64,000 bases of DNA from Balanoglossus misakiensis (GCA_040954595.2 CM082586.2:2609124-2673123), one strand, 5' to 3'; numbered from the stretch's first letter, positions 1 to 64,000 are shown. The notes: generated from the letters alone by a model not told the origin. Translations and numbers: made by a program.

Positions 1-3000
1 AAAATTGTCATTTTCGGATGATTTTCATGAGCTATAACCCATGGTTTTTTCGAAAAAATGAAGAAATTTTGAAAATTCGCAAAGTCGAAAAATTGTCATT
101 TTCGGATGATTTTCCTGAGCTATAACCCATGGTTTTTTCGAAAAAATGAAGAAATTTTGAAAATTCGCAAAGTCGAAAAATTGTCATTTTCGGATGATTT
201 TCATGAGCTATAACCCATGGATTTTTCGAAAAAATGAAGAAATTTTGAAAATTCGCAAAGTCGAAAAATCCTCGATTTTTGAACATTTTCCTGAGCTATA
301 ACCCATGGTTTTTTCAAAAAATGACCAAATTTTCAAAATTCGCAAAAGTCGAAAAATCCTCGATTTTTGAACATTTTCCTGAGCTATAACCCATGGTTTT
401 TTCAAAAAATGACCAAATTTTCAAAATTCGCAAAGTCGAAAAATCCTCGATTTTTGAACATTTTCCTGAGCTATAACCCATGGTTTTTTCAAAAAATGAC
501 CACATTTTGAAAATTCGCAAAGTCGAAAAATCCTCAATTTTTGAACATTTTCCTGAGCTATAACCCATGGTTTTTTCAAAAAATGACCAAATTTTCAAAA
601 TTCGCAAAGTCGAAAAATCCTCGATTTTTGAACATTTTCCTGAGCTATAACCCATGGTTTTTTCAAAAAATGACCAAGTTTTGAAAATTCGCAAAGTCGA
701 AAAATCCTCGATTTTTGAACATTTTCCTGAGCTATAACCCATGGTTTTTTCAAAAAATGACCAAGTTTTGAAAATTCGCAAAGTCGAAAAATCCTCGATT
801 TTTGAACATTTTCCTGAGCTATAACCCATGGTTTTTTCAAAAAATGACCAAGTTTTGAAAATTCGCAAAGTCGAAAATTCCTCGATTTTTGAACATTTTC
901 CTGAGCTATAACCCATGGTTTTTTCAAAAAATGACCAAGTTTTGAAAATTCGCAAAGTCGAAAAATCCTCGATTTTTGAACATTTTCCTGAGCTATAACC
1001 CATGGTTTTTTCAAAAAATGACCAAATTTTGAAAATTCGCAAAGTCGAAAAATCCTCGATTTTTGAACATTTTCCTGAGCTATAACCCATGTTTTTTTCA
1101 AAAAATGACCAAATTTTGAAAATTCGCAAAGTCGAAAAATCCTCGATTTTTGAACATTTTCCTGAGCTATAACCCATGGTTTTTTCAAAAAAATGACCAA
1201 ATTTTGAAAATTCGCAAAGTCGAAAAATCCTCGATTTTTGAACATTTTCCTGAGCTATAACCCATGGTTTTTTCAAAAAATGACCAAATTTTGAAAATTC
1301 GCAAAGTCGAAAAATCCTCGATTTTTGAACATTTTCCTGAGCTATAACCCATGGTTTTTTCAAAAAATGACCAAATTTTGAAAATTGGCAAAGTCGAAAA
1401 ATCCTCGATTTTTGAACATTTTCCTGAGCATATAACCCATGGTTTTTTCAAAAAATGACCAAATTTTGAAAATTGGCAAAGTCGAAAAATCCTCGATTTT
1501 TGAACATTTTCCTGAGCTATAACCCATGGTTTTTTCAAAAAATGACCAAATTTTGAAAATTCGCAAAGTCGAAAAATCCTCGATTTTTGAACATTTTCCT
1601 GAGCTATAACCCATGGTTTTTTCAAAAAATGACCAAATTTTGAAAATTCGCAAAGTCGAAAAATCCTCGATTTTTGAACATTTTCCTGAGCTATAACCCA
1701 TGGTTTTTTCAAAAAATGACCAAATTTTGAAAATTCGCAAAGTCGAAAAATCCTCGATTTTTGAACATTTTCCTGAGCTATAACCCATGGTTTTTTCAAA
1801 AAATGACCAAATTTTGAAAATTCGCAAAGTCGAAAAATCCTCGATTTTTGAACATTTTCCTGAGCTATAACCCATGTTTTTTTCAAAAAATGACCAAATT
1901 TTGAAAATTCCCAAAGTCGAAAAATCCTCGATTTTTGAACATTTTCCTGAGCTATAACCCATGGTTTTTTCAAAAAATGACCAAATTTTGAAAATTCGCA
2001 AAGTCGAAAAATCCTCGATTTTTGAACATTTTCCTGAGCTATAACCCATGGTTTTTTCAAAAAATGACCAAATTTTGAAAATTCGCAAAGTCGAAAAATC
2101 CTCGATTTTTGAACATTTTCCTGAGCTATAACCCATGGTTTTTTTCAAAAAATGACCAAATTTTGAAAATTCGCAAAGTCGAAAAATCCTCGATTTTTGA
2201 ACATTTTCCTGAGCTATAACCCATGGTTTTTTCAAAAAATGACCAAGTTTTGAAAATTCGCAAAGTCGAAAAATCCTCGATTTTTGAACATTTTCCTGAG
2301 CTATAACCCATGGTTTTTTCAAAAAATGACCAAGTTTTGAAAATTCGCAAAGTCGAAAAATCCTCGATTTTTGAACATTTTCCTGAGCTATAACCCATGG
2401 TTTTTTCAAAAAATGACCAAGTTTTGAAAATTCGCAAAGTCGAAAAATCCTCGATTTTTGAACATTTTCCTGAGCTATAACCCATGGTTTTTTTCAAAAA
2501 ATGACCAAGTTTTGAAAATTCGCAAAGTCGAAAATTCCTCGATTTTTGAACATTTTCCTGAGCTATAACCCATGGTTTTTTCAAAAAATGACCAAGTTTT
2601 GAAAATTCGCAAAGTCGAAAAATCCTCGATTTTTGAACATTTTCCTGAGCTATAACCCATGGTTTTTTCAAAAAATGACCAAATTTTCAAAATTCGCAAA
2701 GTCGAAAAATCCTCGATTTTTGAACATTTTCCTGAGCTATAACCTATGTTTTTTTCAAAAAATGACCAAATTTTGAAAATTCGCAAAGTCGAAAAATCCT
2801 CGATTTTTGAACATTTTCCTGAGCTATAACCCATGGTTTTTTCAAAAAATGACCAAATTTTGAAAATTCGCAAAGTCGAAAAATCCTCGATTTTTGAACA
2901 TTTTCCTGAGCTATAACCCATGGTTTTTTCAAAAAATGACCAAATTTTGAAAATTCGCAAAGTCGAAAAATCCTCGATTTTTGAACATTTTCCTGAGCTA

Positions 3001-6000
3001 TAACCCATGGTTTTTTCAAAAAATGACCAAATTTTGAAAATTGGCAAAGTCGAAAAATCCTCGATTTTTGAACATTTTCCTGAGCTATAACCCATGGTTT
3101 TTTCAAAAAATGACCAAATTTTGAAAATTCGCAAAGTCGAAAAATCCTCGATTTTTGAACATTTTCCTGAGCTATAACCCATGGTTTTTTCAAAAAATGA
3201 CCAAATTTTGAAAATTCGCAAAGTCGAAAAATCCTCGATTTTTGAACATTTTCCTGAGCTATAACCCATGGTTTTTTCAAAAAATGACCAAATTTTGAAA
3301 ATTCGCAAAGTCGAAAAATCCTCGATTTTTGAACATTTTCCTGAGCTATAACCCATGGTTTTTTCAAAAAATGACCAAATTTTGAAAATTCGCAAAGTCG
3401 AAAAATCCTCGATTTTTGAACATTTTCCTGAGCTATAACCCATGTTTTTTTCAAAAAATGACCAAATATTGAAAATTCGCAAAGTCGAAAAATCCTCGAT
3501 TTTTGAACATTTTCCTGAGCTATAACCCATGGTTTTTTCAAAAAATGACCAAATTTTGAAAATTCGCAAAGTCGAAAATTCCTCGATTTTTGAACATTTT
3601 CCTGAGCTATAACCCATGGTTTTTTCAAAAAAATGACCAAATTTTGAAAATTCGCAAAGTCGAAAAATCCTCGATTTTTGAACATTTTCCTGAGCTATAA
3701 CCCATGGTTTTTTCAAAAAATGACCAAATTTTGAAAATTCGCAAAGTCGAAAAATCCTCGATTTTTGAACATTTTCCTGAGCTATAACCCATGGTTTTTT
3801 AAAAAAAATGACCAAATTTTGAAAATTCGCAAAGTCGAAAAATCCTCGATTTTTGAACATTTTCCTGAGCTATAACCCATGGTTTTTTCAAAAATGACCA
3901 AATTTTGAAAATTCGCAAAGTCGAAAAATCCTCGATTTTTGAACATTTTCCTGAGCTATAACCCATGGTTTTTTCAAAAAATGACCAAATTTTGAAAATT
4001 CGCAAAGTCGAAAAATCCTCGATTTTTGAACATTTTCCTGAGCTATAACCCATGGTTTTTTCAAAAAATGACCAAATTTTGAAAATTCGCAAAGTCGAAA
4101 AATCCTCGATTTTTGAACATTTTCCTGAGCTATAACCCATGGTTTTTTCAAAAAATGACCAAATTTTGAAAATTCGCAAAGTCGAAAAATCCTCGATTTT
4201 TGAACATTTTCCTGAGCTATAACCCATGGTTTTTTCAAAAAATGACCAAATTTTCAAAATTCGCAAAGTCGAAAAATCCTCGATTTTTGAACATTTTCCT
4301 GAGCTATAACCCATGGTTTTTTCAAAAAATGACCAAATTTTCAAAATTCGCAAAGTCGAAAAATCCTCGATTTTTGAACATTTTCCTGAGCTATAACCCA
4401 TGGTTTTTTCAAAAATGACCAAATTTTGAAAATTGGCAAAGTCGAAAAATCCTCGATTTTTGAACATTTTCCTGAGCTATAACCCATGGTTTTTTCAAAA
4501 AATGACCAAATTTTGAAAATTCGCAAAGTCGAAAAATCCTTGATTTTTGAACATTTTCCTGAGCTATAACCCATGGTTTTTTCAAAAAATGACCAAATTT
4601 TGAAAATTCGCAAAGTCGAAAAATCGTCGATTTTTGAACATTTTCCTGAGCTATAACCCATGTTTTTTTCAAAAAATGACCAAATTTTGAAAATTCGCAA
4701 AGTCGAAAAATCCTCGATTTTTGAACATTTTCCTGAGCTATAACCCATGGTTTTTTCAAAAAATGACCAAATTTTGAAAATTCGCAAAGTCGAAAAATCC
4801 TCGATTTTTGAACATTTTCCTGAGCTATAACCCATGGTTTTTTCAAAAAATGACCAAATTTTCAAAATTCGCAAAGTCGAAAAATCCTCGATTTTTGAAC
4901 ATTTTCCTGAGCTATAACCCATGGTTTTTTCAAAAAATGACCAAATTTTGAAAATTCGCAAAGTCGAAAAATCCTCGATTTTTGAACATTTTCCTGAGCT
5001 ATAACCCATGGTTTTTTCAAAAAATGACCAAATTTTGAAAATTCGCAAAGTCGAAAAATCCTCGATTTTTGAACATTTTCCTGAGCTATAACCCATGGTT
5101 TTTTCAAAAAATGACCAAATTTTGAAAATTCGCAAAGTCGAAAAATCCTCGATTTTTGAACATTTTCCTGAGCTATAACCCATGGTTTTTTCAAAAAATG
5201 ACCAAATTTTCAAAATTCGCAAAGTCGAAAAATCCTCGATTTTTGAACATTTTCCTGAGCTATAACCCATGGTTTTTTCAAAAAATGACCAAATTTTGAA
5301 AATTCGCAAAGTCGAAAAATCCTCGATTTTTGAACATTTTCCTGAGCTATAACCCATGGTTTTTTCAAAAAATGACCAAATTTTGAAAATTCGCAAAGTC
5401 GAAAAATCCTCGATTTTTGAACATTTTCCTGAGCTATAACCCATGGTTTTTTCAAAAAATGACCAAATTTTGAAAATTCGCAAAGTCGAAAATTCCTCGA
5501 TTTTTGAACATTTTCCTGAGCTATAACCCATGGTTTTTTCAAAAAAATGACCAAATTTTGAAAATTCGCAAAGTCGAAAATTCCTCGATTTTTGAACATT
5601 TTCCTGAGCTATAACCCATGGTTTTTTCAAAAAATGACCAAATTTTTAAAATTCGCAAAGTCGAAAAATCCTCGATTTTTGAACATTTTCCTGAGCTATA
5701 ACCCATGGTTTTTTCAAAAAATGACCAAATTTTTAAAATTCGCAAAGTCGAAAAATCCTCGATTTTTGAACATTTTCCTGAGCTATAACCCATGGTTTTT
5801 TCAAAAATGACCAAATTTTGAAAATTCGCAAAGTCGAAAATTCCTCGATTTTTGAACATTTTCCTGAGCTATAACCCATGGTTTTTTCAAAAAAATGACC
5901 AAATTTTGAAAATTCGCAAAGTCGAAAAATCCTCGATTTTTGAACATTTTCCTGAGCTATAACCCATGGTTTTTTCAAAAAATGACCAAATTTTTAAAAT

Positions 6001-9000
6001 TCGCAAAGTCGAAAAATCCTCGATTTTTGAACATTTTCCTGAGCTATAACCCATGGTTTTTTCAAAAAATGACCAAATTTTTAAAATTCGCAAAGTCGAA
6101 AAATCCTCGATTTTTGAACATTTTCCTGAGCTATAACCCATGGTTTTTTCAAAAAATGACCAAATTTTCAAAATTCGCAAAGTCGAAAAATCCTCGATTT
6201 TTGAACATTTTCCTGAGCTATAACCCATGGTTTTTTCAAAAAATGACCAAGTTTTGAAAATTCGCAAAGTCGAAAAATCCTCGATTTTTGAACATTTTCC
6301 TGAGCTATAACCCATGGTTTTTTCAAAAAATGACCAAATTTTGAAAATTCGCAAAGTCGAAAAATCCTCGATTTTTGAACATTTTCCTGAGCTATAACCC
6401 ATGGTTTTTTCAAAAAATGACCAAATTTTGAAAATTCGCAAAGTCGAAAAATCCTCGATTTTTGAACATTTTCCTGAGCTATAACCCATGGTTTTTTCAA
6501 AAAATGACCAAATTTTCAAAATTCGCAAAGTCGAAAAATCCTCGATTTTTGAACATTTTCCTGAGCTATAACCCATGGTTTTTTCAAAAAAATGACCAAA
6601 TTTTGAAAATTCGCAAAGTCGAAAAATCCTCGATTTTTGAACATTTTCCTGAGCTATAACCCATGGTTTTTTCAAAAATGACCAAATTTTGAAAATTGGC
6701 AAAGTCGAAAAATCCTCGATTTTTGAACATTTTCCTGAGCTATAACCCATGGTTTTTTCAAAAAATGACCAAATTTTGAAAATTCGCAAAGTCGAAAAAT
6801 CCTCGATTTTTGAACATTTTCCTGAGCTATAACCCATGGTTTTTTCAAAAAATGACCAAATTTTCAAAATTCGCAAAGTCGAAAAATCCTCGATTTTTGA
6901 ACATTTTCCTGAGCTATAACCCATGGTTTTTTCAAAAAATGACAAAATTTTGAAAATTCGCAAAGTCGAAAAATCCTCGATTTTTGAACATTTTCCTGAG
7001 CTATAACCCATGGTTTTTTCAAAAAAATGACCAAATTTTGAAAATTCGCAAAGTCGAAAAATCCTCGATTTTTGAACATTTTCCTGAGCTATAACCCATG
7101 GTTTTTTCAAAAATGACCAAATTTTCAAAATTGGCAAAGTCGAAAAATCCTCGATTTTTGAACATTTTCCTGAGCTATAACCCATGGTTTTTTCAAAAAA
7201 TGACCAAATTTTGAAAATTCGCAAAGTCGAAAAATCCTCGATTTTTGAACATTTTCCTGAGCTATAACCCATGGTTTTTTCAAAAAATGACCAAATTTTG
7301 AAAATTCGCAAAGTCGAAAAATCCTCGATTTTTGAACATTTTCCTGAGCTATATACCCATGGTTTTTTCAAAAAATGACCAAATTTTCAAAATTCGCAAA
7401 GTCGAAAAATCCTCGATTTTTGAACATTTTCCTGAGCTATAACCCATGGTTTTTTCAAAAAATGACCAAATTTTGAAAATTCGCAAAGTCGAAAAATCCT
7501 CGATTTTTGAACATTTTCCTGAGCTATAACCCATGGTTTTTTCAAAAAATGACCAAATTTTCAAAATTCGCAAAGTCGAAAAATCCTCGATTTTTGAACA
7601 TTTTCCTGAGCTATAACCCATGGTTTTTTCAAAAAATGACCAAATTTTGAAAATTCGCAAAGTCGAAAAATCCTCGATTTTTGAACATTTTCCTGAGCTA
7701 TAACCCATGGTTTTTTCAAAAAATGACCAAATTTTGAAAATTCGCAAAGTCGAAAAATCCTCGATTTTTGAACATTTTCCTGAGCTATAACCCATGGTTT
7801 TTTCAAAAAATGACCAAATTTTGAAAATTCGCAAAGTCGAAAATTCCTCGATTTTTGAACATTTTCCTGAGCTATAACCCATGGTTTTTTCAAAAAAATG
7901 ACCAAATTTTGAAAATTCGCAAAGTCGAAAATTCCTCGATTTTTGAACATTTTCCTGAGCTATAACCCATGGTTTTTTCAAAAAATGACCAAATTTTTAA
8001 AATTCGCAAAGTCGAAAAATCCTCGATTTTTGAACATTTTCCTGAGCTATAACCCATGGTTTTTTCAAAAAATGACCAAATTTTGAAAATTCGCAAAGTC
8101 GAAAAATCCTCGATTTTTGAACATTTTCCTGAGCTATAACCCATGGTTTTTTCAAAAAATGACCAAATTTTCAAAATTCGCAAAGTCGAAAAATCCTCGA
8201 TTTTTGAACATTTTCCTGAGCTATAACCCATGGTTTTTTCAAAAAATGACCAAGTTTTGAAAATTCGCAAAGTCGAAAAATCCTCGATTTTTGAACATTT
8301 TCCTGAGCTATAACCCATGGTTTTTCAAAAAATGACCAAATTTTCAAAATTCGCAAAGTCGAAAAATCCTCGATTTTTGAACATTTTCCTGAGCTATAAC
8401 CCATGGTTTTTTCAAAAAATGACCAAATTTTGAAAATTCGCAAAGTCGAAAAATCCTCGATTTTTGAACATTTTCCTGAGCTATAACCCATGGTTTTTTC
8501 AAAAAATGACCAAATTTTGAAAATTCGCAAAGTCGAAAAATCCTCGATTTTTGAACATTTTCCTGAGCTATAACCCATGGTTTTTTCAAAAAATGACCAA
8601 ATTTTCAAAATTCGCAAAGTCGAAAAATCCTCGATTTTTGAACATTTTCCTGAGCTATAACCCATGGTTTTTTCAAAAAATGACCAAATTTTCAAAATTC
8701 GCAAAGTCGAAAAATCCTCGATTTTTGAACATTTTCCTGAGCTATAACCCATGGTTTTTTCAAAAAATGACCAAATTTTCAAAATTCGCAAAGTCGAAAA
8801 ATCCTCGATTTTTGAACATTTTCCTGAGCTATAACCCATGGTTTTTTCAAAAAATGACCAAATTTTCAAAATTCGCAAAGTCGAAAAATCCTCGATTTTT
8901 GAACATTTTCCTGAGCTATAACCCATGGTTTTTTCAAAAAATGACCAAATTTTGAAAATTCGCAAAGTCGAAAAATCCTCGATTTTTGAACATTTTCCTG

Positions 9001-11160
9001 AGCTATAACCCATGGTTTTTTCAAAAAATGACCAAATTTTGAAAATTCCCAAAGTCGAAAAATCCTCGATTTTTGAACATTTTCCTGAGCTATAACCCAT
9101 GGTTTTTTCAAAAAATGACCAAATTTTCAAAATTCGCAAAGTCGAAAAATCCTCGATTTTTGAACATTTTCCTGAGCTATAACCCATGGTTTTTTCAAAA
9201 AATGACCAAATTTTCAAAATTCGCAAAGTCGAAAAATCCTCGATTTTTGAACATTTTCCTGAGCTATAACCCATGGTTTTTTCAAAAAATGACCAAATTT
9301 TCAAAATTCGCAAAGTCGAAAAATCCTCGATTTTTGAACATTTTCCTGAGCTATAACCCATGGTTTTTTCAAAAAATGACCAAATTTTGAAAATTCGCAA
9401 AGTCGAAAAATCCTCGATTTTTGAACATTTTCCTGAGCTATAACCCATGGTTTTTTCAAAAAATGACCAAATTTTGAAAATTCGCAAAGTCGAAAAATCC
9501 TCGATTTTTGAACATTTTCCTGAGCTATAACCCATGGTTTTTTCAAAAAATGACCAAATTTTCAAAATTCGCAAAGTCGAAAAATCCTCGATTTTTGAAC
9601 ATTTTCCTGAGCTATAACCCATGGTTTTTTCAAAAAATGACCAAATTTTGAAAATTCGCAAAGTCGAAAAATCCTCGATTTTTGAACATTTTCCTGAGCT
9701 ATAACCCATGGTTTTTTCAAAAAATGACCAAATTTTGAAAATTCGCAAAGTCGAAAAATCCTCGATTTTTGAACATTTTCCTGAGCTATAACCCATGGTT
9801 TTTTCAAAAAATGACCAAATTTTGAAAATTCGCAAAGTCGAAAAATCCTCGATTTTTGAACATTTTCCTGAGCTATAACCCATGGTTTTTTCAAAAAATG
9901 ACCAAATTTTGAAAATTCGCAAAGTCGAAAATTCCTCGATTTTTGAACATTTTCCTGAGCTATAACCCATGGTTTTTTCAAAAAAATGACCAAATTTTGA
10001 AAATTCGCAAAGTCGAAAAATCCTCGATTTTTGAACATTTTCCTGAGCTATAACCCATGGTTTTTTCAAAAAATGACCAAATTTTGAAAATTCGCAAAGT
10101 CGAAAAATCCTCGATTTTTGAACATTTTCCTGAGCTATAACCCATGGTTTTTTCAAAAAATGACCAAATTTTGAAAATTCGCAAAGTCGAAAAATCCTCG
10201 ATTTTTGAACATTTTCCTGAGCTATAACCCATGGTTTTTTCAAAAAATGACCAAATTTTGAAAATTCGCAAAGTCGAAAAATCCTCGATTTTTGAACATT
10301 TTCCTGAGCTATAACCCATGGTTTTTTCAAAAAATGACCAAATTTTCAAAATTCGCAAAGTCGAAAAATCCTCGATTTTTGAACATTTTCCTGAGCTATA
10401 ACCCATGGTTTTTTCAAAAAATGACCAAATTTTGAAAATTCGCAAAGTCGAAAAATCCTCGATTTTTGAACATTTTCCTGAGCTATAACCCATGGTTTTT
10501 TCAAAAAAATGACCAAATTTTGAAAATTCGCAAAGTCGAAAAATCCTCGATTTTTGAACATTTTCCTGAGCTATAACCCATGGTTTTTTCAAAAAATGAC
10601 CAAATTTTGAAAATTCGCAAAGTCGAAAAATCCTCGATTTTTGAACATTTTCCTGAGCTATAACCCATGGTTTTTTCGAAAAAATGAAGAAATTTTGAAA
10701 ATTCGCAAAGTCGAAAAATTGTCATTTTCGGATGATTTTCATGAGCTATAACCCATGTTTTTTTCGAAAAAATGAAGAAATTTTGAAAATTCGCAAAGTC
10801 GAAAAGTTGTCATTTTCGGATGATTTTCATGAGCTATAACCCATGGTTTTTTCGAAAAAATGAAGAAATTTTGAAAATTCGCAAAGTCGAAAAATTGTCA
10901 TTTTCGGATGATTTTCATGAGCTATAACCCATGGTTTTTTCGAAAAAATGAAGAAATTTTGAAAATTCGCAAAGTCGAAAAATTGTCATTTTCGGATGAT
11001 TTTCATGAGCTATAACCCATGGTTTTTTTCGAAAAAATGAAGAAATTTTGAAAATTCGCAAAGTCGAAAAATTGTCATTTTAGGATGATTTTCATGAGCT
11101 ATAACCCATGGTTTTTTTAAAAAAAATGAAGAAATTTTGATATTTCGCAAAGTCGCAAAA
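1..11160. repeat. 87-bp tandem satellite array (~128 copies), continuing off the left edge
   Basis: Unit B: aaaatcctcgatttttgaacattttcctgagctataacccatggttttttcaaaaaatgaccaaattttgaaaattcgcaaagtcga, repeated head-to-tail ~265-10675. Unit A: aaaattgtcattttcggatgattttcatgagctataacccatggttttttcgaaaaaatgaagaaattttgaaaattcgcaaagtcga, at 1-~265 and ~10675-11160. The last copy decays at ~11110-11165. Confidence 0.99.
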
Positions 11161-11170
11161 TTTTTCATGA

Positions 11171-11314
11171 TAACGACTTAATCTTTGTGCCCTATCCACG
11201 GATTAAATTGAGAAAGTAAACATCGGTAATTGAGTACTGGGGACCAAGTGAGAACTGACCAATGTTTACTTAATCCATTTAATCCGTGGATGGGACACAC
11301 AGATTTAGTCGTTA
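11171..11314. repeat. Imperfect inverted repeat (foldback / MITE-like) abutting the satellite end
   Basis: Left arm taacgacttaatctttgtgccctatccacggattaaattgagaaagtaaacatcggt matches, with mismatches, the reverse complement of right arm accaatgtttacttaatccatttaatccgtggatgggacacacagatttagtcgtta. Arms are ~55-60 bp with a short spacer. Confidence 0.85.
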
Positions 11315-12333
11315 GCAGGTGCTTTATGGGAAATGCGATAGCTTGTATTCTGGATTAGCAACTGATAGCAGGATGGGGTAACACAGAAAAATAAAGAAGC
11401 ACAGAGACTGTTCAGCAAGTACTTTATAACTTTAATGTTTGCAGCCCCCTGTGCTCTCCCTACCTACCTGAAATACATAAAATCAAATACTACCAAACAT
11501 TGACCAAAAGTTTAGTGTGTGGACGCACAGAGATTCTGTGGGCTAATACCCTGTGTTTGCAGAGAGTAAACACTGGCATAGCACTGGTGTCGAAACTTTT
11601 AGTGAGAACAAGACTGTACATGGTTTATTTGAGCGTGTGGATTAACACCTTGACACATATTTGACCCTTTTACAAATCGTAACATAGTGTTAATTAGTAT
11701 TTAAAGTTTTATGTAAACTAGGGTCATCGTCGTTTTTAGCGTTGTGCAACATGCAGATGTGTATGATCTTTTGTTCCTGGATCAAAGTGCCCCACCCTAA
11801 TTCTCTTGCTGGTGGAAACGACATCAAACGTATTTTAGCGAAGCTGCCGCTCTGAAGAAATTTGGAGTGATTTTCAACTAAGTGACCGTATATTTGACAA
11901 TAGCGCTGCAGCTAGTTGTAAGTAAAAGGCTACTCGATTTGATCACTATTCAATTCTCGGCCTACAAGCACTCAGTTGTTCACGGCCACAGAGAGTGAAC
12001 GTGCATGTATTTAGGCAACAAGTACTTGACGCCAAACCCACTGCCTGGTGGGTTGATTGTGTCCACAGACACCATACTTAGGGTTGATACAATTGTATAT
12101 CATTCGATATTGATTCTGTCATATACTGTTTTTGATTCCTCTGGTTGTATCCAAGGCAACCATATCACCAGCATTCTCGTCAGTTATGCGCTCTAGTTAG
12201 CTGTCGTGTATCCAATCTTTCTTTGAGTATGGCTTATAGTCTATTTATACTTCGACGATATCCGTGTATAAAACGTAACATATTGCTAATACTGCCTAAT
12301 ATTAGTTTTTCAATTGGCCTTCAGGTGACAACG

Positions 12334-13980
12334 ATGTTTTCCAAACCAAAGCAAAGTTACCTACATGCCGCATCTCGCTTTCCATTGACTGGGAAAACCT
12401 TGTGCGATTCCCTCGACCAATCAGCGGCCAAGTTCCCCGATCGAGAGGCATACGTTTTCGTCAAGAATTCCACCAAGAAACGGTTCACGTTCAGACAACT
12501 ACGAGAAGATGCTCTCCGTCTGGCCGCTGGTTTCGTTCACCTTGGTTTTGTGCCAGGGCAGCGTGTTGGCCTCTGGTCCGGCAATTGCTACGAGTGGGTT
12601 ACATCCCTTTACGCGATGGGTTACGCCAAATTGGTTTGCATTCGTATATGTCCTGATTACAAGGAAGAGTTTCTGGAATTCGTGATCAACAAAACCCAAA
12701 CCAGCGCTTTGATCCTCGCTTCCGGTGGTGATCAAGAGAGAGTCCTGCTGAATGTCTATCCTGAGGTAGCACAGCCAAGCCGAAGTATCACCTCGAAACT
12801 TCAGACAATTATTCACCTAGGGAATGAAGACAAGCCAGGCATGATACGATATGCAGACGTCCTGACGATGGGAGATAAGGAAGATTTCAAGCACGTCCAG
12901 GATTTGCGACAATCTGTTGGGCAAGATGATGAACTGGTAATGCAGTTCACGTCCGGCAGTACAGGGATGCCGAAGACAGTGGTCAAATCGCATAAATGCA
13001 TATTGGAGAATGTACATGCATTAGGTCGACACCTGTCGGAATTTACCAAGGGAGATGTTTGCTTTCTGTCGATGAGCTGCTTTGCCTATGCAAGCGGCGA
13101 TCGTTCCTCTTTTATGGGCGTCAGTCATGGTTTCAAAACGGTGATACCAGATCCCGAGTCTGGACCAGAATCGTGGGCAACTTTGATCTCAGAAGAAAAA
13201 GTCTCGGTCGTTTTTCTTCTGTTTAATTTCTTCTTGGAGTTTCTCAATCACGCCAAGGTCCAAGAGCCTGATTTGAGTTCTCTGAAGTACCTCATCACAG
13301 CAGGTAACTTCGTTCCCGCTGAAATTCTGGAAATGGGAAGGCGCATGATACACCCGAATATTTATACCATTTTGGGAAGTACAGAGCTGGGCCTCATGAC
13401 GATCAACCACAACAGCGAGAAGTTTGAAAAGGTTGGCTATCCCTTAGATCACAACGAGGTGAAAATAATCGACGACGACGGCCAAATCGTACCTCGGGGG
13501 ACCACAGGAGAGCTGTGCGTAAGATCACCGTACATGATGATAAGATATGAAGGTGATGATTTCAGAACGGAGTTAGCTAAGGATAAGTCCGGCTGGTTTC
13601 ACACCAACGATCTCTGTACCATGGATGAAGATGGATACCTTGACATCGTCGGGCGCAAGAGGGATATCATTATAAAAGGGGCATTCAATGTTTATCCCTT
13701 TTCTGTTGATCGTGTTCTCACCAGACACCCCAAAATCAAGCTGTCGCAGACGGTGGGAGTTCCCGATGAAAGATATGGAGAAGAAGTTTGTGCCTGCATT
13801 TGTCTGGAAGACGGAGAAGAAGCCAAGGTGGAGGAAATTGTGGAATTCGCAAGACCGCTTCTGCCACGTTTTTTCATGCCGACGTACATACTAATTTTCG
13901 ACGTCTTTCCTTCCAACCCAACCGGCAAAGTCATCCTAGCTGAACTCAAACGCATGGCCCGGGAAATGATCGGGAAGTGA
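12334..13980 (+). CDS. AMP-dependent acyl-CoA synthetase, ACSF2-like (548 aa from ATG 12334, single coding exon)
   Basis: P-loop QFTSGSTGMPK, LGSTE (YGxTE-like), GELCVRSP, GWFHTNDL, GRKRDIIIKGAFNV, GVPDERYGEEVCA and catalytic-Lys motif NPTGKV. A splice acceptor ttcag ends at 12324, just upstream of the ATG; ORF residues before it look intronic. Confidence 0.9.
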   Translation: MFSKPKQSYLHAASRFPLTGKTLCDSLDQSAAKFPDREAYVFVKNSTKKRFTFRQLREDALRLAAGFVHLGFVPGQRVGLWSGNCYEWVTSLYAMGYAKLVCIRICPDYKEEFLEFVINKTQTSALILASGGDQERVLLNVYPEVAQPSRSITSKLQTIIHLGNEDKPGMIRYADVLTMGDKEDFKHVQDLRQSVGQDDELVMQFTSGSTGMPKTVVKSHKCILENVHALGRHLSEFTKGDVCFLSMSCFAYASGDRSSFMGVSHGFKTVIPDPESGPESWATLISEEKVSVVFLLFNFFLEFLNHAKVQEPDLSSLKYLITAGNFVPAEILEMGRRMIHPNIYTILGSTELGLMTINHNSEKFEKVGYPLDHNEVKIIDDDGQIVPRGTTGELCVRSPYMMIRYEGDDFRTELAKDKSGWFHTNDLCTMDEDGYLDIVGRKRDIIIKGAFNVYPFSVDRVLTRHPKIKLSQTVGVPDERYGEEVCACICLEDGEEAKVEEIVEFARPLLPRFFMPTYILIFDVFPSNPTGKVILAELKRMAREMIGK

Positions 13981-14659
13981 AGGCAACGAAGGAAGATATT
14001 GCCTTGTACCTGTATCGACATTCAATTATTTTTTGTTCGATATCAATCTTCGAATAGCCATGTTTTGTTTACCATTTTTGCTCTTTGTATGTATTATTGG
14101 TCTTTTTAGTAAGGGCATTATTAATAATTTACGCGAGTAGCTTGTTTTGACTTATTATATTCTTCTGTTTGTTATTTCGTAAGGAGCTCCCAGCATCCCT
14201 TTACTCTTACAGAGATAAAGGGAATGCCCAAAGACGACGGCATTTCCAGTCAAGGTCAACATTTTATTCACTACTCATCTGTAGCTTTCTAAAAATCGAA
14301 ATTACAAACAATGTTTAGAAACATGTTTTTCGGAGCATTATTCACGCTCTACGTGTTCCCATAATATTCAATTATTTTAATGGTATTAAATCTTTTGTGT
14401 GACACATTTGGAATCAGTGACGTAACTACTACCTATTGTCCGAAGTCGCCATTATTGTCAAACGAATAGGTGAAAGATCAATGCATTAATTATATTTATC
14501 TGAAGGTACTTTGTATACAATTCGTTAAAACAAATAAAACACACAGTATATACATATGCTTCATTCAATTTAGTTTATACATGCACGTACTTGTCAATCT
14601 TTTCAAACATCAATGCAGGTCTTGCTGGGTTTGAGAATAGTCTGGAAGTTTCTCGGATT

Positions 14660-17600
14660 TCACAGAATATCACATGATTTAGACACAGGCTTAGCTGACT
14701 GCTGGTGTTGTGGACGGCCAGGTGCTGCGCGCATTTGATTTGCCTGGGGGTGTGGTACTGGTTGCGCCATCGGCTGTTGAATTGGGGCTTGTGGACTTCT
14801 CATTTGGCTTGATTGTTGTTGGATACCTGGTACTGCAGGCTGCGATTGATGGTCTCCTCGAGACTGAGGTATCGATGGTTGCTGGGTCGGTTGCTGGCCA
14901 GCTGGCTGGGCTGTCCACGACGATTCTCCACTCGATGTCCCTTTGAAGAACATGAATCTTCCATCAGCCGTTGTTATGATGACCCTGTTGGTCTTGGGTA
15001 AAACGCAGACTGCGTCAATTGGCGAGTATCCAAAAACATTAGCTAGCTGCACCCCGCTTCTGGTACTCCATACCTTTACACTAATTTCTGATATAGCAGC
15101 AGTGAGGAGATAGAGGTCGTCACCCGTGATTTTCGCTGTGTGAACAACATTGGAGTGGCCTTTGAACACGTGGACCAGTCTCAGCGATGCCAAATCCCAC
15201 AATTTCGCTGTCTTGTCAGATGAGGCTGTTACAAAGAATTGGTCTCTGGAAGAAAGCTCTACCAGTGTAAACGTATCTTCACTGTTTTCTTCGTCCTTTT
15301 CATGGGCCTGGAACACTCTCGTAAACTTCCCTGATGCAACATCGCACATCTTCAGTTTACCGTCTTCCCATCCAGTCAAAAGGACTCGTTCATCCTTCGT
15401 CAGAGCCGCTACAGATATATAGTCATCTCCCGTCTGAGGTCTCAATTCAACATCGTATATTGTTGTAACTTCGGGCTTGAGTTTCATCAGGACAATATTA
15501 TTGGTACAGGGCAGCAGGAGCCTGTCGCCACTCAGGAAGAAGATGCCAGACACCCTTGAAGGAGGGTCATACTCCTTGAGGTACCATCTCTTGTTAATAT
15601 CAAAGACGTAGATGTCATCGACGTATCTATCACCACCCAATAAGAGAGCAGTTGTTGAATCACCAGATACCAGTAGACCATTACAGTAAGCGTCCATATT
15701 CTTGAAGTTTGGCTGCACTGGTTGCAGGGTTCTTGTGTTGAACTCAAACAGCTCGTATCCTCCACATGCAAACAGGCGTTGACCATCGGGTGTGCTGTCA
15801 AGACCACCGAGAGTGTGATCATAGAGACCGGACCATTCTTGTGTTACCATGTGCTTGCCTTTCTCAACATCATATAGAGATATGCTTTTTCCTGATTTAT
15901 TGATCAACGCAACACGTTTTTCTTGATCCAGGAGCTGAAATCTATGAACAATTCGACGAAGGTATGGATAATTCTCGGCGTATGTTTTACTGTCATCTTC
16001 GTCATATTCATCATTTTCGTCTTCACTATCATCATCACCACTCTCCTGATTGTCCTCGTCTCCTGATTTCTTCATCTCTAGCTGTGATCTGACGCTGTCA
16101 ACATTCCACACCTTGATGGTTCTGTCAGAAGACCCAGTGATGGCTAATACTGTTGGCGGCATGTTGACAAAACATGTGGCATTGATGGTTTGGTTGTGCG
16201 TGAGGCGACATAGGAGTTTACAAGACTCGTTGTCTGATGACGTTTCATCCTCCGGTTTCCATATAGCTGCACTGTGGCTGTCACTCCCCCACGTCACAAC
16301 CGTCTTCAAATTATCCGTGAAGAATATTTCAGCATCTGAGCCTTCGCCATGTGAATTAAACCACATTGATCGAACCACTTTCTTCTCTTCTATGTTGTAT
16401 ATGTTCACTTCGTCGGTGGATCCAGTATCTTTGTACATGACATTTTTGTCATCGTTGAGGAACTTCACACAGACAGCCGTACTGCACTGCTCCTCAGAAA
16501 GGTCGTTGAACTCACCTGAGTACACATCTAGGATACCATGCTGATAAAAATGCATAGCAACAAAGCGCCCATTTGCAGACACTGCCATCTTGCTACAGGG
16601 ACTCTGCTGCATATTTCGACGATCACGGACTTCTGTCAACATTTTCCCCGAATACAGGTCCCATATTTTGATACATGGGTCTTCTTCATCACCACACGTA
16701 ACGATGAGTGGTCGTCCATCTTGAGCACGTGCAATCACAAGGTCATTAATGAAATCTAATCAATACAAAATGGAAAACAGGAAACAATATATCACGCTGT
16801 ATCCTGGCAAAATTGAAGGTCACCAATTTCAAATATATTGAAATTGCTGTGGCATACATTCTTGCATACACTCCTCATAGGAGATTTTAATTTATTTTCT
16901 GAGAACCTTTTCCCGAGGCATATACTACAATAAGCACTACTCACCTTTATGCGCTTGAACACTGCATATTTGTCGCCCATTCTCCAGACTCCAGACCTTA
17001 AAGAAGAACTCTCTCACATATGTCGTACGTTCAACACGCTGGGAATACATCTCGCTGATGGCAAACTTTGAATCTGGTGTAAATCTCATCGGGATTTTTC
17101 CAAGTCCTGTGTGACCTTGGAGTTGCAGGAAGTGTTCACCAGTTTCAATATTCCACACGTGAATCTCGTCACTCTGGTCTTCTTCTTCTCCTGTTGGGGA
17201 GTCAATTATCTTATGTCATTCAACACATTCTACTGAAACACTTTGTACCATGTAAGACAAAATAATGTTTTTAACATGCTGCTCCAGTGATAAATAATAC
17301 AAGATAAAGGTTGTAAAACTAACGCCATGCTTTATATATAATGTAATCAGACTCACCTGCTGCATATGTGTAAGTTACTGCTAGCAGATTATCCGGTGTG
17401 ATCGCAATGCCACTGATTGGATGGCGGTGTTTGTCTTTAAGCGTATGGAGAATAGTACTGCTCTCGATTTCCCAAATGATGGCTGTCAGGTCTCTTGAGC
17501 CACTGACCAAGAATCGACCATCTGATGTCGTTGCTAGGGACAGGACAGCATCTGAATGCCCCATCAGCTGTGTCCTCAACAGCCCTCCAGGCGCAGGGAA

Positions 17601-20600
17601 ACACTGGTTGTAAGGTATGAGGGGAACATCTCTCACCGTTACACTCTCCGCATCTTTGACAAGTTGCTTGATGTGCGGCAATGTGTTGTCTTTCAGTCGC
17701 CCAACAACCTCAACTATGAGATTGTTTGGGTTTTCTCGAAGAGCTGACGCCCCTACACGAATGGTATCGCCCACGAGTCGCAGTTCTTCGTCTTCGTCGT
17801 ATTTCGCTTGTGCCATGGTGAAATCTTGCAAGACCTCTGCAAGGTTCATTGCTGTCAACTTAGTCAACAGGAACCGGAAGTTACACAGCGCATCTTTCTT
17901 GAGTGCATCAACGTTATCAGCATGGATTAGGTGATAAGGTAGTTGTTCCAACTTGCGTATGTTGTACCGATTTTCTCCACTTCCAAACTCCATTGGCTGA
18001 GGAGCAACTTTCCTGTCTTCTTCATCTTTCTGGCCTTTCCCGAATTTCTTCATCTGATCTTTGGTGTACATGAAGGGTTTCTTCTTTCCCCCACTCCAGA
18101 CGCCATTGAAATACTCTGCGCATAACTGGTGAAGCTTTTGGACAGTTTTCGGATCTTGTAAGTAGCGCTCTTTGGAGGCCTCAATAAACTGACGGTGGTA
18201 CCAATAAATGACTCGGGATCCTTCTGCCTCTCGCTCGACGAGGTAGTCGTTGATTTCAGCTCGAATTCGTGTCCACAGCAGAGGTGGTATTCTTCGAGTC
18301 GGTGGCAACCAGTAAGCATAGACATCTTGCAAGACGTCATCATCAAGGGAAAGTAAATCTTCCAGCTCAGCCTCAGCAATACCATTCTGAGATATGGTCA
18401 TGTACGCCAGCGCATGTGACACCAACATCTTCCCGTGATATTCTTCTAGTCTATCAAATATCAATGATATCATACCTTTCACGGATGGCTCAACTTTAAT
18501 GGCGCTTGTTGGTAAGTAAGACTGCCAACGTGATGCTTGGTCAAACAATAACTTCAGGAACAAGGGTAAACTGCACTGTTGAATTCCACTCGATATGATG
18601 GCCTTCTGTTCAGAATTTGTAGACCTCTTTTCGGAGTGCAACCACGAATCCATTATCTTTATACTGTCATCTACAGAGAGTTGCGTCACTTCCGTGTAGC
18701 GAGTTGTTTGAGGTGACAGGATTGACTGCAGTGTAGGCAGAATACCGTGTTCTTTAGGAAGAGTTGATATCACCAGGGCGGCATGCGGTGGTAAGAACCT
18801 GGGAATCCAACCCATTCTGTGAGCGCCCTCGCTGGCCGATAGTTGATCCAGAGAATCTAGGAAGATTATCAGGGGGCGCTCTTTGCTGGCATATCGAAAC
18901 ATCTGTGAAAACCATCGAACAACCTTGAAGTAGTCATCAGGTAGCTGCTGATTTCCATAACCATATATGGTCAATACCTGTTGGCAGACTGATTTCAGCA
19001 GCTGTCTAATACCAGTACTGGCCGGAGTTGTACCGAGGAACCTCAACACCACAGCAGAGTTGTTACGCCCAAACCATTCTGTAGCTGTTTGAAGTGCTGC
19101 TTTTGCCATGACAGACGTTTTACCACTTCCAGACTCGCCATAGATTACCATAGGAGATGCTGTTGCAGGGGTTCCTTTCATTCGCTCAGCCAAATATCCT
19201 TTGATTGTTGACAGGATATCTTCCCTTCCATGAAACGATTGGCATTTTACCTTGCAGAAAGTCAGATGCTGTAGGAGCTCTTCATACATGGGATGGTTAC
19301 TCACATGGTGTTTGTCTTTTTCTACTGCTTTGTCAATCATGCTGGTTATAGTGACTTCAAACGTCTTCAGAAAGTTGTCAAGGTACTTCTTATGCTGTGG
19401 AATATCCAGATCAATTCCCTTCTCGGACCAAGTATCCAACGTGGAAACGACTAAGTTAGGGGTCTTCAAGCATCCGGGTACCTTTGAATCCCTTAAGTCG
19501 TTCAGCAGAGTCTGGGCGTCTTCATCAACGCTATTCGTTTCCCAATTGATGTCTATGAAATTCTTCGCCTCTTTTTCATCTGCTCGCTTTTCCAGGTCAG
19601 CGAATTTCCTCACGAAGCAAACACAGTGATCCTGTTTGCCGCCAGCTTCCAGCACGCCATGTTGTACCTCATCATGAGTCACTGCAATATTCAAGAGATA
19701 TTCATGTTGAGTTATATAGCCTTCCATAACCTATGCAACAGTTACTACAGAAATCTGAGCGCCACAGTGTGAAAACGTATTATATCTGACGATTGCTATA
19801 CCTGATATTTTGAACTTCGACGCCTGTTTTTCATTAAATTTCCCCTTCTTTTGGCATATCGAAGAAGCCTCCCTAAGTTGCATCTGAATGGTTTCAAAGA
19901 TTTCCCACCACTTATTTCTGTCGGCCGCCATTTTGTCAGGATTGGCGTTGTCGTTGAAGTGAGTCAACTTTGAACTGATCGGCTGAAGTATGTAAACTGG
20001 CGGCACGGCGTTGTCATCCTTCTGGAACCACTCGTCCAACAAGTCGACTGCTTTGCCTTCTTCGCTCAATACCGCCCTCATCGCTTCTAATTCTGCCGCC
20101 GGTATATTTGGCGGGAAGGGCCGGTAGCCATACTTCTGACACAGAAATGTCTGAAAGATAGCAACAGAAACGTGGACAAATTTTGAGTACAGAAGAAAGA
20201 TCAACGTGTATCCAAATAGACAAACTAAAAATCTATCATCGTCAACACTCAGCCAGCAACAGTAAATTTGACATAGATAACACACACTGTAGCAGTCTGT
20301 GAACCAATGGAAAATCAGAAATGTATCAAAACACATCCCCAAATTTGGACATGGCGCGAAACTTCTCTCACGTGGCTCATTACACATCCGGCAAACTACT
20401 ATTCAATCAAAAATAGAATTCTTCCGACCTTGTATTACTCCACAAACATTATATCAGACCCGATAAATTAGGCAGAGGACGAGAGTGTAGATAGTGCAAC
20501 AGTGATAGCACCTTGGTATGGTCAGCTGAGTTCACATGTACAAAAAAGATGGCTTAGTTCATCCACAGAAATTTTAGGGGCTGACCTCACGTGACGACTC

Positions 20601-21425
20601 GCGCTTCTTTTACATGATTTTGTGAACCGTTCACAGTATCAATGGCGCCTCTAAAGTGCTGGACCAGCTCAAAGTTGGAAGAGGGGGTGTACGCTTTAAA
20701 AATATGAGACAAAACTCACCACAAAATTTGGACCAGTCGAAAGCTTCTGACACGCTGCGATTTCATTCATGCAAAGTGCTGACGTCATGTGATCGTCCGT
20801 AGCTTCATCGCGTACTCCCCATCTCATGTCCACCACTTGAAATTCCAAGCCATGTTTCGATTTGCAGTAGTCTTTCAGTTTGGGATAGATTTTTTCCATC
20901 AAGGCATTGCGTTCCACTGAGGTATCTGTACAAAAACGATTCGGTAAAAAATATGAAAATAACAATGTGATTTTAGGGTCGAGGTTTTACCATGTATAAA
21001 TGTGCGAGTCAGCAGGATCATGAAAAGAGGGAGTTGGTAGAGATTCTACCACGATGATTAACACTTGTGTGTTGCCAGGCACTGATTTCATCCCTCTTGC
21101 CTAATACCTGCATTTGAATCTTTATATGTACATAGTGACACAGATAGGTGCGTGTATATTTGATCATGGCACAGATCGGATCGGAGCTGAAAACGTGTCA
21201 TGGACTGTATCGAATGAGGGTCAATTATGCATATATTATATAAGTTTCAACGGCGACTAGGCATTGACTCGAGTCATGCGGAAATCACAGTAAATGAACG
21301 GAATACAAAACAGACATACCTGTAAACGTTGAACTTGTAAAGATTCGAACAACTCTTGATCTCAGTGGAGGCAGAGCTACCCCTAATTTGCCCAGGAGCA
21401 ACTGATTTTCAACTTCGGTTGCCAT
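14660..21425 (-). CDS. NACHT and WD40 repeat protein (NWD1/NWD2-like STAND NTPase), paralog A; 6 coding exons: 21425-21320, 20925-20720, 20150-19802, 19681-17357, 17190-16945, 16755-14660
   Basis: Exon 1 MATEVENQLLLGKLGVALPPLRSRVVRIFTSSTFT. Exon 2 carries DUF4062-type motifs ERNALM...VDMRWGV...LCMNEI. Walker A GESGSGKT, Walker B IFLDSLD, RRIPPLLW and WYHRQF helical motifs, multiple GH...WD/WN repeats. Ends KSCDIL*. All junctions are GT-AG and phase-compatible. Confidence 0.93.
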
Positions 21426-23211
21426 GGTTCCACCTGTACTGTGTTAAGTCACCACAGACTACAACCTGTTCGACAGACAGACAAACGTTTGCTCAATACG
21501 AGTCATATGAAGGCGATGTGTGGTTATGTCGGAAAAGCCAGTTCAAGTCAGACTGGGGTTCAAGGTAAACCACTGCAAGGCTTTGCATATAAAGTATCAC
21601 AGATGTCCCAGTTGACAGTCTATATTCTACTAGTGCCGACGCACATTGAATGGTTACGTCTCGGTCAAGTCAGCACTCATAACTCTTGAACCCTTGACGT
21701 TTATTGCAATAAATAGGCCGAGATGTCTTACATAAACCTCAAGATCGCGTATATCTCATCATCCCACTTCACTTGATCATTGTATTCATGCGCGTAGTTA
21801 AGGTCACACATATCACCACAGTAAAATCAGGACGACAAAAGACTCACCTATACATTATTCAGACTCTCTCCGTACTGGGTGCTGTATGTAGCCTTCCGAG
21901 GCGTGCAGCTGTATAGACACGGCAGAGAGGGAGAACCCTGACACACACTCCTTCCGAAGGCAAACTCTGACATGAAATGCGCCGTGTGTGACGATGACAC
22001 GCCCCTTTCTGACATTACCGTGACGACCAAACATAACATGAACACATTCAGGTTTAACAACGCAGACGTCTCCATATTCTACCTAAACCAGGTCACGTTC
22101 CCCTAAGCGTGTCACTGATATGCTGAGCTCGCTTAAATAATTTCCATTTCAAGTCAAGCATAGAGTTAAACAAATAATAATTCGCCAGCATTAATAAATA
22201 AATGCTCCTCGACAAGACCAAAATCGGCATTTATACTGAGATATGTTCAATTTTTGGATGTGAACTTTAGTTCCGTTCAGTGCAATTGCCACGTGTAAGT
22301 CAACAATACCAATGGACTAATTACGTAATACCTCTAGACATTGACACCACACTGTTGACAGTAGATTGTTCAGCAAGGTGTGATATATTTGTTGGATCGA
22401 TGTCACAGATCAATACTCAAATGTGCACGTGTTTTATTATGTAACGGCGAAATAATGTATAAAACGACAGAATATAACGGCACTGACAGACAGACAGACA
22501 CAAAAACATACAGACGCAACTGAACAGTACGTGTCATGCAAGCGTATGCTACTTTTCAGTGTGTTTTTTTTGCATTATGAATATAATACACCGAATCTTT
22601 GGCAACATATCGAATCGAATTCCTTTGGTTCCCCCTAACTAACGGGCGAATCTCGACATCTCAAAAATAACGTATGCATAACGGGTTTTAAAAACCATAA
22701 TTTTATTTCAGCTGATAACTTACAGTATCTGTAACACATAGAATACCGTGTCATAAATGTAGATATATTAGCACAGCGATGTATGATGTTATCTTTCATA
22801 TTTATGTCAATTTCAACATTTAATGTAGAGGTCGTGTATGTTGTACGTGTTCGTATATGGCAGATACGCTTCTTGCCATAGCAACAGACATTGTTCACCT
22901 CAGGAAGGTCATCTTACCCACGTCACTCACGTGACACTGACTTAAAAGGCGACCATTTAAACATAGAAGAATACCTTGGTACTGCCTTGGGTCGGTGTTG
23001 AATTCAGGTAACACCACCATGGTGACAGACTTGCAATAGGAAATGTCGACTGTCCATCAAGATTAGCTGTTTTAATCGCTGGCCACCATAATATCAGTGA
23101 AATCGGAAATTCTCATCGGTTAGTGAGGGAGGTGGTGAGCTCAGCTTGCGTTACACACACACTGCTGTTTGTCTTCAGACCGTGCGTTTGATTTTGTAAG
23201 GTGAATGAATA
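21426..23211. promoter_or_regulatory. Shared divergent promoter / 5'UTR interval of the two NWD-like genes
   Basis: The two start codons face away from each other ~1.8 kb apart. Splice acceptors just upstream of each ATG imply non-coding first exons inside this interval. Exact TSSs are not visible. Confidence 0.6.
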
Positions 23212-26200
23212 ATGGCTGGTGACCTGAAAAACCAACTCCTCTTGGGGAAAATCGGAGCTTCACTCCCGCCACTACGATCCAGAGTGGTTCGTATATTTAC
23301 AAGTTCGACATTTACAGGTGGGTGATAAACTTGATTTTTGTAGCACGTGATTTCGAGTTTTAGCGCATTGGGTATGAGAGGTTTTCTCTTAAATCCCCCT
23401 CCCCCCACGTGCAATGTACAAGTTGTGAACCTAAGTATATATGAAGACAAAGCGAAGCGCTTCGCAATGCCTTGGCCTTGCAACGCCCGTAACCATAGTG
23501 ACAACCTAACGAATTAAACAGTGACGATGCAAACATGGCTGCCTAGGCTGGCAGACTAGATGATATATTCACTTGTTCTTTTACGCCAATAAGCTTCACC
23601 CTAACCCGTTTAAAATTTTCGTGGTTCATTTTCGTATATGTGGTCGTTCATTTGAGACGGTGTGACATGTTTCAACCTGTAATGTGCGCGTCAAACAGCT
23701 ATACAAGGCCGTCTGACGTACGTATATCAAGTCGCCCAACAAGCCAGCCGGGTTTGCCAATCGATTGTTCACTTCAAAGAGTCGATTGTAAAGCTTTCAT
23801 TTTAATACACAAACATGACTCAAAATTTCTCTATACCTCTGATATTCAAGCATATGCAAGCTCACCAAAACGCGCGTCATCGGCGCTTGTTATAAGTCCA
23901 TAGTTTAAATATTGGCATACAATTTTGAATTTCGAATAACGTATGCACACGGGGTTTTAACTTTAAAATCCCAAATTTTATTTCAACTGAGAACTTACTC
24001 ATGTGAGATTGGCTTGCTGTGCACCAAATACGGGACAAGAGGTGCACCCGTTGCTATGGTGTACGCGTTGCTACCGTCAACGAACTGCCAAGACATTTGT
24101 TTGAAGTTGTCAGAAAACAATCATTGGGAACAAGACCTGGGGCTTATACAAACCTCCTGTCGTTCGCAAACCGCCTACGCATCCTTTGTTCAGTGCACAA
24201 AAAGCAAAATAGGTCAACTTAAGTTTTCTTTCGTTTTTATCTCATTGAATAGTTCATAGCTGTGGGAAAATAGTGTCAGGTATGTGGGGTGTGGGCGTTA
24301 CACCTTTCTACAGTTGCCGCGACCAGTGCAAAGTTACTTAGACCAAAGGAATGTGTACGCTAAACCTATCCTACTTTATACTCGGATATCATTATGATCC
24401 CACGCAAGACACGAGAGAAAATTTTGACAATCCTTATATTTGAAAATACGAGAAAAATTTGTTTCGTCGAGAAATGATCATTTTCTATTAAAATCGTCTG
24501 AACTTGGTGACACACTATACTACTTATGGAATAAAATTGATAACTCTTGTGTATAGTGTACTTAATCTGTTTCCTTTTTCTTCTTTCTTTCACTGAGACC
24601 CCTTTCTGCAAGAAATAACTTCCAAACAATTTTGAGGGGGTTTATCATCATGGTAAAACCTCGACCTACAATCACATTGTTATTTTCATATTTTTTACCG
24701 AATCGTGTTTGTACAGATACCTCAGTGGAACGCAATGCCTTGATGGAAAAAATCTATCCCAAACTGAAAGACTACTGCAAATCGAAACATGGCTTGGAAT
24801 TTCAAGTGGTGGACATGAGATGGGGAGTGCGCGATGAAGCTACGGACGATCACATGACGTCACAACTCTGCATGAATGAAATCGCAGCGTGTCAGAAGTT
24901 GTCGACTGGTCCAAATTTCGTGGTAAGTGCTCATATTTTGATTGTTTCCCAGGTCAAATATGCGAAGATTTGTCGAAGTAAACTGACATGATGTGGGCAA
25001 GAAATCTAACAGACGAACAGAGACAGAAAAAAAACGATCTGATTGACAGACGGACAGGTCGACAGACAGACAGATAACCACGAAATTTGAACCACTTGGG
25101 AAACTTCTAAAAATTCGCTCCAGAGCATGATTTGTGACGTCATAAACTTATTTTCGTTGCAGACATTCCTCTGTCAGAAGTATGGTTACCGTCCATTCCC
25201 GCCAAAGATCCCAGCGGCGGAGTTTGAAGCCATGAGACAAGTCTTAGTGGCAAACAAGCAACCAGTCGACCTCCTGGACGAATGGTTCCAAAGAGACAAC
25301 AACGCCGTCCCTCCAATTTACATACTCCAGCCGATCAGCTCCAGGCTGACCTACTTCAAAGACAACACCAATCCGGACAAGATGACCGCCGATCGCAACA
25401 GATGGTGGGAGATCTTTGAAACTCTGCAGAAGCAACTGAGAGACGCCGCAACGATATGCCAGAAGGAGAGAAAGATGTCGGAAAAACAGGCAGCGAAGTT
25501 TAAAATATCAGGTAATTATCGCGATTTAGAAGACCCGCTAAAAATTGTCTGGCACATTGTTGAATCTCAATTCTGGCCACTTGTCAGGGTTTTCCCACCT
25601 CAATCAAGTGTCACTTGTCTCACTCCATGCATGATGATCAGGATAATGATAATCATGATTATATATTTTTCAGTTACCCATGATGAAGTTGCCCATGGTA
25701 TCCTAGATGCTCCTGGAAACAAAGAAGACCACTGTGTCTGCTTTGTTCGCAAATTCAACGACTTGACTCAACAGGCCGATCACAAGGAAGCGAAGAATTT
25801 CGTCGACATCGATTGGAGCACAAGTGATGTCGACCATGCGGCGCAAGCACTTCTAACAGATCTACGAGATAGGAGGCTACCTTCGTGCCTCAAAAAATCC
25901 AACTTGATTGTTTCAAACCTGAACAACTGGTCAGAAAAAGGTGTAGATCTTGGTATCCCAGAACACAAGCAGTACCTGGAGAATTTCCTGCAGAAGTTCC
26001 ATGATACGATGGTTATGCTGATCGATCGCGCTGTCGAGAGAGACAAGGACAATGTAAGCAACGAACCCTTGCTTGAAGAAATCCTACAACATCTTACATT
26101 CTGCAAGCTGAAGTGCACAACATTTCATGGGAGAAATGATCTTCTGTCCGAAGTGAGAGGTTATATACAAGGGAGGTTCAACGGAAGCCAGGATACATCA

Positions 26201-29200
26201 GCTCCAATGATCATACATGGTGAATCTGGTAGTGGTAAAACGTCTGTCATGGCCAAAGCTGTACAACTGGCTGCAACAGAATGGTTTGGAAAAAGCAACG
26301 CTGTGGTTGTGCTGAGATTCCTGGGAACAACTCCTGCAAGTACAGGCGTACGACAACTACTGAGATCTGTGTGTAAACAGATTCTCACCATTTATGGTTA
26401 TGCCGATACCGATCTACCCGACGACTACTTCAAAGTGGTGCGGTGGTTCGCACAAGTCCTGAGGTATGCTACAAGGGCAAAGCCTCTTGTTATCTTCCTG
26501 GACTCACTCGATCAGCTCTCGCCTGCTGAGAGTGCTCACAGGCTGTCTTGGCTACCAAGGCAACTACCGCCGTACGCAGCTATTGTGGTTTCAACCCTCC
26601 CAAAGGAACACAACATTCTTGCCACTTTGCAGTACCTGTTGACACCTGGGATAGCAAAGTACACTGAAGTTCAGAGGCTGTCTGTTGAAGACAGTATGCA
26701 GATCATGAACTCATGGTTACGTGCAGAAAGAAGAACAGTTAATCCTGAACAGACACGCCTTGTGGCTGATGGAGTTCAAAAATGCAGTCTACCACTATTC
26801 CTGAAGTTGCTGTTTGATCAGGCCTACCGTTGGCAATCGTACATGCCAACATCAGAGATCAAAATAGAGGCATCTGTCAAAGGGATGATATCAGTGATAT
26901 TCGATCAACTGGAAGAATATCACGGAAAGATGTTAGTATCCCGAGCACTTGGCTACATGACGATCTCCGAGAATGGCATAGCAGAGGCTGAGCTTGAAGA
27001 TATTCTATCTCTCGATGATGATGTCCTTCAGGAAGTGTATGCATACTGGTTGCCGCCTACGAGAAGAATCCCTCCTCTGCTGTGGACTCGAATCAGAGCT
27101 GAAATCAATGACTACCTAGTGGAGAGGGAAGCTGAAGGGGCCAGAGTGATATATTGGTATCATCGACAATTCATCGAAGCTGCTAGGGAGAGGTATCTCA
27201 ATGACGAGCAAAGGGTGAAGAATATGCATAGATTATGCGCCGAGTACTTCATCGGTACATGGAGTGGGGGTAAGAAGAAACCCTGCACGTACACAAAGCA
27301 ACAGATGGAGAAATTCGGTAAGCCGCAGAATGACCAAGAAGACAGGAAGGTAGCTCCTCAGCCACTGGAGTTCAGCGGCGGACAGAAAAGGTTCAACATC
27401 AGGAAACTGGAACAGCTTCCCTTCCATGAAATCAACACCTGTGATTTAGATCACTTGAAAGAACACACACTGTGTTCCATGCCGTTCCTCCTGACGAAGC
27501 TAAGAGGGATGGGCATTGGAGAAGTGCTGCAGGATTTTGGACTGGCGCTGGCCAAGTATGAAGATGACAGCGAATTGAGGGTCTTGAGTGACACTCTTCG
27601 AGGTGGAGCATCAGCGCTGAGAGAAAACCCATTCAACTTGATCGTGGAGATTATCGGCAGACTGAAGAACTCGGTCGGGAAATTCATCCAGAAGTTGGTA
27701 GCAGAAGCAGAAAAGGCGACCACTACAACAGTCCCGTTAATACCCTACAATCAGTGTTTCCCTGCACCTGGTGGCCTGCTGCGGTCTCACCTACTCGGCC
27801 ACACAGACAGCGTCACGTGTCTGACATCCACTAAAAATGGGCGCTTTCTCGTATCCGGTTCTAAGGATCTTACAGCTATAGTTTGGGACTTGGAGAGCAG
27901 CACTATATTGCATAAGCTGTCCGGGCACCACACAAAGCCGATCAGTGAAATTGTGATAACACCAGACAACATCCTGGCATTAACATACAACTTTACAGCA
28001 GGTGAGATTAACAAGATTAATGTCAAAAAGAGTAACAGTATTACCGACAATGATACTAGTAATCTTAGACTATATCATTCATGATTTTGCCATTTGCATG
28101 GTAATGAATGCTGCTTTTTCTGTTCATCAATTCCAGAAGAGGCCAGTGACATGAGTCCTGAAATCAATGTGTGGAACATTGAGACAGGGGATTTGTTCAT
28201 CAAGCTTAATGGACACAGCGGTGACGGCGATGTACCAATGCGTGTGTCGTCAGATTCAAAATTTGTCGTCAGCACTATGAAAGTAGCGTTCCAGGAAGAC
28301 CGCTGGAGTGGGAAAGAATACAAGTACTTTATGAAGGCATGGAGTTTGGAAAATGGTAGAGAGTTATTCCGGGGTGTAGAAGCACACAAAGGTATGGTAG
28401 TGTATGCTGTGTATAAACAAAAAACAAAAAAACAATACATGTAATAAATATCATATGCAAGTTTGATCATTGGTATATCATGACTAAAAAGTGCATGAAA
28501 TTGCATCAGACTCTCATTGCATTTTACCCTTTTTTCTTTATGTACATTTAGGTGAAATAAATGATATAGTGCCTGCAAGAGCAGCCAATGGTCGCCATCT
28601 TATTGTGACATGTGGAGATAAGTCTGATCCTGCAATTAAGATATGGGATATGTTTACATGCCAACTACTGCGTGAAGTCTTGGATCGCAGAAAACGTTAC
28701 AACCACCCCAGCCTTGACCTCGAAGTATCATCGAATGGCCGCTATGTTGCGTTCCAGTTCTACCGTCACTCCATATTAGATGTCCACACGTGTGCTATAC
28801 TTGACCTCACAGATGAAGAGTCCACTGGCACATGTCTGATGAGTTTCTTAACAGACAAGGAGGTTATGTTCAAGAATGACAACGACTCGCTCAAGATATA
28901 CAACTTTGAAGAGAAGAAACTGGTGTCGACTCTCAAACTCGGCAGAGGAACTGACGTGTTCCAGTTTTCCATCACTGATGATTGCAAGACAATGATAACC
29001 ATACCCGAGAACTCTGAGAAGGCCTTGCTATGGCAGGCAAAGAACGACGTCGTAACTGGTGAGGTGGAGTTCAAAGTCATGGCTGATCTGCCCCACACTG
29101 GACTGGTGAATTCTGTCACCATTGTCGATGTACAACCATCCTTGTTTGCAGCCACCAGTTCATCAGATAATACTGTCAGGATTTGGAACATAGCAAACGT

Positions 29201-30557
29201 CAAGCAGTCGCTGAAACAGGAACTGGAAAACAAGAGGCAGGAGAACCGAGGGGATAAGGATGATGAAGCCAAGAAGCCATTCGGGTCCAGACACCCATAT
29301 CTCCGAAATCTTGTGCATAGATCAGCGATACTTGAAGATGAAAAACGCATCGCTATCATCAACAGTCTCGGCACCAAGATTTCACTCTATGATGTCACCG
29401 AAGGCAAGCTGATTGGTACCCAGAAGTGGGTTTACAAACACACCAAAGTTGTCGGTATTGATTCCACACAAGATGGAAAGAGGCTTCATGCCCTTGGCGA
29501 TAATTACCTGATGGAGTATGATACTAACACGATGGAGCCTTTGTACGAGAAACCTAAGAAGTTAGATGTTTATGGATATGGTCTCAAGGTTTCCCAGAAT
29601 GGGTCGACAAGTGCCATAATCGGTGGTAATGATTCAAGGAAGCAGTTCCTTGAAAATATCTATGTTTATGATATAGACAATCAATGGTATATGGGTGAAT
29701 ATGAACGCTCAACAATGCCCGTCGCCCTGTTCCTACTCAGTGGCGAAAGAATGCTGCTTGTCAGCTCCAATAACTTGACCATGCTGACACTGCAGTCAGC
29801 AGATCTGATCTATGACCAGAAGTTCGTGCCCGGTGACAACAGACAAGGCGATTACATCATCTGTGCTGCGGTCACAAAGAACGAACGCATGGTACTTACT
29901 GGGTGGAAAGATGGCCTGATCAGAATATTCGACGTGAAATCTGGTGCAGTCATGCGAAACTTCCAAGCTCACAGAGGACCTGAAGACAACTATGGAGTCG
30001 ACGACTACATCATCACTGAGATCAACCTATCCTCTCTTGATCAGTTCTTCGTCACAGGATCCAGTGACAAGACAGCAAGGATGTGGGACCTTGCATCGCT
30101 CAGGCCTGTACACGTTTTCCAAGGTCACGTTGACACGGTGATGATGGCGAGAATAACAGGTGACAACCAGTTTGTTCTAACAGTTGCCAGAAACGACCTG
30201 AATGTGAAAGTCTTCAGCGCAAGCAGTGGTCAACAACTCACCAATATTGTGGGGTATGCTCCCATTGACGACATCTGCATCATCCCTCGGTCGAACAAGC
30301 TCCTGATAACAACAGCAGACAGCAGAGTCATGTTCTTCAAGGTGAACCATTACATCGCCAAGAAACTCCACAAACGCCAGTCCGCGGCTCTCCCGCCTGC
30401 AAAGCAAGCAGCTCCACCAGGAAAAGGTCCTCAGCCACAACAACAAACTCCACGCCAACAGCAACATCCGGGACAACCACCTCATCCCAACCAACAGGCT
30501 TACAACGGACCTCCCGAACAAGACCAGAAGAAGTCGTCAGCTTGTGCCATCATTTGA
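23212..30557 (+). CDS. NACHT and WD40 repeat protein (NWD1/NWD2-like STAND NTPase), paralog B; 6 coding exons: 23212-23317, 24717-24922, 25163-25511, 25674-28001, 28137-28391, 28552-30557
   Basis: Exon 1 MAGDLKNQLLLGKIGASLPPLRSRVVRIFTSSTFT. Same exon structure as paralog A (exons 1-3 are 106, 206 and 349 nt in both). Walker A GESGSGKT, Walker B IFLDSLD, WD40 repeats. Ends KKSSACAII*. Confidence 0.93.
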
Positions 30558-32249
30558 GGTATTAGTAACCGATGCAAAGTACCTTGAGAACTGCATTTAG
30601 GCCCCGGATTTAGGCAAACTTCCGCGTCCAACGAAGCACGTTGTTTAGAATAAACAAGCAGCGCCCTCGCTGGTATAAGCAGAAGGACCCATACGTATAA
30701 AATTCACGATTGTTTCGGCCTAAGTCAGTATTACCTATGAATGAGAGCTCAGTTGATACATATATACGATACAACCATGAGCCAGATGTTTTTTTTTCAT
30801 GATATCTAGTTACTTAGAAATGTTGACGGGTCCCTGTATATTTTGAACTACAGCTTCTAGGCATGCCTTGACCATCAAACAACTTATCAAGATTACTGTT
30901 ACATGTATTAACAAGAAGACAATACCGCCACATAAAGCAAGATGCATGTTCCGACCATATGATATTTATTTAGTAGAGTTTACTATTAAAAGGACTAAGA
31001 ATTGTTTACTCGTTTTCATTGAAGTTGGATATCAAGTTTAAGTCTGTTTAAGGTAAACCCAAAGTAAGGAAATGGATATCCTTTTCTCTTCATGTTTGTC
31101 TTTTAAGACAACTTTAATACTTAAGACAAAAGAATGCACACATACTATCATACTATAAGCATCAATTATACACATTTATCACAGAACATTATAGGAAAAT
31201 AGTATTGAATGATTGTTTGATATCGATAACCAAGATATGGCCCAGGAGTTGCAAACAGCCAATTTCATTTAGAATTGTATGATGATGGGTACTAAATACT
31301 CGAGTCAAACTAATGATTATGAAATAAAATAGTTGACTGAAGAAACATGCCTATGTGTGTCTTGAATTGGACCAAGCTAGTATGTATGTCTGTCTGTATG
31401 TATGTCATCTTGTCAGAAGATATGCACTCCAAACATGAAACATGTTGCTGAATGAACATTTGATAACAAATGATTTCTCTGTTTTATTCAACCACAAAGA
31501 AGAACACAACAAAGATGAACATATTTCCATTATTTCTGACCTGGCATTGAGGTGTTTAACGTTTTGGAAGGAATTTGGTAACATTGTGGACTCAGACTTC
31601 AAAAGCTGCAGTACCACATTACAAAAGTTTGACTATAAAAACCAGAATATAACAGCTATTCAACGGAACTATAGAGATAATCTCGGTTACCCAGACTCCT
31701 CTGCTTCTTCCGTTGCCCTCCAGAAAGAGGGTCTGGGGTAATACCATAGAAAAATCTCCGGGCAAAGATGGCCGACTCGAGGTAAAAGCAATGCATGATG
31801 ATTGCAGCCTCAAACATAAATAAAACATGCTGAGAAGTGCTTGACCTGCTGAAACTGTGGCATTATATATATAAATATAAAAGGCTGCGACATAAAGAGT
31901 AACATGGTACCGCCAAAATGCTGACAGGTAACATTTGATATGCTTTTTTTCATAGACTGTAAATGTTGTGGTTCTTGATGCATGTGAAAGGGATCAACAG
32001 AAAAATAGACTTCATGTACTGCTTTTCAAAACAAAACTACTACACACTACATGCAACAATAAATTATATTTTTTTATAAATTCAGAATCTATATCTAAAA
32101 ATCTATGGCAAGAATGAAAATACATTGCACATTTTAAGTACACATTTACTACAAATCAGACCAAAGCAATACTTTCCCCTTAGTACAACATAGTTGGCTT
32201 TCCCTAAACAACAGCGTCTAGCTTTCCCTGAGACATTTCCCGTGCCATT

Positions 32250-35200
32250 TCACCTTGTGCCTTTTGCTTTTTTCAGCAAAGCTTCCTGTAATTGCACTGT
32301 CTTTATTTCTGGCACAACCATCTCCAAGGCGATGTCCAGCATTGTGTAGATGAAATGCCTGAAACCACAAACAAAAAAATCATGTTTATGATGTCTGCAA
32401 GATGACAAATTTGGCTTTGTCAGTCTTTGCCTTGGTCATTTTTCAAAGTTCATGACATATTTATGCATGTGTACCACCCCAAGCTGTGGATATCATCTGT
32501 CATACCTGTTTAGTCTCGGGTACTGCAAGGATTCCATTGCATCCCACAGAGCACCTCGGTAATCCTCTTCGCCAACTGCAGTCTTCAGTAAAGCTGTGAA
32601 TGACATAAGAGGACACACGTCACAAATGAATTGACTGAGGATTTCACTCAAAACTACGTGACATGGTTAAACACCAAACTCCACTATAGGGGAGCAAATT
32701 CTTTTCACTCACTGGGAAAGAAATCCACCAAGCACTGGTGAGCGTGCCTCTTTGTTTGTTGTTTCTCCTTGTCAGTTCTTGGGCCGTACACTTTCTTGTC
32801 CCATACAGCTTCTCGCAACTTGAATAAATAGTAGGCCCACTTGTCTGGTGTTGTCAGGTCACCTATCTCAAGCATCAACCAACTGAAAAGAAAACAATAT
32901 CAATTCAGAAAGGGAAGGTGGGCAGTCCACACTTTGAGTGCGTCAAATGCAAAATTTGCAAAACATTTGTAACGATCATTGGCCTTTAAATCACTCTGGT
33001 GTGAGAACTGTCAAACCTCTTACCTGTTGAATAGTTTTCCGGTGACCACTGTCAGAATTTGTTGCACTTGATCACTTACTAACCACTCATTCTCGCAGTG
33101 TTGGAAAGTCTCACAGAGTATGTGCAGGGTGAGGGTTGCCAAGGCGATCTCGTCAGTTGACAGACCTAAACCAACCAACGAATAGTAAAGATGGAGTGAT
33201 TAGATCACTTTCATCGCGATTGAGGGTAATAATTCCACCATATTGACCCGACATTTCCCATTGATTACATCATTGTCACCCCAGACTGAGGGTAATAATG
33301 CAAACCATATTGACCTACCTTTCTCCTTTGTTGCATCAGTCATATCACAGCCGTCGCCCTGTGGTCTGGGCCCTAAAACCTTCGGAGCACTATCAACTTG
33401 GTCTCTACTGAGTTGCCATGGCTGCCAGCCATTAGATGTGTAGTCAATTTCACACTGGTACATTTCCATCATGCCTTCGACTGGGGACCGGTAAAGCTGT
33501 CAAATTGACATAAAAAATGCATTTTGATCTCGATTAACATTGCTGAATAGAATTCTATATACCCTTGCAGCTGGGAAGGCCAGATATGTCTTTCACCACC
33601 ATGGTTTGGTCCAAATCAATTGTTTTCTATGGTAAACTTTAAGTCAGGCCTTTATAGGGGGAACAACGCCTAGTTTACATGTAGATGAAAAAGTCAAAAC
33701 AAACCTCAGGGAAAGCAAACATTCGCCTGTTAGTGGCTTCTTGCTCAGCCTCCGCTGCATCGCTCATGGAAAGGTCTTCTTCAGCTTTGCTCGGTTCCGG
33801 GCCCTCGCCAACGGAGACGTTGGGAAAAGCTGTTTTGAGGGTGTCGATGAATCCACTCATACTTCTCACAAACATCTGGGGAGACCAAATGGGAGACAAA
33901 GTTACTTTGAATGCATAGGGAATGTAGTTAGGCTTTTCTTTGGCTCTTGATCTGGGGAAGTCATTTTAAGTTCACGACACAACACCACAAATGGTGACTG
34001 GCTCTATACCCTTAAACACACACTGACAATGCGTAACGTCAATTTTAATAAAGTGTCAGACTAACCTTATCAAATCTGGGAACCATATTCGGCGCTTTTT
34101 TGACATACGCAATGTGCGGATCTGTGCCGTAGGCCAGAAATTCCTTCAATTCACTACTATTGTGGATGTCTTTCTTTGACAGCAGGCCCTGGTACATGAT
34201 GAAGTTAGAAAAAAACAAAAACAATCTGACATTGCAGTGTTATGGTTACAATTCCAAGAAACATTTTTAAATTCTGCCTGGCCAAACCAAACGTTCATTG
34301 TTTCAGACAATTTCCTGCGTAAAACAGAAATAGCCTGCATGACCTCAAATGACATTAAGCATTTAATCTTTTAACAGGAAACAGACATGCACGGTTCACA
34401 TGCCTTCACATTGAAAACTATGGGTTAACAGATCATAAATGATAACACAGTAATGAATACACAACTCAAATGGTCATGTACCTGTAAATAAGCTTCAAGA
34501 AAGTGTCTTCTGTGTTCTACATAGTCTTTATTCATATTTCCTACTGGTAGTGTAAACAGTCTATTTGGCTCTTTCAGATCTGTGTGCAGAAAGAACATGG
34601 AGTTACCCAGTATCAAAACATTTTCTTCTTCCAGAAGTACACTCAAGCATGTAAAACATGTGTGTTACCTCTCTCCCCTATATTTCACATGAGACTGTAC
34701 CAAATCGCACAAGTAGCTGGGCCAGTCCACAAGACAACAGGAGAGTTACTTCACTTATTTTAATCCATACCTTTCATATTTTTCTTGAGTTGTGTGTGAT
34801 CTTCTAGCCTACTGTGCAAATTGAGGAATTCTCTGTATCTTCGTTTCACTTCATGCATTTCCAGCTCGGTGGGATTTTCCGGGTCTACTGTTGAATACTT
34901 TGAGAGTAAAAAAGGGAAGTGTGCAGTTACTATGATGAACAGATAACACAGTTACCACAAATCACCCATATTTGGATTCTGAGCTATTGTACAATGAATA
35001 CCGGTTATGGAATTTATATATAAAAACAAGCAGGAATATTCACCTGAATGACATATAGAGTATATTCCTTTGTGCTTCTATATTCTGTAGCTACTGTAGT
35101 TTCTGGGATATGCAGTTCATGATATATCCTATCTTGCAATGTTTCTGGGTTTGGAATTTTCTTTCTGCCCAACACAGATGATAGAAGGCTTGGCATTTGC

Positions 35201-36699
35201 CTGGCTGGTGAGTTATCAGCACTCACAGATCTGATGACCACACTTGGCACCTCTTTTGCCATGGCGTCAGTCACAACAATGTCTTCGAAGGGAGTAGTTG
35301 GCGACTTGTTTTTCGAGTCGGTTCTGACCAGACCAGGTGGTACCTGGGTGTTTGACTGTAGACCGTCTAACGTGACGGGTACTCGCCTCGGCACATCATC
35401 CCTGCTGGGATAATTGGCCTTATCACCTCGTTCCCGGTCGAGCGGTTGGACACCAGGCTTCTGAGCACTCTCCGTCCTTCTGCTGCCGTCACTCTGACGT
35501 GCATCTCTCACATTCCCAGTGCTACCGGCGGACATAACACTGGCATTTCGGGGCACATTATCTCCCTTGTCCTTCCCTGCTGGTTTATCACAACCGTTAT
35601 CATTAACAAAGCCTGTGCTGCTTGCACCTTCACTGTGGACATCACCATCACCCCGCCTGTCTTTCGCTTTTTCACTGTATGTCATGCTTCCACTTCTGTC
35701 ACTCCGAAACAAAGGTGGACTGCTCTCAACACTATCTATATAATCTATATAATCTGCTTCTTTTGGATTTGGTCCCTCGGAAAGAATCTTAACAATAGCC
35801 CTGTACAGAAAATCTTCTTCGGTGAGTAGATTAATGACAACATAGATAACTTTATACGTGATGATTTCCTGGAGAAGTCTCCTACCAACTGTACAATCAA
35901 ACATCATTTTTGGTAGGATTACTTTTGTCAGTGCCTTGACGACACTCTGTAAGTACTGCAATTCAAACGTACTGTCCCTAGCGGCGATGTGCTCAGATGA
36001 AAATCTGAAGTACTCTTCCGCAAAATCTTTTTCTGATATTTTGGGTTGGCGTGTTTGCTTGACTGGGGCGGTGCTCAGTCCGAGCCGCGCTCTCGCCAAG
36101 TTATATGTGTGGTAGTGATTGTGGAACTGTCTCAGCACATGCTCTGCCATGTCATACTGACTGGACCTCGACAGTCTTTTCGTCAGGCTGACGGCAAGGT
36201 CCTCGAGGTGATTGAATAGTTCAGAGGTGAACTGCTCGTCCTCGCTCAGTTGACCGTACCAGGTCAAAATGAAATCTCTCATCACATTCTGTACGAACTC
36301 TTTGAGCTCAGAGTGGACAGTGATACTGTGCTTACGTGAAGTCGTCGAAGAATCGCCCTGTGGTGCATCGCCGTGGCTAACCAGAGCTGCAAGGGAGTGC
36401 CATATGTTCAAGATGTTGTCGGACTGCCACAGTTTGTTTGCACCGATGATCTTGTGGGCGGCCCATCCCCCTAGCGGCAGCGAGACCAAAAACAGAAGTA
36501 GCAGGCCCCAGTATTGCAATAGAGACATCAACACCGCCGCCAAAACAGTAACTAGTGTAACTTGCTTCCATTTTACAACCTGTGTTATTAACATTGGCGC
36601 CAACAAGACAATATTCTTTCCTTTTTCATCCATCTTCTTCTTCGGCATTGATGTTGTTCTTGAGCCACCATGTTTTGTGACCTCCCTATCTTCTTCCAT
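32250..36699 (-). CDS. SNX19: Sorting nexin of the PXA-PX-PXC (Nexin_C) family, SNX19-like, multi-exon
   Basis: N-terminal hydrophobic TM hairpin. PXA motif ELKEFVQNVMRDFILTWYGQLSEDEQF. PX motifs EYTLYVIQ, VKRRYREFLNLHSRLE and RRHFLEAYLQ. Last exon (NR)HFIYTMLDIALEMVVPE...KGTR* with stop at 32250. No RGS domain is apparent, favouring SNX19 over SNX13/14/25. Confidence 0.8.
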
Positions 36700-37217
36700 A
36701 TTATCGGTTCTCGGTGGGGCTACGTTCCATTCTACAAGTAGTGTTGGTTTACGGGGAAAAAATAATTTCAGATATTATCTAACCTTGCCTGTATACAAGA
36801 CACAAATAAAATATCCAGGACATTGAGCGAACTGTATCTAGTGACTAGTCACGGGATGCCAAAAATAATATGAAGTTAGATGGTCTCAAAAAGTGATGAC
36901 CTTTCAACTCCATGTACGTAAGGACATGGCATTGGAATCAAAATCTGTTTATGTTAATTTCGCGAATACTGTGTACCTTGTATGTACCCATGGGGTAACG
37001 TTGACGACAATGTTTCGTTTATTCTTATACTGCAGGTAATAAAAGATAAATAGTGATCATGTCTTATCACCAACAATGCGTTCCTGTTCCCCATGACATC
37101 ACGTAGGCGGGGCCAGGATATCAGAAAAAAAGTCTGAATCCAATTCGGATTCTAATACATGTATTGGGATCTGCTGTACTGTGCATTGAGCTAAAGCCTA
37201 AAGTGTTGATGATCGTG

Positions 37218-38500
37218 ATGTTTCAAACTCCAGATTTCTCTCATCTCAGTGGTGAAGACTACAATCGTGTATATGAGCCTGCTGAAGACACATTTCTCCT
37301 TCTTGATGCAATCGAGAAAGATTTTGAAAACTTGAGAGAACTTAGGTATTTCCCAATGATCTAGTCACCCCACCTCCTCCGATTTTCTGTCACGATTGCT
37401 GCCCTATCCCCACCGCTGGCTGCGCTGCTCAAGCAGCAGCGAGAGAAAAGGGTCAAGGGGCGTTTCCATGGTAACTGATCACCGTTCTTGTTCATTCATT
37501 CATTTATCTACTTGCCGATTTGGATCTTTGCGTGTGCCCACTGATTACTATGTGCATTATTATGTGTATTTTGGCAGGCCAACAGTTTGTGTTGAAGTAG
37601 GGTGTGGAGCGGGAGTTGTCATCACATTCGTAGCATCACTGTTGAAACAGGCTGCCCTTTGTATGTAAGTATCTGTATCACAGCAGAATTAAAAAGTTTT
37701 GAGTGATATTTGTTGTTTACATGTTTTGTTATATGGAGTGTTGTCCTTTTCCATCAGAGGTACAGATATAAACAAAGTCGCTGCAACGGTTGCCAAGAAG
37801 ACAAGTAAACAGAACAATGTTACAGTGGATACCATGGTAACAGATTTGATGCAATGTCTACAACCCAGACTCAATGGTTTGGTTGATGTTCTTATTTTCA
37901 ATCCACCGTATGTTGTGACACCAAATGAAGAGGTAGGTTTTAATTGTCTGTCACTGTGTGTATAACTTAGATGGAGAATAGAACATAAAATTACACATAT
38001 TAAAATGCATGGGCCCCCTGCCAAACAGAACAGCAAAGAATCAGCAAATGTATTAAAAGACGGTGTCTCACTATTTCAGGTTGGCAGTCACAGTATTGAA
38101 GCTAGCTGGGCTGGTGGCGATGATGGCAGACGGGTCATGGATAGACTATTTCCAATTGTCCCTGATCTCTTGTCTATGCACGGAGTCTTCTATCTTGTCA
38201 TAATCAAGGAAAACAAGCAAGGTGAAAAAATATTCAATTCTAAAAAAAGCATTTTCTTCATACATACACCTACACACTACATGCAGGCACACACACTGTA
38301 ACAAAAATGATGCTGAAGGAAGATTGTTTTGTTGGCACTTATCAATAGTTTTTTGTCATTCCTTGATTGCAGATGAAATCCAGGAACTAATGAAGAGTTA
38401 TGGTTTTACGATGACAGTTGTTATTACCCGGAGATCAGGACCTGAGAGGTTGTCTGTGTTGAAATTTACAAGGACGGGTGGATACATACACCCAAGTTGA
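37218..38500 (+). CDS. N6AMT1: Methyltransferase N6AMT1/HEMK2 (eRF1 glutamine methyltransferase), multi-exon
   Basis: VYEPAEDTFLLLDA, motif I EVGCGAGVV, GTDIN, LIFNPPYVVTP, SWAGGDDGRRVMDRL and RRSGPERLSVLKF on successive short GT-AG exons. Confidence 0.93.
37462..37475. promoter_or_regulatory. Candidate RFX X-box in N6AMT1 intron 1
   Basis: GTTTCCATGGTAAC closely matches the palindromic X-box consensus GTNRCC(N0-3)RGYAAC. Function not shown. Confidence 0.4.
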
Positions 38501-38854
38501 TACACCAACAATAATAAATACACTTGTAGGATATTTTATTAAAACAAACCTGGGATAATGTACAAGTTTCAACAAAGACACAATCTACCTGTAATTAACA
38601 TGTTAATCTTGTTTTCCCTGCAGCTTCAGCTTATAATACAAAAATCAGTTTTATGTACATTTATGATAGCATCAAAATTTACAATAAAAGTTTCATTATT
38701 ATGACAATAAAATAAAAATGTCAAAAAATGTATATTTGTTTTGTATTCACTTTCCCAATTCAAGACTGAGAACTCGAGTTGGTGGATCTCTGGTTCAATG
38801 ATGTGTTGGACATGAATGTCCACAAGTGCCGGCCTAAAAAATGCATCATTGGAT

Positions 38855-44252
<5,398 letters not shown>

Positions 44253-44608
44253 TTTTGCAAAAATGTCACCAAAAGTTGTTATTTTCGAAAGCAAAATATA
44301 CAAAGCAACACTTCCTATGGTTCTATTTGGGTTGTTGCTAAGAAGCCAATACCCCTTAGGTTAGCTAATATTAGCAAGTTGGCTACTCAAGTGAATAATG
44401 TGGGTGAATTTGCTTTTGTGGGGAAAAAGACACAATTTCGGTATCCTGCGAAGATGAGATAAGATTTTCTGCTTACATTTGGGTAGCTAAGAGTCTCAAA
44501 ATCGCTACATTTGCAAATACCTTGTAAAATTCAGCAATGACCCGATGACCCCTGCCCCATGAAAGGTCAATTTACCCAGAGTACTGTTCGTTCTCTTCAA
44601 CATCAAAC
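44253..44608. promoter_or_regulatory. Bidirectional DRC1/RPL11 promoter with X-box-like site and TOP-like pyrimidine tract
   Basis: The two ATGs are ~356 bp apart. GTTGCTAAGAAGC (44334-44346) resembles an RFX X-box, as expected for a motile-cilia gene. ttctcttc lies just upstream of the RPL11 ATG, as in ribosomal-protein TCT/TOP starts. Confidence 0.6.
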
Positions 44609-46010
<1,402 letters not shown>

Positions 46011-47826
46011 ACAAAGAAAAAATTGTGTTTTTGAACTGTAAATTACCCTGATAAAATAAAATGCAGGTTTATTAACACAGAGACCTCATTACTGTTCTTT
46101 AAAAGTTTGATTATTGAAAGGGTGTTCCTGGATGATGTATGAGTGAATAAAGAAATGTTAAAGATGAAGCATGGGGGTAGTTTTGATCCTAGACTGCAGG
46201 ATCCAATGCTCAAGGTGCTTTCTGTCACACACGTATGCAGAAAGCATGTTTGGCAACAGATTTCAAATCTTTCACTTGGTATTGTGCAAACCTCCATAAA
46301 TGATAATGTCAGGGTGGCCTGAAGTGTAACTCACATAACTTTTGGTGATGCCCAGTCATGGATCGTCAGGTTCTGTTGCCATTTCAAGACACTGTCCATC
46401 AAATCTCGGATGCACATCACTGATGACCAGCTGGCGTAAAAGAGCAATTCCTGTGTGCAGCGCCCCCTGTCGAGAACAAGTTGCACTCCCCTCTGAACCG
46501 ACCAAACTTTGAATATAGGTCATTTATTTTCATTGTAAATTGATCAAGATCATGATTATCATACACCAACACAATCTAACAAACCTAAATCCATATTTGT
46601 ACAAAGATATAAAATCTCACATCATAGAGTATGTATAATGCTCAACATAAACTGCATTATACAAGCTGTTAGAAATGTTCTATGTACACATACGTAAACA
46701 TTATAAGCTATAATGTAAGTTTTATTTTTTAATGAAGTGTTTGAAGATTATTGAAGTTGGAAGTCTGTGATATTGGCAGATTACAATCTTAAGGTCCAAC
46801 TCTCAAGACAGACAGATAGTTATTAGCTGCTAATTGTACGTCAAAATTTCCACTAATTCTACTTGCATAAATTTTTCTTCTCAAAGGCTTACCAAGATGA
46901 GAGAACACAAGGCAATACAATCCTTGTATGAGTAAAATATATATCTGACATATATATACGGTGAGCTTTACTGCAAGCATTGCATGACCGACAAATCGTA
47001 ATGCCCAAACAGTATAAGCTTACACACCATACCGTCACATGAAAGGCATAGACTATGCTGTGATTCTTGAGAATATAGTGTGATGCACACAAACATACTG
47101 TGATGCGCACACATTCACACCAAATATTTGTACATAGCTTGGCACCAAAGTCAGTGATTACAGAGAACTGTGCTTGCTCCTGATCTCATATTTACAATTA
47201 TTTCAAAAAACAGTAAATCTTGTGTTAGGGTAATCCAACCAATCTTGTGCCAAAATGTGATATTAAAATTACAAAGATTCACACACAAATAAACCACCAA
47301 CTCACATAAGGCAATTTCAGCTTAAATTTGCGTTTTCAAGATTTACACATAAAAGAGAGTTGCAGCGATTTTCATGGAAGATTTACAAATCTAATCCTTC
47401 TGCAAGATAGCCAAAAATAATAAATGTTTTGAATGACATGGCTGCACCATACAGAGAAAAGGGGATCTAAGAATTACCAAGTAAGTTATGTTGGAAATGT
47501 TGAATTAAAAAAAATCGAAATATTTGCCAAATGGGCAAATCAGTAAATTTGTGGGTTACAAATCCCACTCAATCTGTTTAAATACAGCAAACAATATAAC
47601 CTGGTATTTTGCACAAACAATCCACCTTTAATACCCCCCCCCCCCTTAAAATAGCTTTCATTTGTACCCTCCAAGCTGTTACAAATAAAACATTATTTCT
47701 GGAAGTGTTTACATGTGGAGGTGTGCATCTTTGCCATCAAAGGTGAAACAAAGATCACACACAAATGGATGGAGATTGACCGAGAGGACACATAAATATT
47801 AAGTGCTAAATCTTGATGTTTATTGT

Positions 47827-50800
47827 CTATTCCTCGTCCAGAGACTTGGCGAGAGTTGTGACTGCCTTTTTGGATCCTGGCGAAGTCCCTAGATAAGCAT
47901 TACAGGTAATTTTCATGTGTCCTCTGCTGACAGGGTGGATCTTTTTCAGTTCGTTGAGCTCCATTCGCGTCCAGTCCTGTTTCGTTCTCTGGTAGTCGTT
48001 CCTAACTCTCTCCTTGGCGTTTCCGCTGTATTTAGTTCTCAGCTCCTCCCTGAAATTAATCATACACACATTGTCAACTAATTAGCTCTGGGTGTTTATC
48101 TCCAGCAAACTGGAATATTCAACGGTATGGAAGGGGGTATCATGTGACGATTGACCAACCTCTCAGAAGAGGCCATTTTCATGACCTCCGAATGACCTTA
48201 CATCCTGGTATTTTGTTGTTATGACATCATACATCATTCATCCTTTTTGTTGCACAGATTCAATGGTATGGTTCACTTACTTTTCCAGAGTTTAAACTAA
48301 AACTGGTATACTCATACCAACTAAAAGGGCACCAAGTATTATACCCACATCCCTGACTGACCATAGACAATCGGAACCCACCTTAATTTGGGAACATCAC
48401 TCCAGAACATCTCCTTGTTAGCCATTTCTGGGTTGTCCATTTTCACCACTGGCCATTTGGGTAGTCTTGTACTTCCTTCTTTCTTCCCTGAATCCTTCTT
48501 GTCTTTCCTAATTTGAATTTTAAAAGAAATCAGATTAAGTAATGTTCAATTTTGTGAGTATATATCCTCGAAATCAACATGAAAATATGTTACAATGCTT
48601 CCCTGCTCTGTTCACACACATTCCAAACTACAAAACAAAAATGACTTACTTCTTTTCTCTGGGGCTCATCACTGGTGAGGAATCTGGGACTGGATCTAGT
48701 TCACTGCAATGGAAGAATAGATTGCATTAATGTGCATCTAGCAAGCCAACTATTCATTATTAACATTGACTTCAACAATTGTTCTTGCAAATACCGTTAG
48801 ACAATACACAAGGAATTAGTCCTGAAACTATTTCCTTGACGAGACCAAATTTTCATCACCACCACTGTTATTGCCAGCATTGTGTCCAAAATCCACACTC
48901 CCTTTTATACAGGTTGGTGCGACAAGTATGCATGCAGGGTTACAGCCCCAAATAGCAAACTTGGTACCGTGTCTCTGTGTTTGACAATGGGCGTCTCTCA
49001 GCACGGGCCTCAGTCCCATTCAGACGCCCGGTACATTTATTGCTACAGGTACTGATTCTAGGATAACTCATAACACACGTACACTTGATGAAAAATTGCC
49101 TTTTAATACAGTTTGATCACCCTCAGATCAGGTTGCATTAACGTGACTTTTAGGCCAAAGAGTATTTATAACAATGATTGAACTCGCATATTTTGGTATC
49201 CCTGATCTTCCTGATTCCTACCTTGCCCAGGTGTGAGTTGATTGTAAAAAATGAAACACTGAAAAAATATAGGACTCCTCTTTCTGATGTGCAACAAAAA
49301 TCCAATTTGAATATTTACTTACACGTCCATTCGATGTGAGACTTCCGGATCAACCATTCCAATGGCCGTTTTCCTGGTGATGTAACCGTGCCGGACTTCA
49401 TTTGGGATGTCCATTAAATATTGCACAGTGTCTGTTTTGTAGTAAGGTGCTAAACTATTCCAGATGAACGGAGTGTGGGGAGCACTGGAGACGAAATAGA
49501 AATCAACTCATTATCATAAAATTGTACGAACTAAAAAACAATGTATGCGTACAGAAAGATTGACAGTGGAATTCCAATCTAGGGAACACAAACATATTCG
49601 AGAGGTATTGGAAAAGGGCTGTTGACATCAATCCATTGTGAACGGTATTTGTTTATTTTAAAGTCTGCCATGCATGATGTGTAAGATTACAGAGAGAGTT
49701 CTGCTTGATTTACCATTCGTGAATCATTCCAACAGGTGGTTGATGATTAAACTGAGACAGCAGTTTTATAGTGTAGCTGGTTAATTGATTTTGATGTCAA
49801 GAAAATAAAATGTGTCAAATATATTGTTAAGGAAGACCCCACCTTTCTGGTTGTTTAATTTTACTTTTTTCCTCGTCAAGTGTTTTCTTAAACTTTTCCA
49901 ACTGTTTTTCATATTGCCTGTGTCGTTTGGTTTCTTTTTCTTGATATGTCATCTCTGAAAAAAAGATGGAAAAATGGCATTAAGTCTGGTCCGGAAAATG
50001 TACAAATGTTACTATCAATTATGTGTAGAATTTTACAGCATGTTAATTCTCTTGCTTTAACATCCTGGATGAAACACTACACAAATACATTCACACAAAC
50101 ATGCACAGATGAATGGAATCCATTGTTGCATGCATTACCCTTTTTCTCACCCTCTTTCTTCTCATTTTCATCCTTATGTTCTTGCTCCTCAGCATGTTCC
50201 TCCTGCTCTTGCTCTTCCTGTTGGGTGGTTTCCTAGCAACCAAAAAGACAGCAATGATAAGAGAACCAAAAACACGTCTGGGTAAACATCTGTCGAAATC
50301 TGCGGATACGAATATTGTCAATTTCATCAACTTTATCAGTAAACCAAACTGCATAATCGTATGTCTCAAACATAACCTTTAAAACGCATACCTTTAGTTT
50401 AGGGAAACATATACGAGTAGATTGTATTTGTGGTACCCATGTACGAGAGACTTTTGCGATACCTTAGCGCCCAAGGTTTGTTTACGTTTCTAATCTCAAC
50501 AAGCTCTGAGATTTGTGATCAAATCACCGTATTATGGTGCGATCTTCCATGGCGGAAGAGAATGTCGAGTTAACCCGATATTATCGTCACACAGACATTC
50601 AACTGAACTATAGCAAGAATAATTGAACATGGTGTTAACTTGACAACCGGTAATTATTGTTGTAGACCTTCTCCGGTGGTAAATTACACGGCCAACATGG
50701 CGGCGCGAAATGTACATGAAGCGGTGCCAGCGCGACATCTGCTTGATTTTGATTTGGGGAATTAATAATGCCATCAACCGAGACAGCTGTACTGAAATCC

Positions 50801-50853
50801 AACCCCCAAGAAACACTACACGCGCTTACCTCTTCGGCTTGTTGATCAGACAT
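47827..50853 (-). CDS. Uncharacterised multi-exon protein (~250 aa; acidic N-terminus, more complex C-terminal region)
   Basis: Phase-compatible GT-AG exons: MSDQQAEE (50853-50830) | ETTQQEEQEQEE...EKK | EMTYQEKETKRHRQYEKQLEKFKK | SAPHTPFIWNSLAPYYKTDTVQYLMDIP...DPEVSHRMD | ELDPVPDSSPVMSPREK | ...TRLPKWPVVKMDNPEMANKEMFWSDVPKL | REELRTKYSG...KSLDEE*. Family not recognised. Confidence 0.75.
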
Positions 50854-51992
50854 TTTGGTGGTGACAATGCAGTGAAAACCGTGCGAACTCCTTAACACAG
50901 ACCGCCTACCTATCAGCACGCGTATGTATATACACTATGACTGCGTCCTATACCACACACAGTATACGTAGAGCATTACAACCGTGTCCATAGCGACTAT
51001 TGTTAACACAATTAGCCAATCATTATTCACAAAGATAATCACGTGATTGCGACACCGCCCATTGTTTTCATCCAGGTTCAGCCGCGCTGGGCAGTAGGGC
51101 AATGGAAAAGTGGCGTAAAACAAGCAAGTTTATTTATTATTGGGGGATATTAGCATAGATTATGACAACTACAGAGACAGACGTGGTCAGACCATAGAGC
51201 TCTCGATATTGTCAGCTTTACAAGTGTGGGACAGACACCATGTATTACATGAGATCAAGAATGTACTCTCTCTCTCTTGTTTTGCCACGCAATCTTTTTT
51301 GTCATATTCATGACAGTGGTCATAGCAATATGTACAGAGATCCTCGATCAATATTTCACAAGATCCCATTTACAAGATTTACAAGTCTCACACACACACA
51401 TATATAAATATACAATTATTGCACCAATCCATTTTAATACAATGAGGTACAAAAAACTATAAATATTGCAATTCAATGCCGATTTCCAAGAGGCAAGGGT
51501 GACTCTGCAAGTTATGACAAGACTAGCTAATGAACTGTAACCAAAGACAGACTTAACAACTCCACGGTTACTAGTAACCGTGACACCTCCAAAAGTGTGC
51601 CAGCATAGACTAGTTATGAACTCCCATCATACAAGCATAATGTACACATTTCTAATTTAACATCAAACAAAACAACCCATATGCAAAGATTACCACGAAA
51701 CCACTAAATGTATGACTTAAAATATTCAATATGGACGAACACCAACTCTGATTTTGGATGACTGAAACACTACACAGAAAGAAATCAATATTTGCAATGT
51801 GTGGTTGTCATAGCAAACATATCTATTTGAGCTGTTACCTCTTGGCTGTGTTGGCAAGTGCCCTTAAAAACTGTCTGGCAACTTTATTTCGCATCAAAAT
51901 AAAAGAGCTGGGGAATAGTGACCTTGTTGGAAAAATGACACTGAAAATAACGATTTTTTTTGTTTTAAAAAATTGCCACATTTTTTAGAATG

Positions 51993-53730
51993 TTACGATG
52001 ACTCATTTGGCTTGACGTAAATCCCTTCCATGACTTTCCAATGAGTGGCTGCGGATGGACTGTCAATGCCGGCAATTTCACGCTGTCCACGGATGGGTCT
52101 GCCATACACTTGTTCTGTTGCTCCAAGATACCTGCAAGGAAATGAGAAGTTCAGGTGTTAGATCTAAGATGTTCACACTGCCTTAAGTATGCTTAGAAAA
52201 CAGTAGTCCGTTTGTAGACTTAACGTTGTGCATCAACATCAACTGTACATCATGTAGTGAGAGGATAAAACATGCACCAATGTACAACCACGTTGTTTTC
52301 TCAGTCTAACAGTGTTCAATTCGGACGGGTTCAATGATGCTATCTGTTCGCCTATACTTACACTTCTGTACCCACATGCTTGAGGCGGACTGGTTCATCT
52401 CTTCTCCAGTGGGTTGTTGAACATGTTACAGCCCAGTAATCACCTACCACAAGTGAACACAAAAGACTTTGGTTTAGAGTTTTGATACACAATTGATGGA
52501 GTCCCAACGGAAAAGTTTCAACTGACACAAAGGTATTTGTTCGGTTTGTACCACTGTCCAACTTAAGTTCTGGGTTTTACTGGATGACTTACTTTCATCT
52601 CCCTGCCCACCATTGCCAAAAGCGCTGATTTCTTGATATTTAGACGACAGTGGTGCAGTGAAGAAATGAGTGTGTAGATTTCGTCTTGTATTGCTGTGCA
52701 TTAGTCGAATTGTCTGTCCACATTTGATTGGAGCCCTGTATAGTGAAACAAACATTTATTATCTATGGTGATAGCTAGTGTCTAAAGGAGAAATTTCCAG
52801 AAAAGTACAAGTCCCTCCAACCCTGCCACCCCAGTTTCCTTGTGTTCAGGTCCAACCACACCACTGGCAACAATAGAGTTGTTCCAAATTTAAGTGGAGG
52901 AAAGGTTGGCCTCACATTTGAAAAATCATCTCTACCTTAAAATGTTCACAATATGTTTTACTCACCCTCTTGTGCAAGGTTTATCATATTTTCCCTGGAT
53001 TTGCCAGTAACTGTTGCCATCATCAGACGTGTCCATACCTGTCACAGACTGAATGGAGAAATCTTATTTTAGAACATGTGCTCAGAAAAACAGCAATGGA
53101 AAAATCAAATCTCTTCTTCACATATTCACCAACAAGAGCTCTCATGTGACCTTACGATCATGATGGCAACCATTTTTAGAAAATTCATATGAAACACATA
53201 CAAAATCTTATTGTCACATACCTGCTGTCCACTACCCGAGCCATACTTGACATCATGGGAGTGTAGTCTAACATTGTATCGGGTGTTTTTTAACTTAACT
53301 ACTGATCCACATGTTACAAATTCATATTCCATAAAATCTGCATAAGGTGACAAAAATATCATAGATTAGGCAAACTTAGTGGTTCTAACACTATAATTTA
53401 TCTTGTGTCCAATGAACCCCAACAAGCTGGCCTCAACCAAAATGTGGTGAACATGTTGACATGATTTTAAGGTTAGTACTGTATTCCCCCAGTAAAAGCC
53501 AATATCCTGACTCAACCAGGAAGTGCCAGCCAGACGCGCATACACAAAGCTCATGTACATCAATGCGTCGTTGAATGCCAAAAACGTTAAATTTGATCTT
53601 GGTGGGAATCAAGTTAACTGTATCTATACATACCATCATCAGACGAAATCGTTGAAACGATTAAAGACGAGAAAAATATCAGAAAACCCCAGCATATTTG
53701 AGAGCACAGTTTCTGTATGGAGGTCGCCAT
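51993..53730 (-). CDS. SDF2: Stromal cell-derived factor 2-like MIR-domain protein, multi-exon
   Basis: Signal peptide MATSIQKLCSQICWGFLIFFSSLIVSTIS. Then VTCGSVVKLKN...RLHSHDVKYGSGSGQQSVTG, IKCGQTIRLMHSNTRRNLHTHFF, WRRDEPVRLKHVGTEV and YGRPIRGQREI...WKVMEGIYVKPNESS*. Confidence 0.92.
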
Positions 53731-54799
53731 CTTCGTGGGCCACGTCAGGTTAATAGCGTGTGACGTCACAGGACACCCCAGCTCTCTGTAAAATAAACCT
53801 TGACGAGCGAATGAAAGTTATCCACGTATTAACTTGTGATTGTTTCCAAACATTTTTGGACTATGATTAAATGAAAACAGAAATTTTGATGTCTCTAAAA
53901 ACCATTTAATCCACCAAGACCGATGATTGTCCTCAGTAAGCGCCTCTGTTATCAGGACGAGCCGTGAGCCGCTCTTCTGATAACATGAATAAAGCGCTAT
54001 CGCTTGGGGAGGCTAAATGTTCGAAATTAACCCGGAAGCGATTTCATAAATCGACGTACACGATGCCTGAGATTCTTGTAATATTTTATCCGTCCGAATT
54101 TTTTTATCCGCCCGAAGAACATAGGCAATTCACAACGATTGTGCGAATCTCTACAAGTTTCCGCCATAGCTAGAATCAATCATTATGTTGTTTGATCTAG
54201 AGTTCTCTTGAATTTCCCATTGAAATAGCTTGATGTGTTGATGTTCACAGTTTCCCCGTCAGACTGTATTCAGAGATACGTTTGCACGAGTTGAGCTTGA
54301 GCCTGTGGAATTCACTTCAGAATATCACTGCGAATTGCTAAGACATAGAATAATCGAGTTTTCCGTGGTAAGCATATCACTTGTATTTCTTGAACATTTC
54401 TTAGCTGTGTTTTACGATAGTCCAGCGGAAACGCAGTGAAAAATAAAGTGAAGCTCTAGCTTTCAAGTTGGTCCAACTGTTGACATGGGTACGGTGTTAA
54501 TTTTCAGAGCGACCTTGTGCTTACCAGCGCGGAGAGGAAGCAGTTAATGTTGATTGGAAATAGGAGTAGAAATTGCACCTCCATGTAAAACCAAAACCAT
54601 ATGTTTATAGCTATATCGCAAGTGGTCGAATAGTTCGTTGTTGGAGAGGGCATTTCCCTAACAGCACAATTTCTCCAACCAGTTGCAACGAGGCCAAGGT
54701 CACTAGCCACAGAAGACGAATAATCAAAGTCTGTCTTTAAATTTTCCAACAGCGTGAAAATCAATCGAAATAAAAAATTAGGAGAAAAACTGGTGCAAG

Positions 54800-55270
54800 A
54801 TGTCGGAGTCTTTCGGAAAGCAGCAATTGGACAGCAAGATAGCAATTTGGAAGCAAAAGGAAACGGAGCATCGAGAGAAACAAATGATCAATCCGTTCTC
54901 AGATTGGGAAGGGGCATCCCACCGGAAAAGACTAGACAAGGATGACCCGGAGTACGCCCGGCCGATGGAAGGGACAATGACGGACATACGCGGTAAGCAG
55001 GCTGGAAAGATGGTCAGTCGGGAGATCGAGGAGCTGGTGGAGGTGATTGAGAGGCTTGGGAAGAGAAATGATGAGGGGGAGATCTGTGTGAGGTTCGGGG
55101 TGTTGTTTGAGACGTACACCAGGATCTCGAACAAGCTGGTGGGAATGCTGATGAGGGCGAGGAAGCAAGGACTGGTGGACTTCGAAGGCGAAATGTTGTG
55201 GCAGAGAAGGGACGATCACGTGCCCATCACCTTGCTCGTGTCATCCGTTGACATAAAACAGAAAAGATAA
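54800..55270 (+). CDS. ABRA: Actin-binding Rho-activating protein-like (short ABRA/STARS, Costars domain), single coding exon
   Basis: QMINPFSDW, YARPMEGTMTDIRG and FGVLFETYTRISNKLVGMLMRARKQGLVDFEGEMLWQRRDDHVPITLL match the conserved ABRA C-terminal half. Confidence 0.88.
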   Translation: MSESFGKQQLDSKIAIWKQKETEHREKQMINPFSDWEGASHRKRLDKDDPEYARPMEGTMTDIRGKQAGKMVSREIEELVEVIERLGKRNDEGEICVRFGVLFETYTRISNKLVGMLMRARKQGLVDFEGEMLWQRRDDHVPITLLVSSVDIKQKR

Positions 55271-55844
55271 AGGTGACTCCCTTCGCGACTCACACTTTAC
55301 GTGATTAGCTGGGCGGCGACAGTCACGTGATATGGAACGTGGGGAATATATGGGTCAGTTTAGCAGGGTGTCCAAGGGACAGCCTTGCAAGTTGGAATCC
55401 TTAAAAATATATTTGCCATTTGTTCACAAATATAACTTCATATTATTTAAATTGTAGGTTTTAATATTATATATGAAGTAATAAAACTAGTGGCGTGTCA
55501 CAAAAGTTTTACTAAGGATGTGAAAGGGCCAAGTGTAACTTCTTTGGTGTCAGGAAGTTACGGCCTGTTTCCATTTAGTTTTAACTCTTGTAAATTTAGA
55601 TTGTAATTAAATACCGCTATCTGCCACATGCATTCGAACTTAACGAGTTTTAGCAGAGAACATCTCCAGCTTTCTCCACAGAAAGTTCAATGAGACGAGA
55701 GAAACTTAATACGCTGTCATCTCAGACGACACTATTGTTTCTTTTGACTTTGAAGAGCGTCTGCACCAAAAATTACGATCGGTATAAATAAGAGAATAGT
55801 CTCGGTACCTGACAGACAGTTTCGGTCCGGATCCGACGATAATG

Positions 55845-55852
55845 TATATAAA
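55845..55852 (+). promoter_or_regulatory. Candidate TATA box of the CUB/LDLa gene
   Basis: TATATAAA(G) lies ~90 bp upstream of the signal-peptide ATG at 55936. Confidence 0.55.
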
Positions 55853-55935
55853 GGCCCAGATGTCTACAAGGCGTTGTGGTGTCATGTTAGACAGTTGTCC
55901 AGTCTGAGACCACGAAGAGCTGGCAAGCTTTGGAG

Positions 55936-58900
55936 ATGAATATCGTTTTTGGAGTACTGGTACTGTGTGGTCTACACATTAGTCTTTCGAGGTCAGTGCT
56001 ATAGTTATACTGGTACAGAATTTTGCGAGGAACTGACACTTTCTCGCTGTTCCACAAGAACCATGCGTAGTTGACATTTAAATTTATCGAGCAGTATAAA
56101 ACAGTTCAAGTCCTACTTAATTGAAAAATGTGATGTACTTGTTACACTGGAAATCCTTTGAAATAAAGGATAGCCATTTGTCAAAATGATTTATTCCATG
56201 TCCATTCCGTTGTAAGCAGACAGCAAGAGCCAACAGGGGGTCTCCACGATATAACAAGCCCTTGCGAAGATGGTACTTATGGAAGTTGCGGTAAGTACTT
56301 TGCTCTATTAGCTATAGTTCATAGCTGAATGATCCAGGCGTGCAAATCTCAAATAGAGTTCTGTAAAATTTACACTGTTTCATAGTACAAAAGAAACAGC
56401 CACTCAGATCGTTGTGGCTTGCCAGTCCGGGAGACTGAGTGTGTTAAGTCTTGCCTCTATTACAGGCTGTTCAGGCACAGGCGTCATCCACGTTTCTCCT
56501 GGCCAGTCTGTCTCCATAAAATCCCCAAATTATCCAAGAAAGTACAACAACCACGACAATTGTCAGTGGCTGATCAGCACCGATGAGGAAGGCATCCTTC
56601 TGACTCACTTCTTGGATTTTCGAACGGAAACAAGACACGACACAGTCACTATTGGTTGGGGTTCAGATCCAAGTGACGAAAGCACAGAGATCCTAACTGC
56701 ATCGGGTTCTATCATACCCATTGACTTGAGGTCCCCGGGATCTCAAATTTGGGTAAAATGGCGCACAGATAGATCACGGAAAGGAAGAGGCTGGCATCTT
56801 ACAATCAATCATCGCGAAGGTGAGTTATTATAAAATAATATTGAACTGAAGTCAGACATGCCCCAGATATTTCTCCCCAAATAAAAGGGAGTTGAAGAGA
56901 CGACATTGTAACAAAATTCGGGGTACATCCTTACAGAGTCACATGATTAATGCTATTTCTTTCATAAGTGCTGTCACATCGAGGAATCTCACAGCATTGT
57001 GCATGTAGTAAGCTTATATGATATAACACGGTGCATGACCTGAGGGTCGTGTGACATTTTCCGTATCAAATTATAACACTTATTCTATCCCAGCTTGTTC
57101 GGGCACCAAGTTTGTGAGCGTCCAGCCTGGTCAAACTATTTCCATAACATCGCCGAACTACCCGAACGACTACAACAACTACGACGCATGTTGGTGGCTA
57201 GTGAGCGCAGAATTCGGAGGCGTTCTACAGACTTACTTCACGGACTTTGAAACGGAAGCTGGTTACGACTTCGTTGCTATCGGTCACGGTCCCTTCCCAA
57301 ATTCAAGTTCAGAAGTCATCAGGGCATCAGGCGTGGGTCTTCCTGATGACTGGCAATCTCCAGGGTCTCAGATATGGATTACCTGGAATACAGATGGATC
57401 AAGGACATTCAAAGGCTGGAATCTCTCTGTCAGTCAAGACACGGTAGTGTCAACAGGTATGTGGCTGTCATCTGGAGTTTGCAATGCATCCATTTCAAAT
57501 CTCGGAAAGGCGCTACGTTGAGTGTCAACTAGAAGTGTACTACTTTAAAATATTGCTCGTAAAAACCGACATCGTATTGTTTTGTCGACAACTGCATACA
57601 ATACAATATTGGACTATTTTGGCCACACTAACAGACTCGTACTCTGTGTTTTATTGTCAGATATTGTTTATACTACTGTAACAGACGAGCACGATTATAC
57701 TGCTAATACTGGAAATTGTGGTAAGATAACATGCCTATTATATTAGGGGTCAACAATTGTCCACCTGTTTTGATGCAAGTTGACATAAAGCTGAGTTCTG
57801 CCTTGACGCAAAAAGTCTGATTCGAGGGTTGTCAATATGCACGGCGACCAGAAACTGTCGATACATTTTGGCCTTACCACTTGACTCTCAAAATATAACC
57901 AATCTGCCCTACATTTCATATGTATAATATATATTTTGATGTTTTTCATTGCTGTTTTTTTTTCACTTTTTGAAATAACCTTGCACTTCAGTGTTCACTT
58001 CAACTGGCGTGCCTACAGAGGGCGGTGTCGCAGGCTGTTCAGGAACAAACTACCTAAACGTTCCCTCGGGAGAGTCTGTCTTCATAACTTCGCCAAACTA
58101 CCCAGACAACTACAACAATTTTGACAATTGCCAGTGGGTTATCAGCATCAGCAGCGACGCCGAAGGCTTTCTTTTTACTCATTTCGTGGATTTTCAAACG
58201 GAAGCAGGATACGACTCGATCACTATTGGTTGGGGTTCAGATCCTGACGATGAAGACTCACAAATACTGACAACATCGGGTCCTGTCTTACCAAACGATT
58301 TGAGTTTCCCGGGATCTCAGATTTGGGTAAAATGGCAGTCGGATAGTTCGCGGACACACAGAGGCTGGAATCTTGAAATCAGTCTACCGGGTAGGTTGTG
58401 TAGCATTTTGGGACGAATAAATCTCCTTCCCAAATTATCATAGTTCCATTTTTGGTCCAGAAAGTTTCAGAGAACGTGCACGATATCACAATATGGCCGT
58501 GTGTCCCGAAGGTTGTTGAGTTTTTCATGAGAGACTGTAATTTACACTTATTCTATTCCAGCTTGTTCGGGTACCAAGTTTGTGAGCGTCCAGCCTGGTC
58601 AAACAATTTCCATAACATCGCCAAATTACCCGAACAACTACAACAACTTCGACGAATGTTGGTGGCTGGTGACCGCAGAATTCGGAGGCGTTCTCCAGAC
58701 TCACTTCACGGACTTTGAAACGGAAGACAGTTACGACTTCGTCGCCATTGGTCACGGTCCCTTCCCAAATTCAAGTTCAGAAGTTATCAGGGCATCAGGC
58801 ATGGGTCTTCCTGATGACTGGCAATCTCCAGGGTCTCAGATATGGATAAAATGGGATGCAGATGGATCAGGGACAAACCGAGGCTGGAATCTCACTGTCA

Positions 58901-61900
58901 GTCAAGACACGGTAGTGTCAACGGGTATGTGGCTGTCATCTGGAGTTTGCAATGCATCCATTTCAAATCTCGGAAAGGCGCTACGTTGAGTGTCAACTAG
59001 AAGTGTAATACTTTAAAATATTGCTCGTAAAAACCGACATCGTATTGCTTTGTCGACAAATGCATACAATACAATATTGGACTATTTTGGCCACACTAAC
59101 AGACTCATACTGTGTGTTTTATTGTCAGATATTGTTTATACTACTGTAACAGACGAGCAAGATTATACTGCTAATACTGGAAATTGTGGTAAGATAACAT
59201 GCCTATTATATTAGGGGTCAACAATTGTCCATCTGTTTTACTGCAAGTTGACATACAGCTGAGTTCTGCCTGGACGCAAAAAGTCTGATTCGAGGGTTGT
59301 CAATATGCACGGCGACCAGAAACTGTCGTTACATTTTGGCCTTACAAATGAACCACTTGACTCTCAAAATATAATCAATCTGCCCTACATTTCATATGTA
59401 TAATGCATATTTTGATGTTTTTCATTGCTGGTTTTTTTTTCACTTTTTGAAATAACCTTGCACTTCAGTGTTCACTTTAACTGCCGTGCCTACAGAGGGC
59501 GGTGCCTCAGGCTGTTCAGGAACAAACTACCTAAACGTTCCCTCGGGAGAGTCTGTCTTCATAACGTCGCCAAACTACCCAGACAACTACAACAATTTTG
59601 ACAATTGCCAATGGGTTATCAGCAGCGACGCAGAAGGCATTCTTTTGACTCATTTCGTGGATTTTCAAACGGAACCAGGATACGACTCAATCACTATTGG
59701 TTGGGGTTCAGATCCTGACGATGAAGACTCACAAATGCTGACAACATCGGGGTCTGTCATACCAAACGACTTGAGGTCCCCAGGATCTCAGATTTGGGTA
59801 AAATGGCAGGCGGATTTATCGCAAACACATAGTGGCTGGAATCTTGAAATCAGTCATCTCGCAGGTGAGCTGTTTGAATATTGGGATGAAAAAAAAATCA
59901 CTTTCCCAAGTTTTGTTTTGCCTCGTATATGCATATGTGTAGGCCTACTTCCTTTGAGACATCGATGGGTCCGAAGACTTTCAACATATTGTGAATGTTT
60001 GCCATATATGACCACATGTCCTGAATGCTGTGTATCATTTCCCTGTCATACTGTATCTTTTATTTCTACAGCTTGTTCGGGGACTAGATTTGTGAGCGTC
60101 CAGCCTGGTCAAAGTATTTCCATAACATCGCCGAACTACCCGAACAACTACAACAACTACGACGAATGTTGGTGGCTGGTGACCGCAGAATTCGGAGGCG
60201 TTCTCCAGACTCTCTTCACGGACTTTGAAACGGAAGACAGTTACGACTTCGTCGCCATTGGTCACGGTGCCTTCCCAAATTCAAGTTCAGAAGTTATCAG
60301 GGCATCAGGCATGGGTCTTCCTGATGACTGGCAATCTCCAGGGTCTCAGATATGGATAACCTGGAATGCAGACAGGTCAAACACACGCAGAGGTTGGAAT
60401 CTCACTGTCACTCACGATGCAGGTCAGTAGTGTAACTCATTTTTCGCCATTGTGGTTCGTTGTACCTGGCTCTTTGTTCCATAAACTTTATCAATAAGTA
60501 ATGTTTGTAACACGACGACAGCTCATGCACAAATCTGGAGTATATACACTCTCTATGATTGACAGGTATAGTTACCACCACTCCAGCGATTTCTTGCCAT
60601 GGGCTGTTCCAGTGTAGCAATGGCTGGCAGTGTATCCCACTAGAACAACGCTGTGATGGAATCGATGACTGCGAAGATGGCAGTGACGAAATATGTAGTA
60701 AGTTAATAAAGGAATACAGTCACTTCTGATTTACATATGCCCATATATGGTCAACAAGTGTGTGTCTTAATCTTCAAATGGTCATGTGGTTACCCACTTT
60801 TTTCTACTTTTTTTCAGTTTAACCTTTTCGAATTTTGCCTGTTCAGAGGTCCAACTTTACCATGGAAAACAATGGATATAGAACAAACCATGGTGGTGAA
60901 AGGTTAAGCCCTTTCTTCCCTTTTATGTTACAGGTTGTTCTGGCACTGAAATTATACACGTTCGGCCAGGTAGACCAGTGTCCATCACATCGCCCAACTA
61001 TCCCCAAGACTACAACAACGATGATGACTGCCAGTGGTTGATCAGTACTGACATAGGAGGCTTTTTGCGAGTTCATTTCACTGATTTTTCCGCAGAATTA
61101 GGATATGACAATGTCATAATTGGTAACGGTTCAGATTTTAACGATTCCAGCACAGTAGAAGTTACGAGAACAGGTTATAACATCCCACGCCCCTGGCATT
61201 CTCCAGGATTTCAGATGTGGATGAAATGGAAATCGGACGGGTCAGTGACCAAAAGAGGTTGGAATGTCACCATAAGTCACACAGGTAAATAGTTTGGAAA
61301 CAGAGAAATCCAGTACCATTCCAAGATAGGTTCATTTAAATTAGCTTTCTGGTGGGTTTATAAATGTACATGTGCAACTTTTAACTGTAAAACTTATGAC
61401 CTGCAGACACTATAGCACCCAGTACACAGTGGCCGATTGCAACTGAGCATGTCACTGCGCATGTCACTGAGCTCTGCCGTGGACAATACCAATGTGGAAA
61501 TGGCTGGCAGTGCATTCCATATGAACATGAGTGTGATGGAACCGTTGATTGTGACGATGGAAGTGATGAGCTCTGCTCAGGTAAGTCACAGCAATACAGT
61601 CATTTCTATTTCTCGTGTATCCATATATGGACAAAAGGGCATCTTCAAACGGCAATATTTTCGCGTGGTTATCAATTGGAAATCTGTGATTTGCTAGATC
61701 TCAACTTTCATCGATACTGATGATGATGAGCAGATTGTCATCGGTGACCGTGAACCTTTAAGTGACAATTCAGTTCCCTTTCTGAAAGTGAAGACCGGAA
61801 ATGACAAGGACAAGTTTCTGACACGATCCAATCATGAAAACGGCATTCAAATTCTTTAAAACCAGCGCAGTTCTTCCTTGGGAATTAATGCATTAAGCTA

Positions 61901-64000
61901 TAGGAAATAGTGAATGTTATTTTGTACTCTATAGATTGTTCGGGACAGAACTTCCTGAGCGTCCAGCCTGGTCAAACGGTTTCCATAACATCGCCGTACT
62001 ACCCGAACAACTACAACAACTACGAAACATGTTGGTGGCTAGTGAGCGTAGAATTCGGAGGCGTGCTCCAGACTCACTTCACGGACTTTGAAACGGAAGC
62101 TGGTTACGACTTCGTTGCTATCGGTCACGGTCCCTTCCCAAATTCAAGTTCAGAAGTTATTAGGGCATCAGGCGTGGGTCTACCTAAAGACTGGCAATCT
62201 CCAGGGTCTCAGATATGGATAAAATGGAATACAGATCAAACAAGGGTGTATAGAGGTTGGAATCTCACAATCAGTAACATTGGCGGTAGGCCTACACGTA
62301 CTGGTAAGTATTTCACAATTTCACAACAGTGACCCGAACAGTAGCGCACAACACAGAAAGAAACTCGTTCTACCATTCTTATTTGCAGTTTCGATTGCGA
62401 CAGAGCGACCCATAACCACACTCACCACGCCACAAGATAGTTCGTGCAAGGGAAAATTATATACGAGTGTTTTAATGGCTAGCAAAGTATTGCATATGAA
62501 TACAGATGGAACCAAAGATTCTTCCTTTCTATATTACAGGTTGTTCTGGCACTGAAATTATACACGTACGGCCAGGTAGACCAGTGTCCATCACATCGCC
62601 CAACTATCCCCAAAACTACAACAACGATGATGACTGCCAGTGGTTGATCAGTACTGACATAGGAGGCTTTTTGCGAGCTGATTTCACTGATTTTGCCACA
62701 GAATTACGATATGACAATGTTACTATTGGATACGGTTCAGATCCTGACAATTTAAGCACATTAGCTGTTAGGAGAACAGGTTATAACACCCCACGCCCCT
62801 GGCATTCTCCAGGATTTCAGATGTGGATGAAATGGAAATCGGACGGGTCAGTGACCAAAAGAGGTTGGAATGTCACCATAAGTCACACAGGTAAATAATT
62901 TGGAAACAGAGAAATCCAGTGCGATTCCAAGATAGGTTCATTAAATTAGCTTTCTGGTGGGTTTATAAAATTAATGTACATGTGCATGCCATGAAGACAT
63001 GTTAGACCTCTGACTGCGGCAGATATAAATATTTGATGGGAACAAAAAAAATTATATTAATAGACGGGTCATCCACCGTTTATCCAGTATTATAGAGAAA
63101 AAAATAGTATATAGAAAGAACGGGAAAAATTTGTCTCCGAGTAGCGTAAGTGTACTTCCTGAATGTATTCTTAATGTGTGCTGCCTTCTCTCATTTTAAC
63201 TTTTAACTGTAAAACCGATCACGACGGACCAACCCACAACCACACGCACCACGGCACCAGTTAGTTCGTGCGAGGGGAAATTCGAGTGTTTCAATGGCTG
63301 GCAGTGTATTCCATATGAATACAGGTGTGATGGAACCGAAGATTGTTTAGATGGGAGTGATGAACTATGCTACGGTAAGTTGACCAGTCTTACTAGGGTC
63401 GTCGAGCGCCCTCATTTAAAGGCCCTCAACGAACCTCGCTTACAACAAGATGTTTGATTTTGATTACAGACTGCCCCGGTCCAAACTACATCAACGTCCA
63501 GCATGGCGAAACAATCATCGTGACGTCACCGAACTACCCTAACAACTACAACAACGACGATTTTTGCATGTGGATTGTCATGACTGACGCGGGTGGCTTT
63601 CTCCAGACCCAATTCCTTGAGGTTCTCACTGAAGTTAGTTTCGACATTGTCGAAATTGGCCACGGAATATATCCCGGTGACGTGGGTACAGTGTCGGTCT
63701 GGACATCAGGTCATGACGTTCCCGATGACTGGCAGTCGCCAGGAAATGGTATGTGGATAAAATGGCAGTCAGATGGTTCAGTCACCGAGAAAGGATGGAA
63801 ACTGAGTATCAGCGGCCATGGGGGAGGTGAGTAAAGTCAGCTATTAAGTGAGTGATGAAAAACTCAATTTCAAGATGGCGGATTTTTGTATAGGCCTATT
63901 ACAGTGTAGTACGATCTCTACCATTTAGTACTGTATGTTTAACGTGCATTTCTACCTTCTATGTTTTCAGAGATAGAGAACACTTCCTCTTGGCCATGAA
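55936..64000 (+). CDS. Secreted/cell-surface CUB + LDL-receptor class A repeat protein (partial; 10 CUB exons in window)
   Basis: Signal exon [19 protein letters not shown] (55936-55991). CUB exons (ITSPNYPxxYNN...C.W...F.DF.TE..YD) at 56466-56819, 57094-57456, 57992-58390, 58562-58924, 59469-59864, 60072-60422, 60934-61284, 61935-62303, 62540-62890 and 63470-63826. LDLa exons (C..GWQCIP....CDG..DC.DGSDE) at 60566-60697, 61407-61580 and ~63261-63374. 36-nt linker exons at 57685-57720 and 59153-59188. All are phase 1-1. Confidence 0.9.
57075..59864 (+). repeat. Recent ~1.47-kb tandem duplication (CUB + linker exon + CUB, introns included)
   Basis: ~57075-58390 aligns near-identically with ~58545-59864, including intron text (e.g. 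gtatgtggctgtcatctggagtttgcaatgcatcc at 57457 and 58925). Offset is 1468-1477 bp. Confidence 0.92.
60915..62985 (+). repeat. Second intragenic duplication: CUB exon plus flanking intron (~60915-61375 vs ~62521-62985)
   Basis: Exons 60934-61284 and 62540-62890 (offset 1606) are near-identical and share the downstream intron (gtaaata.tttggaaacagagaaatccagt...ttagctttctggtgggtttataaa). Confidence 0.88.
62389..62520 (+). pseudogene. Degenerate LDLa pseudo-exon within the CUB/LDLa gene
   Basis: Homologous to the LDLa exon at ~63217-63374. It carries a 5-nt insertion (aaattATATAcgag), TGG>TAG and a deletion in the CDG motif, and has lost its 3' half and splice donor. Confidence 0.8.

What the first reader, a model, noticed from the sequence alone, without database searches (positions are those of the whole stretch)
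14660..30557. Head-to-head pair of TIR-like/NACHT/WD40 STAND genes: candidate paired immune or signalling receptor system in an animal
Seen: two intact paralogs with identical 6-exon structure, transcribed divergently with ATGs ~1.8 kb apart. Both keep Walker A (GESGSGKT) and Walker B (IFLDSLD). Conservation is graded: N-terminal domain near-identical, NACHT/helical region highly similar, WD40 region much more diverged. Established: effector-NACHT-WD40 is the architecture of fungal HET-E/NWD allorecognition receptors and of bacterial antiviral STANDs, and divergently linked NLR pairs (RPS4/RRS1, RGA4/RGA5, Pik) act together in plants. Vertebrate NWD1 and NWD2 are not arranged as such a pair. 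Inference: a co-regulated pair with a shared effector module and different WD40 sensor specificities, possibly hetero-oligomerising.
Basis: partly seen in the sequence, partly recalled or inferred. Interest (0 to 1): 0.8.

Follow-up and report, generated by a model that had tools for sequence, protein, structure and literature searches.

The report
Old receptor twins sharing one exon
Two intact, long-diverged copies of an NWD-type signalling gene sit back to back in what is likely an acorn worm and differ everywhere except one near-identical exon, likely kept the same by repeated DNA copying between them, so both proteins would carry a matching enzyme-like signalling face on different sensor tails.

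Summary
Observation confirmed: two intact six-exon genes (1775 and 1749 aa), divergent, ATGs 1.8 kb apart, Walker A/B intact. They are NWD1/NWD2-like DUF4062-NACHT-WD40 genes, already annotated in relatives. The duplication is old: each copy has its own ortholog in Ptychodera and Glandiceps, both types lying on one contig there (orientation not seen). The faster WD40 divergence is ordinary for the family, and neither copy looks like a sensor-only or helper-only partner, so the plant-style pair is not supported. Likely membrane-tethered APAF1-like switches with an interchangeable effector face. Immunity, co-expression and heteromers are untested. The scan had not noted this on other DNA.

The parts
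14660..21425 (-). Gene A, NWD1/2-like DUF4062-NACHT-helical-WD40, six coding exons, 1775 aa
   Evidence: ortholog of Ptychodera P0003 and Glandiceps P0123/P0139
23212..30557 (+). Gene B, paralog, six coding exons, 1749 aa
   Evidence: ortholog of Ptychodera P0001 and Glandiceps P0002
21426..23211 (.). 1786-nt interval between the two ATGs; start sites unknown; no similarity between the two upstream regions
20699..20994 (-). Conversion tract, copy A: last 69 nt of intron 1, all of exon 2, start of intron 2
   Evidence: 296 nt at 94.6% to copy B
24649..24939 (+). Conversion tract, copy B
   Evidence: 7 differences in the 206-nt exon
19668..19670 (-). Gene A Glu225 in SVTxxE, counterpart of TEP1 catalytic E1008 (inferred from motif and predicted helix)
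25685..25687 (+). Gene B Glu225 in SVTxxE
19116..19139 (-). Gene A Walker A
18846..18866 (-). Gene A Walker B
26219..26242 (+). Gene B Walker A
26492..26512 (+). Gene B Walker B
14663..14674 (-). Gene A C-terminal CaaX-like motif (CDIL) after a Q/P-rich tail
30543..30554 (+). Gene B C-terminal CaaX motif (CAII) after a Q/P-rich tail

Best explanation
These are two intact, old, inverted paralogs of the NWD1/NWD2 family whose second exon is near-identical, likely through recurrent gene conversion, and each likely works as a complete membrane-tethered, APAF1-like switch rather than as one half of a sensor/helper pair. Shown: gene structure, orthology, the tract, the motifs. Predicted: the TIR-like fold and the prenylation. 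Inferred by analogy with APAF1 and TEP1: a cue binds the WD40 propellers, the NACHT domain oligomerises, and the clustered TIR-like domains signal, likely by cleaving NAD+ through Glu225. Conversion likely persists in exon 2 because it is among the family's most constrained segments, so exchange there costs little while the rest has diverged too far to recombine; a side effect is that the two proteins' alphaA-BB loop-alphaB faces would stay interchangeable.
For: Both frames intact with dN 0.32 against saturated dS. A groups with Ptychodera P0003 and B with P0001 plus Glandiceps P0002 at 100/100; with Glandiceps A-types added, bootstrap 95-100. Exon 2: pS 0.09 against 0.73 overall; 4 of 63 same-residue codons differ against 551 of 935 elsewhere, P about 1e-17; 69 nt of intron 1 share the identity while introns 2-5 score as shuffles; a control stretch with 47 of 49 residues identical has 31 of 147 nt different, against 7 of 206 in exon 2. 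Informative sites: exon 2 groups by species 3:0, residues 105-1440 by orthology 178:8. Exon-2 residues have mean conservation 0.78 over 64 family members, against 0.54 and 0.47 downstream. DUF4062 at 28.9 bits, cut-off 24.7, on the ortholog's N-terminus; only PDB sequence match is TEP1 11GZ, E 1e-9; model pLDDT 89, best structural matches TIR domains, Z about 10. T222 and E225 invariant in 64 of 64. CaaX in 33 of 120 homologs against 2.3 expected. Both copies symmetric in every motif checked.
Against: Purified full-length human NWD1 and NWD2 did not cleave NAD+ or NADP+ (10.64898/2026.05.01.722283). TEP1 R908, whose loss lowers activity, is Thr35 here; R976 is Lys110; R954 is Met82 (my count). 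A roughly 95-residue insertion separates betaC from the glutamate helix, so the E1008-E225 match rests on motif and model, not on the HMMER alignment. No RNA run was available. Exon 1 residues 19-35 are as conserved (0.79) yet not converted (9 of 51 nt differ), so constraint alone does not explain the tract limits. In Ptychodera and Glandiceps only proteins were seen, and their within-species identity (1 of 69 differences each) may partly be ancestral retention, since the unlinked P0004 differs from them by only 2-4.
Confidence: 0.5

Rival explanations
1. A co-regulated, co-assembling pair: conversion of exon 2 is kept by selection because the two TIR-like domains must fit each other in a mixed oligomer, giving one effector platform with two WD40 specificities, possibly in immunity.
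For: The tract covers alphaA, betaB, BB loop and alphaB, the elements that form the AB dimer interface and autoinhibitory loop in bacterial DUF4062. Within-species A-B distance in exon 2 is 1 of 69 in 3 of 3 species that have both types, between-species ortholog distance 3-6. Both types are kept on one contig with accession numbers 1 apart (Ptychodera) and 4 apart (Glandiceps). ATGs are 1.8 kb apart.
Against: Orientation in relatives not seen. No clear B ortholog in Saccoglossus, whose paralogs differ by 4-15 residues in exon 2. Glandiceps has a second A-type copy on another contig and its linked A model is truncated. Neighbouring paralogs also occur in two starfish. WD40 divergence is ordinary. 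A probable third paralog was laid at 90% or more on part of exon 2, so exchange may not be exclusive to the pair.
Confidence: 0.25
2. Non-enzymatic scaffolds for sensory or neuronal signalling, like C. elegans QUI-1 and mouse Nwd1; the TIR-like domain serves for assembly only and conversion is a neutral by-product of inverted proximity.
For: QUI-1 acts in ASH/ADL sensory neurons (PMC8871372); Nwd1 organises purinosomes in neural progenitors (PMC7186558); human NWD1/2 inactive in vitro; TEP1's active-site arginines only partly kept; no sign of accelerated sensor evolution.
Against: E225 and T222 are invariant in 64 of 64 sequences from cnidarians to insects; full-length STAND proteins are expected to be autoinhibited, so in vitro inactivity is weak evidence (established for APAF1; discussed).
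Confidence: 0.22
3. The exon-2 identity is an assembly or polishing artefact, or one gene is a pseudogene.
For: The only runs found may be the window's own sample; no listed contig spans a whole tract.
Against: Seven exon differences and three intron differences remain; contigs join A's exon-2 3' half to unique intron 2 with 0-1 differences; the same near-identity appears in independent Ptychodera and Glandiceps annotations; both frames are open over 5 kb.
Confidence: 0.03

Closest known systems
Animal NWD1/NWD2 family (human NWD1, NWD2; C. elegans QUI-1; Drosophila CG10185)
   Same: DUF4062-NACHT-winged helix-WD40 order; top homologs carry these names.
   Different: An ambulacrarian subfamily with local duplicates, a conserved CaaX tail and an exon-2 conversion tract; about 36-46% identity to non-hemichordate members over exon 4.
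Human TEP1 DUF4062 NADase and bacterial Swarozyc/Evangelion (10.64898/2026.05.01.722283; 10.64898/2026.06.25.731849)
   Same: Homologous TIR-like domain (E 1e-9 to 11GZ); SVTxxE glutamate kept.
   Different: No TROVE/vWA; large helical insertion after betaC; R908 and R954 equivalents not kept; activity unknown.
APAF1
   Same: Effector-NTPase-helical-WD40 layout; the family profile matches APAF1 over positions 794-1599 at 1e-57.
   Different: TIR-like instead of CARD; NACHT instead of NB-ARC; lipid-anchor motif.
Plant head-to-head NLR pairs (RPS4/RRS1, RGA4/RGA5, Pik, Fom-1/Prv)
   Same: Divergent orientation with 1-2 kb between start codons; TIR-fold N-terminus.
   Different: No integrated domain, no loss of motifs in either partner, WD40 not LRR; co-function untested.
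Fungal HNWD genes (het-d, het-e)
   Same: NACHT plus WD40; concerted evolution occurs.
   Different: In HNWD the WD sensor repeats are homogenised and diversified (PMC1805685 abstract); here the effector exon is homogenised and WD repeats show no internal similarity.
Zebrafish NLR-B30.2 family (PMC4852459)
   Same: Domain-restricted gene conversion in NACHT receptors; its authors link domain matching to functional multimers.
   Different: Hundreds of genes and NACHT/B30.2 tracts there; two genes and one effector exon here.

Membership tests
NWD1/NWD2 family | N-terminal DUF4062 | tested here: met
   PF13271 above cut-off on ortholog P0003 residues 27-116, 95% identical to A there; a profile of 53 mostly non-hemichordate rows scores A and B at 480 bits. 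Single exons alone gave no Pfam hit.
NWD1/NWD2 family | NACHT with Walker A/B, NWD1-type winged helix, WD40 repeats | tested here: met
DUF4062 TIR-like NADases | TIR-like fold | tested here: met
   Model of ortholog N-terminus, pLDDT 89; VIA-align top rows TIR domains, Z 10.4, rmsd 3.5, 146 aligned. Foldseek gave no match at E 0.001.
DUF4062 TIR-like NADases | Catalytic glutamate (TEP1 E1008) | tested here: met
   SVTxxE, E225 in A and B, invariant in 64 of 64; equivalence by motif and helix position.
DUF4062 TIR-like NADases | TEP1 phosphate-site arginines R908, R954, R976 | tested here: not met
   Thr35, Met82, Lys110; whether they define the whole family is unknown.
DUF4062 TIR-like NADases | NAD+ hydrolysis | not testable with these tools
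   Human NWD1/2 negative in vitro.
Plant-type sensor/helper NLR pair | Head-to-head linkage | tested here: met
Plant-type sensor/helper NLR pair | Linkage and orientation conserved in relatives | tested here: inconclusive
   Same contig and near accession numbers in two genera; orientation not visible.
Plant-type sensor/helper NLR pair | Division of labour: integrated domain or lost signalling motifs in one partner | tested here: not met
   Colinear alignment, same motifs; definition from PMC10883720 passages.
Plant-type sensor/helper NLR pair | Co-expression and physical interaction | not testable with these tools
   No RNA holder listed.
Fungal HNWD allorecognition receptors | Near-identical WD repeats under concerted evolution | tested here: not met
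   No off-diagonal self hit at E 10 in either WD region; no coding tandem repeat.
Fungal HNWD allorecognition receptors | Positive selection on WD surface residues | tested here: inconclusive
   Region-level dN 0.42-0.46 with saturated dS; site-level test not possible without allele sets.
CaaX-prenylated proteins | Cys four from the end, aliphatic a2, conserved | tested here: met
   33 of 120 end in C-x-x-x, 32 with aliphatic or Thr a2; other offsets 0-5. Modification itself untested; Asp at a1 in A is atypical (recalled).
Bacterial antiviral STAND (Avs) | Match to PADLOC defence profiles | tested here: not met
   4 proteins scanned, two weak unrelated hits.

The most novel reading that the evidence does not exclude
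An animal STAND receptor pair in which selection has maintained gene conversion of exactly the TIR-like assembly exon since before two acorn-worm families split, so that two different WD40 sensors co-assemble at a membrane into one prenylated, NAD+-cleaving oligomer: the first paired NADase receptors in an animal, and a route to the missing activation mechanism of human NWD1/NWD2.
Probability: 0.15. Interest if true: 0.85.

Novelty: new variant of a known kind. Interest (0 to 1): 0.5.

Why it matters
DUF4062 was shown in a 2026 preprint to be a TIR-like NADase, yet human NWD1 and NWD2 were silent in that assay and their triggers are unknown. This locus offers a natural experiment: two sensors with one shared effector exon, an invariant candidate catalytic glutamate and a lipid-anchor motif that my two literature searches did not find described for the family. 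Membrane tethering would suggest why soluble full-length protein can look inactive, and the converted exon points at the surface to test. If the tract is only neutral conversion, the locus is a tidy but ordinary case of concerted evolution in an inverted duplicate.

Tried and rejected
No whole genome is held, so copy number in this genome was not counted. No RNA holder listed. Complex prediction of the two Ptychodera N-terminal domains gave no verdict, score 0.00, alignments unused. Foldseek found nothing at E 0.001; TEP1 11GZ did not appear in either fold list. Pfam on single exons 2 and 3 found no DUF4062. Run X3 laid nothing. The 'WD40 diversifying' idea was rejected by ortholog controls; starfish pairs had lower ratios (0.7-1.4) and lophotrochozoan pairs 1.25-1.97, so A-B sits above those but inside the hemichordate and arthropod range. 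Allele check: 23 coding sites from the 40 of 236 variant rows shown gave 15 synonymous and 8 nonsynonymous sites (7 codons), too partial to test selection. No shared element between the two upstream regions. Gene order in relatives could not be read. Earlier scan notes: none held all words, none by place or sequence; the two listed notes did not move my reading. A date for the family split was sought and not found.

Full report
Observation. I rebuilt both genes from the DNA. Gene A (minus, 21425-14660) and gene B (plus, 23212-30557) each have six coding exons, all introns GT-AG with the same phases, and open frames of 1775 and 1749 aa. 1786 nt separate the ATGs. NACHT, NWD1-type winged helix and WD40 profiles pass their cut-offs in both, and both Walker motifs are intact. 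No further copy lies in the window. DNA contigs of one sample cover the region and show alleles. No RNA holder was listed, so expression is open.

Identity. The best homologs are hemichordate proteins named NWD1- or NWD2-like, 82% over exon 4 for Ptychodera flava, so the animal is likely an acorn worm near Ptychodera (inference). A tree of residues 105-1300, 18 rows, joins A with P0003 and B with P0001 and Glandiceps P0002 at 100/100. A second tree, 22 rows, residues 105-860, adds Glandiceps P0123/P0139 to the A side. Ptychodera and Glandiceps belong to different families, so the duplication predates that split. The Ptychodera pair has consecutive accessions on one contig, the Glandiceps pair accessions four apart on one contig. 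That suggests adjacency but shows no orientation. Both Ptychodera models and the linked Glandiceps A model end early. Saccoglossus has at least three paralogs on one scaffold but no clear B ortholog; Patiria has three and Acanthaster two near-consecutive models. Local duplication is usual in this subfamily.

The conservation gradient is ordinary. The WD/core distance ratio is 2.20 for A-B, 1.53-2.27 for six hemichordate ortholog pairs, 2.01-2.71 for the 21 of 150 arthropod pairs with similar core identity, 1.25-1.97 for 53 of 66 lophotrochozoan pairs and 0.7-1.4 for three starfish pairs. The arthropod and lophotrochozoan sets are presumed orthologs, picked by N-terminus and name. WD repeats show no internal similarity, unlike het-d/het-e (PMC1805685, abstract).

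What is unusual is exon 2. A 296-nt tract is 94.6% identical between the genes, while exon 4 is 67.6%. It includes 69 nt of intron 1 with three differences; introns 2-5 score like shuffles. Synonymous difference is 0.09 in exon 2 and 0.65-0.86 in every other region; 4 of 63 against 551 of 935 same-residue codons differ. Equally conserved protein stretches elsewhere are not alike in DNA: 31 of 147 and 9 of 51 nt differ, against 7 of 206. A and B share derived residues at 46, 47 and 60 that neither Ptychodera ortholog has; informative sites group by species 3:0 in exon 2 and by orthology 178:8 over residues 105-1440. Gene conversion is the simple reading. Since flanking exons are saturated, exchange must have continued through much of the pair's history (inference). 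In all three species with both types the paralogs differ by 1 of 69 residues here, orthologs by 3-6. For Ptychodera and Glandiceps this is protein only and partly compatible with ancestral retention. Saccoglossus paralogs are not homogenised. Loose contig ends suggest a third paralog in this genome with the ancestral residues at 46-48, laid at 90% or more on the rest of exon 2 for an unknown length, so exchange may reach beyond the pair.

The N-terminal domain. The ortholog's N-terminus passes the DUF4062 cut-off and its only PDB sequence match is TEP1 (11GZ). The model (pLDDT 89, pTM 0.85) matches TIR domains best, with nucleoside deoxyribosyltransferases close behind; Foldseek was blank. Osinski et al. 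(10.64898/2026.05.01.722283; I read parts 1-3 of 7, the Discussion and passages; supplements and figures not seen, and their Figure S1B alignment bears on the residue mapping) show that DUF4062 is a TIR-like NADase in bacteria and in TEP1, needing E1008, and that full-length human NWD1, NWD2 and NPHP3 were inactive. Counting on the 11GZ alignment, one offset places R908, R954, R976 and E1008, the last in SVTxxE. A and B have this motif with E225, invariant in 64 of 64 rows, after an insertion of about 95 residues. R908, R954 and R976 correspond to T35, M82 and K110. Exon 2 encodes alphaA, betaB, the BB loop and alphaB, which form the dimer interface and block the active site in the bacterial structure. 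A second preprint (10.64898/2026.06.25.731849, passages) reports the same acidic motif.

The tail. Both proteins end in a CaaX-like motif after a Q/P-rich stretch. So do 33 of 120 homologs, against 2.3 expected; 15 of 21 subfamily models have it, and the six without end early or run on. A further 13 of 120 begin with a myristoylation-like motif, only one having both, which hints that membrane tethering is general in the family. Prenylation rules are recalled, not tested. Searches for NWD2 with CaaX (one listing, unrelated by title) and NWD1 with prenylation (none) found no description.

Mechanism. By analogy with APAF1, as proposed for this family: a cue binds the propellers, NACHT oligomerises at a membrane, TIR-like domains cluster and signal, likely by NAD+ cleavage. 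Each gene has every part, so I favour two complete switches whose effector faces are interchangeable (0.5) over a selected, obligate pair (0.25) or non-enzymatic neuronal scaffolds (0.22). Tested family members act in neurons: QUI-1 (PMC8871372, passages) and Nwd1 (PMC7186558, passages); PMC4852459 (passages) notes no reported immune role for NWD1 and gives a precedent for domain-restricted conversion in NLRs. Plant pairs divide labour (PMC10883720, passages), which is not seen here.

Novelty. The family and the orthologs are annotated. Searches listed no paper on this subfamily, the tract or the tail (judged from listings except where read above; the library lacks most subscription journals). 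Earlier scan notes held nothing on it. Verdict: new variant of a known kind, interest 0.5.

Noticed in passing
window 21-11161: Tandem array of an 87-bp unit, about 128 copies, 98% matches, GC 31%; satellite DNA, its long ORFs and Pfam hits are artefacts of the repeat.
   Followed up: no
window 12136-13980 (+): Single long ORF, AMP-binding enzyme (PF00501, PF13193), convergent with gene A; apparently intronless.
   Followed up: no
window about 32200-36774 (-): PXA-domain gene, probably a sorting nexin of the SNX13/19/25 type (name recalled).
   Followed up: no
window about 37200-38000 (+), 44980-45931 (+), 54782-55270 (+): Exons resembling N6AMT1/HEMK2 (recalled), ribosomal protein L11 (PF00281) and an ABRA/Costars-like protein (recalled).
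   Followed up: no
window 56357-63834 (+): Run of CUB-domain exons with internal duplications at 86-93% identity, including an 1888-nt segment at 88%.
   Followed up: no
loose contig ends at window 24755 (X2) and 25157 (X1): Probable third NWD paralog elsewhere in this genome, with ancestral residues at positions 46-48.
   Followed up: partly
proteins P0008, P0025, P0028, P0030, P0031, P0033, P0034, P0037, P0047, P0054, P0057, P0070, P0115: NWD homologs with N-terminal myristoylation-like motifs, nearly exclusive with CaaX tails: two alternative lipid anchors in one family.
   Followed up: partly
window 20952-20992: One X1 contig skips 39 nt inside A's intron-1 part of the tract; possibly an allele that has lost part of it.
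   Followed up: no
window 22666-22723 and 23935-23998: Short repeat (78% over 64 nt) shared by the intergenic interval and B's intron 1.
   Followed up: no
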